Notes under the pieces: generated by a model | Databases searched by the model: none | What the model was told of the DNA's origin: nothing | The model's input: the letters and a program-made list of their open reading frames with translations, nothing else | Virus record (IMG/VR): IMGVR_UViG_3300036985_003382 | Location: 2,166-66,165 of that record | DNA length: 64,000 nucleotides | Source: a virus | Lineage: Duplodnaviria; Caudoviricetes | Strand: one strand, 5' to 3' | Part shown: piece by piece, positions 1 through 64,000 of the stretch | How positions within the stretch are numbered: the stretch's first letter is position 1 | Layout: the number at the start of each line of letters is the position of its first letter | Translations under genes and position numbers: made by a program

Positions 1-87
1 CAAAGCGCTCGCCTTGTTTATTGTTTGGTGTTGAGTCCCACATTGTGCCCCACAACTCAAACTTGTATACAACTGGATCTTCTGCTT

Positions 88-378
88 TCATATTTTTACC
101 TCTACCGTAACAACAAAAGGTTTAAAGTCAGGCTCTATTGTGATTGTTACCTTTTCTGCTTCGTCATCCCATTCAAGATAACAATCAGGGCATTCAAGAC
201 AGTACTTAGCAGTTTTCTTGTCTGTCACCCATGCTTCCATGACACCTAAGAAATACCTTCTGTCTTTCTTAGGGCAGTTAGTCATACGATAAAAGTGACG
301 TGCCCAACGTAACATGCCAGGTGCATTAAACATTGGAACGGATGTAAGTGTAATTTTTCTCATTGTGTTATCTTTCAT
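88..378 (-). CDS. hypothetical early phage protein
   Basis: 96-aa ORF in a tightly packed minus-strand run; no recognised motif. Confidence 0.7.
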   Translation of the reverse strand: MKDNTMRKITLTSVPMFNAPGMLRWARHFYRMTNCPKKDRRYFLGVMEAWVTDKKTAKYCLECPDCYLEWDDEAEKVTITIEPDFKPFVVTVEVKI

Positions 379-387
379 TATGTAGTT

Positions 388-416
388 GTGCGTTGTCAGT
401 GAGACGCACCCCTCAC
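388..416 (-). repeat. intergenic repeated H-type pseudoknot motif, copy 1
   Basis: Minus strand GUGAG-GG-GUGCGU-CUCAC-UGACA-ACGCAC; near-identical copy at 936-964. Confidence 0.7.
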
Positions 417-423
417 TTACCGA

Positions 424-918
424 TTACTTGATAAGAGTTATCAAGTCTGAGTTATCACGAGCAGCAGCTGCCTTGATATTGTCAAGCTTCTTCATTGCTT
501 TGGTGACCTGCGTCCAGAAATCGAAATCAATCTCAGGCATAGGTACCTTGTCAATGACTAATCTGAATCCCTCAATCGCTTGATTGATTTGATCATCAAG
601 TGTTGTTGCCGTGATGGCAAGACCAAACTCGGATTCCTTCATTGCATTTGGGTGATACCACTGATCATTGCCTTGGTCGTAGGCAGAGTAAGTGACTGTA
701 ACCATAGCAGTAGGTAAAGGCAAGGCTACTAATGCAGAAGTAGCAATGTCCATTCGTAGGACATACTTCATTCTCAACCTATGACCGTTGATAGTCATAT
801 CAGTTTCGTATTGGGTAGTTTGAAACTCTTCATAAGAAGTAAGTGTTCCAGCGCTGAGGCGCTCACCAGACTTCAGAGTGTTCTCAACGAAATGGGTTGT
901 GTAAAGTGTTACGGACAT
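424..918 (-). CDS. hypothetical early phage protein
   Basis: 164-aa ORF with A-rich leader, flanked by the two pseudoknot repeats. Confidence 0.75.
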   Translation of the reverse strand: MSVTLYTTHFVENTLKSGERLSAGTLTSYEEFQTTQYETDMTINGHRLRMKYVLRMDIATSALVALPLPTAMVTVTYSAYDQGNDQWYHPNAMKESEFGLAITATTLDDQINQAIEGFRLVIDKVPMPEIDFDFWTQVTKAMKKLDNIKAAAARDNSDLITLIK

Positions 919-935
919 GATTTTGTTTCTTTTCT

Positions 936-964
936 ATGCGTTGTTGGTGAGACGCACCCCTCAC
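936..964 (-). repeat. intergenic repeated H-type pseudoknot motif, copy 2
   Basis: Minus strand GUGAG-GG-GUGCGU-CUCAC-CAACA-ACGCAU; 26/29 identical to copy 1. Confidence 0.7.
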
Positions 965-972
965 ATCAAACA

Positions 973-1227
973 TTAGATAGCGACGTAGCAGTATGTTAGT
1001 AGTTTTACTTGACCTTTAGTCTTTATTAAATTAATGACATCGTCGTGTTGTGATTCATCAATAAACTCAAGGATCTCCGAAATCACAATGAGTGTAAAGT
1101 TATTCTCATTACGTGAATCTTCATAGTGTTTACTGATTCGGTTAAGTTGATCTTGCGTTATAAGGTTTTCGTTAAATAGTGAATCGAGTAATAACTCACC
1201 ACTAATAACTTCATATGGAAACTTCAT
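973..1227 (-). CDS. hypothetical protein
   Basis: 84-aa ORF abutting the upstream stop codon. Confidence 0.65.
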   Translation of the reverse strand: MKFPYEVISGELLLDSLFNENLITQDQLNRISKHYEDSRNENNFTLIVISEILEFIDESQHDDVINLIKTKGQVKLLTYCYVAI

Positions 1228-1476
1228 TTAAAACACGTTCTTTCTGCTGGTTACAGCTTTGTCGGTCACGATGTTCATATAAACCATCATGTATGGATTG
1301 AACTCATACATGTGCTCCATGCACCGTGTGATTCTTATCTGCATGACCTCTGGATGTATATACACAAGAGAGCGAGCCACTGCTGTAGCAACGGCAGCAT
1401 TCTTAAAGACACCAACAGGGCCGATTGCTCGGCCCTGAAAGTCATACATTTGATTGTGATAGGTATATCTAGGCAC
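1228..1476 (-). CDS. hypothetical protein
   Basis: 82-aa ORF, GTG start after GAGG, overlaps the upstream stop. Confidence 0.6.
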   Translation of the reverse strand: MPRYTYHNQMYDFQGRAIGPVGVFKNAAVATAVARSLVYIHPEVMQIRITRCMEHMYEFNPYMMVYMNIVTDKAVTSRKNVF

Positions 1477-1804
1477 TTGTATCTACCTCTTCCCATCCTG
1501 CTGGCGTAGGCCTTGGTATTGGTGTTAATGCATCAGCCACATCGAGATATGTAGCTATCTCAACTGGATTAGGCTCCATGCCATTGTTGCACCACTTGTT
1601 GAATTCATCTGCATTACGTGTTTTATGCGGAACATACGCACCTGCAAACTTAAGTAACTCACATAGATTGTCGCAAGCAATGCTATCCAAGTTCCATTCA
1701 AAACCGGGCTTGAGTAAGATCAATCCCTCGATGCCACTACCCGGATAGATGTGAAGGTATGCAAATCGCAAGATAAGCATTTTGTAATGTTTAAGATCAG
1801 TCAT
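1469..1804 (-). CDS. hypothetical protein (start re-assigned to MTDLKH)
   Basis: ATG at 1804 overlaps the end of ORF 1797-2174, removing a long overlap. Confidence 0.6.
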   Translation of the reverse strand: MTDLKHYKMLILRFAYLHIYPGSGIEGLILLKPGFEWNLDSIACDNLCELLKFAGAYVPHKTRNADEFNKWCNNGMEPNPVEIATYLDVADALTPIPRPTPAGWEEVDTSA

Positions 1805-2174
1805 TGTCTTTGTCTTTCTGAAACTCTTTACGTAAGAAACACCGAAATTGAACCAACCAAAGTTCCAAGCTATCGGGATCACTTGGAAATGCATACTGTG
1901 ACCAGATACCAGCTCCGTGCACAGTAATTTGCCCCTCAAAGTCACACATATCAGCACTTACAGTCATGACGTAGTCGTGATATGGCTCATATCTTTCAAA
2001 CTCAATTCGACACGATTGCTTAAGTGACATGGACTTGCCATTCTTATCAAATGAATGACATGATGTCTGCATTTTCAATCGCTCATACTTATGTTTTAGT
2101 GGAGTTCTTACAAACTCATAGACTGCTTCCGCAGCAAACTGCGGAGTTACATACTCATAGTTGACTGTCATCAT
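1797..2174 (-). CDS. hypothetical protein
   Basis: ORF starting MMTVNY after GAGG. Confidence 0.65.
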   Translation of the reverse strand: MMTVNYEYVTPQFAAEAVYEFVRTPLKHKYERLKMQTSCHSFDKNGKSMSLKQSCRIEFERYEPYHDYVMTVSADMCDFEGQITVHGAGIWSQYAFPSDPDSLELWLVQFRCFLRKEFQKDKDND

Positions 2175-2271
2175 CAATCCTCTTTTGTACTTCATTTACT
2201 GTGTGAACAAACCAAGCAACTGTTGCCAAAATGGAAACAATTGCAATAGCAATGCATATTACGAACATCAT
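2155..2271 (-). CDS. small single-pass membrane peptide (38 aa, MMFVICIAIAIVSILATVAWF...), not in ORF track
   Basis: Manual translation; start overlaps the upstream stop (ATGA); hydrophobic N-terminal stretch. Confidence 0.55.
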   Translation of the reverse strand: MMFVICIAIAIVSILATVAWFVHTVNEVQKRIDDDSQL

Positions 2272-2582
2272 GCTCGTTTTCGCCTTTTAATTCTGTCTAT
2301 ATGTATGCGGTTAGTATTACTAGGCTCATCGCCTGATCTTTTGTACTTACTAAACGCCTCATGAACAACTACTCCTGTAGGTAATAGATCTATAGGTAAT
2401 TCGTCCAACACGCCTCCCTTCCACGTGCCATTGGATAACTTGGTCACTCGTTGGTATTTGACCATCACACGCAAGTCCTGTGGCCTTGCAGACCACTTAT
2501 TGTTTGGTGCGTCTAAAGAAACAACAACCCCGATGTTATCGGGGCGTCGCACGTTACGAACTCTCATGCCTACTTTAAGCAT
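2268..2582 (-). CDS. hypothetical protein, SH3/KOW-like N-terminus
   Basis: MLKVGMRVR...GVVV pattern typical of small phage SH3-fold proteins. Confidence 0.6.
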   Translation of the reverse strand: MLKVGMRVRNVRRPDNIGVVVSLDAPNNKWSARPQDLRVMVKYQRVTKLSNGTWKGGVLDELPIDLLPTGVVVHEAFSKYKRSGDEPSNTNRIHIDRIKRRKRA

Positions 2583-2808
2583 TCTGCATTTCCCTCAACT
2601 GTGCGACCAGCATGCCTACTGGGTTTTCCATGTACTTAGCACAATCAGTGCCAAGTTTGATGATGAGTTCCTCATCAAGTCTATCGATACCGTTCATTGA
2701 AATCAAAAGGTATTGTTCTCGCGAGTACTGTGGCCACAACTCAATGGTTGTGTCGTATTTCCATCCGCAATAAACACGGAGCGCTTCCAAAGCTTTTTCT
2801 CTTGTCAT
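2575..2808 (-). CDS. hypothetical protein
   Basis: 77-aa ORF with AGGA RBS. Confidence 0.65.
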   Translation of the reverse strand: MTREKALEALRVYCGWKYDTTIELWPQYSREQYLLISMNGIDRLDEELIIKLGTDCAKYMENPVGMLVAQLREMQNA

Positions 2809-2857
2809 TGTGTTCTTCCTAAATCTTATTGTTAAAGTAATTGTTGTTCAATGTAAT

Positions 2858-2920
2858 GAGGGTAGTAATATTTAGACCCTCCCGGTTACTATTTTTGGGA
2901 GGGTACTAAAATTTAGACCC
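2858..2920. repeat. two 22-bp imperfect direct repeats, 41-bp period
   Basis: GAGGGTAGTAATATTTAGACCC (2858-2879) and GAGGGTACTAAAATTTAGACCC (2899-2920). Confidence 0.7.
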
Positions 2921-3116
2921 CTAGTCTACGACGCCTTTGTGCCTCTTTATCGGCTTGGTGTGCCTCAACAATGAGGCTATCAAGCTTCTGGCAAAGGCTT
3001 TTGAGGTGATCCTCATTAGCTTTGAGTGTGTCCCCGGTACGAGACCAAGTCTTGTACATGGCACGAGATAACTCGTTAATTTGTGTCTGCGTTTCTAGAA
3101 TTTTGTTTGTGTTCAT
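2913..3116 (-). CDS. hypothetical coiled-coil protein
   Basis: 67-aa ORF immediately downstream of hammerhead 1. Confidence 0.6.
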   Translation of the reverse strand: MNTNKILETQTQINELSRAMYKTWSRTGDTLKANEDHLKSLCQKLDSLIVEAHQADKEAQRRRRLGV

Positions 3117-3127
3117 GGTTATTCCAT

Positions 3128-3195
3128 TAGACCTGACTCATCAGCGCAAGGTGGTCAATTCTTGACAGACTTCTCCGCAAGGGAGAAGTTTCGTC
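3128..3195 (-). ncRNA. hammerhead ribozyme, type II
   Basis: Minus strand GAC-GAAAC-UUCUCC/GGAGAA-GUC-stem I (UGUCAAG/CUUGCG)-CUGAUGA-GUC; complete core; loop-I GACC can pair with 3' tail GGUC. Confidence 0.88.
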
Positions 3196-3626
3196 TATAA
3201 GAGGCCCGTTGCCTTCATCGACTTCATCTGCTCGATCAATATTCTTGATTTGTATGTGCCGTACCACATCTCAAATCCACAGTTGTGAATCGACAGAACG
3301 CACTCACGTTTAAATGGTAAGAGTTTCTCTGGTTGGGTCACCTTGCATTTCTGCTTGGTGTATGCCTCAAACAGATTTCCATACTGCTCTGCTTCCTCTT
3401 CAGTGATGAACAGCATGAGGTTCTTCTTACCTACGTTGTCAAGAGTACACACATACTCTTCATCATCTGTGATGAGCAAGAATGGCCACTTAGGCCAGTC
3501 GAGCATCTCATCCTTGTCATACTCGCACTCCTCAGCAGCGGTCTCAATGGCGTCGATAACGTCATCGAGTTCAAGCTTTACTTGCTTTGCTATACGTCGT
3601 GCTGTCCACTCTTTAAATATGTTCAT
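3195..3626 (-). CDS. hypothetical protein
   Basis: 143-aa ORF with GGAGG RBS. Confidence 0.75.
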   Translation of the reverse strand: MNIFKEWTARRIAKQVKLELDDVIDAIETAAEECEYDKDEMLDWPKWPFLLITDDEEYVCTLDNVGKKNLMLFITEEEAEQYGNLFEAYTKQKCKVTQPEKLLPFKRECVLSIHNCGFEMWYGTYKSRILIEQMKSMKATGLL

Positions 3627-3976
3627 ACTGTTTCCTCCCAGTACTTGCTACCAAGTACTCTCTGTGACCAATCCCATCCAAACTTTTGGATAGTCATCAT
3701 GTGACGCCGCCCCTTGTGATGGGCAACAAAGCGAATTGCTCCGTAATCATCGCTCCAGCTAGGACAATCCCAGCCGTAGTTGATGGTCCACTTAATGCTT
3801 CGCATGTAGTCCGCAGACCAAACCCAATTCAATGGCTCATCTGTGTGGTCATATGTGTCAAGGTAGACCACATACGGCTCATCTTTTGCCATCTTAAGGA
3901 TGGTGTGAGCTTGATCCAAATTCATCACACGTATCGTTTTTGTTGCCTTTGTTGCGGGCAGACGCATCCAGTTCAT
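3623..3976 (-). CDS. hypothetical protein
   Basis: ORF with GAGGAG upstream; overlaps the next gene's start. Confidence 0.7.
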   Translation of the reverse strand: MNWMRLPATKATKTIRVMNLDQAHTILKMAKDEPYVVYLDTYDHTDEPLNWVWSADYMRSIKWTINYGWDCPSWSDDYGAIRFVAHHKGRRHMMTIQKFGWDWSQRVLGSKYWEETV

Positions 3977-4084
3977 ATCCAAGATATTCTCCTCATTGAA
4001 ACATAAGACTCTGTATAGAACGCAGGACAGGTGGTACCTCCACCACGGGTTGCCTCATTGAGTTTTTGAAGCCCTGCATTCTAA

Positions 4085-4110
4085 ACAAAGTGGGGGACTT
4101 GCGCCCCCCG
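4085..4110 (-). terminator. putative intrinsic terminator (GCAA tetraloop)
   Basis: GGGGGC-GCAA-GUCCCC hairpin followed by CUUUGUUU just after the stop of ORF 4117-4452. Confidence 0.55.
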
Positions 4111-4116
4111 TGTGCA

Positions 4117-4452
4117 TTAGTCGATGTTCTTTTCGATGTGGCGTCCAAGGTCACATCCCATTGCAGCAGCATTCACATGCGCTTCATCCAACTCTTCACT
4201 GATACGCTGTCGCTCTACTTCTGTGCGCATCATACTTGTATGTTCCATACCTGCAATAAACAGCGACGCAACGGCGATGATGACCAAGCTTGCAATAACT
4301 GACTGCAAGCCGATGATTCTCTGCCTTGCATTGCTCATCGTCTTAGCACCACGATTCAACGATGCAATAGCGTCATCAAGGTGTGCGTCAAGCACGTCAA
4401 TGTGTGAGCTGACTTCCGCTGGGAGGGAGTCGATTTGTTTCTGTGTAAGCAT
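4117..4452 (-). CDS. membrane-anchored coiled-coil protein
   Basis: Hydrophobic segment IIGLQSVIASLVIIAVASLFIAGM between helical regions. Confidence 0.7.
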   Translation of the reverse strand: MLTQKQIDSLPAEVSSHIDVLDAHLDDAIASLNRGAKTMSNARQRIIGLQSVIASLVIIAVASLFIAGMEHTSMMRTEVERQRISEELDEAHVNAAAMGCDLGRHIEKNID

Positions 4453-4498
4453 TTCTGCGTTTTCCTTTGTTGTTGACTGTCTACATATAGACCAAACC

Positions 4499-4553
4499 TG
4501 CGTTTCGGCATGACTGCCTCATCAGTTCACTATCGTCACATAGTGAAGACGCA
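4499..4553 (-). ncRNA. hammerhead ribozyme, type III
   Basis: Minus strand UGC-GUC-UUCACUAU/AUAGUGAA-CUGAUGA-GGCA/UGCC-GAAAC-GCA; perfect stems; loop I UGAC complementary to loop II GUCA. Confidence 0.93.
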
Positions 4554-4568
4554 TTATAGGTTGGGGGC

Positions 4569-4979
4569 CTAAGCCCCCTTCAACTTCATAACCCCCTTCC
4601 GAATCGCTGCACGGATGCAGTCCGATTCAAGGATGACATTGACACAGTCATCACTGTAACTGACGTCTTCGTAGCCTTCTGCGATGAGTTCAGCCATGCG
4701 GTCACCCATACCTTCGTAAGAACAGAAGTCATGTGCCTTGTACTGCACGTGCAGTTGTGTGCCTTCAACCTGACGCATCATGCGTACAGACTGTGTATTC
4801 ACCAACCAAGCAAAACGTTCGTCAGTTATTGGTTGCGTAAACTTGATGGTTTCCGATTTACCATCTTTCTTAGCCCATATGAACAGATGGGCGTAGATGC
4901 CATGGATGCAGTACGCATCTACATCAGGCAATTCAGCAGGGAACGGTGTCTGTACTGTGTTCAAGTCAAGTTGGCTCAT
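4569..4979 (-). CDS. hypothetical protein
   Basis: 136-aa ORF with A-rich leader and AAGG RBS. Confidence 0.7.
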   Translation of the reverse strand: MSQLDLNTVQTPFPAELPDVDAYCIHGIYAHLFIWAKKDGKSETIKFTQPITDERFAWLVNTQSVRMMRQVEGTQLHVQYKAHDFCSYEGMGDRMAELIAEGYEDVSYSDDCVNVILESDCIRAAIRKGVMKLKGA

Positions 4980-5015
4980 TGTGGTACCTTTTTTTGTTTT
5001 TTTGTTTTGAAAGTA

Positions 5016-5040
5016 GCACCCGGTATCTTACACCGGGTGC
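5016..5040 (-). terminator. 9-bp hairpin downstream of the first early gene
   Basis: GCACCCGGT-N7-ACCGGGTGC followed by UACUUU on the minus strand. Confidence 0.45.
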
Positions 5041-5051
5041 CAGCGGGGAGG

Positions 5052-5399
5052 TTATGCCAGCTCTGTGCCAGCATCCTCCGATGTGCCAACCTGCGTGGTT
5101 ACTGCATCCATTGCAGTCTTAGCAGATTGTGCATATTGAGCGGCGATAGCATCCGCCTTCGCTTCGGTAACGGCGATAGAACACTCCAACACCTTAGCGG
5201 TCAATGCTTCCAGCAGGGAATCAAGGTTCGCTTGGCTTGCAAGCGGTGAACGGCGTGCATTATTCGCATAGACCTTTGCAATGTTGCGGTAAGATTTCTG
5301 CACTGACTCTGCGCGTACACTATCGCTGTTCGTTTTACAAACAGTCAATAGCTCCAATAGCGCATTGACTTCAACGGCGGCGGCGGATAAAAACTTCAT
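5052..5399 (-). CDS. Ala-rich helical protein, first early gene (start re-assigned to MKFLSA)
   Basis: AAGGA RBS before ATG 5399; the ORF-track ATG at 5447 lies inside a ribozyme core. Confidence 0.65.
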   Translation of the reverse strand: MKFLSAAAVEVNALLELLTVCKTNSDSVRAESVQKSYRNIAKVYANNARRSPLASQANLDSLLEALTAKVLECSIAVTEAKADAIAAQYAQSAKTAMDAVTTQVGTSEDAGTELA

Positions 5400-5413
5400 G
5401 ATACTTTTCCTTT

Positions 5414-5486
5414 GGTAAAACAGTTTCGACAATAAGTTTGTCTTCATTCAGCACTGCAGTAACCAACTGCAGTAGACTGTTTCACC
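5414..5486 (-). ncRNA. hammerhead ribozyme type III, variant core
   Basis: Stem III GGUGAAACAGU/ACUGUUUUACC, GUC site, stem I UACUGCAGU/ACUGCAGUG, core CUGAAUGAA, stem II GACAA/UUGUC, GAAAC. Confidence 0.72.
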
Positions 5487-5489
5487 GTG

Positions 5490-5700
5490 CCACCCAGTAG
5501 GGGGCACACCATGTAAGTGGGTGGGGAATTTCAAACCAGTCACGTGCATGGGGGTGGGGGAGGGTAGACACCGGCATGGCAAGGGGGTGGGTGGGTACGA
5601 TCGGCCTAGTAGGGACTCCAAACCATATATTTCTTCTACTTCTTCTATATCTTCTCCGCACGGAGAAACTGTATCTCCCCGGAGAAATTAGGTTCCATAC
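5490..5700. other. non-coding strand-switch region with G-tracts (candidate control, packaging or terminus region)
   Basis: Divergence point between early (-) and late (+) arms; multiple G3-G5 runs, a pyrimidine tract and a TTCTCC/GGAGAA inverted repeat. Confidence 0.55.
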
Positions 5701-5738
5701 GGTTTTGCTACACTTTGTACCATGCTATACTCCCGATT

Positions 5739-6278
5739 ATGGCTAACCAATTTAAATCCGCAGATGAAGCAGCTGGCTACTTATTTGATGTAGCTATTCG
5801 CAAAGGTAAGGTAACGGCGAAACAAGAATATGAACGACTATACACAAGCCTTCCTCAAGATCAACAAATGGCTTTCTATGCGTCTGTAAATAAAATATTA
5901 AACCAAAAAAACCTCCGGGATAACGAGGGTTTAGGTGATGCTAAAGTACAGCGTTATCGTGAAAAAGCAGCCAAGAACATGTCGGTTGATTATGACACAG
6001 AGTTCGCCCCTAAGTCGGAGCCTAAAGCCCCCTCTAAGCCCACGCAAGCCCCGTCAGCAGCACCTAAACCTGTAGCCAAGGAAGTTACTAAGCCAGCACC
6101 TGAGCCAGTCGCTAAGACTAAAACAGAACCAATGGAAGACGAGAAGGGATTTCGTCCATATAGCAAGCAGTCTATGAGTGGCTTATTAAATATCAAAGCT
6201 GATAACCCTGCTCCTAATAGCCGTGCAGCTATTGGTGGATCAACACTTAAAATGCCAGCATTTGTACCCAAAAAGTAA
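5739..6278 (+). CDS. Pro/Lys/Ala-rich hypothetical protein, possible internal virion protein
   Basis: ATG 7 nt after TGCTATACT; PAPK-rich linker; SGLLNIK motif. Confidence 0.7.
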   Translation: MANQFKSADEAAGYLFDVAIRKGKVTAKQEYERLYTSLPQDQQMAFYASVNKILNQKNLRDNEGLGDAKVQRYREKAAKNMSVDYDTEFAPKSEPKAPSKPTQAPSAAPKPVAKEVTKPAPEPVAKTKTEPMEDEKGFRPYSKQSMSGLLNIKADNPAPNSRAAIGGSTLKMPAFVPKK

Positions 6279-6296
6279 GATATACTTACGGTACTT

Positions 6297-6368
6297 TCCT
6301 ACTTAGCTCAGCGGTAGAGCCTCCGGCTGTTAACCGGATGGTCGCTGGTTCGATCCCAGCAGTAGGAG
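6297..6368 (+). tRNA. tRNA-Asn(GTT)
   Basis: Cloverleaf: acceptor TCCTACT/AGTAGGA, anticodon arm TCCGG-CTGTTAA-CCGGA, T-loop TTCGATC. Confidence 0.95.
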
Positions 6369-6401
6369 TATAATCGCGTCATTAAGGTTAGGAGACATGT
6401 T

Positions 6402-6701
6402 ATGGCTAAAACAGCGACGTATGATGTTCAGGCGGGTCAGGCACTTGCCACTGAGTCGGCTAATAAGCGCGATGCAAGCAGGACAAAGCCCAGTAATATT
6501 CAGCGTGAAATGGGCGAAGGATTACGTCGTGCAACGCAAAGGAACAATACGGCTAAGATAGAGAGTAAAGCATCTGCGTATGTAACTCAACGTGGCATGA
6601 TGGATGCTCAAGAAGCTTCTTATGATCGCATGAAGAATAGCCCAAAACCTAAAGCAGTAGCAGCTGGTAAGTCGTACTCTAAGTTGTTAAATATTAAGTA
6701 G
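6402..6701 (+). CDS. small basic protein, possible internal virion protein
   Basis: AGGAG RBS; ends in SKLLNIK. Confidence 0.75.
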   Translation: MAKTATYDVQAGQALATESANKRDASRTKPSNIQREMGEGLRRATQRNNTAKIESKASAYVTQRGMMDAQEASYDRMKNSPKPKAVAAGKSYSKLLNIK

Positions 6702-6820
6702 ATTTCCCCATGCATGCAAACGCACCGGGAAAGCGGTAGTATTAATTCGCCACCGAGAGGTGAGCTTTGAAAGAACAGAAAACTCCCTTCTGTCCCGACA
6801 AATTCGTACTCTGCAAACAG

Positions 6821-6851
6821 AAAAGACCAGTCAGCCACACTGGTCTTTTTT
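6821..6851 (+). terminator. intrinsic terminator, possibly bidirectional
   Basis: AAAAGACCAGT-N7-ACTGGTCTTTTTT. Confidence 0.7.
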
Positions 6852-6877
6852 GGCTATAATGGCATAGGAGATCTACC

Positions 6878-7300
6878 ATGCCACAACAGGATTACAACAA
6901 AAATTTCACTAGACTTCCGGATAGCAATCTTAAAAATATCCGCAAAGACGCAAAAGAAAAGAACGCCTTTTTAGAATCTGTTCGCCCAGAAGTGCCTGAT
7001 GAAGTAGACTCAAAAATTAAATCAATACCATTTGTTGGGAGTTTTATATCTAGTGCTGTACGCGGTGTAGCTAAGAAAATACAAGCACCAATTGATGATG
7101 CTCGTAAAGCTAACAGGCGAGTTGAAAATCAAGCTTGGAATGAAACATTTAAACGACAAGAAATCAAAAACGCTAAACAAGATAGTGGATTAATTAAACA
7201 GGTTTTGGGTATTGAAAACGACCCAAATGAGTATGGCAAAACAGCCCTTGGTAATCCATATAAACCACCAGCCAGAGTTCGTGACATAGGGGTAAAGTAA
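6878..7300 (+). CDS. hypothetical protein
   Basis: TATAAT and AGGAG upstream; 140 aa. Confidence 0.75.
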   Translation: MPQQDYNKNFTRLPDSNLKNIRKDAKEKNAFLESVRPEVPDEVDSKIKSIPFVGSFISSAVRGVAKKIQAPIDDARKANRRVENQAWNETFKRQEIKNAKQDSGLIKQVLGIENDPNEYGKTALGNPYKPPARVRDIGVK

Positions 7301-7338
7301 ATGCCAAGCGCTATTGCAAGGAAGGCGGCAAGACACCG

Positions 7339-7698
7339 ATGAATGATCCACTGCGTCCTGATGAACGCCGACTTATAAACTACCATCGTGCAAACCTAGC
7401 AAAAGGTGGCATGAAAGATGGTAACAACATTACGACCTTTAGGGGTGTGCGATTTGGTATTGGTGACACGGAAGATGGAGAAACGTTGTATGCACCAAGG
7501 TATTTTAATAACCGTATAAATAATGACGAAGAAACTATTGCTCATGCAAAAAAAACTGGGTTATACGCTCGCTATCCTACTGTTAAAGCAGCGAAAGATG
7601 CTGAGTATAAACTGCATGAAATTATGAATAGGGATACCAATAAGTACATAGATGCTAAACGTGCTCCACTATCTAAGTTAATGGGTATAAAAAAGTAA
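7339..7698 (+). CDS. hypothetical protein
   Basis: 119-aa ORF ending SKLMGIKK. Confidence 0.7.
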   Translation: MNDPLRPDERRLINYHRANLAKGGMKDGNNITTFRGVRFGIGDTEDGETLYAPRYFNNRINNDEETIAHAKKTGLYARYPTVKAAKDAEYKLHEIMNRDTNKYIDAKRAPLSKLMGIKK

Positions 7699-7723
7699 TG
7701 TACCTACAGTATAATAATTTAGC

Positions 7724-7804
7724 CCCCAGTTGGTGAAAAGGTAGACACGACGGACTTAAAATCCGTTTCCGCAAGGAGTACAGGTTCGACTCCCGTACTG
7801 GGGA
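7724..7804 (+). tRNA. tRNA-Leu(TAA)
   Basis: Acceptor CCCCAGT/ACTGGGG, anticodon arm ACGGA-CTTAAAA-TCCGT, long variable arm with GCAA loop, TTCGACT. Confidence 0.92.
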
Positions 7805-7808
7805 CTTT

Positions 7809-7881
7809 GTCTGCGTAGCTCAGCGGATAGAGCAACTGCCTTCTAAGCAGTTGGCCACAGGTTCGAGTCCTGTCGTAGACG
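7809..7881 (+). tRNA. tRNA-Arg(TCT)
   Basis: Acceptor GTCTGCG/CGTAGAC, anticodon arm ACTGC-CTTCTAA-GCAGT, TTCGAGT. Confidence 0.95.
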
Positions 7882-7894
7882 TTGGAGGAGTAAC

Positions 7895-8182
7895 ATGAAT
7901 TCAATGGGTCCAGTCAGAACTGTAATGCTTGCAATCTGTAACGATTCTGATGTTGGTGTTATACAAAATGAAAACAAAACATTAACAATAGAATGGATGC
8001 GTAAAAATAGTGGTCATATTAACACACAATTAGTGACTGACATTGCAGAAGCTGCGATATTATTAGATGCTGTTGAGGCAAGTGGATTTAAAGTTCCATA
8101 TAGGTTTATTAAAGACCTTGCAATCAAAGCAATAAGTGAATTAATTGAGGGACGAGACGATGGTAATCTTAAAGAAGAGTAA
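7895..8182 (+). CDS. hypothetical protein
   Basis: GGAGG RBS; loosely similar to the next ORF (SDVxV; DLA..I..L.E). Confidence 0.7.
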   Translation: MNSMGPVRTVMLAICNDSDVGVIQNENKTLTIEWMRKNSGHINTQLVTDIAEAAILLDAVEASGFKVPYRFIKDLAIKAISELIEGRDDGNLKEE

Positions 8183-8393
8183 TCAATCTGATGTTGAAGT
8201 TGTGCAAGTATCGCCTACTGAATACGTAATTAAGCATGGCACTACTGAAACTGCTCCAATGGCTATTGAGAATATGACAGTAGAAATCATCAAGCTGAAG
8301 CAAGTATTGCGTATTCCCGCTAAGTGGGTTAACGATCTTGCGATGGTCACTATCAATAGTTTGATGGAAAAGTTAAACAACAAGGCGGAATAA
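8160..8393 (+). CDS. hypothetical protein, probable paralog of the preceding gene
   Basis: SDVEVV and IPAKWVNDLAMVTINSLME versus SDVGVI and VPYRFIKDLAIKAISELIE. Confidence 0.65.
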   Translation: MVILKKSNQSDVEVVQVSPTEYVIKHGTTETAPMAIENMTVEIIKLKQVLRIPAKWVNDLAMVTINSLMEKLNNKAE

Positions 8394-8395
8394 CT

Positions 8396-8860
8396 TTGGA
8401 ATTACTTGAATTTCAATGGACTGGCAAGGATGAAGATCTTAATGACTTCATCCCTGTTAGGAAGACTTCGCTTTCAAGTGGAGTTGATTTAAAAGCGTAC
8501 ATTAAAAAACCAATCGTGCTAAAGCGTGGTCAATCTCAAGTCATACCTACAGGATGGAAAGTAAAAATTCCAGAAGGTTATGAACTTCAAATCCGTTCTA
8601 GGAGTGGGCTTGCTGCAAAGCATGGCGTGTTTGTATTAAATTCACCCGGCACAATTGACGCAGACTACCAAGGTGAGCTAGGTGTTATCCTGCACAATGC
8701 TAATGAAGAACAGTTCATTGTTGTGGGCAAGATGGCAATTGCACAGTTAGTTATGTGTCCAGTTGTACTGCCAGAGATCAAAGTGATACAGACCGGTGAT
8801 TTGTTTGCAGAAACTACAGTGCGTGGTACTGGTGGATTTGGATCAACAGGATCATTCTAA
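8396..8860 (+). CDS. dut: trimeric dUTPase
   Basis: Motifs SGVDL, RSRSGLA, GTIDADYQGE, IAQLV, RGTGGFGSTG. Confidence 0.96.
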   Translation: MELLEFQWTGKDEDLNDFIPVRKTSLSSGVDLKAYIKKPIVLKRGQSQVIPTGWKVKIPEGYELQIRSRSGLAAKHGVFVLNSPGTIDADYQGELGVILHNANEEQFIVVGKMAIAQLVMCPVVLPEIKVIQTGDLFAETTVRGTGGFGSTGSF

Positions 8861-9180
8861 TGAACAACAATCATTACAGGAAGCACAAGATTCAAGCTGT
8901 GCATTGCGCGTGGGAATGGGACCTGTCATGGGAAGCGTTTAGTGCTGTTAAGTACATTGAACGCGCTGGAACTAAAATGGGTTCCACTTATAACGATGAC
9001 ATGCTTAAGGCAGTGTGGTATTTAGTTGCAGCTATTACTCAGAGTGATATTACGGCTGAGCGTATTGCGCGTGATGTAGAAGAAACACTAGGCAAAGAAA
9101 AACCGTCTGCTTTTAACAAGATGAAGAAGCAAGAGTGCCAATGCCCTGAGTGCGCTAAAGATTTAAACAAACAACTTTAA
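8860..9180 (+). CDS. DUF3310-like phage protein
   Basis: HY...IQ...AVKYIERAGTK...DMLKAVWYL pattern; typical location beside nucleotide-metabolism genes. Confidence 0.7.
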   Translation: MNNNHYRKHKIQAVHCAWEWDLSWEAFSAVKYIERAGTKMGSTYNDDMLKAVWYLVAAITQSDITAERIARDVEETLGKEKPSAFNKMKKQECQCPECAKDLNKQL

Positions 9181-9338
9181 TCGTAGTCGCACCCACATTT
9201 AGATTTTTTATTTCCACACTTAGGGCATGTTTCAGTATTTTCTACTTTCTTGCCCTTCTTCATACCTTTTTTCATGCCATTCATCATGCCGGTTTTATAG
9301 ATGCCGTCTGATTTCATCTGTTTGATTTCACGTGCCAT
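9177..9338 (-). CDS. small Lys/Met-rich protein with CPKC...CGC (53 aa), not in ORF track
   Basis: Manual translation MAREIKQMKSDGIYKTGMMNGMKKGMKKGKK...TCPKCGNKKSKCGCDYD. Confidence 0.6.
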   Translation of the reverse strand: MAREIKQMKSDGIYKTGMMNGMKKGMKKGKKVENTETCPKCGNKKSKCGCDYD

Positions 9339-9407
9339 ACCTTAGTTTACTTCAACAACTAAAGATATGCATTTACTGTATTACGGTATAATAAAACGGA
9401 GGACATT

Positions 9408-9791
9408 ATGTTTAATAACGTTTCACTTGTTGGGAGATTAACAGACAATCCTGTTACAAAAGAGTCACAACTTGGAAAGCCTTACACAACTTTCTGTATT
9501 GCGGTAGATCGAAAGACAAAAGATAAAGAGTCGGACTTTTTTAACTGCACTATGTTTGGTAATTCCGGAGTAGCGCTTGCTGAGTACTCACAAAAAGGAC
9601 GGTTACTTGCAGTTAGCGGAAAAGTACAGATTGACAAGTACACAAATAAAGATGGAGTTAAAATGCAAGCAGTTAAAGTCATTGTGGACAACTGGTCACT
9701 TCTGGACTCACGTAAAGAACAAGATGCTATACCTAACCCAAGGCCAGCAGGTCAAATTCAGACGGATGACATTGATGATCCGTTTGCTTAA
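9408..9791 (+). CDS. ssb: single-stranded DNA-binding protein
   Basis: NNVSLVGRLTDNP OB-fold start; acidic tail DDIDDPFA. Confidence 0.95.
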   Translation: MFNNVSLVGRLTDNPVTKESQLGKPYTTFCIAVDRKTKDKESDFFNCTMFGNSGVALAEYSQKGRLLAVSGKVQIDKYTNKDGVKMQAVKVIVDNWSLLDSRKEQDAIPNPRPAGQIQTDDIDDPFA

Positions 9792-9994
9792 TCTAGTAAG
9801 CCTTGCTTAAAAGCTTCTTCGTAAGCTCTGTATCTTGCGCCTATTCCAGAAACTCCAAGTTTCCAGTATGCATTCTCAAGATAAAAGTGAATTGTCCTTG
9901 GACTAATACCTAGTTCTAGGGCAATTTGTTTTGATGTCATTCTTTTACCAATTAATAAAAGAACTTCTTTTTCTCGCTTTGACAGCACTATCAT
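9788..9994 (-). CDS. LuxR/GerE-type HTH transcriptional regulator
   Basis: LSKREKEVLLLIGKRMTSKQIALELGISPRTIHFYLENAYWKLGV. Confidence 0.88.
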   Translation of the reverse strand: MIVLSKREKEVLLLIGKRMTSKQIALELGISPRTIHFYLENAYWKLGVSGIGARYRAYEEAFKQGLLD

Positions 9995-10062
9995 GATATT
10001 AGATTTTACCGCAAGTAATGCCCATGCATTAATTAACAAGTATCATGCTGTGAGGTGTATCA

Positions 10063-10314
10063 ATGGGAGTAGTAAAGAAGTACCAAAATCCGTCTGGCGG
10101 TTTAAACGCTGCTGGTCGTGCATATTACAATAGAACTACCGGTTCTAACTTAAAGCCACCTGCACCAAACCCTAAGACAAAATCTGACGCTGGTCGCAAA
10201 GCTTCATTCTGTGCGCGTATGTCTGGAATGAAAGCTAAAAATACATCTAGTAAAACTGCCAGTGATCCTAATAGCCGAATTAATAAATCGCTTCGCGCAT
10301 GGAATTGTAACTGA
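10063..10314 (+). CDS. conserved small basic phage protein (DUF6321-like)
   Basis: GGLNAAGR...RKASFCARM...DPNSRINKSLRAWNC pattern recalled from aquatic phages. Confidence 0.65.
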   Translation: MGVVKKYQNPSGGLNAAGRAYYNRTTGSNLKPPAPNPKTKSDAGRKASFCARMSGMKAKNTSSKTASDPNSRINKSLRAWNCN

Positions 10315-11078
10315 TGGCAGAAAATCAAAACCCCCGACGATGGAAAGTTAAAAGCTCTGCATACTTTGGTACTCCGGGTGTTAAAGATGCGACCAATGAG
10401 GCCGAGCGTAAAAAATATGCTCTTGAAGGCGGAGATGTAACTGCCCTTGGCGATCGTGTGGGCAAAGGTGACATTGCTGTACCTAAGAACATTCCACTAG
10501 GCACAGTATTTTACATTCCAAATTATGGATGGGGTGTTGCGCGTGATCACGGTGGAGCCATTGTAGGCAATAGGATTGACGTAGCAACAGGCGGTGTTGT
10601 TGGTGGGAAGATTAACCCACAGGCTGAGAAAGATGCTAAGCAGTGGGGAAAGAAAGATCAAACTGTCTATGTCTTTCCAAAGGGATATCAAATCCCAACC
10701 GATCGGGCACCACCACAAGCGTATTTAAATGACACAAAGAATGCTCCAGTAGCAGCACCTGTAAATAAACCAGCACAACCAAGACGTGCTCCGGGTTCTC
10801 CAATTGTTGTACAAGCCCCTAAGTCACCACTAGCACCAATGCCAGCACCACGTCAAGTGTCTGCTGTAGAGCCACCAGTACAACAACCTATGGGTCAAGT
10901 ATTTGGCAACCCGCAATCTACAATCTCCCAGCAAGTTAATGCTGATGCAGCAGCTGAACAACCGCTTGTTGCGACGTCAATGAATACATTAAGTCCATAC
11001 TTGCAAATGATGCAAGAAACTGATTTAGCAAAAAAACTATCTGCAAATATTCCATACTATAATCAAAGAGTAGGTTAA
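10314..11078 (+). CDS. 3D-domain (MltA-like) peptidoglycan hydrolase with Pro-rich tail
   Basis: SAY...IAV...IPLGT..YIPNYG...ARDHGGAIVGNRIDV...AKQWGKK. Confidence 0.8.
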   Translation: MAENQNPRRWKVKSSAYFGTPGVKDATNEAERKKYALEGGDVTALGDRVGKGDIAVPKNIPLGTVFYIPNYGWGVARDHGGAIVGNRIDVATGGVVGGKINPQAEKDAKQWGKKDQTVYVFPKGYQIPTDRAPPQAYLNDTKNAPVAAPVNKPAQPRRAPGSPIVVQAPKSPLAPMPAPRQVSAVEPPVQQPMGQVFGNPQSTISQQVNADAAAEQPLVATSMNTLSPYLQMMQETDLAKKLSANIPYYNQRVG

Positions 11079-11115
11079 CGAAATCTACATTTGTATAGAC
11101 AGATAGGAGTGTTTT

Positions 11116-11316
11116 ATGGCAATGAGAGGTAAGGCTCCAGCAAGAGGCAAGGGAGCATCGTTAGCAGCATTATTAGGTATGGCATCTGGTGGAGGAAAGC
11201 CTAAGCCAGCAAGCCGTCCAGCAGGTAAGAAGAAGTCTGCTAAAACAGCACCACCAACCGGAAGACCAATGCCACCAATGGGGCCAATGCCACCAATGGG
11301 ACCAATGGGAATGTAA
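11116..11316 (+). CDS. small basic Gly/Pro/Met-rich protein
   Basis: AGGAG RBS; PMPPMGPMPPMGPMGM tail. Confidence 0.65.
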   Translation: MAMRGKAPARGKGASLAALLGMASGGGKPKPASRPAGKKKSAKTAPPTGRPMPPMGPMPPMGPMGM

Positions 11317-11329
11317 CAGGGATTGAAAT

Positions 11330-14300
11330 ATGGCATCATTATTATCTAGCTTAGTTCGTGGAACTTCACCAGTCAGAAGACCAGAAGATGAAACAGTGAC
11401 GCCCGGAGGAGTTGCTCCTGCGCAACCTCCGGTGTCTATTCCACCTACTGCTCAACCAGTTCCTCAAGCAGCTCCACCATCAAGGGATTTAGCATCTGAG
11501 CCATTAATACCATCTATGGATGTTGGACCAGCCATGTTTGATCCATCAAAGTTAGATTTTGGTGCCTTATTTCAAAATGCTTTACTTAAGTCTCAGCCAT
11601 CTGCACCTACTACTACTGTTGATACAGCACAAGGACCACGCGTATTAGCTGGCAGTACGCCAGCACAAGATATTACACAGATTAAAAGATCTGATTTTAA
11701 AATCGAAGATATATCAGCAGATGCAAAAGGACTAGGAAAGTTTTTAACTGACTCTGGTGGGGGAACTTATAAATCTGGTTTAGGTTTGATTGATGATATG
11801 CAAACGTGGTTTAACAAGACTACGCGCACAGGCATGGGTGAAACACCTATGTCTCCACTTACAGCAGGTACAACCAGAGATGAATTATCTGGCGATAGCC
11901 CATTACGTAAGTTGGTTGGATATGCAGCTTCATTAAAGAACTCTGATGCGCCATACGCCAAGGAACAAGCTAAGGCATACTCTGATGCAATCCTTTGGCT
12001 GACTAAATCCATTGAGAACAACGATCAAAGAGCATATACAGCAGCAAAAGCAAACATTGACTCTCTTACTAAGCTAAACACAGAAGACTTTGCTAGATCT
12101 GGAACTAGATCCCAATTTGCTAGAAATGGTCAGTTAGTCAGTGCGTATGTAACAGGCAAAACCATACAACAAGCTGAGATAGATAAAGAAGCTGCATCTA
12201 CACCAGCAATACAACGTAAGGTTGTAACAAGTGCAGTTTTTGACTATGTGCAAGACAGATTTAAAGACTTAAGAACACAAGCTGAATCCGGAGGTGAAGA
12301 CGCACGGAGAGCACAGCGTACGTTAGATGTTTTTGGTCAATCATTTAAAGATATCTATGCACCAGTAACTGAGGGCACTCGTGATGCTAGATTAGCAGCA
12401 TTTGAATCATCACCACAAGGTCGAGCACTGATTACAGACGCGTTTGATAACTTGTCAGGTCTAGGATATTTTAATAGACCTAAGTTCAAAAGCATTGTAG
12501 ATAGATCAAAGGCGGGAGACATTAATCTTACGCCTGCTGATATCAAATCTATTATTGGTGAAACACAATATAAAAAACGACTCGGTTCTACTATTGATGT
12601 TGCTGATGATTTACCTGATGACGCAATCCAAGCCCTAAAACTTACACCAGATGACCCACAACGAATAAGCGGTGTCTATAGAGGTTTAACACCACAAGGC
12701 ATTGGGGCACTACAGGGCTTTGGGGATACTGATCAACCATTAGGTGAGCCACTAAGAGCAGGTCAGCCAGACGCTAGAGAATTTGATATTTCGCAGAACG
12801 TTCGTTCAACTGATACCTCTACTGGTATGACTATCACTCCAGTTACTGATAGCAAAATTAAAACTCGTGGTGAGTTAGCAGGAGCTATGGTTTCAGGCCT
12901 TGGGTTAAATACAGAACAAGCCGGAGAAATTGCTAAGCGTGTATTTACGGACACAACAGATCAACAAAGCTTTATAAACGCAGCTACCGTATCGTATGAC
13001 ATACAAGATGATGTCTTAACTAAAATTGCATCTGACGCTGGAACTATACGTGTTGCCAATACTGGTGGACAAACAACAGGAGGCCGCGCTAAAAGTACAT
13101 ATGCTTTAGTTAGCGATGTATTTGCCGCCGCTAATGATGTATTGCCACAACAAACATTTACAGAATCTTCATTAACACGACGTCAATGGGATTTGCGTAA
13201 ACGTGTATTAAATGACGCTGCTTCACAAGCTCAACAAATTGAAGGATCTGGTGCAGATGACGCAGTAAATGTAAAACGTTTCTATACAAGCGCAGATGGC
13301 AAACCAGATTTTACAAAACCAATTGTTCCAGATGCAAAAGATCAAGTAGGCAGGATTGCACTTCTTAAAGCAATGATTGATAAGGCCGCTGCTCCAGATG
13401 GCGCTGCATATAGACGTCAATTAGAGTTGCTGGCCAGAAGTGCTGTTGATGGACAACCATACACTGGCAGCATCAATATGAATCCAAGAGCGTTCCAAGG
13501 TCTTGTCAGTCTCTATGCATCACGTGTTGAAAGTGCTGCAGATGCTGATAAATCTGGGAAAACAGACAGTTGGTTCCAAAGCAAATTTGACATTAAGCCA
13601 AGTGAACTATCTAAGGTTGATAACCGAGATGCGTTCATGATGAAACTGGTAACAGCAAGCCCATCAGCGTTAAGGACATTTGCTAGTTCACTAGGAGCAG
13701 CGGATGCAACTGTTACACGTGGATTAATTCCAACTACTACTGCTGGTCAAGTAATAGATACCGCTGCTGGTATTCCGGGTGACATACAGGGTGGTGGGCG
13801 CAAGAATAGTAAAACCGAAAATCAAGCTCTAGGAAATATAGATCGAGCTACAAAAATTGTTGGCGGTGGATTTGAATCTGCTTTAGATGCAGTTTTAAAG
13901 TATAACGATGATCCTTCAACTGTAGATGTTCCACACACAAAAAAACAGTATGGCGAGGCGTTACTTGCCGTATTTGACAAAACATTAAATGAGTCAATGA
14001 AAGGCGTTTCATTTAAAGCTGGAGACAAAGCAAAGTTTAATAGTTTACGTGAAGCTATTCGCACTGAAATTATTAAACAAGCTGACACAGAATGGACTGC
14101 TGGAACTGTAACTAAAGACGATCTTAATGCAATCCTTAAACCGTTAGCTTCACAAATTCTAGGAGTTGACGCGCAAAAGACAAAAGCATTACCTGCGGTA
14201 GATAAACCTGAACCAAGTGTTGTCAAAGACCTTGAAGCTGGTAAGTCTGCTTATGACAAAGCCAAGGCTGAACTTGGCGGAGACCTTGGAACAAAAACAG

Positions 14301-17300
14301 ACATTGCAGCTGAACTTACATCTGACGAATCTTCTAAATATCCTGCGTATCAAGCATTTCTTGGAAAGTTAAAAGAAAGGCGTTTAGTCAATTATGGTCG
14401 TATTACCAAAGAAGTAGAAACACGTCAGTTAGGTATTACGACGGCTGGTGCAAAGTTAAATAGATTAAAGCAAGAAGGTAAGATCAATACACCTGAATTT
14501 AATACAGCATTAGATGCATATAACAAAGCACACGATGACTACAATGCTAAACGTTCAGAATTAGATACAGCGTTTGATTTAGTTAGTCAACCAATATCAC
14601 TTGATGATATGGACAAATTAATAAATACAAAAGAATTAGCAGTAATTGGAAGCGCTTCTAGGTCTGAAGCATTTACTAAACTAAGAGAAAAGATTTCAAA
14701 TGGTGGATGGGCATCATTAACACCAACAGAACGCGCAAGTTATTATCGTGAATCACTCACTAGATATTTTACTAGCGAACGCGGTAACGCAATCAGTCCT
14801 GTAACTCGTAGACGTTTGGCCTTTAGATCATTTATTGATTCTCCTCAAGGAGCAAACTGGGCACCTGTTAAATTAACAAGTGAACCGGGTGCTAATATAG
14901 AAAAATTAAAAGAGGACGCGTACACACCATCATATTTAACGGAAGTTACAAATGAAAAAGGTGATGTTATTGCACATAAGCTCAATCCTAATATTTCATT
15001 CAAATATGTACCAAAGTTAAATAAAGAAACAAACCGGATTGATTCATTAGATATTGTTGCTGAAGAAAGAATTACTGGCGGCGACAACAGACGAACAGTT
15101 ACAAAAAGACAGTTTGTTGTAACTGGCCGTGAAGTAGAAATTATGATGGCCCTTAATGACATGAAAGACATTAAGGATGAATTTGCTGCTATTGAAGCAA
15201 ATGTATTAAAACTTGATAGTGTTAAACAAAAAGTAACTGACACTAAACAAGCTGCAAAGTTTGGCTTAGTGCAAGATAAAGATAGTGGATATAAGTATCG
15301 AGACGGTGGATCATTTAGTCAGCTATTGCAAAGTTTAGTTGAATTTGAAAATGCTCCTAGTTTAACTAAAAACCAAGAGACGGTAAGAGCCGCATTATTG
15401 GCTGAAGGAGAAAAGTATTTAACGCAAATAGGTTCAAAAGATTCAATTAATAAGGTAGTAAACAAATACGCTAAACGTGCTGGCGCTGCAACTCGGATGA
15501 TTAAATTCCAAGACGTTTTGCGCGAACGTCTTGCTGATCGAATTGATGCCTTTAGTAAAAACGGGAGAACACCAAATTTAGCTGATTTACAACAAGACAT
15601 AAATGATTATTTTGATGGCGGTAAGATTGACGAAGTCGATAATGACGCCAGACGTACTGAAATGGCAGCTTTGCAAAAGACAGATGTTGCTGGAATTTTA
15701 CGTGCAGATAAATACGTAGAGAAAACATTTGGAACAAACGGACCATTACAAATATCAGCAGCTCAAAACACTAAGGGTAATCGAGCAATAACCATGCCCG
15801 TTGCAAAAGCTTATGATGAGTTATTGCAACTGAGAAACAAAATTGATGGTGGTGATCAATCTCCAGAAACAGAGTTTAAGTTTTTACAACTAAGAGATAA
15901 ATTTGTAGAGCACACTGGAAAATCAATTAGTGATCTCGATAGAGCATTTACTATCAGTAACGTTGAATCTGCAAATAATTTAGTTACTACTGGCGGTAAT
16001 AAACAACGAGCATCTGGTGAAAACTTTGGTATTAGATTTGGCGAATACGCTCAAAGATATATACCAATTAAAACACCACGTCCGGGATTTGAAACTGAAG
16101 CAGATTTTAAAAAGTTTAACAAAAAGATGACGGTGAATGAAAAGAAGCGCGTTGATGCAGAAAAGGAACTAGGTAAGACTCTTGGGTTTGACACCACTAA
16201 CTACAGTACACGTAGTAGTGTATGGACTGACTTGAACACAAAATGGAAGAACTCAACACCTAATCAATGGGATTCATGGATTTCTGGTGTACCTGAAGAA
16301 GTTAGAAATAGAGTTCTTGAACATTATACACGTTGGTCAACAATGGGTGGAGAGGGTAAAAATGATGCACTTGGAAATCAAGGGCAAGCAGGATGGAGGG
16401 CTATTGATTGGGCAGTTGACGGGAATGGCAATGTAACGCCTGATGCAAAAAAAGTACTATCTTCAATTACTCAATGGGCTTCAGTAAGTAGAGTCAAGTT
16501 TGATAGCAATGATCTTAAGGATTTATCAACAGACATTTTACGGATGTATACACTTGAAAACAGTAACACCAAAGTAACTAGAGAGGATTTAGCAAAGTTT
16601 AAAAGCCCATTGGTAAGAGGTGTATTGCGACAGCGAATTAATCCCGGACCCGGCATAACAATTGGTGATCCGTTTACTCAATTTATTAATGCTATTGATC
16701 CAACTCCACTGCAAGGTGCTGCGCAAATTGTTGCACAAAAACAGAAAACGGCACTGGCATTACCACAAGCGCGACGCGTAGTAAATCAAAAACTTAAAAC
16801 AGATGCTGATTTTAGGTCTGCTGTTAATTCTGTTTTACGAGCAGAAGGTGAACGTTATGTAATTACCGATCAAGGAAAAATTGCAAAACGTTCTTATTCC
16901 GCTAAAGATCCAGTAGAACCAAAGGGGTTATCTGGTGATGATTTATTCAAATGGAGAGTTGAAAATAAACAACTAACGTATTTAGATTATTTACGTTACT
17001 CTGCTGATGTGCATGACACGGCTACTCAACCAAGAGACTTTTTGATTGATGGTAAAACTGTAACGGTTCCAGTTAGAGATGTAAAAAATGGACCTGAAGG
17101 CATGTTGAAATTCTTACAGAAACGTATGTCACGTGCTGAACCTAAGTCTGTCACAAACTTTGAGGCCCCTAAGTCTGTTGTCGCATTACCACCAAATGTT
17201 GATCCATTGCGACCGGGTAGACAGATAGGATTCCGGTATCAGGGTGCAGATTACTTTATTGGTGCAAAAGAATACGCATCGCTTGTGCAAGATATAAATG

Positions 17301-17593
17301 ACGGAAAGATCAGCACAAAAGATGTAAGGGGTCTTGTTACATCATTAGTTTCTAAACTTAGATATAGAACATATGGTGCAGACTTAAAGAAACCATTATT
17401 ACTTGGAGTAAAAGCAGTCGGTGAAGGTGAAGCTGACGTAAAGAAAATTCCAAAAGAAGTTCAAGAAAAAATGATTGAAGAAGCAAAGAAAGAAGGCTTC
17501 AATATCAAAAAGAGTATTAAGGGTGGAATACCGGGATTCTTTAGTGCGATGATTGCAGCTATTATTGCAGAGTGGAATAGCAAGGAAGAGTAA
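11330..17593 (+). CDS. very large (2087 aa) hypothetical protein, probable internal virion protein
   Basis: Uninterrupted ORF; Pro-rich N-terminus, helical composition, hydrophobic C-terminal helix; no enzyme motif recognised. Confidence 0.75.
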   Translation: MASLLSSLVRGTSPVRRPEDETVTPGGVAPAQPPVSIPPTAQPVPQAAPPSRDLASEPLIPSMDVGPAMFDPSKLDFGALFQNALLKSQPSAPTTTVDTAQGPRVLAGSTPAQDITQIKRSDFKIEDISADAKGLGKFLTDSGGGTYKSGLGLIDDMQTWFNKTTRTGMGETPMSPLTAGTTRDELSGDSPLRKLVGYAASLKNSDAPYAKEQAKAYSDAILWLTKSIENNDQRAYTAAKANIDSLTKLNTEDFARSGTRSQFARNGQLVSAYVTGKTIQQAEIDKEAASTPAIQRKVVTSAVFDYVQDRFKDLRTQAESGGEDARRAQRTLDVFGQSFKDIYAPVTEGTRDARLAAFESSPQGRALITDAFDNLSGLGYFNRPKFKSIVDRSKAGDINLTPADIKSIIGETQYKKRLGSTIDVADDLPDDAIQALKLTPDDPQRISGVYRGLTPQGIGALQGFGDTDQPLGEPLRAGQPDAREFDISQNVRSTDTSTGMTITPVTDSKIKTRGELAGAMVSGLGLNTEQAGEIAKRVFTDTTDQQSFINAATVSYDIQDDVLTKIASDAGTIRVANTGGQTTGGRAKSTYALVSDVFAAANDVLPQQTFTESSLTRRQWDLRKRVLNDAASQAQQIEGSGADDAVNVKRFYTSADGKPDFTKPIVPDAKDQVGRIALLKAMIDKAAAPDGAAYRRQLELLARSAVDGQPYTGSINMNPRAFQGLVSLYASRVESAADADKSGKTDSWFQSKFDIKPSELSKVDNRDAFMMKLVTASPSALRTFASSLGAADATVTRGLIPTTTAGQVIDTAAGIPGDIQGGGRKNSKTENQALGNIDRATKIVGGGFESALDAVLKYNDDPSTVDVPHTKKQYGEALLAVFDKTLNESMKGVSFKAGDKAKFNSLREAIRTEIIKQADTEWTAGTVTKDDLNAILKPLASQILGVDAQKTKALPAVDKPEPSVVKDLEAGKSAYDKAKAELGGDLGTKTDIAAELTSDESSKYPAYQAFLGKLKERRLVNYGRITKEVETRQLGITTAGAKLNRLKQEGKINTPEFNTALDAYNKAHDDYNAKRSELDTAFDLVSQPISLDDMDKLINTKELAVIGSASRSEAFTKLREKISNGGWASLTPTERASYYRESLTRYFTSERGNAISPVTRRRLAFRSFIDSPQGANWAPVKLTSEPGANIEKLKEDAYTPSYLTEVTNEKGDVIAHKLNPNISFKYVPKLNKETNRIDSLDIVAEERITGGDNRRTVTKRQFVVTGREVEIMMALNDMKDIKDEFAAIEANVLKLDSVKQKVTDTKQAAKFGLVQDKDSGYKYRDGGSFSQLLQSLVEFENAPSLTKNQETVRAALLAEGEKYLTQIGSKDSINKVVNKYAKRAGAATRMIKFQDVLRERLADRIDAFSKNGRTPNLADLQQDINDYFDGGKIDEVDNDARRTEMAALQKTDVAGILRADKYVEKTFGTNGPLQISAAQNTKGNRAITMPVAKAYDELLQLRNKIDGGDQSPETEFKFLQLRDKFVEHTGKSISDLDRAFTISNVESANNLVTTGGNKQRASGENFGIRFGEYAQRYIPIKTPRPGFETEADFKKFNKKMTVNEKKRVDAEKELGKTLGFDTTNYSTRSSVWTDLNTKWKNSTPNQWDSWISGVPEEVRNRVLEHYTRWSTMGGEGKNDALGNQGQAGWRAIDWAVDGNGNVTPDAKKVLSSITQWASVSRVKFDSNDLKDLSTDILRMYTLENSNTKVTREDLAKFKSPLVRGVLRQRINPGPGITIGDPFTQFINAIDPTPLQGAAQIVAQKQKTALALPQARRVVNQKLKTDADFRSAVNSVLRAEGERYVITDQGKIAKRSYSAKDPVEPKGLSGDDLFKWRVENKQLTYLDYLRYSADVHDTATQPRDFLIDGKTVTVPVRDVKNGPEGMLKFLQKRMSRAEPKSVTNFEAPKSVVALPPNVDPLRPGRQIGFRYQGADYFIGAKEYASLVQDINDGKISTKDVRGLVTSLVSKLRYRTYGADLKKPLLLGVKAVGEGEADVKKIPKEVQEKMIEEAKKEGFNIKKSIKGGIPGFFSAMIAAIIAEWNSKEE

Positions 17594-18160
17594 ATGGAAG
17601 AAAAAGGTTTTTCAAATTTCATTGCCCAAACTTTCAAACGGGCTGTACCTAAATTTAATCCGGGAATGGCTATGGGTGAACTTGGTAGTTATTTATTTAA
17701 TCGGTTACCAGATCAAGCTGATAGATTTACCAGACCCGGACTACGTAATAAAATTAACAGCGCTGTAGGAACAGGTATGGTTGAAATTGCTAACGCAGGA
17801 ACGGATGCAATGTTGCAATCTGCATTAGCTGGCCTTTCATTAACAGCTGCTCCAGAAACAGCTGGTGGAAGTATACTTGCACATCCAGCTACAGCTTATG
17901 TTGCAAACATTGTTAAAGATGCATTGATGTCACAGTATGTTGAGCCAAATTTATATGATCTAGCTGATAATGGAATTAATCTTGGTGGACGCATTCCGTC
18001 TCCACCGGGATATCAAGGATCTTCTTTGCAAGCAGGAGTAAATGCTGCAGACAAAAAGGTAACTGATGTCGCGCAGTTTATTCAACAGCATCATCCTAAA
18101 AATCAAGCTTTAGAACAAGTTAAAAAAGGCACACGTGTAATCAAGAAACTTGTCAAGTAG
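17594..18160 (+). CDS. hypothetical protein
   Basis: Abuts the preceding stop; contains AAPETAGGS as seen in ejection/membrane-insertion proteins. Confidence 0.65.
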   Translation: MEEKGFSNFIAQTFKRAVPKFNPGMAMGELGSYLFNRLPDQADRFTRPGLRNKINSAVGTGMVEIANAGTDAMLQSALAGLSLTAAPETAGGSILAHPATAYVANIVKDALMSQYVEPNLYDLADNGINLGGRIPSPPGYQGSSLQAGVNAADKKVTDVAQFIQQHHPKNQALEQVKKGTRVIKKLVK

Positions 18161-18191
18161 TACCGCACGTAAATAGGTATACAATGTAGTT

Positions 18192-18914
18192 ATGGCAAAT
18201 GAAGAAGACCGCTATGCAATTGTGCGGAATAACGCAAAAGCTAAACTATGTAATGCTAAGTTAGCCGATGGCAGACAGTGCAATGCTATGGCTATTAAAG
18301 ATAAAGATTTCTGTAAGTTTCATGGTGGTAAAAATCCAAGTGGTATTGAATCGCCTGAATTTCGTACAGGATTATGGTCAAACAATCGCAAACGGTTTTC
18401 TACTGTTGCCCCTGAGCTTTTAGAGAAAATAGATCAGTTTAGAAATGATCCAGATTTATATTCTCTCCGGGATGACACTGCATATATAACAGCGATACTT
18501 GATTTAAGAGCAGAGGCTGCATCGCACGGTATTAGCTTAGATCTATACGAACAGTTAAAAGATCAATACTCTGTTTGTAAAATGTCTCCACCTGAAGCAT
18601 TTGATAAGGAGTTTAAAAATTTAGGCCGCTTAATAACATCTGGCATTGATGCTATAAAAGCAAGTGATGACGTTATAGATTTAATTAAAAAGCGAGCTGA
18701 TGTGATTGAAACAGAGCAACGCATGATGCATGCAAAATCTTATACGCTTGAAGTTGACCAAGCATATAGTTTGATAATGCAAGTCTTTGGCGTTGTAAAG
18801 CAAACTGTTCGAGACCCAGATCAGATTAAAGCTATCGCTGAGGGAATAGCCAAGTTACTAAAAATACATCAAGGACAAGAGGAGGACATACTAGATGCAG
18901 AAGTTGTCGATTAA
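18192..18914 (+). CDS. terS: terminase small subunit (HGGxSTG-type zinc motif)
   Basis: C-x9-C-x10-CKFHGG N-terminus; directly upstream of the large terminase. Confidence 0.75.
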   Translation: MANEEDRYAIVRNNAKAKLCNAKLADGRQCNAMAIKDKDFCKFHGGKNPSGIESPEFRTGLWSNNRKRFSTVAPELLEKIDQFRNDPDLYSLRDDTAYITAILDLRAEAASHGISLDLYEQLKDQYSVCKMSPPEAFDKEFKNLGRLITSGIDAIKASDDVIDLIKKRADVIETEQRMMHAKSYTLEVDQAYSLIMQVFGVVKQTVRDPDQIKAIAEGIAKLLKIHQGQEEDILDAEVVD

Positions 18915-20643
18915 TACACGCGCAACACCCAAAGCGTTTAAGAAGTTTGTCCGTCCCGGAAAAGATTTAAGTGCGGCATTACTTGAAGCATTAAGCACCG
19001 AGTTACATGAAGCCGCGTCTACAGGGTCATTTGATGGTGGAACTGCGTATCCTATTAGCGGACATGACTTACCTTATGCAGACTGGTTACGTGTATATGC
19101 CCCTAATGCAGCAAGTTCAAAAATGGGTGAGCACCACATACGTGCATGGAACTGGGCTGAAAGTATAGAGACTGGTAACCCACCACCTGCACTTATTGAG
19201 TGTTGGTTTAGAGGTGGAGGAAAGTCTACTACTATGGAATTAATTTCCAGTAGGTTAGCAGTTAAGGCCTCTAGGAGATTCCTGTTATACGTGTGTGCTA
19301 CGCAAGACGCCGCTAACCGACACGTCAGTGATATAGCAGGAGTAATGGAGCGCTGTGGCATTGAACGAGCAGTAAACCAGTATGGCTTCTCTCGTGGTTG
19401 GAATGCGCAAAAATTGCGAACAGCAAATGGTTTTAATATCTTAGCTTTTGGATTAGATACAGGAGCACGTGGCGTAAAGCTAGATCACCTTCGTCCAGAC
19501 ATGATTATTTTAGATGACATTGATGAATTAGATGATTCCGTCAATGCTGTTGAAAAAAAAATTAGAACTATTACTGCAACTATTCTTCCTGCTAAAAGTA
19601 CAGACTGCGCCATTGTGTTTGTGCAGAATAGAATTCACGCTAACAGTGTTATGTCTAGAGTTCTTTCCGGTGAACTGGATATGTTGCAAGACAGAATTCA
19701 ATCACCAATCATTCCAGCAATTGAAGATCTTATTTACGAACCAGTAGAAAAAGAAGATGGCCGCATGGGATGGAAAATTATTTCGGGCAGAGCTACATGG
19801 GATCACAAAAATCTAGAAGTCTGTCAAAAAGAAATTGATGACTTTGGTTTGATTTCGTTTCTACGTGAGTGCCAGCATGAAGTTGGAGTTGGTGGAATAT
19901 TCTTTCCGCAATTTAAACAGATTGATTCGACAGGTAAACCGTGGCACGTTGTTGATCACATTGAGGTTCAGCCGTGGTGGAGATTCTGGGGAAGCCATGA
20001 CTTTGGTACTGGTGCACCAGCCTGTTTTATCTTGTTTGCATCTGATGAACGTGAGAATGTTTACGTTATAAGTGAATGGTATTACGCTGGAAAAACTAGC
20101 AGCATGCAAGTTGAAGGTGTTTTAGAGTTACTTGCAAAACATAAAATTGCTGAACCTCGTGTCAAGTCAAATTTGCATGGAGCTTATAATACTAAGTTAG
20201 AGGCAATTGCGTTTGACTGGGCAAGCACTTTCCCTCCTGAAAAAGTTGATCAACGAATTGGCGAATATCCTGTTGAGATTTGGTGGGAGCGGGGGCTTCC
20301 TGCCGTACGTGCAGTTAAAGACCGCAAGGCTGGCTGGAGTAGAATTAAAGAATGGTTGATTGCAACAGAGTCAGTTAATGGTGAGGTTAGGCCAAAAATT
20401 GTTATTAATCGCAACACATGTCCTAACTTAATTAAACAGTTAGCGGACACAATGACACACACTAAAGATGGTGATGAGATTGACTCAGGCACACGCAATG
20501 ATCATGCTATCGATAGTTTTAGATATGGACTAATGTGGCGTGAGCATCCAGTGCGTTGCCCGGAAGTTGAAGAGAAAGAACGCAAAAACAAAAATGCAAA
20601 GCCAAACTGGTTGAAGGAAAGGAACCTTGACGAATGGTTGTAA
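18895..20643 (+). CDS. terL: terminase large subunit
   Basis: Walker A FRGGGKST, Walker B IILDDID, RNase H-like HDFG and NDHAIDSFRY. Confidence 0.93.
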   Translation: MQKLSINTRATPKAFKKFVRPGKDLSAALLEALSTELHEAASTGSFDGGTAYPISGHDLPYADWLRVYAPNAASSKMGEHHIRAWNWAESIETGNPPPALIECWFRGGGKSTTMELISSRLAVKASRRFLLYVCATQDAANRHVSDIAGVMERCGIERAVNQYGFSRGWNAQKLRTANGFNILAFGLDTGARGVKLDHLRPDMIILDDIDELDDSVNAVEKKIRTITATILPAKSTDCAIVFVQNRIHANSVMSRVLSGELDMLQDRIQSPIIPAIEDLIYEPVEKEDGRMGWKIISGRATWDHKNLEVCQKEIDDFGLISFLRECQHEVGVGGIFFPQFKQIDSTGKPWHVVDHIEVQPWWRFWGSHDFGTGAPACFILFASDERENVYVISEWYYAGKTSSMQVEGVLELLAKHKIAEPRVKSNLHGAYNTKLEAIAFDWASTFPPEKVDQRIGEYPVEIWWERGLPAVRAVKDRKAGWSRIKEWLIATESVNGEVRPKIVINRNTCPNLIKQLADTMTHTKDGDEIDSGTRNDHAIDSFRYGLMWREHPVRCPEVEEKERKNKNAKPNWLKERNLDEWL

Positions 20644-20774
20644 TAGAAATTATTCAAACAGTTGGTATCTATGGATTAGTTTTTTTAACTTATATATCAT
20701 TAAAGTTACTAAAAGAGATTCGTGACGTAAAGATATACTCTAAAGAGAAGTATGATCGCGAGGGCTGGTTATAA
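20634..20774 (+). CDS. small membrane protein (46 aa), not in ORF track
   Basis: MVVIEIIQTVGIYGLVFLTYISLKLLKE...; fills the terL-portal gap with TAATG coupling. Confidence 0.6.
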   Translation: MVVIEIIQTVGIYGLVFLTYISLKLLKEIRDVKIYSKEKYDREGWL

Positions 20775-23005
20775 TGTACGACATCAGTAAATTGTCAAGT
20801 ATGGTTCGCGGCAACAAGCCAAGGATGTCTGCGTTTGAAAAGCCAGACAGTGCCGGTACTATTGGCGCTGAGCTGTTGAAGGATCCTAGATTAGAGGATA
20901 AATCTAATTTAGATCTTGATATACAACCAAAAGGTTGGAAGGTTACTGAAGATTCTGATCCTGAAGAAGCTCGTAAAATTACAAAGTTTGTTCAGACACA
21001 ATTTGACAGTGCTCAAAAAGCCCGTAACGAAATGGAACTAGAGTGGGCGTTAGCAACAGCTTTTTTTGAAGGAAGACAATGGCTAAGAGTTGCAAGTCAA
21101 GGACGTAACTTAATTAGGTTACAAAATCCAAACGAGCCAAATCGTTATATGACGGTTAATAAAATTCGTCCGTTAATTGATGGAGTTGTTGGCAAGCTAA
21201 CTCAATGTGCTCCTGACGCAACCGCAGTTCCGTTATCAGATAGTCCTTCAGATAGAGCTGCAAGTGATGAGGCAAACTATATTGCTAAACACTACAATAG
21301 AAAATTTCAAAGAGAGACGCAGACAAAAGAGCGTGTGCGTTGGGCATGTGTCTGCGGGACGTCTTATCTAAAAGTGTTTTGGGATAGCCGTCGTTCACAA
21401 GTAGTTCCACAGCTAGACGTTGACGGAGAAACTGTAGTTGGTCATACGGAAATGCGGGTAGGAGATGTAGTTGAGCAAATACTTCCGGCATTTGATGTAT
21501 ATGTTGATCCATCGGCAAAACGAGATGATGATGTTCGTTGGATTATTCATGCAATGATCAAACCACTATCGTGGTTTATAGATTCATATGGTGAAATTGG
21601 AAAAAAAGTAGAGCCTGACGCAATGACAGGACAATACTCTGGTTATGTAGATGCGTATCTTGACGGTGCTAACTCTGGAGGTAGAGGCTGGGTTCCTGCT
21701 GCATCTGCTAATACTACAACATCTGAGCGTAGGAAAAACGCCGCTGTTGTTTATGAGTATTGGGAAAAGCCAACACAATTATATCCAGAAGGTAGATACA
21801 TTGTTTCAACTCAGTCAACACTTCTTTATGCTGGTGTATGGCCATATAAAAAGAAAGATGCATTTCCATTTATTCCATTACGATGGCAACCACGCGCAGG
21901 TACGCCGTATGGATATAGTCTTGGATTTGATTTAGTATCTTTACAAAGTACTTACAATCGCATTTACAGTAGACTACTTGAGCAGTTTGAAGCTCAAAAA
22001 GATTATTTACTAATTGAAAAACTTTCTTCTGTTGGAGCAGATGCTTACGACAAAGAGAGTGACACGGTTGAGGACAAGCACCGCATTTACCGTAAAGTGT
22101 ATTACGATCGTGGAAGTAGACCGCCAGCGGTTCAACGCGCTCCGGGTATTGGCTCAGATCTTTTTCCGCTATTGCAAATGCTTGAAAAAGACATGATGGA
22201 TGTCGCAGGACTTCATGATGTTAGTCAAGGAATGGCACAAGCAGGTACACCTGCTGAGTCAGTACGTTTATTGCAGAAGGCTGACAATACTCAGCATTCA
22301 TATGTTCGAGCTGACATTGAAATTAGTAACGCTCTTATTAAAGAGTGGGAGGTTAGTTTAATTGAACAGTTTGCGATCGTCCCATTTATTGGAAACATCG
22401 AGGGAGGAATGCTCCCCAGAGACCAGATACAGCAGGGCGTTATGCGGTTTGATGCTTTGCGCAATGGCGGTCGGTATCGGATTGTTTATGTACCGGGGTC
22501 CAGTATGGATGAAGGGCCAGACCAAAGATTAAACAAGTATGCCACGCTACGGCAAATGGGTATCTTTGGTGACCCAATGGATCCGGCAACCAATAGGTTG
22601 TTTATTCAGTTGGTCAACATGCCTGAGACAACTAAGATTCTTGACCACTTAGATGAACAAGAGGCCAAGATGGCCGAAGCGCAGCAACAACAAATGATGA
22701 TGCAGCAACAAGCGCAGATGGCACAGCAAGGTGAACAACAACAGATCATGCAGTTCAATATGGAGATTGAACAAGCTAAGGCTAGTATTGAAATACAACT
22801 TGAACAAGCTAAGGCTGGCATTGAGATTGAAAAGATTAAGGCACAAATTGCCGCACAACTTGAGGCAGACATTGCACTTGAAACTGCAAAGGCTGGACTT
22901 GAGGCGCAATCCAATGAGGATTACGCAATGGTTGATATTGGAAAACAGTTTGCTATGAATGATTTCGGCAGTGCATCTGGCACTGATCAAATTGAAGGAG
23001 TATAG
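20774..23005 (+). CDS. portal protein (P22-like, long C-terminal coiled-coil)
   Basis: Follows terL; F..G.QW, NKIRP; Q-rich helical C-terminus. Confidence 0.88.
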   Translation: MYDISKLSSMVRGNKPRMSAFEKPDSAGTIGAELLKDPRLEDKSNLDLDIQPKGWKVTEDSDPEEARKITKFVQTQFDSAQKARNEMELEWALATAFFEGRQWLRVASQGRNLIRLQNPNEPNRYMTVNKIRPLIDGVVGKLTQCAPDATAVPLSDSPSDRAASDEANYIAKHYNRKFQRETQTKERVRWACVCGTSYLKVFWDSRRSQVVPQLDVDGETVVGHTEMRVGDVVEQILPAFDVYVDPSAKRDDDVRWIIHAMIKPLSWFIDSYGEIGKKVEPDAMTGQYSGYVDAYLDGANSGGRGWVPAASANTTTSERRKNAAVVYEYWEKPTQLYPEGRYIVSTQSTLLYAGVWPYKKKDAFPFIPLRWQPRAGTPYGYSLGFDLVSLQSTYNRIYSRLLEQFEAQKDYLLIEKLSSVGADAYDKESDTVEDKHRIYRKVYYDRGSRPPAVQRAPGIGSDLFPLLQMLEKDMMDVAGLHDVSQGMAQAGTPAESVRLLQKADNTQHSYVRADIEISNALIKEWEVSLIEQFAIVPFIGNIEGGMLPRDQIQQGVMRFDALRNGGRYRIVYVPGSSMDEGPDQRLNKYATLRQMGIFGDPMDPATNRLFIQLVNMPETTKILDHLDEQEAKMAEAQQQQMMMQQQAQMAQQGEQQQIMQFNMEIEQAKASIEIQLEQAKAGIEIEKIKAQIAAQLEADIALETAKAGLEAQSNEDYAMVDIGKQFAMNDFGSASGTDQIEGV

Positions 23006-23009
23006 TTAA

Positions 23010-23891
23010 ATGTCTGAAGAGATGGTGATGCGCACCTCGGACTCACCAGCCGAGGCACCAGACACGCGGGGTTTTTCTCAGTTGCTTGTAGATAGTACTT
23101 CATACGCCAATGAAGATAATGGTGCACCGGCGTTAAATAGCACAGAAGAAACAGGTGATGTACAAGACTTTTCTTGGCTAGATGATCTAGTAGATACTAC
23201 CCCCGATCCACAAGATGCAGTTAGGCAGCGTTTAGCAGAAACATTATCGGCTCAGCATACTCCGGAAAACGTCCCTTACGACCGATTTCGTGAAGTCAAT
23301 GAGCAAGCAAAAGCTGCTAAAGAACAAGCTTCTAACTATGAAAAATGGGCAGAGATTATTACTGCTCTTGAAGCCGATGGATATAAATCCGGCCAAGATT
23401 TAAAAGATGCTTGGGCAAGGCAACAAGAAGCAGCTAATGAAACTCAAATCCGTCAAAAGTATGTTGAGATGGCACAGGCCAACATCATGTCTAATGACGC
23501 AGCCCAAGTATCAGCCGATCTTGAAATTCAACGCATGAAGTACGATCAGCTGGTTTCCCAAGTGGAAGCCGCTAATCGTGTCCAGAAAATGGATCAAGCT
23601 TATAAAGATTTTCCTTATGCACGACGTGGTGAACGAATTGTAAATAATTTAGTTCAACGTGGTATGGATCCTTTAGAAGCTGCCTCATATGTACATGAAG
23701 AAATTTCAAACATGGCAGAATCGCTTGTTCCAGAATTAGCTTCATTATTTGAAGCACAGCAACGAGCACCAATTCCAATTGATACGTCGCAGTCAGCTCA
23801 ACCATTAGTGCAAGACACTACTCCAACTCGTGGAGCTAGTGGAATTTTCTCAAGGCTAATGGGTATTAGTAAAAATTCATTTGGTGTATAG
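23010..23891 (+). CDS. capsid scaffolding protein
   Basis: Between portal and MCP; acidic N-terminus, VPYDRFREVN motif, coiled-coil. Confidence 0.8.
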   Translation: MSEEMVMRTSDSPAEAPDTRGFSQLLVDSTSYANEDNGAPALNSTEETGDVQDFSWLDDLVDTTPDPQDAVRQRLAETLSAQHTPENVPYDRFREVNEQAKAAKEQASNYEKWAEIITALEADGYKSGQDLKDAWARQQEAANETQIRQKYVEMAQANIMSNDAAQVSADLEIQRMKYDQLVSQVEAANRVQKMDQAYKDFPYARRGERIVNNLVQRGMDPLEAASYVHEEISNMAESLVPELASLFEAQQRAPIPIDTSQSAQPLVQDTTPTRGASGIFSRLMGISKNSFGV

Positions 23892-23901
23892 GAGATAAGA
23901 A

Positions 23902-24969
23902 ATGGCTATTGATTTTAATGGCGCTCTTACATTAGCAGATCAGGCGATTTTATCTAATGATCCGCTTGTGAAAGAGATCACAAAGAGTTTGCATCAAACG
24001 TGGAATGCTGTAAAGGATATTCCTTTTTACACATCTCCATCGCTTCGACAGATTGGTATGCGCTATACCAATAGTGGTATCCCTCTTCCAAACTGGACTG
24101 GAATCAACTCTGAGCCAACCGCAGTTAAGGGTAAGCCAAAGCAGTATGAAGAGCAGATGTTCCTCCTGCGTAACAAGATTACTATTGATAAGGTTTTACT
24201 TGAACAGCCTAACAATATTATTGATCCTGTAGACGCTCAGGTGCAGATGTTCTTAGAAGGATTTAGTTACGATTTTAATGACAAGTTCATTAATAACGAC
24301 CCAACTAGTTCTGCACCGGGTAACTCACCTGACTGTTTCCCCGGACTTAAGTATCGTTTAAACAACGCAGCACAGTTTGACATGGCTACCGACATGACAA
24401 TCAATGCTGCATCAAACATGTCTCTTGCTAACTTACTTGCAACAACTTCAGCTACGGCTGGATCTGGTGCAGCCAATAGATTTATGTTTGACGTCCAGAA
24501 TTTATTTGACAACATGAATGCACCAGATGGTGATGGCATCGTCTTGTATGTTTCGGAGCAGGGCAAGAGAATCATTGAAGCAGCCATTCGTGTAATGGGT
24601 ATTGGTAGTGGTTTTGATATTACGCAGGACAACTACGACCGCCCAGTAGAAATGTACAAGAATGCCAAGATTCGTGTTGTTGGACGTAAATCTGATGGTC
24701 TGACATCTGTCATTCCAAACGATGTTGCAATTGCCTCAACCCTTTTGTCTGATGGCACCACTGCTGCATTAACCGGTACAACTACTATGTATGCAGTTCG
24801 TTACGGAACTGGATACGTGCAAGGATGGCAGCCTAAGCCATTTAAGCCTGAGAACCTTGGTCGATCGCAAGAAAACGGAATTATGCATAACATCCTGTTT
24901 GAATGGGGATGTGGTCTTTGGATTCCTCACACTCGTGCAATCGGCAGACTTAATTTCAAGGTCAATTAA
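23902..24969 (+). CDS. major capsid protein
   Basis: 355 aa after scaffold; LTLAD start, FPGLKYRL, C-terminal WGCGL....RAIGRL typical of HK97-fold MCPs. Confidence 0.87.
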   Translation: MAIDFNGALTLADQAILSNDPLVKEITKSLHQTWNAVKDIPFYTSPSLRQIGMRYTNSGIPLPNWTGINSEPTAVKGKPKQYEEQMFLLRNKITIDKVLLEQPNNIIDPVDAQVQMFLEGFSYDFNDKFINNDPTSSAPGNSPDCFPGLKYRLNNAAQFDMATDMTINAASNMSLANLLATTSATAGSGAANRFMFDVQNLFDNMNAPDGDGIVLYVSEQGKRIIEAAIRVMGIGSGFDITQDNYDRPVEMYKNAKIRVVGRKSDGLTSVIPNDVAIASTLLSDGTTAALTGTTTMYAVRYGTGYVQGWQPKPFKPENLGRSQENGIMHNILFEWGCGLWIPHTRAIGRLNFKVN

Positions 24970-24983
24970 TAAGGAGATAGATT

Positions 24984-25877
24984 ATGGCTAGAGATTTTAA
25001 GACATCATTCCGATTTGGTACAGGCGTGTTAGGCGCTTCCGCTGGAAACGTACAAGCTCCGGGTACTAACATCACGGCATTTGGAACATCATTTGCAGGT
25101 CTTACTGGGACAGCAGCATCTACAACTAATGCTGTTTCCGGTCAGTTAATTTCCTGTCCGATGGCTTGGGGTGGTTTCACTCAAACAGCTAATCCAAATG
25201 GACCTGCTTATGCTGAGGACGTTGCAAACGGAGGTTCAGTTCTTCCGGGCCATACAAGTCGTAATGATTTGTACGTCATGGTTGACGTAGTAGTAGCAAC
25301 AACACTTGTTACTGCTCAGACGTTTGTTGTACAAGCATCTGACGATTCTGTAAGCTGGGTAACAATTGGAACTGGTGATATTACCGTACCGGTAACTAAC
25401 CCGTCTAATGGTACCGTTGCATTAACTATTGCTGCTGGTACGTTTAACGTACTAACGGCAAGTGCTGCACACGGATTACAACCGGGAGATTTGCTTGTAG
25501 TTACTTCAGTTACTACTTGTAACTTAAGTAATGGACATGAAAACGTATTAGCTGTAGCTGGTAATGTGGTTGAAGTTAATACAGTGCCTTCTACAACTAC
25601 ATTTACAATTAAGTATCCGGGTTCGGCGGGGACAACACTTAAGAGTAACTCGTATGTTCTTAGTACTTTGCAAGTTATTGCAAGTGGCACACCAGCGCTC
25701 ACATTTACAAAGACCTCAACAAGTGGAGCAAGTGTAGGGGCACAGGTGCAAATTGCATTAGCTCCATCTGCAAAGCCTTATATCCGTTTGGCGGCTTTTG
25801 GTGGCGCTAGTGCTGCTGGTATTGCAGTAATCCGTGACGCATACCTCGCGATTGCTCGTACAGGCGTAGCTAGGTAA
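24984..25877 (+). CDS. capsid decoration or minor structural protein
   Basis: Strong RBS after MCP; beta-rich; AHGLQPGD small beta-domain motif. Confidence 0.6.
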   Translation: MARDFKTSFRFGTGVLGASAGNVQAPGTNITAFGTSFAGLTGTAASTTNAVSGQLISCPMAWGGFTQTANPNGPAYAEDVANGGSVLPGHTSRNDLYVMVDVVVATTLVTAQTFVVQASDDSVSWVTIGTGDITVPVTNPSNGTVALTIAAGTFNVLTASAAHGLQPGDLLVVTSVTTCNLSNGHENVLAVAGNVVEVNTVPSTTTFTIKYPGSAGTTLKSNSYVLSTLQVIASGTPALTFTKTSTSGASVGAQVQIALAPSAKPYIRLAAFGGASAAGIAVIRDAYLAIARTGVAR

Positions 25878-25882
25878 CTAAC

Positions 25883-26530
25883 ATGAATCTAGGTCAAATT
25901 AAACAGAAAGTCAGAATGATGGGCCGACATTATTTCGGTTCTGAATCCGATCGTGATCCATTTGGCCTAGAGCATGTTATTTTTGAGTCGGCCAATCAAA
26001 TAGCCAGAAAGACTGACTGTTTGGTTGGTCGGCGATACCTTGACGTTGTTGCTGGAACATCTGATTACTGTGCTCCAGACATTTACAAAATTCGTGTATT
26101 AAAAGCAAAAGATGACAGTGGTGATTACTTTCAGCCAAATCTGCTTTCATATAGTAATCAAATGGTTGATGAGTATAGATATAGAACACCTCAATCAGTT
26201 CCAGACGCCATTGTTATTCGCGGTATGAATGCAATTATTCTTTACCCAACTCCATCTGTAGCAGTGACGCAAGGACTTTTAGTAGAAGGTTATTCACAAC
26301 CCGGTACGTATTGGGCATACGACTCAAACGGTGCAGCTGTACCAAATACAGACGCAACAGAATGCCCATTACCAGACGTTGCACATGATTGCCTTGTGTA
26401 CTGCACCTTATACATGAGAGCATTGCAGATGCGAGATGCTGACGGATTACAGTTATTTAAAACAGAATACCTAGATAGATTAGGCGCTGTTGAATCATTT
26501 GCTGCTACATACGCAAGGAGAGCTGTCTAA
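25883..26530 (+). CDS. head-tail adaptor protein
   Basis: MNLGQIKQKVR start, LYPTPS, LPDVAHDCLVY: podovirus adaptor pattern. Confidence 0.7.
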   Translation: MNLGQIKQKVRMMGRHYFGSESDRDPFGLEHVIFESANQIARKTDCLVGRRYLDVVAGTSDYCAPDIYKIRVLKAKDDSGDYFQPNLLSYSNQMVDEYRYRTPQSVPDAIVIRGMNAIILYPTPSVAVTQGLLVEGYSQPGTYWAYDSNGAAVPNTDATECPLPDVAHDCLVYCTLYMRALQMRDADGLQLFKTEYLDRLGAVESFAATYARRAV

Positions 26531-27240
26531 TGGCTGTTAGTTTTTCAGACTTGCGATATGAAACGCTCCGTCTTTTAAATGAAACAAATCTTTCAGTAGT
26601 GGGCGAAATTGCCACAGGCAATGGAGCCACTGGTGTAGGTAGTGCCACATATACAATTTCTTCTGATGAAGGTTTACTCGATTTTTTAATTGAAGGCGCA
26701 AATGAAATGTGCCGTTCGTGCTGCTATCAAACAGCAACCGTTGCGTTAACCACGTCAATAGCACGTGTTAGAACTTACGCTGACACCGTTATTTGGTTTC
26801 CGCAAATTGCATCTATTGGTGGCACAGCACTAATACATACTGGTGAACCAGAGCTATACGCTTACGACACATCCTATACTTTGACAACTGGGACACCAAC
26901 GCATTGGTTTAGATCTGGTCCATATGACATTGGGCTATACAAGACACCGACGTCTACTGTTATCGTAACACTAACTGGAGCTAGTACACCTACTGCAATT
27001 CTAACAGGCAGTGGAACGTACAGTTTTGCACCAGATGACATCTTATTAAAAGCACTACCATGCTATGCAGCATCCAAGCTTGCGTTAAAGAACTTTGATG
27101 ACCCATCGTTAGTTGGTAGGTCGTTTTGGAAAGATTGGTACGATATGTCAAGGCTTACGCTTTGGCAGCAATTGGATAATTCATTAAAGATGTCTGGTGG
27201 CCCATTTGCAGTTCCTCCCGTTCAGTTAGGTGGTAAGTGA
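26530..27240 (+). CDS. second adaptor-like / tail tubular protein
   Basis: FSDLRYETLRLLNE, GTPTHWF, IGLYKTP; similar pattern to the preceding gene. Confidence 0.6.
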   Translation: MAVSFSDLRYETLRLLNETNLSVVGEIATGNGATGVGSATYTISSDEGLLDFLIEGANEMCRSCCYQTATVALTTSIARVRTYADTVIWFPQIASIGGTALIHTGEPELYAYDTSYTLTTGTPTHWFRSGPYDIGLYKTPTSTVIVTLTGASTPTAILTGSGTYSFAPDDILLKALPCYAASKLALKNFDDPSLVGRSFWKDWYDMSRLTLWQQLDNSLKMSGGPFAVPPVQLGGK

Positions 27241-27524
27241 TGGATAAGTTTCAAATTGATTTAAACACGCTGCTTGCTGGATTTGTTGGTTCCCTGATAG
27301 GCACTGACTGGAAGAGAGTCAAGAATGTAATCCAAGGGGCTATCACAGTCTTGTCTGGTACAGCATCTGCAATTTACTTGACCCCTATGGTTGCTAAACA
27401 AATTGGATGGGAGCAACCCCATCAAATGATTGGCTTATCCTTTCTGCTTGGCACACTTGGTCTTAGAACTGTTCAAGCTTTTAACATCCTTATTGAGAAG
27501 GCTCTTAAGAAGGTTAGTGAGTAG
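27237..27524 (+). CDS. holin
   Basis: 95 aa, 2-3 hydrophobic segments (LAGFVGSLIG; SAIYLTP; SFLLGTLGL), charged C-terminus. Confidence 0.7.
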   Translation: MMDKFQIDLNTLLAGFVGSLIGTDWKRVKNVIQGAITVLSGTASAIYLTPMVAKQIGWEQPHQMIGLSFLLGTLGLRTVQAFNILIEKALKKVSE

Positions 27525-28679
27525 ATGGCTCTAACAGAAATTGACTTTCTGTATCCTCGCGTCATCATGCCTCAAGGTGGTGCTATTACTGCTGCTACAA
27601 ACATTGCAATAAACGGTACTGGAGACATACAAGTATGGATCTGTCAAGCAGACGAAGACATGACCATAACTGCTGTAGGGTGTCATGTTACTACTAGGAC
27701 TGGCAGCCCCGGCAACACAGCTACTGGCTTGCGATTGGGTATTACGTATATTAATCCAACGACAGGTTTTCCAACAACATCACCTACACCCACATGGGCA
27801 AACGCTACATTTAGTGGTGCAGCTGGAACCGCTTATCAGGAGTTTAATGCCACGACCGGCATTACGCAGAACCAAAATTTAATTGCTACATTAACAACAC
27901 CAGTAACAATTACAAGAGGAACTGTATTCGGTATTTGTGCTGACGCTAATGCTGGTACGTGGGCTGCTGGAAATGACTTTATAAATATACGTACAGGATT
28001 TGTATCTACGTATCCATCATATAACTTTCCATACAGTACTGGGATTCTTACTAGTGGTACTAATGTTGACAACACCGTAGACTGCCCAACCTTTTTATAC
28101 AGGTCATCGACTAAGACCTACGGGCAGCCATATGAAACAGTAGCTTCATTAAACAATAACAGTGGGTCTACGCCAGATGAGTACGGAATGTACTTTAGGT
28201 TTCCAACTGGCACTGCTAGTTCTTACCAGATTTCTGGAATTAGATTAGGTTGTTTAGTAGCAGCTAACTTTGATGTCATTCTTTACGGCACAGATGGAAC
28301 GACAGTTTTAGCATCTGTTACAGCAGACGTTGATATTCAAAATCAAACAACTCATGGTGTATATAATTATCTCTTTACTGGAACAACGCTACCAACATTA
28401 ACAGCTGGATCGTATTACAGGTTAGTTGTGCGTCCTTCCACTGGTACAGCTATGGGGCCTGTGCAGTATTTTACGTTTAGGACAGATGCTGATAAGACTG
28501 CTATTCTTGGCTCTGCTGACGATGTTCAATACACATCACGTACCAATGCTGGTGCATGGACACAAGACACTAACCGTTTGTTTGCTATGCAAGCAATAGT
28601 TGTTACTCTTGATCAAGGTACTGGATCGGCTGGTGGTATGTTAGTTCATCCCGGTATGACTGGCGGAATGAGAGGCTAA
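27525..28679 (+). CDS. virion structural / receptor-binding protein
   Basis: Thr/Gly-rich beta protein in the tail cluster. Confidence 0.6.
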   Translation: MALTEIDFLYPRVIMPQGGAITAATNIAINGTGDIQVWICQADEDMTITAVGCHVTTRTGSPGNTATGLRLGITYINPTTGFPTTSPTPTWANATFSGAAGTAYQEFNATTGITQNQNLIATLTTPVTITRGTVFGICADANAGTWAAGNDFINIRTGFVSTYPSYNFPYSTGILTSGTNVDNTVDCPTFLYRSSTKTYGQPYETVASLNNNSGSTPDEYGMYFRFPTGTASSYQISGIRLGCLVAANFDVILYGTDGTTVLASVTADVDIQNQTTHGVYNYLFTGTTLPTLTAGSYYRLVVRPSTGTAMGPVQYFTFRTDADKTAILGSADDVQYTSRTNAGAWTQDTNRLFAMQAIVVTLDQGTGSAGGMLVHPGMTGGMRG

Positions 28680-28680
28680 C

Positions 28681-29901
28681 ATGAGTAAACGATGGATTAA
28701 ATCTGGCTCAACTTCTCAGACCATAGATATCTTTGTGTTGAACTCATCAAGTACAGTTGGAGCTGGTTTAACTGGATTAGTATTTAACTCAGCTGGTCTA
28801 AGTTGTTACTACCGTAAAGGCGCGTTAGGAGCTGCAACACCAGTCACGCTGGCTACTCTTGCGTTAATTACAACACCATGGGCAACTGGTGGATTTAAAG
28901 AAGTAGATGCTTCAACTATGCCCGGCCTCTATAGATTTGATATACCTAATGCTGCATTAGATACCGCTGGTATAACTGTTATCTATTTTAAAGGAGCAAC
29001 CAACATGGCTCCTGTTGTGCTTGAGATTGAAGTTGTAGCAGTTGATGTGTTTGACGGCGTACGAATGGGGTTGACCTCACTTCCAAACGCTGTTGCTGGC
29101 GCACTTAATGGTGTTCCGCTATCAGTTGCTGCGGGTGGTGCTGTAAACACGTTGCAGATCAACGGTACTGCACAGACAGCTCGTGACATTGGTGCATCTG
29201 TATTGCTTTCTCCGGGTACTGGAACAGGTCAGTTATCCTTGTCCGCAGGTGCCGTAACCGTAGGCACAAACAACGATAAGGGTTCTTACTCATTAACTAC
29301 ATCGCAGACGTTTAATACGACTGGAAGCGTTGGTTCAGTGACTAGTGCATTAGGTGCAGCTGCTATTCAGTCTATATGGGATCGGCCAACAACTAACCTT
29401 ACAGTATTAACCTCTGTTGGAAAATTACTAGTAGACAACTTAAACGCTACGGTTTCTTCACGATCAACGCTTGTAGCCACTGATGTCTGGTCAGCAACAA
29501 CCAGAACGATAACTGGCAACGGTGATAAGACTGGCTATTCATTAGCAACCGCTCCTCCTACTGCTGCTGCAATTGCAGATGCAGTGTGGGACGAAGTTTT
29601 ATCAGGTCATTTAACTGCTGGTACAACAGGTCTAGCGTTGAATTCTACTTCGACAGGAACTGCTCCAACTGCAATACAAATAGCGGACGCTATACTTAAT
29701 AGAAAGTTAGACAGTACTGGTAGTGGAACGGACACATTAGACGAACGAACTGTGCGATCTGCTATGCGAGCAATGCGTAATAAAGTCTCTGTAGCCACTG
29801 GTACTATGACTGTATACAAAGAGGATGACTCAACTGTTGCATGGAATGGAACAGTAAGTAACACGTCAGATGTAACGGTTGATCCTACAGGAGGTGCATA
29901 A
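28681..29901 (+). CDS. tail fibre/spike-associated protein
   Basis: GSVGSV and IADAVWDE motifs; C-terminus paralogous to 31237-32073. Confidence 0.65.
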   Translation: MSKRWIKSGSTSQTIDIFVLNSSSTVGAGLTGLVFNSAGLSCYYRKGALGAATPVTLATLALITTPWATGGFKEVDASTMPGLYRFDIPNAALDTAGITVIYFKGATNMAPVVLEIEVVAVDVFDGVRMGLTSLPNAVAGALNGVPLSVAAGGAVNTLQINGTAQTARDIGASVLLSPGTGTGQLSLSAGAVTVGTNNDKGSYSLTTSQTFNTTGSVGSVTSALGAAAIQSIWDRPTTNLTVLTSVGKLLVDNLNATVSSRSTLVATDVWSATTRTITGNGDKTGYSLATAPPTAAAIADAVWDEVLSGHLTAGTTGLALNSTSTGTAPTAIQIADAILNRKLDSTGSGTDTLDERTVRSAMRAMRNKVSVATGTMTVYKEDDSTVAWNGTVSNTSDVTVDPTGGA

Positions 29902-30122
29902 TGACAACTGTTTTAAAAAATGTTGAGTACATTCGTGTAACATCTCCTGTTCCAAACTGGATCATTAAGGCAGATGTGTATGACACGGAAGGCAACAAGG
30001 TTGCTGACTTTGGGCCAGATGGAACAGATATCAATGGCTGGTGGAACAGTCAGCCGGAAAACTTTCAACTTGACATTCTCGGTATGTTTATTACATACAT
30101 CAAAGATGACGTGACTCCGTAA
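29901..30122 (+). CDS. small hypothetical protein (possible fibre chaperone)
   Basis: 73-aa ORF, TAATG-coupled on both sides. Confidence 0.6.
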   Translation: MTTVLKNVEYIRVTSPVPNWIIKADVYDTEGNKVADFGPDGTDINGWWNSQPENFQLDILGMFITYIKDDVTP

Positions 30123-31240
30123 TGGCTACGTACTACGTAAGGACTCCGGCAAACGGAGGTAGCGATGCAGCGGCTGGTACTAGTACTACCACTGCTTGGG
30201 CTACGTTTACTAAAGCCTTTTCGGCATCTGGATTTACAAGCGGTGACACTGTGTACGTAGAACCCGGTGTGTATCGCGAAACAGTGACAGCGCTAAACAC
30301 ATCCCCTACTACACGCGCTTTTGTAATTGGTGATTACGATGGTGCTATTTTTGGGACAAAGGGTGAAGTTAGGTGGTCAGGTTATCTAACCTCTGATGAT
30401 GCAGCATCGGCTGGCGTAACCCTATTAGCCATGAACAACAGAGATAACATCACTATTCGTGGAATCAGGATGGAAAATGCGTCTCGGTGTATTGATATAC
30501 CGTCCGGATCAATCAACATTGACGTTGAAGATTGTGTGCTAATCAATGGCAGCCAAGGAACTATCGCGATTTCATCTGGTGCCAGTGTTGCGACAGGATG
30601 CAATATTAGGCGGTGTATTATTCACACCATTCAAGACTGCTTACTCATTGCTCCCAACTTTGGTGGTGGTAGTGATTGGTCTTTAAATCTAGCCATAGAA
30701 AACTGTGTTTTGCATTCTATGCAACAACGTGCAATTTTTGTTGGCACTGGTTCAGGCACACTTCGTGTAGCATCTGGCGTAACAATTACAAACTGCACTA
30801 TGACTGCACCTACCGGTATTGCCGTTGCTGCTGGCCGCTACGCTACAAACGGCGTAACTGTTACAAACTCTCTGTTCTATCTTTGTGCCACTGGTATATC
30901 TGCTGGAACAACTGGTCAAGTTACAGAAGATTACAACAGGTTTGCAATGTGTTCGACACCAACAACTAACATAGCAACTAACGGTGCTAACACAAACCTA
31001 GTGGGTAACTTAAATATTGATATGGGTATGTCATTCCTGTTTGACTACACTCCTCGAATGCCTTGGTATATGCCATACGTTGCCAATGTTATTAACGGCG
31101 ATGGTACTGCTACAGGTGCGCCGACTAATGACGTTCATAGTACTACTCGTCCAAACCCACCATCGATTGGTGCATCAGAGCAGACTACGCTGTACACATC
31201 AGGAGTTGCAGCCAACCCTCTTGGAGGTTACGTAGGATGA
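30122..31240 (+). CDS. right-handed parallel beta-helix (pectin-lyase-like) tailspike candidate
   Basis: ATYYV..., GDTVYVEPGVYRE, repeated (I/V)xNC beta-helix rungs, SIGA end motif. Confidence 0.75.
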   Translation: MATYYVRTPANGGSDAAAGTSTTTAWATFTKAFSASGFTSGDTVYVEPGVYRETVTALNTSPTTRAFVIGDYDGAIFGTKGEVRWSGYLTSDDAASAGVTLLAMNNRDNITIRGIRMENASRCIDIPSGSINIDVEDCVLINGSQGTIAISSGASVATGCNIRRCIIHTIQDCLLIAPNFGGGSDWSLNLAIENCVLHSMQQRAIFVGTGSGTLRVASGVTITNCTMTAPTGIAVAAGRYATNGVTVTNSLFYLCATGISAGTTGQVTEDYNRFAMCSTPTTNIATNGANTNLVGNLNIDMGMSFLFDYTPRMPWYMPYVANVINGDGTATGAPTNDVHSTTRPNPPSIGASEQTTLYTSGVAANPLGGYVG

Positions 31241-32073
31241 GTAAATACCTTGGTGATTACGCAGCTGGTGGAATCATCGACTTTAAGTTTACTACGTTTC
31301 GCCCATCATCTGGTGCAACGTTTACGTTTGCTGGGTCACCTGTTATCTCGGTGTATAAAGATAACAGTGCCACACAAAGTACAGCGGGTGTAACTCTTAC
31401 TGCTGATTTTGATTCAGTAGCCGGATTAAATCATGTTAGGATTGACACCTCTGCTGATGCGTTCTACGCAAACGGTAGCTCTTTTGAATGCGTTATAACA
31501 ACAGGAACTGTAGATACAGTTAGCGTTGTTGGTTCCTGTGTCGGTCGTTTTACACTCCGCAATCAGGCTTACTTATACTCAACATCACCCGGACGGACTC
31601 TTGATGTAAGCACTGGTGGTGAAGCTGGATTAGACTGGGCTAACGTTGGATCTCCGACAACTACAGTTGGATTAACAGCAACAACTATAGCCACATCACA
31701 ACAGATAACGTCTGTATCTGGTTCCGTCGGATCTGTTGGTACTGGCGGAATTACATCATCGTCATTTGCTTCTGGGGCTATTGACTCTACTGCTATAGCC
31801 ACAGGTGCAATTACAAGTAGTGAGTTAGCATCATCAGCTTTAGGCGCTATTGCTGATGCTATACTTGCAAGGAAGCTCGATAGTTCTGGTAACGAAACGT
31901 CTACGACGGCTAGTGAACGAACTGTGAGAAACGCATTGCGCGTATTGCGCAATAAGGTTGATGCTACTAGTGGTACGGCACTAAACGTATACGATGAAGC
32001 AGATACAACCATCATCTGGTCAATGGCTATTGTAACTAGCTCAGCGGCCTATCCAATTACGAAAGTGGGATAA
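31237..32073 (+). CDS. tail fibre/spike-associated protein, paralog of 28681-29901
   Basis: IADAILARKLDSSG...ERTVRNALRVLRNKV matches IADAILNRKLDSTG...ERTVRSAMRAMRNKV. Confidence 0.65.
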   Translation: MSKYLGDYAAGGIIDFKFTTFRPSSGATFTFAGSPVISVYKDNSATQSTAGVTLTADFDSVAGLNHVRIDTSADAFYANGSSFECVITTGTVDTVSVVGSCVGRFTLRNQAYLYSTSPGRTLDVSTGGEAGLDWANVGSPTTTVGLTATTIATSQQITSVSGSVGSVGTGGITSSSFASGAIDSTAIATGAITSSELASSALGAIADAILARKLDSSGNETSTTASERTVRNALRVLRNKVDATSGTALNVYDEADTTIIWSMAIVTSSAAYPITKVG

Positions 32074-32078
32074 GAGAA

Positions 32079-32546
32079 ATGCCAACAACAACAGCTATGA
32101 CGAACAACCTAGAAGCAGAGTTGCTTAATACAACACTGCGTGGAGTGGCTAGGACTGCAACTGGTGGAGCAACTTTATACATTGCTTTGATGACTAACGT
32201 AACATCTGACGGATCACTTGCAGAAAATGCATCTGGTGCTGGTTACACTACAAGAATCACAATGACACCAACAACATCACAATGCTTTGGCGTTGGTGGC
32301 GTTGCGGCTACGGCTGCTTCTGCTGGAAGCGCTGGCTTAAGTAACTGTAATGCTGTTACATTTACAGCCGGTGGAACGATTACTATTGCTGGTATTGCAG
32401 TATGTACATCAGCAACTATCAGTGGTGCTGCGTCAGGCGATGCAACAATTCTTTATTATGGAGATATCACTGGTGGTAGCGTAACACTTGGTAGTACCCA
32501 GACGATTACATTTGCTGCTAACAATATTACTATAAGCCTCGAATAA
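32079..32546 (+). CDS. small virion structural protein
   Basis: MTNNLEAELLN...LYIALMT...ITFAANNITISLE pattern of phage tail/collar proteins. Confidence 0.65.
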   Translation: MPTTTAMTNNLEAELLNTTLRGVARTATGGATLYIALMTNVTSDGSLAENASGAGYTTRITMTPTTSQCFGVGGVAATAASAGSAGLSNCNAVTFTAGGTITIAGIAVCTSATISGAASGDATILYYGDITGGSVTLGSTQTITFAANNITISLE

Positions 32547-35053
32547 TGCCGATCATATCGCTTGGCTATGTAGGCATAGCTTTTATAGCGGTAAGGCTGG
32601 GTGCACCGATTGGCGGATTGCCAGTTACAAATGCATCCAGCCTTTCTGGGTTTGCCACAGTTGTTTCTGCTGCTGTATTAGGTGCTTCTACATCTAATAG
32701 CGCCAAAGCAACAATGTCGGTTACGCCGTCAATTTCTGTTGCATCTAATAGTTCAGCACGAGCTACAACATCAACTACATCAACACAGTTAGATGTATTT
32801 TCATCTATCCCATCTGCTTTAGGTTTTGCTACATTTACCGCAAATGCAGTTCGACCTATAGCAACTACTGCATCTGGGTTTGCAACTGTAACAGTATCGG
32901 CATTCTTTCCACGAACTACATTAACTAGTAGTAGCGCTACATTTTCATCGTCAGTAATCTATTCCGTAGCATCATTAGAATCTAGTAATGCTACGCTAAC
33001 ATCTTCTGCATCAATTAATACAGATGCTGAAACAGACACATTTGCCAATGCATTGTTTACTAGTAATGCATCCCAGTTTATTGCTGCTGCTACTAGTGGT
33101 AACGCTACATTATCTGCATCCGTTAACTATTCTTTACAGTCATCAACATCTGGATACGCCGAACTAGTTGCTTCATCAGAAACAAACATAGCTGCATCAA
33201 GCTCTATGTCTGCAAACGCCACTTTAGATAGCAGTGCAACGCAACTTATATCAGCTACAGTATCTAGTCAAGCAACTTTATCCAGCGATATAACTAGACT
33301 TGGAGTTGTAACAACTTCAGCTAAGGCAACAGCTACTAGCAATGCTTTGCAGACTGCATCTGTTAACTCTAGTAGTAATGCGACAGTTTCCAATAGCATA
33401 AATAGACCTGCGCAAACGGTGGCATCTGGCTTTGCAACAGTTTCCAGCGCAGTTTTAATTTCAGGTTCTGTAACGAGCACTGCTAATGCTACTCTTTCAA
33501 CTGGTGTTGTCCGGGATGTTGTCACTTCAACTAATAGCAGAGCTGAATTCAGTAGTTCTGCATTACGATCTATAGCAACTGCAACATCTGCGTTTGCTAC
33601 AACAAGCAGTAATGTAGTATTCCTAGCCTCTACGTCTACAACCAGTAATGCATCGCTTTCTAGTTCTGTCTCATATGCGGTTACGAATACTACATCTGCA
33701 AGAGCAACACTTTCATCTTCTGTTGATAGAAACGCTGCAGTTAATACATCTGCATTTGCATCTGTAACTGTTGGTGCACAACAAGGCAGAACTACAACCG
33801 CGTCCGGATTTGCAGAACTTGCAGCAAATGCGCAAAGGCAAAGTGCAACTTTAACATCAGCAAATGCTTCTTTTGCATCTACTGTAACGTTACCAAGATC
33901 AACATCTCCGTCCACAACTACAACACTATCAAGCTCTGCAACAATATCAATAGGTGTAAATACATCAGGTTTTGCTACTCAAACATCTGCAATACAGAGA
34001 TCTGCTTCAACTACAACTAGTGGTTTTGCTACTGCAACTGTAACTCCGATAGGTTCGGCGGCAGTTAATTCATCTGGATTTGCAACTTTAACTGCAAACA
34101 TCACACTGCTAAAGACTACTAATACTAGTGCGTTTGCTACAGTTCAATCGTCTATATCTCAAGATGTATCATCTGAACTTTTTGCTAATGCTACAGTTGC
34201 ATCTAACGTAACACGTCCAGTTACTACGACTACTTCTGGATTTGCAACAACAGAAACCATTCGTTCGATAGGTACAAGTAGCTCACTCTCCGGTCAAGCA
34301 ACTGTATCCGTTAATGTAGAGAGACCGTCTACAGTATTAACTAGTGGTAATGCGTCATTATCTAGTAACTCACTAAGAACTGCACAGTCATTAATTTCTG
34401 CTAATGCCACAAGTGTTGTAGCGAATGCAATCATATCTGCAAGGTCATCCCAGTCTGGCTTTGCTACACTAGAATCCTTAGCTACTTTTGCAATATTTCG
34501 TGCAGTTGACATGTCTAGTAATGCAACACTTGTTGCTGGAACATCGCCGATAGAGTTATTAAGCACTCTAAGTTCTAGCGCAACAATGAGTGTTATTGCT
34601 GGGCAATTATGTGCTTGTCCAGACTGGCAAACTATATATGATCTATCTTGCGGATGGATTAATTCTCAGCAAAGTTGCGTGACTGTACAGCAACTTCCGT
34701 TTCCGTTTACGATACCTGTATTTCGTTTATATGATTTAGCTCGTACAAGTTCATCAAAAAAGTTTGCTGCTACACTTACTACAACGTATACGTATTCACT
34801 TATAAATACTGTGGCGTATCGTTATCCGTCAACATCTGTATATTTATTTAAAACCGATGGTAGTTTAGTTCCGTCATGGGATTCGTCTGGATCAATGACA
34901 TCAGCGTTTATCCACAAAAACATTTTGCACACTTGCAATTATCAGATTGGTGTGGCACCTAATGTACAATACGATGTAGAAAACGTAACTGTAAACGCAT
35001 TTAGCAACGGCAATGTTGTAGCGTCTGGCTGGTCACGAAAAGGGTGTTCGTAA
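32546..35053 (+). CDS. Ser/Thr/Ala-rich 18-residue repeat fibre protein
   Basis: Recurring S-[GA]-[FN]-A-T at mostly 18-aa spacing. Confidence 0.7.
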   Translation: MPIISLGYVGIAFIAVRLGAPIGGLPVTNASSLSGFATVVSAAVLGASTSNSAKATMSVTPSISVASNSSARATTSTTSTQLDVFSSIPSALGFATFTANAVRPIATTASGFATVTVSAFFPRTTLTSSSATFSSSVIYSVASLESSNATLTSSASINTDAETDTFANALFTSNASQFIAAATSGNATLSASVNYSLQSSTSGYAELVASSETNIAASSSMSANATLDSSATQLISATVSSQATLSSDITRLGVVTTSAKATATSNALQTASVNSSSNATVSNSINRPAQTVASGFATVSSAVLISGSVTSTANATLSTGVVRDVVTSTNSRAEFSSSALRSIATATSAFATTSSNVVFLASTSTTSNASLSSSVSYAVTNTTSARATLSSSVDRNAAVNTSAFASVTVGAQQGRTTTASGFAELAANAQRQSATLTSANASFASTVTLPRSTSPSTTTTLSSSATISIGVNTSGFATQTSAIQRSASTTTSGFATATVTPIGSAAVNSSGFATLTANITLLKTTNTSAFATVQSSISQDVSSELFANATVASNVTRPVTTTTSGFATTETIRSIGTSSSLSGQATVSVNVERPSTVLTSGNASLSSNSLRTAQSLISANATSVVANAIISARSSQSGFATLESLATFAIFRAVDMSSNATLVAGTSPIELLSTLSSSATMSVIAGQLCACPDWQTIYDLSCGWINSQQSCVTVQQLPFPFTIPVFRLYDLARTSSSKKFAATLTTTYTYSLINTVAYRYPSTSVYLFKTDGSLVPSWDSSGSMTSAFIHKNILHTCNYQIGVAPNVQYDVENVTVNAFSNGNVVASGWSRKGCS

Positions 35054-38000
35054 TGGCAGTGCGACAAGTTAGAAATAATCAACAACCATTTACGCTCGGT
35101 GATCGCAAGTTTCAAGGTATTGATACGTACAACGATCCGTCGCGTATTGATGCTGGATTCTGTCAAAGCTTAAACAATTTATTTATTACTGCTGGTACGG
35201 TCCGTCCACGTAATGGCTGGGCTTCTGTTTGGTACAACACTACAGGTTCTCCTGCATATGACTTTGCATTGGCAAATCCAATTAGAGAACTGACTGTTCT
35301 ACGTGATGCTGGACAAACTAGTAGGTTGTTATTTGCTAGTGGCACTGGACTATATACATATGACACATCTCAGTACAGTAGTTTAGGTACAAGATACACA
35401 ACTGCAAATCAACCCGTAGTGTTGAATGACAGGACAACTGGTAGTCCATTAAATATTACCAACGCTGACAACGTACGAATGGTTCAGTATGGACGATATG
35501 TCTATGGCTGCAGTGGTTCGACTAACCAGCTATTTAGAGTGCGCATGAATGGTAGCGCTGTAGAAGCTGAGACGTTACCTAATTTAAACTACGATCAAAT
35601 TAAAAACGTAAAGCCTATAGCAACGGCATCGTCGTTACAGGTTATGGCTGGTGCTCAAATAGGAGCTAAAAATACTGCACCTATTTTAACTGCAGGTTTT
35701 AGTTCATTACCAAGTGCCGCGTGGGTCAATCAAATCGGTGATCCTAGTTTTGATTTGAATGTTAATACTGGTTTTAACAGATGGAACTACAACGCTACTG
35801 ATGTTGTAAATATTACGTCTGGAGCAACAAATAAATTTGCAACAGCTGCTAAAAATCCACAGAACTATATATCTACACGAGATGGAGGCACTGGTAAACG
35901 ATGTGTTAAAGTTGATCAAATTCAAGACTACTTATTTCAAGACATGGATGTCCGTGCAATTAATTTAGTTACAGACAGTGAGCCATTTACATTTAGCGTT
36001 TTAACTGGTGCTTTGACTAATGTTGTAACAACAACATCACACGGATTATCTATTGGTCAAAAAATACAATTTCAAGCAACTACAGGCGGAGTATCTACCA
36101 CAACAATTTACTATGTCAAAACTATTGTTAATACCACTACATTTACAATTACTACAGATAGTACTTTAGTAGCAGCTGCATTTACATTTACTGTAGTTTC
36201 ATCAAGTACATTTAAAGTTTTACGCAATGCGGGTTTATATGTGTTTACGTGCTACCTTTGGAATGAAGATGATTTAACTAACTTTGTTAGCAATAACACA
36301 ATTGATATACGCATTAATGCATACAAAACAACTGACGCAACCGCCTTTGCCAGTAATCAATTAATTTCTGGATCTGAGGTTTACTACAACGCTAGACCTT
36401 CTGCTGCTAGAAACTCAAGTGACTGGCAAAGATTTGAAGTATTTGTAGATTTTAGAGAATATGCCAACATTATGACTGGCATACAGATTAGACTAAGCAC
36501 TGCTTTTGATAGAGGTGGAGCAAGTTATGTGTTGATTGAAGACACGTCTTTGTATGCTATTAATAGTGCTCTAGCATTGTCTGACCCGCAAGATGATCCT
36601 ACTGGATTAGCTAAATTAAAAGGCGTACAAGACAATACTACTTTTGAAGCAACATCTCCTATTGAAACATATGCACGTTATCTAGAAGGGGAATACATAA
36701 AAATAGACTTAGGTGCAACATATTCATTTACAGAAACTGAAAGCCTAAGCATTAGAGCATCTTTTTCAGAAGTAATAAATTCATCTATTCCGCCTTTCAG
36801 TCTTGGTTTTAGAATTGGAAATAAAACTGAATGGACTGGTCAATGCTCTTACGATAAAGATAAAGGTTATTTGACATTTCAATTGTTTCCAGTTTCACAG
36901 GCATATAGAACATCTGTTCGTTATTTGTATTTCAAACTTGACTACGATCTTTCTACATTGCGAAATAATGAATGGTGTATATCGTTTGGAGAAGTTACTA
37001 AACAAGGAGCATTAACGCCATCTAGCAAGTACTCGTATGCTTTATCTTTATGGCGCCCTTATACACTCCCTTCATCTCCAACTGCGGCAGCTGGTGTAGT
37101 AGCGTGGGCAACTACACCAGAGTTACCCACGGGTGATGGATTTGAAACTACACCTACGCAGTTTAGTGCTGATGTAACAATTACTGCTGCCGTCAATCAA
37201 GTTACTCTTAAGTTGTACGCTGGAGATTTACGGAGGATTGGTGGTGGTAACTGTACTTATAAGTATGGACTTCTTTACAGAAAAAATGTTTTAACTGGAG
37301 ATGATGTTGGCAGGTTAATAGCCATAATTGATTTAGACACAGGTGCCGCGTATGTTGATAGCACTAAATGGAATGGAGCAACATCATCCTTCTCTGACAC
37401 TGCTACTAACGAGATTACTTTTACTGATCAAGTACAAGACTCTGGATTACTGTTTGATAACGGGATTGGTACACGTGGATATAGATTACGGCGTGGCCGT
37501 GATTCATTCCCTACTGGTTGTACATCTATTGCTGTGTTCAACAGTCGATTGTTTGTTTCTGTCAATAACACTATTTATACTAGTTGGTTATTAGATCCAG
37601 CAAACGAATACGGCATCTATACAACTAATGTTCCTGACTTTAACGACTCAATGATGAAGACTAAGGGTACAAGTTTTAGTATTTCATCTAGGACTGATGA
37701 AGAACAGATAATGGATATGTTGCCAATTGGTGGTGATGGCCTTATACGTGAGAACAGTACATCTGCAGCATTAGCAATTTTACGTGAACGATCTACTTAT
37801 CTCCTTACGGGAGATAATCCATCAACATTTGCAAGCCAAGGATTTTTGCAGGGTGAAGGAACAGGATTACTAGCCAAACGTGGAGCATGTATTGTCAATG
37901 GGCGCATTGTTTACTTGACATCATCAGGCATTATGCAATTGACCGGCATGCAACTTGAAGCTATTGGACTACCATTGGAAGGTGTATTAAATATTCGCAG

Positions 38001-38670
38001 TCAAGATTATGGCCCATTATCATCTTCGTCGTATATAAATGCTGCAGCTTATGCGCAATCTGAGTTATGTGTACACGACAGACGTATACATGTATTATCT
38101 CCAGTTGCTGGTGAAGCATCAGGCTCTACGTGTACGCGAATGTATGTGTACGACACACGTATTGGTGGTTGGGTTAACTGGACAAATCCTACCGCTTATA
38201 CATCTATGGTGTCTGTTGAGACTGCTGATGACACACAAGAGTTATATGTGGGCAGTAGAAATGGAAAGCTTTTTAGGCTTGAAGGGTTTTCTGATTTAGC
38301 ATATGGTTCATCAACTAGAGTTAGCACTGGAATCACATGGAGTTTAGTATCTAGGGAGTTTGGCCAATCTGCAGCTGAAGGAAATATGTATTACTCAGCA
38401 AATAAACTACATAGCTTTAATATGCACATAAGTAATGACTCCGCTACTATTATTCAAACAAACTGGTCTTTAACTGGCATGAATGGTTATTCAAGCACTG
38501 GTACATATTCATGGCCAGCAAGCAAAGAACAAATTACATCACAAAGAAGTATACAGAGAACTGCAGATAGGCAAACATTTACAGTCACTATTAGTGGAAC
38601 AACTAGCACAGCATGGAAGTTATTTAGTTTTCACGCAACAACCACAGAAGGTAATACACCAAGAGATTAA
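35053..38670 (+). CDS. tail nozzle / DNA stabilisation protein (P22 gp10 / T7 gp12-like)
   Basis: FQGID...NLFIT.G...RPRNG N-terminus, beta-propeller-like C-half (IAVFNSRLFV, YVYDTRIGGW); precedes ejection genes. Confidence 0.72.
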   Translation: MAVRQVRNNQQPFTLGDRKFQGIDTYNDPSRIDAGFCQSLNNLFITAGTVRPRNGWASVWYNTTGSPAYDFALANPIRELTVLRDAGQTSRLLFASGTGLYTYDTSQYSSLGTRYTTANQPVVLNDRTTGSPLNITNADNVRMVQYGRYVYGCSGSTNQLFRVRMNGSAVEAETLPNLNYDQIKNVKPIATASSLQVMAGAQIGAKNTAPILTAGFSSLPSAAWVNQIGDPSFDLNVNTGFNRWNYNATDVVNITSGATNKFATAAKNPQNYISTRDGGTGKRCVKVDQIQDYLFQDMDVRAINLVTDSEPFTFSVLTGALTNVVTTTSHGLSIGQKIQFQATTGGVSTTTIYYVKTIVNTTTFTITTDSTLVAAAFTFTVVSSSTFKVLRNAGLYVFTCYLWNEDDLTNFVSNNTIDIRINAYKTTDATAFASNQLISGSEVYYNARPSAARNSSDWQRFEVFVDFREYANIMTGIQIRLSTAFDRGGASYVLIEDTSLYAINSALALSDPQDDPTGLAKLKGVQDNTTFEATSPIETYARYLEGEYIKIDLGATYSFTETESLSIRASFSEVINSSIPPFSLGFRIGNKTEWTGQCSYDKDKGYLTFQLFPVSQAYRTSVRYLYFKLDYDLSTLRNNEWCISFGEVTKQGALTPSSKYSYALSLWRPYTLPSSPTAAAGVVAWATTPELPTGDGFETTPTQFSADVTITAAVNQVTLKLYAGDLRRIGGGNCTYKYGLLYRKNVLTGDDVGRLIAIIDLDTGAAYVDSTKWNGATSSFSDTATNEITFTDQVQDSGLLFDNGIGTRGYRLRRGRDSFPTGCTSIAVFNSRLFVSVNNTIYTSWLLDPANEYGIYTTNVPDFNDSMMKTKGTSFSISSRTDEEQIMDMLPIGGDGLIRENSTSAALAILRERSTYLLTGDNPSTFASQGFLQGEGTGLLAKRGACIVNGRIVYLTSSGIMQLTGMQLEAIGLPLEGVLNIRSQDYGPLSSSSYINAAAYAQSELCVHDRRIHVLSPVAGEASGSTCTRMYVYDTRIGGWVNWTNPTAYTSMVSVETADDTQELYVGSRNGKLFRLEGFSDLAYGSSTRVSTGITWSLVSREFGQSAAEGNMYYSANKLHSFNMHISNDSATIIQTNWSLTGMNGYSSTGTYSWPASKEQITSQRSIQRTADRQTFTVTISGTTSTAWKLFSFHATTTEGNTPRD

Positions 38671-38672
38671 TT

Positions 38673-39128
38673 ATGCCTATTGTTTCCCCACTTACATACC
38701 CAACAGATGGAAGATACGGACAGCCAGAGCAGTTATCCGGCAGAGGTAAATCTTCTGCTGCTATACGTGAATCTAACTTACGTGGTTTTGATCCAGTACC
38801 ATATCAACCAGCATCTAATGCTTTATATTACACATCTGCATCATTTGAAATACCTATTGCTCCATGCGTTATGATATGTGATGCAACATCAGCTAGTATT
38901 GTATTGACTCTACCGATGGCATCATCTTGTTATGGTAGATCCGTAGATGTAATTAAAACTGATGTTAGTGTAAACACAATTACATTTGCCGCGACGGGCG
39001 CAGACATAGTTACATACAATGCAGCTTGGGTTGGATTAAACGAGCAATGGGAAACATGTCGCGTCTTGGCTATAGTAGATAGTGCTGGTCAAGGACGCTG
39101 GGTAATAATGATGGCGAGGTCAGTATAA
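38673..39128 (+). CDS. small virion protein
   Basis: CDATSASIVLTLP...IKTDVSVNTIT motif common in fibre tip domains. Confidence 0.55.
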   Translation: MPIVSPLTYPTDGRYGQPEQLSGRGKSSAAIRESNLRGFDPVPYQPASNALYYTSASFEIPIAPCVMICDATSASIVLTLPMASSCYGRSVDVIKTDVSVNTITFAATGADIVTYNAAWVGLNEQWETCRVLAIVDSAGQGRWVIMMARSV

Positions 39129-39129
39129 A

Positions 39130-39846
39130 ATGATAGATCCACTCACAGGTTCGTTAATTATGCAGGGTGTTGGTCAACTTGCTGGCGGATTATTTAAGCC
39201 GCGTAGAAGCAAGACCCTTGGAATGCAAGAACAGTATGCTCGATCAAAGATGGGCTACATTCCATACTTTGACAACATGATGAAACAGGGTCAAGCCCAG
39301 CAGAATCAGTTTATGCCGTTAGCTCAAAAGTCTGCTGCTATGGGTATTGAAGCTGCGTATAAACCATTAACGCAAACAGATGTGTTTAAAGGCACTGGAG
39401 CCGCTAATGCAATACTGCAAAATCAAGGCGATGCACAGATGTCAGCGGCTCAGATGCGTGGCTCACAATCAGGTTTATATGGTCCTGCACAAGCCGGATT
39501 AATGCAGGGTACGCAGAATAGTATTAACGCCGCACAGGCTGGAAACATTGCGCAGTTTGGTGCCAACTATGAAGCCAATGCTCCACAGCGATATGCTGCA
39601 GCAACCGGTATGGCTAATCAAATGGCTGGTGCTGGAACCAATATGATGCAAGGTGGTATACAAGGGTCAACAAACTTGTATTCACAGGGTATGCAAGATC
39701 AAGCAAATATTGGCGCACAGTATCAAACAGCCGATGATGCAGCTAGAGCTGAACATGCACAGTTCACATCATTCTTAACTGGGCTTCCATTTCAAATGGA
39801 AAACGCTAATAACATGCGAGCCTTAGCAAAAAAACAAAATCCGTAG
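39130..39846 (+). CDS. DNA ejection/pilot protein
   Basis: MIDPLTGSLIMQGVGQLAGGLF start; Q/A/G/M-rich; position after nozzle. Confidence 0.65.
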   Translation: MIDPLTGSLIMQGVGQLAGGLFKPRRSKTLGMQEQYARSKMGYIPYFDNMMKQGQAQQNQFMPLAQKSAAMGIEAAYKPLTQTDVFKGTGAANAILQNQGDAQMSAAQMRGSQSGLYGPAQAGLMQGTQNSINAAQAGNIAQFGANYEANAPQRYAAATGMANQMAGAGTNMMQGGIQGSTNLYSQGMQDQANIGAQYQTADDAARAEHAQFTSFLTGLPFQMENANNMRALAKKQNP

Positions 39847-39855
39847 GAGACTGTT

Positions 39856-41592
39856 ATGGCATTTAATTCATCCGCACTTACAGCTGGCATTGGCTCGATG
39901 ATTCAAGGTATTCAATCATCCGCGCAACAAAAATTACAACTTGCTCAAATGGAGCGCCAGAAACGCATTGAAGATGCAAATTTAATTCATCAACGTCAAA
40001 TGGAGGACCTTGCACGTCGAAGTGGAGCAGAGCAATTAGATGATCAAACAAAAACTAACCCACTTAGGCGTGACGTATTAGGCGCTCAAAGAGATTTAAG
40101 TAGGGGAATACTACCAAGTCAAATCAGAAGCGCCGAGCTTGGTGTTATTGGGCAAGACATACAAAATAGAACTGGCTTATTTAATTTAGACGAATTACTT
40201 CCACAGCAAAAACAAGGAATGTTTAATGCCAATAAGATTTCAGGCGTACAGGGAAATATTGCTGAAGCAACACAAGGCGCGGATATAACTTTAAGGAAAC
40301 AAGTACCTGAAGGCAATCAATTTACTGCAACGGCTAAATTGCGAGCTGGTTTTGATGAGCCAATAAAAACAATTCAAAGTGCCCTCGCTGTATTGAACGA
40401 CAAAAAGATGTCATTAGCAGACAAAAACGCTGCATATCAACGTTATAACGAAGCTAGGCAAACCCTTATGGCTATGCCCGGACAAGTAACATCAGCAGAA
40501 GGGTTACCTAGTTTATTTCCAGATGTAAAAGGGATGCGATCCGATTACATGAAAAGGATTGGTGGCAAAGAAGGTGAAACTGATATGGGTGCAGTGATAG
40601 GACGTTATGCACCAGAACGCAAAGCACCTACTATTGCTGACACGCTAGATATATACAATGTTGTTCCCGGCCTTATTCAAGGTTTAATGAGCGGTGCGGC
40701 GTCAAACCCTAATGATAGTTATATTGATCGTGGAGATTACACAGTAGATATCAAAACGGGACCAAAAGGTACATATAAAACACCGTCGTTTAATTTAAGA
40801 AAAATGGCAAGCGGGTTAATAGATGGATTAGGAAATCAAGTTCAAAGGGCTGCTCAACAAGCGCAAATATCAGAACAGGAATTATGGAAAATAGGGTTTG
40901 GGTTAATAGATAGTGATTTTAAAAACGGGGTGCCAAATTTTGGCAAACAAGGTGTAAAAGATAGAGTTCTTTCAAAAATGACTATGGGTTTTGTTCAAAA
41001 TCCAGAAATGCAAAAAGCTCTTATAGCTACTAATGCTGGCTACGAAGAGGTAATGAAAACTAATTTGTCCTCTTACTTAGCTTCAATTAACAAGGGAACT
41101 GCTAAGGCACAAATTGATGCGACATTAAAGACATTGCAACTACCAATGGTTAACACATACGTCATGGCAATGACTCAAGCAACTACAAGCTACAATCAAA
41201 TTTTAGCAGAAATGCGCAAAGCAGGTATGGTTGACCCTCAAAATATGACTATGGAATCACTTCTTAGTTCTGTTAAATCTGATAATGATACTGTTAGACG
41301 AGATGCTGTAACTAGATTAATGGCGGATAGGGATAGGATTGCGGCAGTTATAAAAAAAGCAAACGAAACATTTATTGGAAAAAATGTTAACAATGACCCG
41401 AACTTTGAAGCTCCAGACCCGGCGTACAGAGCTTCAGAGGCTATTACTGCGCTATTACAAAGTGGATTCTCAGGGCAAACGCTACCTGCAACTACTTCCC
41501 CTCCGGGCGCTGCGCCTCCAGCTAGTTCTGGTGGTTTAGGAGTTGCTCCTGGAGTACAAATTGCACCGGGTCTTTTTCCACCAGGTCCATAG
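39856..41592 (+). CDS. ejection / internal core protein
   Basis: Gly-rich amphipathic start, then coiled-coil; between pilot and giant protein. Confidence 0.6.
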   Translation: MAFNSSALTAGIGSMIQGIQSSAQQKLQLAQMERQKRIEDANLIHQRQMEDLARRSGAEQLDDQTKTNPLRRDVLGAQRDLSRGILPSQIRSAELGVIGQDIQNRTGLFNLDELLPQQKQGMFNANKISGVQGNIAEATQGADITLRKQVPEGNQFTATAKLRAGFDEPIKTIQSALAVLNDKKMSLADKNAAYQRYNEARQTLMAMPGQVTSAEGLPSLFPDVKGMRSDYMKRIGGKEGETDMGAVIGRYAPERKAPTIADTLDIYNVVPGLIQGLMSGAASNPNDSYIDRGDYTVDIKTGPKGTYKTPSFNLRKMASGLIDGLGNQVQRAAQQAQISEQELWKIGFGLIDSDFKNGVPNFGKQGVKDRVLSKMTMGFVQNPEMQKALIATNAGYEEVMKTNLSSYLASINKGTAKAQIDATLKTLQLPMVNTYVMAMTQATTSYNQILAEMRKAGMVDPQNMTMESLLSSVKSDNDTVRRDAVTRLMADRDRIAAVIKKANETFIGKNVNNDPNFEAPDPAYRASEAITALLQSGFSGQTLPATTSPPGAAPPASSGGLGVAPGVQIAPGLFPPGP

Positions 41593-41614
41593 TAAAATAC
41601 TAAAGAGGTAACGT

Positions 41615-44600
41615 ATGCCAGATCAACGCGACAAATCCAGATCCGATGCTTATTGGAAAAAAAGATATACCGAAGCAGGTGTTGTTCCAAGTCCTCAAGG
41701 TGTGACCGTAACACGGCCTACTAATAGGCTAGGATTTGAAAATACTTATCCAAAAAGTCAAATTAATGAGTTTGTACGTACTCAATATAATCCGTTAGCT
41801 GATGCTATACGAGCAGGTAATCCAGCTGTAGTTTCATCCGCCACTCTTGACTTTGCTAATAATGCATATCGCGAAGGCCTTATTGATGAGTCTCAACGCA
41901 ATTACATAAAGTCAAGTATTGCGAATATGCGTCAGCAGATGTCGCGTACTCCTGTTGCTTCAGCAGATGGACAGCAAATTCCATTTGGGCGGCTTGGTAG
42001 AGTTCAAGGACCATCTGGAACATTTGGTGCAGTCAACGATCAGTTAATGCATTCTGATCTAATTCAATACAATGCAGATGGTTCTTTTAGTTATAATCCA
42101 GCAGGTACTGCAGCAGATATTAACTCGACAACTGGTGCTAATGCTAGACGTCAACAAGACATTATGGCTGGCGCTACACCAAAAAGTGTTGGTGCTGAAA
42201 CATGGTCTACATTAGGCGCACAAGCAGTTGGCACTGCAGCTGCTTTGCCATATGGTCTAGCGTTAAACTTTCCCGGTTTTAATCCACAAGCTAACGATGA
42301 AACATTTGGTGGCAGGGTCGTGTCTTCTGCTCAAGGTACGTTGGCTGGATTTGCAGCTAAACCACTAGACATGATGTCTGGTATTACTCAGGGTACGTCT
42401 TATCTTGGCGCAAGATTAGCAGGGCGTTCTCCAGAAGATGCAAATCAAATAGCATCAAGTATAAAAGAACAAACTCCTTATTACAATACAAGTGATCAAA
42501 TGCTTGCACCGGGCATGGAAAACCAACAATTTCAATTAGGCTCTGCTGTAGGTGGTGAGCTTTTTACTGCAGTACCAGCACTGTACAGTAGCCTTGGATT
42601 ACTTAATGCATCAGGAGCACTTGGTGCTCGGATGCTTGCCAGTGCTGGCACTAAAGCTTCTAACGTTGGTAGATATATTGGCATTGGGTCAGCTGTTGTA
42701 GCCCCTACTGCTGTTGCTGGTTTTAGAGACCAGTTAACTGGTGGGAAACCCGGTGTTAGGGAAGACCTTGTAGCGGGCGCAGAATCCATCATGGATCCTA
42801 TTAGGTCTACTATGCAACGAGGTATTACGGAATCTGGTGCAATTGGTCAAGCAAACTTTGACCCTCAAGGTAAAACTCAAGCAGCGTTACAACAAGCTGG
42901 CATTCTAGCAATGGCAAGTGGTGGTTCATTACAGATGTGGAAAGACGTAAAAAATCAATCCTCTATTGGCATTCAAGCAATGCGAGAAAGCATTAAGACA
43001 AACCGCAATCCATTTACGGCACTTGGAACAGGCATTTCAGCTTCTATTGAAGGAGAGATTGGTAAGGCTGCAGCCGCTGATCTTGGCTTTGCTTTGACTC
43101 AGCCATTAAGTGACATTGGGCGTATGGTATACGCCAACACACGTATTGATAAATCCGTGCCAATAGACACTCCAACTGCTGGTGATGTATTTAAGTCCAT
43201 GATGCTTGGCCTTGTTGCGTCACGTCCGGGTAAAAGTGCCCAATTCATTTTCCGTGGTAATCCTCTACAGAGCCTTGAACCTAAGACTATGGCATTGGCT
43301 CATGCTACTGATATTGTTCGTAAAGGTGGACCAGAATTACAAGCACTAGTAAAGCATTACAACGAAAAATATAACGACTTCATTGAACCAAATGACGTCG
43401 ATATTAGACGTCTTGCAACAGTAATGGCTAATGATAACGTAGCAAACTTACAAAGGTTAGCTAAATTTCAAGAGATTGAAGACGGTGCTCCAGTCACTAA
43501 AACAGCTGCGGAATATATTGATGCATACATAAATAATCCTGACGCATTCCCAGAATCACTACGTACTAAATATGAGACATTACTTACGAGCATGCGTCCA
43601 AACAAGGCCAAGATAGACCTTGATGATGGCAACCCATTAAATACAATTGAGCTGGCTGATGAGTATAAGACTGATCTAGTTACTAGGCGTAGGCGAATTA
43701 AGGAATATACCGATGCGCTATTGCCAGTTTATACAGAGCAGATGAAAAACTTAGGTCAAAAGCCAGCAGAAATTAGTGACAAGGTTCGTTATTACGGCAT
43801 TGATACTAAAGATGGACGCATGCTTTTATTTGACAGGGATTTTAGGAATGCAACATTAGTTCCAAAACATGAAGCTGAAGACATTGCAATGCTTCAACCA
43901 AAGTATTCCCCAATTGAAAACGTTTATACACCAGAAGAAAAATCTGACCGCCAACCTTTATATGAAGCCCTTGATAATATTCGAGGCAAGGTGTTTCGCA
44001 TAGGTTCGCAAGACGGAGTTGTTACACATTTTGACGCACTGGGTGTGTTCGTTAAAGTCGAGGGTGGTGAAAGTAAATTTTTAAGCCGTAGGGAGATAGA
44101 GCAACTATTAGAAACATCTACTTCTGATGGTTTAACGGAAGAACAAATTGATAATTTAACTCAACTACAAGAGTTAACAAACATTATTCATAGAACACAA
44201 AGTCTTGTTGAACCAACAAGACAATCTCTTTATGGTGAGCAATTTAAAGATAGTAGATTTAAAACACCTTTATTAAATACTGGGCGATCGTTACGTGTAA
44301 AGCCAGATGCAAATTTAGTAGATACATTTAGAGGTACTGATATATTCCAGTCCAGCGATGGATCTTATGCAATTTTTACTAAAGGTGAAATCCCTTCTAC
44401 GCTTTCACCAGAATTTAAAAATCCCGGCGAAAGACAAATTGATCCAACTAATTCAGTGTGGACAGTAAGTAAAGATACTGCTAGTGGACCTATAGATGTT
44501 GACCTTGTGTTATCTGGGCGCCAACAAGAAGCTATTGCTGCGTTACCACTAGGCAGTACTGCTGAAAAAGGTATTGAGAAAGCCTACGATTATGCAGACC

Positions 44601-47600
44601 CATTTACTCATGACCTTGGAGATATTGTTTCTGTTACACAAAAAGATGGCACTGAAGTTAAATATGTTCTTGTTGAAAAGTTTGATGACTCCGCAATAGG
44701 TGTACGAATAGATGCACCTGAGTCAACTCCTGCAATTATTTTTGAAAGTCCTGCATTAAAAGTAGAAAAGATTGACAGGGGATTTTTGCAGACTAAATTT
44801 GATTCGGCTAGTCGTGTAGTTGGCGCGGATTTGACATCTATTCGCCCAGAAAATAATGAGATTACGACAATCTTGCAGCATGCAATGTACTTGTCTAGTC
44901 GTGATGAATCTGCTGATGGTCCAGCTATTGTTTACGATGAAATTACTAATGCCTTACCTGAAGAGTTATCCGGCGTTATTCATAGTGTTCTAACAAGAGA
45001 TGCAGAGACATTAGGCGTTGAACGTAATGTAGCAGCTTCATTGCGTGAGTGGTTATTAAAAAATAGAGAACAAGCTGCTGATTTAGAATCGTATATTCAA
45101 GGAGCAATGGCAACTGAGATTACACTAAGTGCTCGTGACATTAGTGTGCAGAAATTAGCAAGACTACAACGCATTCTTGACAATGGAGAATTAAATAGTC
45201 TTATTGATCAATTGGTTGGAGTATATGATTCTGACGCAGAAACATCTGCTGACGTCATGTACTCTTCTAGCCCTAGAAGAGTAGGAACAGCAAGAGGAGA
45301 GTTTCTGACTCTTTTAGGTGTAGCAAACAAAATAAACAGACTACTAATGCGCGACAAGCATATTAGTGATGCAACTATTGAGCGTGTAGTAAACAAGGAC
45401 CTTGGTAAAGATACACGCTTTGAAGGTAAGTTAGATATTGCATTACAAACAATTAAGAAGTTAGCAAAGTTATCTAGCCAAATAAACCCTATTGCTTTAG
45501 GAGTAGTTCTAAATAAAGGTTCGTTATGGCAGATGGAACAATTAGCCTTGTTACCACAAGACATACAGGTTCTGTCTGCATTAGTTCCATATGAAGATAT
45601 GCCGTCTGTTTATACGGATTCATTTGGAGAATGGTTTGCGTCAAAAGAAAAATACATTGCAGCTGTTACACGCGCAAAAGATTTATATTCTAATGCTGTA
45701 GCTAATGGCCCTGATGCCATTGCAAATTTAAAACGTGCGATGTATGACGCTCGCCTTGGATTCTTTTATGAGATGGCGGCACGAGCACCAGAAATTGCAT
45801 CAAGAGTAGACATGGATGTAGATGGTGGACGATCATTAGACACTATTAGTTCTAACCGTCAACGGTCTGCTGATGCAGTAAATGATGTTATTAAACGATT
45901 AGCCACTGAGAAGTTAGCTATTATTGCTAAGCAACTTCGAGATAATGAAACAGCACCAGATATGGCTGTTCCTGTTCCAATGAATGAGTTAGTTGCTGTA
46001 ACTAAAATTGCGGATAAAGATGGCTCTATTGATTTTTCAATCATGACAGACACTCAAGCTTTAGATGCAATTGTCGGATCAGAAGCAGGTGTTGATGCAT
46101 TAATTTCAATTGGTCGTAGATTAGCCAATGAACTTGATAAAGAAGACACTATGACTGGTGTTTCTGTTTATAGTGAGGAAGGTTTTAATGTAGGTTTAGG
46201 CACACTGCAAGAAGCAAAAGCACAACAAGAAAACAAATCTTTACTAGCAGCTGTAATTAGAAATTGGAACAATTTAACTCCTGAAGCTAAATCTGCAATT
46301 GGCTATATCAACATGCCATTAATCCAGTTGAGTGAGTTAATTAAAGCTATTGATAACGCTAACGATGATGCATTACGTGAGTCATTAATCTTTGGAATTA
46401 TGAATGCTGTTGGTACAGATGGTGCATCTAACACAGGATTTGAATTAAGTAAATTATTTAAAAGTCTGGACTCTGCAACAAAGTTTAGTAATTTTGCTGC
46501 AGATGTAATGGCCAAGAAAAATATAGCTGATTCTAGTGGCGGAGAAAGCGCAGAGACTAGACGCCGAACTTCTATACGTGGCGCAATGGATCTTTTACTA
46601 AAGTTACGATCTGAAATAGTTAACCCTGACGGAACTAGCATATTGGAAACTGCTGCTCTTTATTACAAATCCGCAGGAATAAAACCATCGGATTTATACT
46701 CGTTTATGTCTATGGTTTCACAAGAAGTTACTACATCTATGTTAGATGTTATTTCTAAAAACAAAGACACCAATCGAATGGAAGTCATTGGAGTTATTAG
46801 TAGTCAAGCAGCTGAAATGGGACAGGTTGTTAGAGTTGCTGGATCTGTAGAAGGTGATCAATCAACTAAACAAGCGGTATTAGAATTGCTTCATACAGTT
46901 ACAACTGATGGGCTTCAATATTTAGGTGTTACGTTTGACCCAAGAACACGTGTTCTTATAAGTGATGCCGTTCATCGAGTTATTAGTCAAGGAAAATTAA
47001 ATACTGCAGGATTGAACTCGGTTGAACAAGCACGTGCAATGATGGAAGAAGCTCGTACCTTGTCTGCACAGATAGCCGATTTCGTACTAGGTGATAAGTC
47101 ATTAGCCGAGCAACCAAATGCTGCGTATACGCCAGCTGCTGAGTCCACAGCAGAAAAGGTAGTTAATGCAATTGATGGCAACACATTCCATCAACGGTCT
47201 GGATCTAACAAAGATGCTGCAGCATATTTGCTTCTTGCTGGTAACAGGGCTGGACTTGAAAAGATTATTTTAGCAACGTTATTTGATGCTGCAAGTAAGG
47301 ATCAAATTCAGTTTGCTTCAATTGATGAAGCAATTGTTTCAGTAACTCTTGGTCCAGAGTTTGCTCGCAAATATTTTGCACGTGTTAAACAAGCACGATT
47401 TGTTAATGACAAAATTATTTTTGGCACAAGTGGAATTTTAAGAGCCGCAGTATTGCCGGGTGGTGCCGAAACTTACACTTTGCCTGACGCAACAAAACAT
47501 GATTTGATTGAAGGCCAAGCGCTTTTAAATCACTTTATGCAAAAAGCGTATCAGTTACTATCACCACGTGACAAAGGTAGATTTACTGAGGCCGTAACTT

Positions 47601-50600
47601 CATACATTGCTAAGAAACGAGCTGAGTCTAACTCACAAGAATTTGAATTTGAAATCAAAGACTTGATGACTATAGCTGAAGGTTTTAATGGAACAAAAAA
47701 CCAAATGTTTAAGGCATCAAATGATGCAAGTACATTAACGTATGGTTTACCAATCAATAAAACATTTACTACTGCGTATAAGATTAAATCTTTAATTTCA
47801 TCAATCCGTGGTTCTGCCTCAGAGACTCCGTTAAATAAAGACACTGATTACAGTGTAATGACTCAGTTTAGTAACATTGGAACTCGGCGTAGTTTTGTTG
47901 AAGCGTTTGACAATGTATCGATTTACGAACGAATTGATACTGCTGATTTAACTGAATCTGACGCTGATCAATTAGCTGCGTTTTATGGAATTGCAGCTAA
48001 AGATGAATCTTATAGTCCAAAACAAGCAACAGAGTTTAATGAATTAGCTAAGTATTATCGAGCAGCTAAAAACTCAGCTGTAATTAAATCTGGAGATAAG
48101 AATGTAACACGTGTGTCGAATCGATTTTCTGATGCTAGAGCAGTAGCGGCTAACCTTGCAAAGGTATATGACACTTATGCAAATAGAATGAGTACTCGTA
48201 AGATTACATCTGACATTGACAATAACTTTGACTTAGATCAATACAAAGCGTTAGTTGCGTTTCTTGGGCTTGATCAAGAGGCATATAACGCAATTATTGC
48301 ACCAGAAGCAGTATCAAGTGTTGGTCAACTTTTAAATAAAGACGGAACAATTCTTTCTAAAGACCAGCAGAAAATGCTTATTTCGTTACGTGCTGCTCAA
48401 TTAAAACAAGACTTTTATAATCAAAACCATAAGTTGTTTTTTGCTCACGAGGCAGAGATTGCAAAACTTGGTTATGATCGATCTGAAATAGCAGGACAAG
48501 ATACTGAAGCAAGTATTACAAGAATTAAACAAGGTGAGGCATACTCGTCTATTTTGTTTATGGCATCAACTACTAAAAACTTTGACAAAACATCTCTTGC
48601 AATGGCGCACGAAGTATCACATCAGTTATTTTATTCGTTACCAGACAAGAGTCAACTTGACTGGATTAACGCAATCACACGACCGTTAAACACAAATGCC
48701 AGTGATGACAAAATTAATCCTGAGACTAAATTGTTTTATGATTATATGAAAGAACAAAACTCACGTTACAACAATCTTAGTGCATCTAATAAACGAACAT
48801 TTCGTTTGCAATCAATACAAGAATTTGCTGCAACTAAAGGTGGGTTTACAGATCAACAAGTTAGAACAGCAAAACTTATTTGGGGAGAATCATCTGCTAC
48901 TAGTTTAGTTAACTTTATTTTGACCAATGGTGTAATTGCAGACGTTACAAATCCAAAGGTATATGTTGGCGAAGACATTACTAGTGCAATGATTAATTTG
49001 CAAGCAGTACTTAGGCCAATGGCTGAACGGCTTACATCAACACATGGGGCATATTTAACAGTTGACGGAAAACCTACTAACGTTTTCTATTACAAACCGG
49101 GTTCAGTCGTTTATCAGTCACAATCTAAACAAGGTATTAATCGTGCATTTTACGCAATGAAACACGGATCTATTGTTTCATTTGTAAACAACAAGGCTAA
49201 AAAAACAAGTAGTGCTGTAAAAGTCATTGATGTTCACGATGTCATTATGTCCAGTAAGTCTGGTAATAAGATTAACGTTAATGAAGCGTTGACATCGTTA
49301 AAAGAATTTATACCTTCCGACGTTGCAGTAGAACTTCTTGACAAAATTAAGGCATTGCAAGAAAAAGGAATTATCTATGGTGATGATTACTATTTAAGTG
49401 TCCACGGAGCCGATGGTTACACCAAGCAAGACGATGGGACTACATCACCTGAAGGTTATAACGTAGTCGGTAAAGTTGTTGGCATGGCACGGGAAAAAGT
49501 AACTGTTACAGAAGCAATATATGGATTAGGTTCATTTACTAATAAAGGTAAGTCATGGATGACAGTGACTAAAGGTCCGGGCGTTTCTGCTAATTCTCCG
49601 TGGTACACGCTTAAAACATATATGCATAATCAGCGTGGTGCTAAATTTGTACAAAACGGTACAAAAGGTGATTACGGATATGTAGTTGAAAGCTCTGGTA
49701 CATTACGGCTTAATGCAGTTAGACGTAAGGATAATGCAGTTGATTTAGCTGAAAACGGATTTAATCGCAAGACATCTTTAAAGTATGTTGTTGGTCATGA
49801 TTTGATTGCTGAACAAGAAGGCCTGTACATGGTTGGCACTTCTGATTCTGCAAGCCCACAGTTTATGAGTGTTCTTTATCAGATGTTGAGCCAGATTGAT
49901 AAAAGAATAATTGATATTGCTGGGCAGAGAACATACGACTACGAAACACGTATGAATGCAGCTCTTGCAGATGGCATGCGTAGTGGAAGTTTTGATAAGT
50001 GGGATCAAGTTGTTTCTATTCCATTAGCGCTTGCATCAGAGAAGAATATTAAAAATATAATCTCTGGCACACCACCCGCAGAATTAGCTGCCGTTAGAAA
50101 CACTGGCACACATCCGTACGTCAGAAATCAAGCACACGCTAAAAACGTATTAAAATGGGCTAACACTTTACCTGCAGAACAACGGTCTGTAGTGATTCCA
50201 TTAATAAAGCAAATCGTAGAGCAACACAGTTATTTAGTTGCTACTAAATTAGGTGGCAGTGAGGGAAGTGTTGGAGATAGGCTTTTAGGAGTTTTTAACA
50301 AAAGCACAGACTGGTATTCATTTTTACCATTTGCAACTAAAGACATATCTGATCGAGGTATTACTCGTGCTATTGCATCTTTGTTTGAACAATCATTTAC
50401 TTCATTTGAAGATGCTCAATTGTTTGTATCAGAGATGACAAAGGCTAGGCTTTATTTATCTGAAGATCCTACTGGTACAAATTTGACGTCATATTTTGCA
50501 CGTGGTACAGACGGTGCACCAACGCGTTCATTTGTTGTGGAAATTGATGGCGTTAAAGTAGATGTTTCTACATTTATCGATCAAGCATTTGGGTTAAATA

Positions 50601-53600
50601 CACCTGATGAGTCAGTAAATCTTGGTGTACAAAAGTTTTTAGGCACTTGGGCGGGCGTAGCATTTGATGGATGGTTTAAAGAAAATCAATCTGTCCTTAC
50701 TAATAACGCAGTAAATATTGAAACTAGGCTAAAGCAGCTCTATGAGTTGTATAAAGACCCGTCTCCACTTGGTGAGCGAAATGCTGCCCTGAATGAACTT
50801 GCAAGGCAAAATGATAAACCACAACCAAACGAATTAACCATTTATGATTTAGTTGGATTATCTAAAGATTATATTGCCGGTAATAAACGCAAAGTGGACC
50901 TTGATGGTTTATTGCGAATGGCTGCAGGTTTTGCTGCAACTCCAGATCAATTTTTACAAGTGCTTGGCGGAATGAAAAATGGAATAGACTTCAGGCAAAC
51001 GTTTAGCCCAGAAAGTGCATTGTCTGTAGTTCCTCATGCGGTGCTTGATCACATTCTAAATAAAACATTTACGGATGATGTAAGTCGTATTAAGTTTATG
51101 AATCTTGTTGCTGGTCGTATACCTGAAGGGTCAACTAGGTATGACGTCATACGAGCACGAAACTTATTTAATGTAGTAGAGCATTTAGTTAAGACCGATG
51201 CCAAAATTAGGAATGCGGCATTACGTAACTGGAAAAGTTATGACATTGTTGAGACTATGCCAGAACAAGGTCAAGTCATTTTGCGGTCTCCAGATAGGGA
51301 TATTGCTGCTGATACTAGAGGTGCAAGTAAGTCGGGTGCGTTGTATCGCGTTAATTTAAATGATGGACAAACAACTCTTGTTGCTAAGTCATTAAAATTT
51401 AATAGTGCAACCGGTAAGTATGTTGAACATTATCAAGACATTCAAGATGTAGATTCGTTCTTAAAATATAACTGGTCAGACAGAGTTGGCAACAAAGGAA
51501 AAGAAGATCCATTTGCATTCAAAGCTGCTGACAACAGTCCTGTATTTACATCACAAGATGTATTTGGCACAAGTGACGTACAACGTGTGTATGAGCACTT
51601 GAGCGCTATTGCTGGTACAGATAATGTAGCAAGTGCTTACACTGCTGACGAACCATTGTATTTCATGTTGCCTTATGACTTTATTGGACAAGACACAGCA
51701 AATACTAATGTGATTGATCAGGTTGACGGTGAAACTACTCGTGATAATGCTGGCATGCACATCATGAAAGCTAAGTACAACAAAACAAATAAGTCGTGGA
51801 CGTTTCAACAGACACAGCCAAACTGGAGCACGTCTGATAACTATAGGTCTCAGTTGCCATCTGGCTTATTAAGGATGATTACAGATGGATTTAGCATGGA
51901 TGGTTCAATACCGTTATCTCCAGAACAACGGTCAGCCCTTATATCAAACTCAATGTTGCATGAGGAATATCACATTGCTAAGTTATTACTTGCAAAAGAT
52001 AGGGCGTCTGGAGATAGTCAATACACAAAAGTAAATCAAATTGGGCACAAGGTCCTATTTCCGTCAGGTTCGTCTTACATGCAAGATGCTAGTACTGGAA
52101 CATGGTATTCAAGTAGTCCTACGTTTGATTCTGGTAAATCAGACAATGTACCTACACAGGAAGAAGAAGTTATTCCTTATCTTAACGACACTGCGGATCC
52201 AGAAATAGATATTAAGTATGATGCCGTAAATGACTTTGCGCGTGTTCAACGAGATGCAAATCAACGGCCACAAACTGTGACATTCTACAGAGACCCTAAA
52301 ACAAGTAATGGAATGATGGTGTCTGGTGATAGGCTCAACCCGGTTTTACATATCTCTTCAGATATATGGGCAAATTCGGTTGATGCCCCATTAAAGGGTA
52401 CGCAGTTTGAGGCCAAGGTTCCAGACGGTAAAGCACTTACATTTGACGGTGATGTTATTGACACAGTTTATTCAAGCAGCCCTAAATTTAATGATGCTGC
52501 ATACAACATTCACAAATGGTTGCTTTTGCCATATAAAGCGTTATCTATTGCTGGAACCCTTGCTATGGACATTTCATCCGTTGGCATACAGTTAGCCACT
52601 CAAGTTCGTAATCCTTTAGTATTGGCTAAGGCAATGTTGTATACAGTGCCTGAAGCTTTTATGTTTACAACTAAAGATATTGGGTTTGTTATAGGAGATA
52701 CGATTCACGCAATCAGGCAAAAAAAAGCTCGTGAAGGTAGAGGCTTTTGGGCTGGTGGTGCATTTAATGCGGATGTTAAATATTACAATTGGATTATGAA
52801 TTCAGTTGTTGACAGATTTAATAAATACAACAACAACGGCCCTGCTATTTCTTTATCAGAATTAATTGATGATTACTACATGCCGTCTGCGTATAGTGAC
52901 TGGTATAAGAAACATAAAGCTAATGCAATTGCTGACCCGTCAAAATACAAAGACATCATTGATACACCATTTGAGACTAATCTTGAAAACAGTTTAATAG
53001 GTCAAATACCGGGCAAACTTATACCAGCATGGAATAAATTTGACATGTCTCGTACCTTAGTAATGGATTTGTGTATGTTACAGAACTCATTACGGGCAGT
53101 TAGAGATGCACGTGCTAATGTGGATTTGAAACCTTATGAAATTGAGCAAGGTATTAGTGCAGCAATTATGAATTATGGTAGAGAAATGGCTATGGGGTCG
53201 CATTCTCAAAGTAAAATTCAAATGCCAGCAACTAAATTTTTAGATAATGTAGTTAATTACTTTATGACTGCACCGGGATACAACAGGCACTTTGCTCAAT
53301 ACTGGGGTTTTAATAATTGGACATTACCTGCACGAAAAGCCATTAACGAGATTGCATTAGTAAATACAGTTAACGCACCTAAATGGTTTAGAGGTGAAGT
53401 ATTTGATATTAAAAGTGATTTAGATTATCAACAATATGCTGGCAGATCAGGTTGGGCTAGTACACGAAAAAAAGGTGAACAGACAACATCTATTAGTATA
53501 TGGGCAGGTATGGGACTACTGAACGCTGCTATAGGTTGGGTGAATCATATGAATAACTCACCGCAAGAAGAAAAAGATTCAACTGACTGGCTTAATATTT

Positions 53601-54463
53601 CAAGTAAACGATTTGGATACCAAAGACTTAATGATAACTGGATTTTTGCATTACCATTACTAAAAAAGTTTGGGAGTATGGCAAAACCATTTCAAGCATT
53701 TGAAAGTAAAGAGAACTATGGCCCTAAAGAAAAAATACAGGCATTTGTTGATGCTTATGCAAAGATGATGTTTAAGAATAGAATTCATAATGGCGGCCAG
53801 TTAATTATGAGTGCGTTTACGGGCAAAACATTTAATGGGTCTCCAGCATTTGATAGAAATGCTGGTATGAAAATGGCAGTACAGAATGATGTACGCGCAC
53901 CATTTTATTTTCATCCAGCTGGATATTTAAATCCTAATCAAAGTAATCTTTTCATGGATACGTTTACTCTTGCTCACACAAATTCATATTATGATGATCT
54001 TTTAAAAATGGGATTATATTCTCAAGAAGCTAAAAAGATGATTACTCAACAAGAACTAAATGAAGGATTGACGATGCCTGAGCGAGTCACTGTAAGTAAA
54101 GCAGCAGCCAGAGAACTATATATAAAGGGTTTAATACCTAAATTATTTGGCCTTGATGTTATGTATGAACCAATAGAATACGAAAAATTTAACAAAGAGC
54201 CACAAAAGTTTGGAAGTTCAAGTCCATCTTTAGGACGCCTTACATACATGTTGCGCGAATGGTACAAATATCCAAATTTGTTTCAGACGTTGCGTCAAGA
54301 TCCATCTTCTGTACTATATGGATATGAAACTAGCCGTGACGATTTTGGTGCGCAATCAATTGGACTTCCAAGCTCTGAAGCAGAAAAGCGTTCTAAAATA
54401 GTCATCAATAGACTCCCATTACCTAACGTGGAAAGAGCAGTAGCTGACTGGTATGGTAGGTAA
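41615..54463 (+). CDS. giant (4282 aa) ejection / polyvalent protein with zincin-like HExxH motif
   Basis: Last ejection-gene position; Gly/Ala hydrophobic N-region; MAHEVSH at 48608-48622. Confidence 0.7.
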   Translation: MPDQRDKSRSDAYWKKRYTEAGVVPSPQGVTVTRPTNRLGFENTYPKSQINEFVRTQYNPLADAIRAGNPAVVSSATLDFANNAYREGLIDESQRNYIKSSIANMRQQMSRTPVASADGQQIPFGRLGRVQGPSGTFGAVNDQLMHSDLIQYNADGSFSYNPAGTAADINSTTGANARRQQDIMAGATPKSVGAETWSTLGAQAVGTAAALPYGLALNFPGFNPQANDETFGGRVVSSAQGTLAGFAAKPLDMMSGITQGTSYLGARLAGRSPEDANQIASSIKEQTPYYNTSDQMLAPGMENQQFQLGSAVGGELFTAVPALYSSLGLLNASGALGARMLASAGTKASNVGRYIGIGSAVVAPTAVAGFRDQLTGGKPGVREDLVAGAESIMDPIRSTMQRGITESGAIGQANFDPQGKTQAALQQAGILAMASGGSLQMWKDVKNQSSIGIQAMRESIKTNRNPFTALGTGISASIEGEIGKAAAADLGFALTQPLSDIGRMVYANTRIDKSVPIDTPTAGDVFKSMMLGLVASRPGKSAQFIFRGNPLQSLEPKTMALAHATDIVRKGGPELQALVKHYNEKYNDFIEPNDVDIRRLATVMANDNVANLQRLAKFQEIEDGAPVTKTAAEYIDAYINNPDAFPESLRTKYETLLTSMRPNKAKIDLDDGNPLNTIELADEYKTDLVTRRRRIKEYTDALLPVYTEQMKNLGQKPAEISDKVRYYGIDTKDGRMLLFDRDFRNATLVPKHEAEDIAMLQPKYSPIENVYTPEEKSDRQPLYEALDNIRGKVFRIGSQDGVVTHFDALGVFVKVEGGESKFLSRREIEQLLETSTSDGLTEEQIDNLTQLQELTNIIHRTQSLVEPTRQSLYGEQFKDSRFKTPLLNTGRSLRVKPDANLVDTFRGTDIFQSSDGSYAIFTKGEIPSTLSPEFKNPGERQIDPTNSVWTVSKDTASGPIDVDLVLSGRQQEAIAALPLGSTAEKGIEKAYDYADPFTHDLGDIVSVTQKDGTEVKYVLVEKFDDSAIGVRIDAPESTPAIIFESPALKVEKIDRGFLQTKFDSASRVVGADLTSIRPENNEITTILQHAMYLSSRDESADGPAIVYDEITNALPEELSGVIHSVLTRDAETLGVERNVAASLREWLLKNREQAADLESYIQGAMATEITLSARDISVQKLARLQRILDNGELNSLIDQLVGVYDSDAETSADVMYSSSPRRVGTARGEFLTLLGVANKINRLLMRDKHISDATIERVVNKDLGKDTRFEGKLDIALQTIKKLAKLSSQINPIALGVVLNKGSLWQMEQLALLPQDIQVLSALVPYEDMPSVYTDSFGEWFASKEKYIAAVTRAKDLYSNAVANGPDAIANLKRAMYDARLGFFYEMAARAPEIASRVDMDVDGGRSLDTISSNRQRSADAVNDVIKRLATEKLAIIAKQLRDNETAPDMAVPVPMNELVAVTKIADKDGSIDFSIMTDTQALDAIVGSEAGVDALISIGRRLANELDKEDTMTGVSVYSEEGFNVGLGTLQEAKAQQENKSLLAAVIRNWNNLTPEAKSAIGYINMPLIQLSELIKAIDNANDDALRESLIFGIMNAVGTDGASNTGFELSKLFKSLDSATKFSNFAADVMAKKNIADSSGGESAETRRRTSIRGAMDLLLKLRSEIVNPDGTSILETAALYYKSAGIKPSDLYSFMSMVSQEVTTSMLDVISKNKDTNRMEVIGVISSQAAEMGQVVRVAGSVEGDQSTKQAVLELLHTVTTDGLQYLGVTFDPRTRVLISDAVHRVISQGKLNTAGLNSVEQARAMMEEARTLSAQIADFVLGDKSLAEQPNAAYTPAAESTAEKVVNAIDGNTFHQRSGSNKDAAAYLLLAGNRAGLEKIILATLFDAASKDQIQFASIDEAIVSVTLGPEFARKYFARVKQARFVNDKIIFGTSGILRAAVLPGGAETYTLPDATKHDLIEGQALLNHFMQKAYQLLSPRDKGRFTEAVTSYIAKKRAESNSQEFEFEIKDLMTIAEGFNGTKNQMFKASNDASTLTYGLPINKTFTTAYKIKSLISSIRGSASETPLNKDTDYSVMTQFSNIGTRRSFVEAFDNVSIYERIDTADLTESDADQLAAFYGIAAKDESYSPKQATEFNELAKYYRAAKNSAVIKSGDKNVTRVSNRFSDARAVAANLAKVYDTYANRMSTRKITSDIDNNFDLDQYKALVAFLGLDQEAYNAIIAPEAVSSVGQLLNKDGTILSKDQQKMLISLRAAQLKQDFYNQNHKLFFAHEAEIAKLGYDRSEIAGQDTEASITRIKQGEAYSSILFMASTTKNFDKTSLAMAHEVSHQLFYSLPDKSQLDWINAITRPLNTNASDDKINPETKLFYDYMKEQNSRYNNLSASNKRTFRLQSIQEFAATKGGFTDQQVRTAKLIWGESSATSLVNFILTNGVIADVTNPKVYVGEDITSAMINLQAVLRPMAERLTSTHGAYLTVDGKPTNVFYYKPGSVVYQSQSKQGINRAFYAMKHGSIVSFVNNKAKKTSSAVKVIDVHDVIMSSKSGNKINVNEALTSLKEFIPSDVAVELLDKIKALQEKGIIYGDDYYLSVHGADGYTKQDDGTTSPEGYNVVGKVVGMAREKVTVTEAIYGLGSFTNKGKSWMTVTKGPGVSANSPWYTLKTYMHNQRGAKFVQNGTKGDYGYVVESSGTLRLNAVRRKDNAVDLAENGFNRKTSLKYVVGHDLIAEQEGLYMVGTSDSASPQFMSVLYQMLSQIDKRIIDIAGQRTYDYETRMNAALADGMRSGSFDKWDQVVSIPLALASEKNIKNIISGTPPAELAAVRNTGTHPYVRNQAHAKNVLKWANTLPAEQRSVVIPLIKQIVEQHSYLVATKLGGSEGSVGDRLLGVFNKSTDWYSFLPFATKDISDRGITRAIASLFEQSFTSFEDAQLFVSEMTKARLYLSEDPTGTNLTSYFARGTDGAPTRSFVVEIDGVKVDVSTFIDQAFGLNTPDESVNLGVQKFLGTWAGVAFDGWFKENQSVLTNNAVNIETRLKQLYELYKDPSPLGERNAALNELARQNDKPQPNELTIYDLVGLSKDYIAGNKRKVDLDGLLRMAAGFAATPDQFLQVLGGMKNGIDFRQTFSPESALSVVPHAVLDHILNKTFTDDVSRIKFMNLVAGRIPEGSTRYDVIRARNLFNVVEHLVKTDAKIRNAALRNWKSYDIVETMPEQGQVILRSPDRDIAADTRGASKSGALYRVNLNDGQTTLVAKSLKFNSATGKYVEHYQDIQDVDSFLKYNWSDRVGNKGKEDPFAFKAADNSPVFTSQDVFGTSDVQRVYEHLSAIAGTDNVASAYTADEPLYFMLPYDFIGQDTANTNVIDQVDGETTRDNAGMHIMKAKYNKTNKSWTFQQTQPNWSTSDNYRSQLPSGLLRMITDGFSMDGSIPLSPEQRSALISNSMLHEEYHIAKLLLAKDRASGDSQYTKVNQIGHKVLFPSGSSYMQDASTGTWYSSSPTFDSGKSDNVPTQEEEVIPYLNDTADPEIDIKYDAVNDFARVQRDANQRPQTVTFYRDPKTSNGMMVSGDRLNPVLHISSDIWANSVDAPLKGTQFEAKVPDGKALTFDGDVIDTVYSSSPKFNDAAYNIHKWLLLPYKALSIAGTLAMDISSVGIQLATQVRNPLVLAKAMLYTVPEAFMFTTKDIGFVIGDTIHAIRQKKAREGRGFWAGGAFNADVKYYNWIMNSVVDRFNKYNNNGPAISLSELIDDYYMPSAYSDWYKKHKANAIADPSKYKDIIDTPFETNLENSLIGQIPGKLIPAWNKFDMSRTLVMDLCMLQNSLRAVRDARANVDLKPYEIEQGISAAIMNYGREMAMGSHSQSKIQMPATKFLDNVVNYFMTAPGYNRHFAQYWGFNNWTLPARKAINEIALVNTVNAPKWFRGEVFDIKSDLDYQQYAGRSGWASTRKKGEQTTSISIWAGMGLLNAAIGWVNHMNNSPQEEKDSTDWLNISSKRFGYQRLNDNWIFALPLLKKFGSMAKPFQAFESKENYGPKEKIQAFVDAYAKMMFKNRIHNGGQLIMSAFTGKTFNGSPAFDRNAGMKMAVQNDVRAPFYFHPAGYLNPNQSNLFMDTFTLAHTNSYYDDLLKMGLYSQEAKKMITQQELNEGLTMPERVTVSKAAARELYIKGLIPKLFGLDVMYEPIEYEKFNKEPQKFGSSSPSLGRLTYMLREWYKYPNLFQTLRQDPSSVLYGYETSRDDFGAQSIGLPSSEAEKRSKIVINRLPLPNVERAVADWYGR

Positions 54464-55254
54464 TGAATCTATTACAACTTGCAAACGACTTTGTTGATAT
54501 TGCTAAAGAATACGTTGGAACTACAGAGCAACCAGTTGGTAGTAATCGTGGAACACTTATTGATAAATGGAATAAGCTATCTAATGTTGCAGTTGGTAGT
54601 TTTTGGTGTTGCTCATTTGTGTCTGCTATGGCACGAGAGCTGGCTGAAAAACATGACTTTGTGTGGCCATTCCCATACACTGCAGATTGTGATGTTGTTT
54701 ATGCAATAGCCAAAAAGAAAAATGCTATTGTTCACATTCCTGAACCCGGTGATTTATTTGTATGTCACAAAGGCAACGATGCGTATCACATTGGGATAGT
54801 TGAGGATGTTGATAAGGTCTACGTTGCATCTAGCATTGAAGGAAACAGTAATAACGACGGTAGTCGTAATGGCATTACTGTTGCACGTAGAAATGACCTA
54901 GTGGATGGACGATCAATTAATAATGTGTCTTACATTAGGTGGACATCATTAGTTACATTAGATGATGATTGGAAACTTGTTGTTAGTGCAAAAGAAATTG
55001 AATGCATTAACCATAACAATCGCGTTTACGCTCCATTGCGTATGTCGTTAGGATTGTTTTTTACAGCACATGATGTGTTGGTTAATTTAAAAGCAACATC
55101 AGAAGGAGCTGCTTGGGGAACTGAAATGATCCCTGCTCAGCTAATAACACGAGATGGAAGTCGTTATATTAGTGTCAGGGATCTTTCAACTTGGTTAGGT
55201 AAAACCATGATAGTCAATTCAATTAAGAAAACTGTCTCAATGCTAAAGTCCTAA
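54463..55254 (+). CDS. endolysin, CHAP-type amidase/peptidase with C-terminal copper-amine-oxidase-N-like domain
   Basis: FWCCSFV, PGDLFV, HIGIV, SIEGNS; C-terminal RVYAPLR and RYISVRDL. Confidence 0.8.
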   Translation: MNLLQLANDFVDIAKEYVGTTEQPVGSNRGTLIDKWNKLSNVAVGSFWCCSFVSAMARELAEKHDFVWPFPYTADCDVVYAIAKKKNAIVHIPEPGDLFVCHKGNDAYHIGIVEDVDKVYVASSIEGNSNNDGSRNGITVARRNDLVDGRSINNVSYIRWTSLVTLDDDWKLVVSAKEIECINHNNRVYAPLRMSLGLFFTAHDVLVNLKATSEGAAWGTEMIPAQLITRDGSRYISVRDLSTWLGKTMIVNSIKKTVSMLKS

Positions 55255-56613
55255 CACATCGTAATCAAGAAACTTGGCGTACTGTGACTTCCATTGAAGT
55301 AACGATACGCCAGTTTTTCCATTTCTATTCTTAGCTGTTATGACTTCTGCCTTATCATCGCTTTCAATATCATCTACAGTTTTCTGCTCATAGTAGCCAG
55401 CCCTGTAGATGAATTGGATGACGTCAGCATCAGACTCAATATCGCCAGACTCACGTAGGTCAGACATCATTGGACGCTTGTCCTGTCGCTGCTCTACTGC
55501 CCTAGATAGACTCGATAATGCTAACACTGGGCATTGATACTCTCTGGCAATATCTTTGAGACCTCGACTGATCACGCCTATGTCTCGCGTCCTATTCTCA
55601 GACTTATAAGACGATGGCATAGCTATCATCTGTAAGTAATCAACAACCACCAAGCCAACATGAAAAGATTTTTGCGTGTCTCGCACTGCGTCTCGGATAC
55701 TTCCAAGGGTGATAGATTTATCTGCGACAATTCTAACATGAAGTGTTTTAGCCTCCTGAGCTACAACCTGTAATCTATCTTTTTGATAGTTACTTAAACG
55801 CTTGGTCTGTATGACCTGACTATCCACTTCACTGTAGATTGACAACATTCGTGCGGTGACCATGTCCTTAGACATCTCTGCACTGATAATTAATACTCCA
55901 GACCTGTCAATATCACTACGCAAAAAACGAGCAGCGTTCCATGCATATTGAAGGCCTAGACTTGACTTACCCATTGATGGTCTACCACCAAGGATAATCA
56001 ACTCACCCTTTCTCCATCCGCCAGTAATAGAATCGATCTCTTCATACCCTGACCCAACTGAATAATCAACCTTATCCTCTAGTCTGCCAATTGCATCAGC
56101 GGCTGTTGACAAAATAAGTTGAGAAAAATCTTCCGTACTGTTTCCGGAAGTGGTGAATGAAACAGATTTATTTAAATCACTTATGATCTTGTCGATGTCA
56201 GAGTCGCAATCAGATGCCTTTTTACTTGCTAACTCAGATGAAAAGATAATCTCTCTGCGCCTATGATAATCGATCACGAGCTTGACGTAACTTTCATAGT
56301 TAGAGGTTGACGGTAGTAACTCAGCGCACTGCATGATGTATCCAAGCCCACCACAAGCCTCTAACGCATTACGCCTTGTCAACTCCTCGTTCACGGTCAC
56401 GATATCAATGTCTTGACCAGATGCATCAATAGCTGTATACGCTTCCCATATGAGGCTATGTGAAACCCTGTAGAACATCCCTTTGTCAATGTGCGACAGG
56501 CTCTTGAATAAACTCTTTCCTCCAAGGAGAACAGACGCTATAAGTGATTGCTCACTCATAACGTCCGATGGAATTTCTATGTTAAAGCCAAGGCTCTTAT
56601 TTTGAGCGTTCAT
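55243..56613 (-). CDS. dnaB: replicative DNA helicase
   Basis: GGRPSMGKS, SAEM, VVVDYLQ, ISRGLKDIARE, SDLRESGDIESDAD, KNRNG. Confidence 0.96.
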   Translation of the reverse strand: MNAQNKSLGFNIEIPSDVMSEQSLIASVLLGGKSLFKSLSHIDKGMFYRVSHSLIWEAYTAIDASGQDIDIVTVNEELTRRNALEACGGLGYIMQCAELLPSTSNYESYVKLVIDYHRRREIIFSSELASKKASDCDSDIDKIISDLNKSVSFTTSGNSTEDFSQLILSTAADAIGRLEDKVDYSVGSGYEEIDSITGGWRKGELIILGGRPSMGKSSLGLQYAWNAARFLRSDIDRSGVLIISAEMSKDMVTARMLSIYSEVDSQVIQTKRLSNYQKDRLQVVAQEAKTLHVRIVADKSITLGSIRDAVRDTQKSFHVGLVVVDYLQMIAMPSSYKSENRTRDIGVISRGLKDIAREYQCPVLALSSLSRAVEQRQDKRPMMSDLRESGDIESDADVIQFIYRAGYYEQKTVDDIESDDKAEVITAKNRNGKTGVSLLQWKSQYAKFLDYDVLGL

Positions 56614-57031
56614 CTATATACTCCATTAATCGGATTAACAAAACATCATTTAGTACCTCTTGCAACTGCTGTCCTTTGACTGGTGGTTCCATTCTCCACG
56701 CTTTTAACCCACCTGTCTTTGCTGTAACTAACTGAATAGTTGGGTGTAACTTAAAAGATGGAGTACCAAGGCGTATTGCTTCTCCGATATCGTTAATTAC
56801 AGACTGTGGTAAATATTCTCCATACTTTGTGATCGCTATAGATAGCAGTACCTCAGATGGTGTTGGACGAAATTTAGCACGTGTAAGTATTCGCTTAGCT
56901 CCGTCCCTAATGTCTTCATCAGTCAGCCCAGCAATGGCCACACGATAAACAGTTTCACTTGTCTCATTCCATGTAATTGAACTTGGTAACTGTGATAGCA
57001 CAGCCATTAATTTATCTGTCGTTGTCATCAA
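56597..57031 (-). CDS. putative helicase loader/inhibitor
   Basis: Between initiator and dnaB; KFRPTPSEV motif like G39P/lambda-P-type loaders. Confidence 0.55.
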   Translation of the reverse strand: MMTTTDKLMAVLSQLPSSITWNETSETVYRVAIAGLTDEDIRDGAKRILTRAKFRPTPSEVLLSIAITKYGEYLPQSVINDIGEAIRLGTPSFKLHPTIQLVTAKTGGLKAWRMEPPVKGQQLQEVLNDVLLIRLMEYIDERSK

Positions 57032-57725
57032 ACCACGCCTCTACTTTCTTCTTTATGTTTTCGGAAAATTCCACTGGCTTAGCATGTGTTTCCCAGTGCT
57101 TCCACAGGGAACGAACCGTAACCATCTCCTTGTTTGGCCACTTCTTCAAGAGAACAGATGTTCTACACATAACATCTTCTTCTGTTACTCCTGCTTTATG
57201 CATTTGCCAAATGATAAGTCGTACATCTTTCCATTCTCTGTCAGTAATTGGACTCTCAAAAGCAATTCCCCATCTCACTTGCTTAAAAGCTGAATACAAT
57301 CCATATGCTGGATCATCTTCCTTTGCTATCTCCTTTTTCTCTTGCTTGACTGATGTAACCTTGACTTCTGGGTCATGATCAATTGAATCAGGGAACAACT
57401 TGTATCCATTACTCGTTGTTCTCCCGTTAGGAGAAGTTCTTCCATTGACCTCAAGCAACCTCTTGCCATTGATCTTCATGCTTGTTAGGTAATGCAGTGC
57501 TGTGCGAACTGTTGCTTCTGATAATCCAGTGCATTCGGTAAGTCGCTTTATACTAGGCCAGCAATACCCTTCATTGTCTACGTGCATAACAATCGCCATG
57601 AATACAACAAACCCAGATGGTGTAAAGTTTGTTATGTGATCAACAAGTAACCTATCTATCTGTACAAAGCCAGACGCTTTCTCGCCGGACAAGCCAAACG
57701 ACTTCCCGTTGAATACTGTAATCAT
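57012..57725 (-). CDS. phage replication initiator (N-terminal winged HTH)
   Basis: GYCWPSIKRLTECTGLSEATVRTAL...TSNGYKL. Confidence 0.8.
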   Translation of the reverse strand: MITVFNGKSFGLSGEKASGFVQIDRLLVDHITNFTPSGFVVFMAIVMHVDNEGYCWPSIKRLTECTGLSEATVRTALHYLTSMKINGKRLLEVNGRTSPNGRTTSNGYKLFPDSIDHDPEVKVTSVKQEKKEIAKEDDPAYGLYSAFKQVRWGIAFESPITDREWKDVRLIIWQMHKAGVTEEDVMCRTSVLLKKWPNKEMVTVRSLWKHWETHAKPVEFSENIKKKVEAWFDDNDR

Positions 57726-57733
57726 TTCTTTTC

Positions 57734-58351
57734 CTAGTTGTTATACGGACATTCAGAGCAGTATCTCTGTATCTTGTTATCTTCTTCTGATAGCTTTGTT
57801 AAACCAGCTTCATATACATCTGCCAACGGCAGTGGTGTGGAGCTGATAATCTCTAGCGCCTTATTGACATCATCGACTGTCCACCCAGCAGGAATCTCTA
57901 TTGACTTGATTGGTTTCTTTTCTTCTTCTTCTTTCTCACCTTTAAGTTCTCGTTCAAATTCAACAGCAGATAGTCTACGGGACTTAGCTGACTCTAGTAG
58001 TTGTCGTTGGTGTTGCGTTCCCACATGCGCGACCAGTCTGTGATGAGTCCAGCTAATACCTGCAACGCGGTTATTAATAGGAACATTGCTAGAAACCCAA
58101 CTCCAGTTAGCAAGACTCTGATAAGCGCAGCCAGTAGCATCCATAGCTTGTGCATATTTTTCTCCATATCTTTGTTGACCATAATTTAATGCATCGCCAA
58201 GCGCAAACTGAAATGCATCTGTTAATTGCTGTAATGTTGCCATTAGTTGCAACCATTGGTGCTCGTCGATGTCGTTGTTAAATATGATTCCTACATCAGT
58301 AACACTGATCGCGTCAGGAAGGCTTCCTATGTAGACTAATTCATCACTCAT
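57734..58351 (-). CDS. LmbU-like DNA-binding protein
   Basis: FALGDALNYGQQRYGEKYAQA...SWTHHRLVA pattern. Confidence 0.65.
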   Translation of the reverse strand: MSDELVYIGSLPDAISVTDVGIIFNNDIDEHQWLQLMATLQQLTDAFQFALGDALNYGQQRYGEKYAQAMDATGCAYQSLANWSWVSSNVPINNRVAGISWTHHRLVAHVGTQHQRQLLESAKSRRLSAVEFERELKGEKEEEEKKPIKSIEIPAGWTVDDVNKALEIISSTPLPLADVYEAGLTKLSEEDNKIQRYCSECPYNN

Positions 58352-58370
58352 GTTGTTTCTTTCGTTGATA

Positions 58371-58412
58371 CAAATGGGGGCCACGAATTTAAAAGTCCGT
58401 GGCCCCCATTTG
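58371..58412. terminator. 15-bp perfect hairpin (terminator or processing site)
   Basis: CAAATGGGGGCCACG-N12-CGTGGCCCCCATTTG. Confidence 0.6.
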
Positions 58413-58458
58413 GTTGTTGTTGACCTCGTATTAATATTGGTTACGAGGCACTGTAATC

Positions 58459-59016
58459 TTACTCCTCGGTATCACTTGCTGTCAATGTTTTGATCGTAAC
58501 ATTTTCCGTAGATCCAGAAATGCAGAATAGATCTGGGTACTGATCGACAAGCGTCAATTGAACCTCTTTAGATATTTTGCTTTTAAGAATCTTGTGCTCG
58601 GTTTTAACCGCGTCAAGTGGAACAACCATAACTGCTTGTCCTTCATCTAAGATAGTAAATGATGGCGCAACAGTGCGAAATGCAACTTGACCCCATGGGC
58701 ACTTCCATGTCTTGGCTTTACCAACTAACTGACTCTCTGCAAAGTCAGCTATTTGATCGCCATATCTATTCTTAAGCCATTGAACTTTACGCTCTTTGTC
58801 TTTGACTATTGACTTGTATCTATCTACAACAGACTGCATTGCAAGTTGCTCTGCCTTTAGTTCTGTCTCGTATTTTAGTAAACGCTGTAAAGCTAAAAGA
58901 ACGTCCTCTTCTGTTTTAAGTTCATCGCCTAGCCAACCATCAACTGGACCGGCATATTCGCCGGTCTCAATCTCGTAGTAACTATCACCGATGATGTCAA
59001 ATTTACTTAAGTCCAA
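58459..59016 (-). CDS. Mu Gam / Gp157-like host-nuclease inhibitor
   Basis: Coiled-coil followed by KAKTWKCPWGQVAFR; adjacent to SSAP. Confidence 0.7.
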   Translation of the reverse strand: MDLSKFDIIGDSYYEIETGEYAGPVDGWLGDELKTEEDVLLALQRLLKYETELKAEQLAMQSVVDRYKSIVKDKERKVQWLKNRYGDQIADFAESQLVGKAKTWKCPWGQVAFRTVAPSFTILDEGQAVMVVPLDAVKTEHKILKSKISKEVQLTLVDQYPDLFCISGSTENVTIKTLTASDTEE

Positions 59017-59017
59017 T

Positions 59018-59617
59018 TTATTCCTCCTCTGTCAAGAACACCGACTCTGCTTCTTCCGGTGTATTGAATCCTTGCAACACTTCTATTACTAGGCGTAAGT
59101 TTTCGTCACTTGTCTCTATATTCCCAGCTAATCTAGTAAATACACGCTTCATGTCTGATGATGTAATGTCTGCACCCCATATACGCTTACATTCAAAAGC
59201 AAATTGTTTACCGGCAGGTAGTACTGTCGCAGTTGCAGTAATCTTTTTGCGCTGTGGTGTATCTACAATACGCATATCACCAGCTGGCGTAATAGGCTCT
59301 TCTAGTTCTTGAGCAAAGAGTGTGCCATACCCACACAAGGCCAACGCTCGCCCAATAGCGCCCGTTTCTGCCTTCTCTCGGTAATCAGCAAAATGCTTCT
59401 CATGCTCTGTCTTGTGGGCCTTAGCAATCAGTCTGCCTGATGCATCATGGATCTCTGCTGCAAATGTACAGTAGTCAATGCCCGAAAGTTCGGGCACTGC
59501 ATACGTCATGATTGTCCAGTCTGGATGTTCCTCACGGAACCATGCAATACGTGGAGCTACTGGCAAGTATTGCTTGCCTTTAAGGTTAATGAAGTGATCT
59601 CGTGGATTAAATGCCAT
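59018..59617 (-). CDS. single-strand annealing protein (Rad52/Sak-like)
   Basis: KGKQYLPVAPRIAWFR...EKAETGAIGRALALCGYG. Confidence 0.75.
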   Translation of the reverse strand: MAFNPRDHFINLKGKQYLPVAPRIAWFREEHPDWTIMTYAVPELSGIDYCTFAAEIHDASGRLIAKAHKTEHEKHFADYREKAETGAIGRALALCGYGTLFAQELEEPITPAGDMRIVDTPQRKKITATATVLPAGKQFAFECKRIWGADITSSDMKRVFTRLAGNIETSDENLRLVIEVLQGFNTPEEAESVFLTEEE

Positions 59618-60296
59618 TGTCTGTATCCTTGTCTCCTGAAAGTTTACGTTTAATATCTGGTGTCATAACTTTAAGTGCCTCTTTTGATGTTGCTACCGCC
59701 ATTCTTAGGTCATAGATGGAGCCGTTCATCCATCCATGCGTATAGAGCTGAGAGAGAATGCCTAGTGGTAATGCTGCAAATAAATCATATCCATCATCAT
59801 CCTTATAGAAGAAGATTAACTCATGTGGACTGCAACCAATCAACACGCAGTCGGTGCCGTCAATGTCAATCGTTTTACAATTGATTGTTAATCCAGCTCC
59901 TGTGTTACTTGGCTTCATCAATACGTGTATTAGAGTTGACGGGTTAGGATATAGATGACTACCTTCAGCGCCATAGATATTATTTGGAACGTGACCGTCG
60001 CAACCAGACATGTAGTACAACTCGTCGTTATACCTAACTGACCTAAACGACTCTAATAAATCATGCCATGACACCTCAACTGGCTCTTTGTCTAGTGCTA
60101 CAAAATAATCCTTATCATCATTAGCTTCCAAAAAAACCTTGTCACCAATACATGAAACAAACCAGTCAAGTCCACCATCATTAATCTTATAAGATACATA
60201 TGTTTTACTAAGATAATGTTTATTTACAAAGTAATCCATGTTCTCTTCTTTAACAGGAAACAGATACCCGAACCGATTAATACCTTCTGTACTCAT
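59607..60296 (-). CDS. hypothetical protein
   Basis: 229-aa ORF in operon. Confidence 0.65.
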   Translation of the reverse strand: MSTEGINRFGYLFPVKEENMDYFVNKHYLSKTYVSYKINDGGLDWFVSCIGDKVFLEANDDKDYFVALDKEPVEVSWHDLLESFRSVRYNDELYYMSGCDGHVPNNIYGAEGSHLYPNPSTLIHVLMKPSNTGAGLTINCKTIDIDGTDCVLIGCSPHELIFFYKDDDGYDLFAALPLGILSQLYTHGWMNGSIYDLRMAVATSKEALKVMTPDIKRKLSGDKDTDNGI

Positions 60297-60708
60297 TACT
60301 TATAAAAGCCTCTAATTTCTTTAGTGTGTCATCATTACCTATTACTAACTCTGCAGTATGAAGTACGTCTAACACATCATCAAGTGACCTACATATTGAA
60401 GTCACTTGCAACGACGCAAAAATTTGTTGTTTATCTTGCACTTTTCCTTTTTCTGTTTTCAATTCTATTCCAACACCAATAGGAGTCTTCCATTTGCTGT
60501 TGTGAATATAGATGTCTGGTAAGCCGATCGTGTTGCCTTGATACCCAGTTGCATAAAGCCTAGTTTTGCATGCTGGGCAGGACACTTTGGTCCTCGTCTT
60601 ACCAGTTTCAAAGACTGTGTAACCTAGTAACTGCAAGGCTCTTACAATAGAACCTTGCAGTTGCTTTTCACTTACCTGTTTAAATACAGGGCGATTGCTA
60701 TTAACCAT
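60277..60708 (-). CDS. VRR-NUC (PD-(D/E)xK) nuclease / resolvase
   Basis: SEKQLQ...GLPDI...IELKTEKGK...Q...RSLDDV. Confidence 0.85.
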   Translation of the reverse strand: MVNSNRPVFKQVSEKQLQGSIVRALQLLGYTVFETGKTRTKVSCPACKTRLYATGYQGNTIGLPDIYIHNSKWKTPIGVGIELKTEKGKVQDKQQIFASLQVTSICRSLDDVLDVLHTAELVIGNDDTLKKLEAFISNEYRRY

Positions 60709-60738
60709 AATGCAGCTAGTATAGGCACTACACAGGAG

Positions 60739-61305
60739 TCAGTCAGTGAGTATTTTTCGTTGTCTTTCATGTTGTAACCTTAGAAATTTCCAGCAAGTTA
60801 CTACATGCGACAGTGGCACGATATGTTTAGTGTCTATCTTGTTTAAGTATTTCATCGCTACTTTAGCACTAGCTGCAGTAGGCGATTGAACAATTAATTT
60901 AAATAGCTCAGGTGTAGATAGTATGTAATTAAGGGTTTGCTTTTCTCCAACGGATAACGCATTGTGCATAAATTCCGCATGCCGCTCATAGTGATCAGTT
61001 TTAAAGTTATTACGAGAATAATCAGTAACATCAACAAGCTTGTTATTCTTGTAGACATACCTAGCAATAAGAGTTGCATGCCAGCAGCCATTCAGTAAAG
61101 AGATGATGTGAGTCCTAGACCATGTTGGCCACATAGTAGGAGGCAGTATCGCTTTCAACTCAATGACGTCATTACCTTTAGCATTAATGACTAGCAATTC
61201 AAATATTAATTTAGCAGTGTATTTGTTAGATACGTGCACACCAACATCATTGGCATGCACGTAATAGGCTACTGGGGCATTGTATTTCTTGCGTATACTA
61301 GCCAT
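60739..61305 (-). CDS. hypothetical protein
   Basis: Start re-assigned to MASIRK by TAATG coupling. Confidence 0.55.
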   Translation of the reverse strand: MASIRKKYNAPVAYYVHANDVGVHVSNKYTAKLIFELLVINAKGNDVIELKAILPPTMWPTWSRTHIISLLNGCWHATLIARYVYKNNKLVDVTDYSRNNFKTDHYERHAEFMHNALSVGEKQTLNYILSTPELFKLIVQSPTAASAKVAMKYLNKIDTKHIVPLSHVVTCWKFLRLQHERQRKILTD

Positions 61306-61715
61306 TACCAGCGTGGAGTGTATTTTCCTGACAAGCGTGAGGAGCAGTGCCCACACTTCCAAGGTGGAGTCCACGCTCCATCTAGAAATGCATCAACTAC
61401 ATCAGCAACCTTAGCTTTAGTCAGCGTATCCCACTTACGTTCATTTGGATTACGTGTTGTCTTCCATATAAACGTATCGCCATCTTCATATAAATTGTCA
61501 AGCACCTCAATATTTAAAGCCAAATCTCTTGGGTCTCTCATATTTGCTAACTCATGAGTTGAAATCCTAAATGACACGATCTTCAACTTCCACGCTGGCC
61601 AACCTAATGTAATGATTTGATTAGGTCCTATCGTAATCTCCATCTTCTTCCATCCATCAGCAAACTCGCTCGTACGAGCCATCTCGTCAATAATTGTGTT
61701 GATATCCGATAACAT
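61305..61715 (-). CDS. hypothetical protein
   Basis: 136 aa, AAGGA RBS, CxxC near the C-terminus. Confidence 0.65.
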   Translation of the reverse strand: MLSDINTIIDEMARTSEFADGWKKMEITIGPNQIITLGWPAWKLKIVSFRISTHELANMRDPRDLALNIEVLDNLYEDGDTFIWKTTRNPNERKWDTLTKAKVADVVDAFLDGAWTPPWKCGHCSSRLSGKYTPRW

Positions 61716-61730
61716 AAAACATCCTTAGTA

Positions 61731-61772
61731 AAAAAGTTTGTGGAGCCTAAAACTAATTCCAGACTCCACAAA
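61731..61772 (-). terminator. putative intrinsic terminator
   Basis: TTTGTGGAG...CTCCACAAA stem followed by CUUUUU on the minus strand. Confidence 0.55.
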
Positions 61773-61808
61773 GTGTGGTAAATCCCTACTGATTATACCG
61801 TAGGTAAT

Positions 61809-62306
61809 CTACTCACATGTGCAATTTGATTCCCAGTTCTTGCACTCATCACAAGTTTCAGAACCCATCAGGTGATAGTCATCGTCTTGTAGCTCATCAC
61901 CACTGCGTTGTTCGTGGCTATAACCTTTAGGTCCTGCGTATATATTGCCAGCAAAGCACATGCCGGGTTCAGCATAACGACATGCAAACTCAAGGTCAGG
62001 AAACATATCAGACATGGTGATAATCCATATATCAGGTGGTCCCCATGCTGTATCAAAAGCAATTGTTACATGACCTTCTTTGAAGTCTAGGTAGGATGTG
62101 TCACAAGCTCCCCATTTAGTACCCCAGTTGTTGTACTGCCAGTCAGCATTGCCATAGCCATTCTCATCTAATTCCTGTGGTACAGACTTATTGAAGTCTA
62201 ATACTGATGTGCTTGTTTCATACTTTGTAGTGTGTAACTCAGCCCAAGCAGACACCTTGTCTGCTGGGCCAGTGATTGTCAATTCGTTCATACACCAATT
62301 AGGCAT
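61809..62306 (-). CDS. YubB/DUF1281-like (Api92-type ferredoxin-fold) protein
   Basis: MPNWCMNELTITG...NWGTKW...FDTAWGPP...YAEPGMCFAG. Confidence 0.8.
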   Translation of the reverse strand: MPNWCMNELTITGPADKVSAWAELHTTKYETSTSVLDFNKSVPQELDENGYGNADWQYNNWGTKWGACDTSYLDFKEGHVTIAFDTAWGPPDIWIITMSDMFPDLEFACRYAEPGMCFAGNIYAGPKGYSHEQRSGDELQDDDYHLMGSETCDECKNWESNCTCE

Positions 62307-62317
62307 TGTGTTATTCC

Positions 62318-62644
62318 TTATCCGTAAACCAACTCACCAAAACATATTCCTTGAAGCAGCGCGTCAATCACATCTTGATCAACCTGTTGCTCTTCTTCAA
62401 ACGATCGATCACCTTGCATCCATGACTTTTTAAGATTATCAATAACGTCAAGTGGAGATATTGTATGTATCTCACCTTCGTCATCATGTATGTCAATGTA
62501 CCAAAGGTCAGGTTTGCTAACCCAAGCTGCATGCCACTTCTTAACCCACTCGCAATGGTGCAATGCTTCTGTGATTTGGTCATACCAAAACTCGTTGTCG
62601 ATGTTACCTACTACCCACCTGATGTGTGTGTCACTTGCTTGCAT
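62318..62644 (-). CDS. hypothetical protein
   Basis: Ends DALLQGICFGELVYG, a common small phage-protein C-terminus. Confidence 0.7.
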   Translation of the reverse strand: MQASDTHIRWVVGNIDNEFWYDQITEALHHCEWVKKWHAAWVSKPDLWYIDIHDDEGEIHTISPLDVIDNLKKSWMQGDRSFEEEQQVDQDVIDALLQGICFGELVYG

Positions 62645-62990
62645 TGCGTTGTACTTCCTTTATTTCTTTAATTAAACTTGCATTACGTCGTAGTTCTTTC
62701 ACTGTTATGTCTATCCTGTCCCAATTTGTGCCATAATTGGCATCAAATCCATCATGCAATTCATCTACTACAGCTGGCCACTCATCTTCTCGCTCAATGA
62801 TTTCAGCTGTAATTAAGTCGTGTGATTGAAACTCTTCCCTGTTAACTCCACAAACAAAATCATATGGTCCCCATACCTCAATGTAAAACTCCGGGAATTC
62901 ATCCCGGAACTTGCGCAGTGCTTTCTCAAAAGTTAAATCTCTGTCGTTCCATTCTTCTTCTGTCATTACAGTTCCCTTACTCCATCCCAT
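62631..62990 (-). CDS. acidic hypothetical protein
   Basis: ORF in operon; start may be the downstream ATG at 62966. Confidence 0.6.
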   Translation of the reverse strand: MGWSKGTVMTEEEWNDRDLTFEKALRKFRDEFPEFYIEVWGPYDFVCGVNREEFQSHDLITAEIIEREDEWPAVVDELHDGFDANYGTNWDRIDITVKELRRNASLIKEIKEVQRNASK

Positions 62991-63397
62991 TTATCTGGTT
63001 GACCAAGACATGTGGCAATGTATAAATCATGCGCACTAAACATGTCATTCCATTCTTCGTACGTACAGTCATCAATGTACTCATTGAGTGCGTCATTGAA
63101 TTCTTCAATGTCTTTCTCGTGATACACAGACGCAACTAATGCACAGAACTTTTTAATCTCGTCATCAGTGGGTCGCTTGACGTTCATTGCTTCTGCAACT
63201 TCATCGATAAACAAGATGACTGCTTTGTCTGTGTACTGGATACTTACATCAGAGAACAACAGTTTTCCTACACGGAACATAAACTCTGCACCGATAGCTG
63301 GGGATAGAACCTCCCCGTCATCTGTGTAGTGGCAGTCCTGTGTATATGAGTATCGATCAATCGACCACTCTTCTTCTTCGCATATTGAATAAAACAT
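62966..63397 (-). CDS. acidic hypothetical protein
   Basis: GAGGAG RBS; 143 aa. Confidence 0.7.
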   Translation of the reverse strand: MFYSICEEEEWSIDRYSYTQDCHYTDDGEVLSPAIGAEFMFRVGKLLFSDVSIQYTDKAVILFIDEVAEAMNVKRPTDDEIKKFCALVASVYHEKDIEEFNDALNEYIDDCTYEEWNDMFSAHDLYIATCLGQPDKWDGVREL

Positions 63398-63430
63398 TAC
63401 TAACTCCTCTGTGTTTATTTGTTTGTTTAA

Positions 63431-64000
63431 TTAAACCCAGCGGGATGCAGACCCGTGGGCACGGATGACGATATCGCTATCACCATCACACTGTAGAGAC
63501 TTAGGGCAACCTACGCAAGTCATATGCACCATCTGCAACATGTTGCGCAGCTTTCTCGCCTCGTTGATGAATGGGTCACTAGGACATTGCTTCATGCCAC
63601 GTGCATAAGCAGTGTGGCGTCGGTTATCGTAGTCTTCGTGTGGCAAGACTGTGAATGTGCCCCAGCCAGCTTGCTTAGCCTCTGATTGATCGGCATACGT
63701 ATCGCATGATGCTTGTATGATTCCCTTGAATGGCTGTGCAATAGGTTCACGCCACTGGTGTGTGTAACCTCGATGCCCATGGCTATATCTAAGCATGTCA
63801 TTCCATATAGGAAATGGAGCAGCTACAGGGTCACCGTACGACCCTATACGCAACTCCTTGCCAGATACCCAAGCAATAGTAGAACCTACAATACTAGACA
63901 CCACTGGCACGTTGCCTCGTTGGAATGATTCCCATACAGCAGTAGTGCCCTTGCCAATGTTGACGTAACAAGTACGCACACGTTTGTACTTGCCAGTACG
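63431..64000 (-). CDS. Gp88-like / radical-SAM-related phage protein (5' truncated by window)
   Basis: CYV...LRIGSYGDP...GYTHQWR...ASCD...CP...TCVGC...HG; frame open to the window edge. Confidence 0.6.
   Translation of the reverse strand, partial: RTGKYKRVRTCYVNIGKGTTAVWESFQRGNVPVVSSIVGSTIAWVSGKELRIGSYGDPVAAPFPIWNDMLRYSHGHRGYTHQWREPIAQPFKGIIQASCDTYADQSEAKQAGWGTFTVLPHEDYDNRRHTAYARGMKQCPSDPFINEARKLRNMLQMVHMTCVGCPKSLQCDGDSDIVIRAHGSASRWV

Follow-up and report, generated by a model that had tools for sequence, protein, structure and literature searches.

Conserved hammerhead structures between the genes of a leftward phage operon and their possible role in RNA processing

All genes between positions 88 and 5399 of the window, the 64,000-nucleotide stretch of phage DNA analysed here, have the minus strand as their coding strand, and all features located below lie on this strand. 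Gene 1 of this leftward operon (5052..5399) encodes 115 amino acids without a family match, and its true start was set at the ATG at 5399 and not at 5447, because the homologue in the related contig L005 begins there. It is followed by gene 2 (4569..4979, 136 amino acids), also without a family match and for which no relative was found in a search of viral contigs, by gene 3 (4117..4452, 111 amino acids), by a pair of genes (3195..3976) encoding 117 and 143 amino acids, and by a gene for 67 amino acids (2913..3116). The second gene of the pair is conserved and served as anchor gene; a profile search with it recovered the same five loci again. Among 18 proteins encoded in or beside the operon, 17 were without a match in PHROGs and one weakly matched a family of unknown function; the four largest proteins had no PHROGs match either. 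Megablast of positions 1-6300 against cultured phages returned no match and the portal protein found only matches of 21-26% identity, so that no annotated relative was of help. Upstream sigma-70-like promoters were not enriched (6 sites found, 11.6 expected). The operon may be early, a term that reflects gene size and position only.

Three hammerhead or hammerhead-like elements lie in a 2.4-kb stretch of this block, and up to five were counted within 2.6 kb in the related contig L025. The first-pass annotation had proposed three hammerhead folds on the coding strand, each between genes and differing from one another in topology. Its description was borne out: all three are intergenic and on the minus strand, none is a copy of another, two have the consensus core CUGAUGA and the third, in the leader of gene 1, has an altered core. 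Three helices meet at one junction in each of the three, with stem covariation in relatives, and each has G12-A13-A14, the A15.1-U16.1 pair and a cut-site base other than G. The Rfam hammerhead models aligned with the two consensus copies over their full length, though below the gathering score, and left the leader copy unmatched. None of the three reaches the gathering score, and routine annotation would therefore overlook them.

The element at 4497..4555 is a consensus type III hammerhead, identified by Rfam match, fold and alignment. It matches Hammerhead_3 with 41.8 bits (gathering score 48.5), corresponding to an E-value of 1.1e-6 in a 6.3-kb search and of 1.1e-5 over the whole window. 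Its three-way junction is the minimum-energy fold, with the core CUGAUGA and GAAA and a predicted cut site GUC, the cut being predicted between 4548 and 4547, and it ends 46 nt before the ATG at 4452. In an alignment of 12 distinct homologous sequences (17 pairs, 204 cells) the core CUGAUGA is invariant and 97.1% of the cells are paired; 12 of the 17 pairs have changed on both sides, including all 8 of stem I. Pairing of this extent was reached by none of 500 shuffles, and slid controls pair in 24-45% of cells. A loop-loop pairing between stems I and II is possible, with only 75% of its cells pairing, a shortfall partly due to an alignment shift.

The second consensus copy, at 3127..3196, is a type II hammerhead in which the loop of stem I forms a pseudoknot with the 3' tail, as indicated by Rfam match, descriptor and alignment. 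Hammerhead_II gives 27.2 bits (gathering score 37), with an E-value of 0.026 in the 6.3-kb search and of 0.27 over the whole window. The core is again CUGAUGA, with GAAA and GUC correctly placed and a cut predicted between 3168 and 3167. The element starts within the stop codon (TAG) that ends the anchor gene, and it extends to about 11-18 nt before the ATG at 3116, where the gene for 67 amino acids starts. Stem I contains a bulged C in the window and is missing from the minimum-energy fold of the region. Nine distinct homologues were aligned (189 cells): the core is invariant and the 4-bp pseudoknot retained in all nine of them, and 100% of the cells are paired. Four pairs have changed on both sides, two of them in the pseudoknot, and this covariation amounts to about one split between two clades.

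The leader element (5414..5486) is a type III hammerhead-like junction, recognised from its fold, from a group covariance model and from relatives, and it gave no Rfam match even at E<=10. At minimum energy it folds into a three-way junction that contains GUC and GAAA and has stems of 9, 5 and 11 base pairs (z -3.56; none of 200 shuffles folds equally well). The predicted cut lies between 5475 and 5474, and 14 nt separate the end of the element from the ATG at 5399. Stems I and II are joined by the strand CUGAAUGAA, which exceeds the consensus core C3-U4-G5-A6-N7-G8-A9 by two bases, one following A6/N7 and the other A9. Using a covariance model built solely from consensus type III copies of the same phage group, we obtained 17.9 bits for the leader (E about 0.007), the second-best score of the whole window, the next match having 11.7 bits (E 0.54).

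Homologous leader cores read UUGAUAA, CCGACGAU/A or CUGACGAU. The core departs from consensus in 6 of 8 lineages, by an extra base after A6, by U3-A8 or by C replacing U4, and in the other two copies it is the consensus core plus one extra base. The leader stems were parsed by script coordinates in the 8 lineages, since MAFFT alignments were out of register, and 144 of 145 cells are standard pairs despite differing stem sequences; in the C4 group four pairs of stem I have changed on both sides. We regard this copy as hammerhead-like and hammerhead-derived, and not as a proven member of the hammerhead clan (Rfam CL00010). Its cleavage activity is doubtful because the core departs from consensus, and low in vitro activity was reported for U4C variants and for hammerheads with a base inserted after A6 (PMC3088659). 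Judging from its core, cleavage of the leader copy is probably slow, conditional or absent. For the conserved 250-nt region upstream of it, RNAalifold gave no covariation support (term +1.02; changes on both sides in 5 of 48 pairs).

In relatives, drawn from 8 viral contigs and 5 metagenome contigs, hammerheads recur at equivalent sites, and their stems show many compensatory changes. Among these relatives Hammerhead_3 reaches up to 45.1 bits, below the gathering score of 48.5, and Hammerhead_II gives 31.6-36.3 bits, always starting where the anchor gene has its stop codon. Across the record itself and five related records, model matches are confined to this gene block and all lie on its strand; the five related records contain 10 such matches at E<=0.1. 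A model search with filters off also returned noise matches (E 0.17-0.5), and its alignment was kept out of the counts. A strict descriptor run over the whole window found the two consensus sites and one weak site inside the portal gene; on 100 shuffled windows it found on average 0.31 sites, with matches in 25 of the 100. Loose three-way junctions with UH and GAAA occur about 38 times per shuffled window. The hammerheads of the window are genuine conserved RNA structures and not chance matches, because their positions are conserved in relatives and their stems carry compensatory changes.

The type III elements are regularly preceded by a G+C-rich hairpin. In the window one such hairpin (5487..5507; dG -14.7, z -3.4) lies directly upstream of the leader hammerhead and is kept in relatives with a different sequence, and another (4563..4578), with the stop codon of gene 2 in its loop, lies 7 nt before the type III copy. 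A hairpin of this kind was present before all 21 type III instances examined, with z<=-2 in 14 of them, many of these instances being near-copies. The hairpins before ribozymes have 5-11 pairs and may alternatively act as leaky terminators. The spacers that follow the ribozymes are rich in A and contain clear ribosome-binding sites. The genes between ribozymes vary among lineages and the ribozyme sites persist; one identical type III sequence was even found in several contigs with unlike flanking genes.

The other gaps are structured as well, in agreement with the first-pass annotation, which had placed there a pseudoknot motif, direct repeats and a three-way junction. A terminator-like hairpin followed by a T-rich stretch (4092..4109) precedes a long stem closing a three-way junction without a hammerhead core (about 4008..4091). 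This junction occupies the slot that a type III hammerhead has in some relatives. It matched no Rfam family at E<=10 and, outside the window, was found in just two metagenome contigs, nearly identical to each other (94% identity), and two pattern scans of viral contigs retrieved only unrelated stretches (2 and 5, respectively). A hairpin lies before the junction and a ribosome-binding site after it. At 2858..2922 a stretch of about 25 nt is directly repeated; both copies could fold into a hairpin, and the repeats are partly conserved in relatives. A conserved 29-nt hairpin or pseudoknot motif is present in two copies, at 936..964, about 25 nt before a start codon, and at 388..416. Its assignment as a pistol-type or HDV-like ribozyme was rejected on architecture, by comparison with the features of these classes, and for want of an Rfam match.

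From this arrangement we consider it probable that the leftward block yields a multi-gene RNA that would cleave itself at gene boundaries into hairpin-capped units. In such a transcript the hammerheads would bound single genes or pairs of genes, and the two consensus copies, 4497-4555 and 3127-3196, would most likely self-cleave while the RNA is being made or shortly thereafter. The upstream product is predicted to end in a 2',3'-cyclic phosphate just past a stable hairpin, which would be the separate G+C-rich one for the type III copy and the ribozyme's own stem III for the type II copy. The downstream product would begin with a 5'-OH and the stem I hairpin, followed by the A-rich spacer with its ribosome-binding site. 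Because a G+C-rich hairpin precedes the type III copy and the type II copy starts at a stop codon, cleavage would cap both new RNA ends with hairpins. The ends of each gene unit would then be defined and capped by hairpins regardless of its neighbours, and ends that are independent of context fit the gene exchange observed between ribozymes among related phages. The leader copy would be an element of the same kind, and its cleavage would remove the long conserved leader. The new ends may in turn affect the stability or translation of each unit; the first-pass annotation had suggested that 5'-OH ends protect the products from decay. On the strength of the sequence features, ribozyme-based processing is a plausible idea for this operon.

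A less likely possibility, which deserves some weight, is that the hammerheads do cleave and that they serve chiefly as portable boundary or insulator modules, not as a means of tuning RNA decay. Synthetic ribozyme insulators act as boundary modules of this sort. Each cassette would bring its own hairpin and ribozyme, so that the 5' UTR would stay constant after recombination, and the conserved elements of 55-70 nt would double as homology patches for cassette exchange. Mosaic gene content beside lasting ribozyme sites and sequences, the type III sequence shared by contigs with differing flanking genes, and the A-rich spacers with clear ribosome-binding sites would all be in keeping with such modules. 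The region 3' of the type II copy, however, is variable in places, yet without ribozymes; the insulator role is, besides, compatible with a role in stability.

We think it rather unlikely that some or all of the elements, chiefly the leader copy, no longer cleave and are kept as stabilising 5' or 3' folds or as protein-binding sites. This would account for leader cores that are off consensus in 6 of 8 lineages with stems that still covary in the C4 group, and some consensus and variant candidates were indeed inactive (PMC3088659). However, both downstream copies retain every core base in all lineages, and this invariance counts against the idea, since a purely structural role would not require the core bases to be retained. 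In the leader itself, two lineages retain the consensus core plus one extra base, and the same study reported U3-A8 variants to be active and a U4C viroid variant to be functional in vivo (PMC3088659).

Self-cleavage of the multi-gene RNA could be extended to the whole block, all of whose junctions would then be self-processing boundaries of ribozyme-bounded cassettes, with 4008-4091 and the 29-nt motif as new self-cleaving classes and the leader copies as slow or signal-dependent switches releasing the 250-nt leader; we hold this extension to be quite improbable. Chance resemblance within AT-rich intergenic DNA, for which one may point to scores uniformly under the Rfam cut-off and to the descriptor matches and loose junctions of the shuffled windows, is hardly credible in view of the type III E-value of 1e-5 over the whole window and of synteny and covariation in relatives, and is contradicted by the type III and type II alignments.

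The idea of processing by ribozymes is not new, and the arrangement is that described for prophages in 2011. Perreault et al. reported multiple hammerheads flanking prophage genes, for example in Agrobacterium tumefaciens, Clostridium scindens and Azorhizobium caulinodans, with cleavage in vitro, and proposed that long phage transcripts are processed to gene-length mRNAs (PMC3088659). A 2019 review repeated this idea and described the role in bacteria and phages as unresolved or largely elusive (PMC6765202). As far as those prophage clusters are described, several co-oriented hammerheads of mixed type flank single genes or short phage-derived blocks of varying gene identity, a processing role was proposed, and the type II copies share the pseudoknot that pairs loop I with the 3' tail. 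The clustered arrangement is also found here, with co-oriented hammerheads and flanked gene maps that differ among lineages. Unlike those clusters, the present one belongs to a free uncultured phage without a close cultured relative, its positions are conserved throughout the lineage, there is a hairpin before each type III copy, the leader copy has non-consensus cores and cleavage is a prediction from the sequence.

In the haloviruses HF1 and HF2 a hammerhead with an altered core, HHphage, is found some 13 nt ahead of the start codon that opens an early polycistron, and its cleavage is backed by a mapped 5' end (PMC3088659). The leader copy of the window resembles it in being a core-altered copy near the first gene, 14 nt before it, but the halovirus element, as reported, has insertions near C3 and stem I and depends on high salt. 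In Desulfovibrio vulgaris, type II hammerheads close to phage-like genes are active in vivo by cyPhyRNA-seq (PMC8782182); they share the topology and the phage-like context with the present copy and differ, in the published account, in being single copies at separate chromosomal sites whose activity was measured. Fungal and plant RNA viruses were likewise reported to carry hammerheads immediately upstream of open reading frames (PMC13725137). These too fill short intergenic or 5' regions and cut a few nucleotides before a start codon, whereas they are of type I, occur in RNA viruses of eukaryotes and were proposed to serve cap-independent translation. The early polycistron of T7 is cut between genes by host RNase III at long imperfect hairpins, leaving 5'-phosphate ends. 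Here as there, intergenic cuts would leave hairpins at the new ends, but the present RNA would cut itself and leave a 5'-OH and a cyclic phosphate; the likeness is an analogy in working only and implies no common membership.

Compared with these systems, the finding adds an example and detail to a known phenomenon and no new mechanism. With as many as five ribozymes in an operon, at positions that are conserved, the phage lineage is a clean comparative case, and the genes exchangeable between the ribozymes add to its value. The regular order of hairpin, ribozyme and ribosome-binding site predicts hairpin-capped ends on both products. At the leader position, four cores (the consensus and three variants) in matching scaffolds form a natural series that could serve to study selection for slow variants.

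Three hammerhead or hammerhead-like folds, which the first-pass annotation had placed between co-oriented genes of an early operon, were confirmed by sub-threshold Rfam matches, by a minimum-energy junction for the leader element and by covariation. The source virus record (66,165 bases, rated complete, of which the window is bases 2166-66165) has no cultured close relative detectable by megablast. The window codes for a DnaB-type helicase and a P22-like portal, which is 21-26% identical to actinophage portals. The genes from 5399 down to 88 are all small and on the minus strand, and none has a PHROG match. A plus-strand gene starts at 5739, so that 5487-5738 is a divergent non-coding region. 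A short ORF of about 37 codons, 2158-2271(-), encodes a hydrophobic peptide and overlaps the stop of the preceding gene (ATGA). Two very large ORFs, 41615-54463(+) (4282 aa) and 11330-17593(+) (2087 aa), lack a Pfam or PHROG match.

The full Rfam scan of the window at gathering scores gave only three tRNAs and no hammerhead. With E-value thresholds instead, 4497-4555(-) matched Hammerhead_3 at 41.8 bits against a cut-off of 48.5 (E 1.1e-6 in 6.3 kb, 1.1e-5 in 64 kb), and 3127-3196(-) matched Hammerhead_II at 27.2 bits against a cut-off of 37 (E 0.026 in 6.3 kb, 0.27 in 64 kb). Both alignments are full length, the core follows the consensus, and GAAA and a GUC cut site are present; neither family had a further match elsewhere in the whole record. 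The leader fold at 5414-5486(-) had no Rfam match even at E<=10. A strict descriptor found the two consensus sites and a weak one inside the portal gene; shuffled windows averaged 0.31 sites. The weak site (20835-20969(+), type II, stems of 4, 2 and 3 pairs) is what chance alone would be expected to give.

The ribozyme positions are conserved in relatives. Five viral contigs carry homologues of the gene ending at the type II element, with identities of 78% and 48%. In each of the five loci Rfam placed a Hammerhead_II where the homologue's stop codon lies (31.6-36.3 bits), and in two it also gave a Hammerhead_3 (45.1 bits). The type II pattern retrieved 8 viral and 5 metagenome contigs. Further copies were found with the descriptor and with a group covariance model trained on 12 distinct consensus type III sequences; besides its type II element, an operon has two to four of type III. 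In five related records (44-67 kb), all ten model matches at E<=0.1 fall in the operon block and on the operon strand. The densest array seen, at 35-2630 of the related locus L025, holds five hammerheads in 2.6 kb (the leader, three type III and one type II).

The type III alignment of 12 sequences has 97.1% of its cells paired, compared with 24-45% in slid controls. Both partners have changed in 12 of 17 pairs, among them all eight of stem I. None of 500 shuffles attained the observed values in four of five measures; the fifth, further pair types, was not above the shuffles. The type II alignment (9 sequences) is 100% paired, with changes on both sides in two stem I pairs and in two pairs of a pseudoknot between the stem I loop and the 3' tail; this covariation is mainly one split between two clades, stems II and III being invariant. 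The hammerhead elements are conserved RNA structures.

At minimum energy the leader element folds into a type III three-way junction (z -3.56) that contains GUC and GAAA and has stems of 9, 5 and 11 pairs. Loose junctions of this shape arise by chance about 38 times per shuffled window; the leader has 25 stem pairs, and 60 shuffles gave at most 23. When run unfiltered, the group covariance model ranked the leader second in the window (17.9 bits, E ~0.007; next match E 0.54). Across 8 lineages, in which the stems were parsed by coordinates, 144 of 145 cells are standard pairs, though stem sequences are unrelated between lineages. The joining strand in the window, CUGAAUGAA, is the consensus with two extra bases, one after A6/N7 and one after A9. 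Hammerheads can tolerate an extra base after A9. In L023 and L025 the core is the consensus with a single base added; L017 has U3-A8, and four lineages have C instead of U4, with four stem I pairs still changed on both sides among them. According to Perreault et al. 2011 (PMC3088659), activity is low with an insertion after A6, a viroid variant with U4C performs poorly in vitro yet suffices in vivo, and the variants of phages may be slow or act conditionally. Because of its altered core and these reports, the window copy is better described as derived from a hammerhead, its activity being doubtful or slow.

A G+C-rich hairpin lies within ~12 nt upstream of the type III element in 21 of 21 instances examined, many of them near-copies (z<=-2 in 14 of 21). 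In the window these hairpins fold at 5487-5507(-), before the leader, and at 4563-4578(-), before the type III copy, with the upstream stop codon in the loop. No such hairpin precedes the type II copy, which starts inside the stop codon and whose own 8-bp stem III would form the end of the upstream product. Each ribozyme is followed by an A-rich spacer, a ribosome-binding site and a start codon. As read from this layout, cleavage would leave an upstream piece with a hairpin at its 3' end and a downstream piece with a 5'-OH and the stem I hairpin. Gene maps showed that genes between the leader and type II ribozymes vary among lineages, and that those beyond the type II ribozyme are largely common and without hammerheads. 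The gap between the first two genes, 4980-5051(-), holds a 10-bp hairpin, then an A-rich run, and no hammerhead; it is 92-95% conserved in L017 and L019.

Other gaps had also been proposed to hold structured elements; the pseudoknot motif, the junction and the repeats (2858-2922) are all present, the repeats being partly conserved in relatives. The 29-nt motif of 936-964 and 388-416(-) occurs in 12 copies from six lineages (the others L011, L016, L017, L019 and L025), with 20 invariant positions. A hairpin-type pseudoknot is plausible: the hairpin is doubly compensated in one copy, one pseudoknot pair is G-C, G-U or A-U and never A-C, and 1 of 500 shuffles attained the observed values. A protein or polymerase site would also be consistent with so strongly conserved a sequence. 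The motif sits ~25 nt upstream of start codons, and the leaders after it are A-rich without an obvious Shine-Dalgarno, unlike the operon's other genes. The three-way junction 4008-4091(-) is stable (region z -4.7); a terminator-like hairpin precedes it, a ribosome-binding site follows, and it occupies the slot of a type III hammerhead in some relatives. It has no hammerhead core or Rfam family match, and apart from the window it turned up only in two near-identical metagenome contigs. Across seven lineages the non-coding stretch 5487-5740 (about 250 nt) is conserved, its columns averaging 74% identity, and many blocks are invariant. On the operon strand it shows long runs of C, which read as G on the plus strand. 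Since RNAalifold gave no covariation support, the stretch may hold sites that act at the level of DNA (promoters, origin, packaging), or it may be a leader constrained in sequence, which the leader hammerhead would remove.

That such ribozymes process the early transcript, as first proposed, is a reasonable, as yet unproven idea that has appeared in outline before. Three features may merit specialist attention: the module of hairpin and ribozyme, the cassettes that vary while the ribozyme sites around them stay fixed, and the set of altered cores at the leader position. The literature searches yielded no paper settling the role of hammerheads in phages. Perreault et al. 2011, whose supplements may already list similar sequences, describe individual prophage genes or short gene blocks, of varying identity, often flanked by multiple hammerheads. 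They propose that mRNAs of gene length may arise by processing of long phage transcripts, and report cleavage for three prophage arrangements in vitro and one in vivo, as well as a halovirus hammerhead 13 nt upstream of the first early gene. The array in the window adds to this known phage arrangement.

Follow-up and report, generated by a model that had tools for sequence, protein, structure and literature searches.

[quoted passage not shown] That the element is a structured RNA descended from hammerheads and under selection is close to certain, and that it still cleaves usefully in vivo is likely, if considerably less secure. The stretch of DNA analyzed (64,000 nucleotides, referred to as the window) corresponds to bases 2166 to 66165 of a phage genome of 66,165 bp recorded in IMG/VR. 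Its phage genes include those for a terminase, a portal protein, a major head protein, a DnaB-like helicase, and a dUTPase, and the labels of the sequencing runs indicate a freshwater habitat. A search among GenBank phages gave nothing close to the record, only tRNA matches.

Read on the minus strand, the element folds into the three helices of a hammerhead (Table 1). Both the minimum free energy (MFE) structure and the centroid obtained with RNAfold for positions 5410 to 5490 are the exact three-way junction, at -29.5 kcal/mol, an energy reached by none of 200 dinucleotide shuffles (z = -4.97). The helices follow the order III (5' strand), cleavage site, I, core, II, GAAA, and III (3' strand), with helix III open, in the MFE structure and in the descriptor match alike. 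Stem III consists of 10 bp plus the A15.1-U16.1 pair (A5424-U5476), pair 15.2-16.2 is C5423-G5477, and the core-adjacent pairs of helices I and III are free of mispairs. The cleavage triplet GUC is found at 5477 to 5475 (G5477 U5476 C5475), with C5475 unpaired in the MFE structure. All seven consensus residues are present in order in the core strand (CUGAAUGAA), which is 9 nt long versus the contiguous 7-nt C3 U4 G5 A6 N7 G8 A9, one base being inserted after A6 and one after A9. An earlier note on this DNA had described three intact stems of about 11, 9, and 5 bp, GUC and GAAA in their correct places, a core strand expanded by 2 nt in a hammerhead-type junction, and a predicted cut between 5475 and 5474, and the fold agrees with it on each of these points. 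A register with AUGAAGA as the core was rejected by inspection, as two extra bases remain before the GAAA.

TABLE 1 Leader hammerhead, its parts, and neighboring features (window positions; parts of the minus-strand element are given 5' to 3')
Feature	Position	Strand	Remarks
Leader hammerhead, whole element	5414..5486	-	Type III layout, 9-nt core strand
Stem III, 5' strand GGUGAAACAG	5486-5477	-	Followed by U16.1 (5476) and C17 (5475)
Stem I UACUGCAGU / ACUGCAGUG, loop UGGUU	5474-5452	-	9 bp, U.G wobble at 1.1-2.1 (U5474-G5452)
Core strand CUGAAUGAA	5451-5443	-	C3 U4 G5 A6 +A U7 G8 A9 +A
Stem II GACAA/UUGUC, loop ACUUA	5442-5428	-	5 bp; closing pair G10.1-C11.1 = G5442-C5428
G12 A13 A14 A15.1 (GAAA)	5427-5424	-	Directly before the 3' strand of stem III
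Stem III, 3' strand CUGUUUUACC	5423-5414	-	Sequence and fold
Ribosome binding site (RBS) AAAGGAAAAG and first ORF (115 aa)	5052..5413	-	RBS 5413-5404, ATG 5399-5397
GC-rich hairpin abutting the 5' side of the hammerhead	5487..5507	-	MFE of 5395-5530; place conserved in relatives (alignment)
Conserved intergenic block between divergent gene clusters	5508..5714	.	BLAST, 71-78% identity in four of the five closest relatives searched
Second hammerhead, type III, consensus core CUGAUGA	4497..4555	-	Between ORF 4569-4979 and ORF 4117-4452
Third hammerhead, type II, consensus core CUGAUGA	3127..3196	-	Between ORF 3195-3626 and ORF 2913-3116

Natural hammerheads need a contact between loops I and II at low Mg2+. 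In the leader, 3 to 4 bp could form between GGU(U) and (A)ACU, a match equaled by 1,411 and 737 of 2,000 loop shuffles. Across the leaders of related phages, the loops are complementary as GGU:ACC in one group and, swapped, as ACC:GGU in the other, per copy no better than in shuffled loops.

The hammerhead is flanked on one side by a block of small open reading frames (ORFs) on the minus strand, running from 5399 down, and on the other by a plus-strand block that begins at 5715; 14 nt separate its 3' end from the ATG of the first leftward ORF. The 115-aa product of this ORF had no PHROG match and belongs to no known family, and neither the search for relatives nor tblastn against the relatives' loci gave a match to it. 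On the other side, BLAST matches of the intergenic block to the relatives end at 5484 to 5481, i.e., at the 5' edge of the hammerhead, and the block is presumed to hold promoters or regulatory sites. Considering both strands, the intergenic sequence from 5487 to 5714 is more conserved (71 to 78% nucleotide identity) than the flanking proteins (approximately 42 to 67% amino acid identity), and it contains invariant motifs, an inverted repeat around TTCTCCG...GGAGAA, and G-runs on the plus strand. These features probably represent divergent promoters or regulatory sites. A scan of the minus strand between 5486 and 5715 found no sigma-70-like promoter, and inspection of the sequence following the hammerhead found no U-tract. 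The earlier note had put the element at the head of an early transcript. Its location 14 nt before the first leftward ORF and behind the conserved block stands, whereas a place at the head of an early transcript is suggested by the gene layout; in that case, the early mRNA would have its first 5' end at the cut.

Behind the leader, the first gene behaves as a swappable cassette: unrelated genes take its place in relatives and in contigs from other samples. It is bounded by the conserved intergenic block and the hammerhead on one side and by the next conserved gene on the other. The N-termini of the genes behind the leader differ among the relatives (loci L092 to L095, L105, and L106 are examples of the cassette), and contigs of runs X3 and X10 replace the first gene with other sequence, the joints being 5041 to 5432 and 5042 to 5484, respectively.

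To search the window, we used a descriptor of the type III hammerhead that allowed zero, one, or two single-base insertions anywhere in CUGANGA, on both strands. With two insertions and stems of at least 6, 4, and 5 bp, 0.01 matches are expected per 64 kb (100 dinucleotide shuffles of the window), and the leader stems measure 9, 5, and 10 bp against this threshold; at loose stem thresholds (4, 3, and 3 bp), the expectation is 0.16 chance matches per 64-kb window. The two-insertion descriptor found the leader site and one weak site (44627 to 44681), which was taken for a chance match. In Rfam, no hammerhead family matched positions 5350 to 5560 even at an E value of ≤10 (211-base search), and the leader falls below the gathering threshold of every hammerhead model, just as the earlier note had predicted for standard motif searches. 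Compared with the type III model (RF00008, clan CL00010), the leader has the same junction order, the GUC, the core and GAAA residues, and the G10.1-C11.1 and A15.1-U16.1 pairs, but its core strand has 9 nt instead of 7, and it receives no score from this model at that E value. Over the records of 19 relatives, RF00008 gave a single weak match (25.2 bits). Since the consensus copy at 4497 to 4555 also remains under its threshold and most of the relatives' copies are missed, the Rfam models are insensitive to these phage hammerheads, and current hammerhead models thus overlook whole lineages of them.

Sequencing error in the core, a concern raised in the earlier note, was examined with contigs from other studies. 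One from run X2 spans 5010 to 5577 with no gaps and 24 substitutions, a comparison that covers the length of the core and not the identity of its letters, and one from run X3, a third study, spans 5432 to 5800, with all 14 gap letters outside 5432 to 5476. As the 9-nt core length is found without gaps in both, the two extra bases are not an assembly indel error. The single RNA run among those compared, X24, gave a contig that spans the region of the second hammerhead (4441 to 4578).

Relatives of the phage were reached via the portal protein (80 related IMG/VR loci) and also via a divergent 187-aa gene; searches with the 115-aa first ORF and a 2087-aa protein found none. Among the five closest full-length relatives, four matched in a DNA search (portal identity of 85 to 86%), and each of the four has its own hammerhead-shaped element just behind the conserved intergenic block. 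A covariance model built from these four relatives, with the window excluded (R1), has its best match in the whole window at 5419 to 5481 on the minus strand (22 bits, E value of 3.2e-4). Additional leader copies were found via the 187-aa gene (L105 and the metagenome copy L106) and via a conserved 19-nt upstream motif (L114, the same as L120, as well as L119 and L122). The nine distinct leaders are those of the window, five viral-contig copies (L092 to L095 and L105), the metagenome copy L106, L114, and L119. In the seven leaders examined for placement, the hammerhead lies behind the same conserved intergenic block and 1 to 25 nt ahead of an AGGA-type RBS. Strong matches were obtained in 4 of 42 relatives' records with model R1, and model R2 matched in 4 of 42 (and in 4 of the 15 records with a completeness of 90% or more); no R1 or R2 hammerhead was found in the more distant relatives (portal identity of ≤74%), many of whose records are fragments. 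Given that hammerheads occur only in the four closest of these 42 records, they are a trait of one subclade.

Across the nine leaders, the core strand varies within narrow limits: CUGAAUGAA in the window, CCGACGAA in L092, CCGACGAU in L093 and L094, CCGAUGAA in L105, UUGAUAAU in L095, CUGACGAU in L106 and L119, and UUGAUAA, a plain 7-nt U3-A8 core, in L114. Residues G5, A6, A9, G12 to A14, and C17 and the pairs A15.1-U16.1 and G10.1-C11.1 are invariant in all nine. An extra base follows A9 in eight of the nine, U4 is replaced by C in four, and C3-G8 is replaced by U3-A8 in two (L095 and L114), whose stem-loop II is nearly identical to that of the window. The earlier note had asked after homologs conserving the insertions. 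They keep the catalytic residues and, in seven of the eight other leaders, the extra base after A9, but the insertion after A6 is found in none of these eight and so is not itself selected across the family.

The stems have changed far more than the core. From one leader group to another, the sequences of stems I and III show no relation and yet still pair, and the second pair of stem II covaries between A-U and G-C. In the window, stems I and III reach 9 and 11 bp, versus 8 to 10 and 4 to 8 bp in the relatives. We assessed covariation in an alignment of 11 sequences (7 leaders and the second hammerheads of 4 relatives), fitted to the structure, which favors pairing: 95.1% of the cells pair, 12 of 17 pairs show double changes, and the covariation score is 0.815, compared with 0.22 in shuffles (none of 500 reached it), with slid registers pairing in 25 to 40% of the cells. 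Parsing the leaders by hand agreed with this alignment, the stems of L095 and L119 being bulged. The retention of unpaired catalytic residues amid turnover all around them points to selection on the ribozyme core and not just on a hairpin structure. The earlier note had also considered a decaying copy; the perfect pairing of all three stems, together with the compensatory changes within the family, makes this unlikely.

Taken singly, the departures from the consensus have all been seen elsewhere. The (+) hammerhead of chrysanthemum chlorotic mottle viroid reportedly has an extra base between A9 and helix II. For the hammerheads of Penelope-like elements, Cervera & De la Pena (2014, PMC4209133) describe as "usual" an extra base where helix II begins at its 5' end. 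The window and seven of the eight other leaders share this feature, an unpaired base that separates A9 from G10.1, although these precedents are viroid and eukaryotic retroelement RNAs and not phage mRNA leaders. As for the insertion near position 7, which the earlier note had thought unusual, it is not a novelty: a natural insertion directly after A6 ("A6a"), as in the window, is already described in the main text of Perreault et al. (2011, PMC3088659), where its low activity is explained by the lost A6-N7 phosphate contact with U4. U3-A8 covariation and U4C are given there as natural hammerhead variants too; the U3-A8 change in L095 and L114 is the one expected from an active hammerhead fold. 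As far as that text goes, each of these changes occurs alone, whereas in the window A6a is accompanied by a further base inserted after A9, a combination that was not found in the main-text literature searched.

The position of the element also has a parallel. According to the same main text, the hammerhead of haloviruses HF1 and HF2 has a 2-nt core insertion. It precedes by 13 nt the start codon of the ORF that comes first in an early polycistronic transcript, whose 5' end was mapped no more than 3 nt away from the ribozyme's cut site (PMC3088659). Here too a 2-nt core insertion is found upstream of the first ORF, at 14 nt. However, the insertion of HF1/HF2, as described there, adjoins C3 and stem I (positions 2a and 2b), while those of the window follow A6 and A9, and the host in that case is an extremely halophilic archaeon with salt-dependent ribozyme activity, compared to a freshwater phage here. 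Each single core feature and the leader position therefore have precedent, and the element is not a new RNA class.

Two further hammerheads lie downstream on the same strand, with two and three ORFs, respectively, in the intervals between the three, and both have consensus cores (Table 1). The second scores 41.8 bits with RF00008 (gathering score of 48.5; E values of 4.2e-8 in the local search and 1.1e-5 over the whole window) and 42.3 bits with model R2, from which it was excluded, and its core is conserved at 93 to 96% in four relatives. A GC hairpin (4561 to 4578) directly precedes it. A 5-bp pseudoknot is possible between its loops I and II (GUGAC/GUCAU) and was equaled by 52 of 2,000 loop shuffles; a loop match of this length is found in this copy only, as opposed to the leaders, whose loops are no better than shuffled ones. 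The third scores 27.2 bits with RF02276 (gathering score of 37; E value of 9.6e-4, local search), and its orthologs in three of the four relatives' loci score 31.6 to 37.5 bits, one of them over the gathering score, with stem I differing from that of the window by compensatory changes. This copy overlaps the stop codon of ORF 3195-3626 and has a helix II of 3 bp and a bulged stem I. The first 2,400 bases of the record, which extend beyond the window, gave no further Rfam match at an E value of ≤0.1. The relatives have an additional type III hammerhead, which follows the leader and precedes the consensus copy (for example, L092, 659 to 718, minus strand; L093, 2416 to 2475, plus strand; L106, 1242 to 1301, minus strand), with the core CUGACGA followed by an extra G and a 3-bp helix II; the window is without this copy. 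The possibility that the RNA between the first and second hammerheads is ligated into a circle was considered and rejected, since their helix III strands are not complementary and no composite hammerhead would result.

Hammerheads in prophages are often clustered, flank genes, and cleave both in vitro and in E. coli, as stated in the main text of PMC3088659. The present set resembles those clusters, as described there, in its mixed types (III, III, and II), its location on one strand, and its flanking of varying genes or short blocks. Unlike them, its first copy is a leader with a nonconsensus core that is conserved as such across a phage clade, and such a lineage of nonconsensus leader hammerheads beside consensus ones was not found in the main-text literature searched. 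The biological role of bacterial and phage hammerheads was still regarded as open in the main text of a 2017 review (PMC6155905).

For the attenuated ribozyme that we favor, the following course can be proposed. The leader RNA would cut itself between C5475 and U5474, probably more slowly than a consensus hammerhead, because of the A6 insertion and the extra A after A9 in the core. Cleavage would remove the promoter-proximal part of the leader with its conserved hairpin (5487 to 5507) and leave an mRNA that has a 5'-hydroxyl end, begins with stems I and II, and carries the RBS 1 to 10 nt behind the ribozyme. Against this course speak the low activity reported for the A6 insertion, which is combined here with a second one, the lack of the A6 insertion in the eight other leaders, the failure of the Rfam models to match, and a loop complementarity no better than that of shuffled loops; the 11 bp of stem III might also retain the 5' product once the RNA is cleaved. 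The leader would be the first of three hammerheads on the transcript of the leftward small-ORF operon; the downstream ones would split the polycistronic RNA into gene-sized pieces. At least the first two are preceded by a GC-rich hairpin, which would serve as a cap for the fragment lying upstream. Synthetic insulators of the RiboJ type are engineered from a satellite RNA ribozyme, and in them cleavage, not the promoter, defines the 5' end of the mRNA. The arrangement proposed here, a hammerhead between promoter and RBS, may be compared with them by analogy, the likeness being one of function only. Release of the RBS by cleavage was rejected as a role: the MFE structure of 5395 to 5530 pairs UUCC (5528 to 5525) with GGAA (5410 to 5407), but the predicted unpaired probability of the RBS is unchanged by cleavage in five of the six leaders folded (0.38 versus 0.39 in the window).

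It is also conceivable, although we think it rather unlikely, that the element derives from a hammerhead but is crippled, the double insertion having abolished useful cleavage, and that it remains as a stable structure of the 5' UTR, where it protects the 5' end or insulates the RBS, or has simply not yet decayed. The low activity of the natural A6 insertion would fit this, as would the report, in the main text of the same paper (Perreault et al. 2011, PMC3088659), that some predicted ribozymes with disruptive mutations are inactive. The restriction of the A6 insertion to one of nine leaders, the unusually long stems I and III of the window (9 and 11 bp), which would suit a purely structural role, and the lack of an Rfam match for the leader point the same way. 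However, the other catalytic residues are intact, and a structural element need not retain the unpaired residues G5, A6, G8, A9, and GAAA; the leader stems are without mismatch, and the same core length in the contigs of two other studies indicates a spread of the variant. A ribozyme of low in vitro activity can, moreover, suffice in vivo, as described for a viroid U4C variant that is weak in vitro and sufficient in vivo (main text of Perreault et al. 2011, PMC3088659).

A different alternative grants cleavage and makes its rate the point: the leader cores would have been selected to be slow or to depend on ions, temperature, or a phage or host protein and would thus time or gate early expression. 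Such a conditional ribozyme is, in our opinion, quite improbable, and we give only slightly more credit to the broader proposal that the leader hammerhead is kept "detuned" in this freshwater phage clade, as a slow or conditional cutter that acts as a kinetic timer or switch for early mRNA stability or translation and not as a site of constitutive processing. The frequency of deviations is what speaks for selected slowness, since the extra base after A9 is found in eight of nine leaders, with U4C in four and A6a in one, so that in five of the nine the extra base is joined by another deviation, either U4C or A6a, and the hammerhead at 4497 to 4555, its orthologs, and the type II copies keep consensus cores. 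Perreault et al. (2011), in the main text of PMC3088659, also proposed that slower phage variants may turn active under particular conditions, which is shown there for salt-dependent variants. On the other hand, an extra base after A9 is present in the relatives' internal hammerhead as well (the G following CUGACGA) and is therefore not leader specific, L114 has a plain 7-nt core, no ligand- or protein-binding module is visible, and the predicted accessibility of the RBS is the same before and after cleavage in five of the six leaders folded. If detuning were true, no slower setting would yet have been observed in nature than the doubly expanded core of the window.

Finally, a chance look-alike or an unrelated structure such as a terminator or DNA-level hairpins is hardly credible: relaxed descriptors do give 0.16 matches per 64 kb and did pick up the weak site at 44627 to 44681, but only 0.01 are expected per window at the observed stem quality, homologs with covariation occupy the same genomic place, two other hammerheads lie on the same strand, and no U-tract follows the element.

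The nine homologous leaders at one genomic position, with the conserved regulatory block on one side and the first RBS on the other, form a natural series that samples A6a, the extra base after A9, U4C, and U3-A8. Standing beside consensus hammerheads in the same operon, this series offers a test of how much speed a ribozyme that processes phage mRNA needs and of whether the cores are tuned or tolerated.

Several other features of the window deserve mention. Inside the hammerhead operon, behind ORF 4117-4452, there is a terminator-like GC hairpin with a U-rich tail (4092 to 4109, minus strand). Two giant ORFs on the plus strand, 41615-54463 (4282 aa) and 11330-17593 (2087 aa), had no PHROG match at an E value of ≤1e-5, and the pattern search in IMG/VR found no close relative of the 2087-aa protein. 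The plus-strand block includes three tRNA genes (6297 to 6368, 7724 to 7804, and 7809 to 7881), the first of which resembles the tRNA-Asn of cyanophages and Pseudomonas phages.
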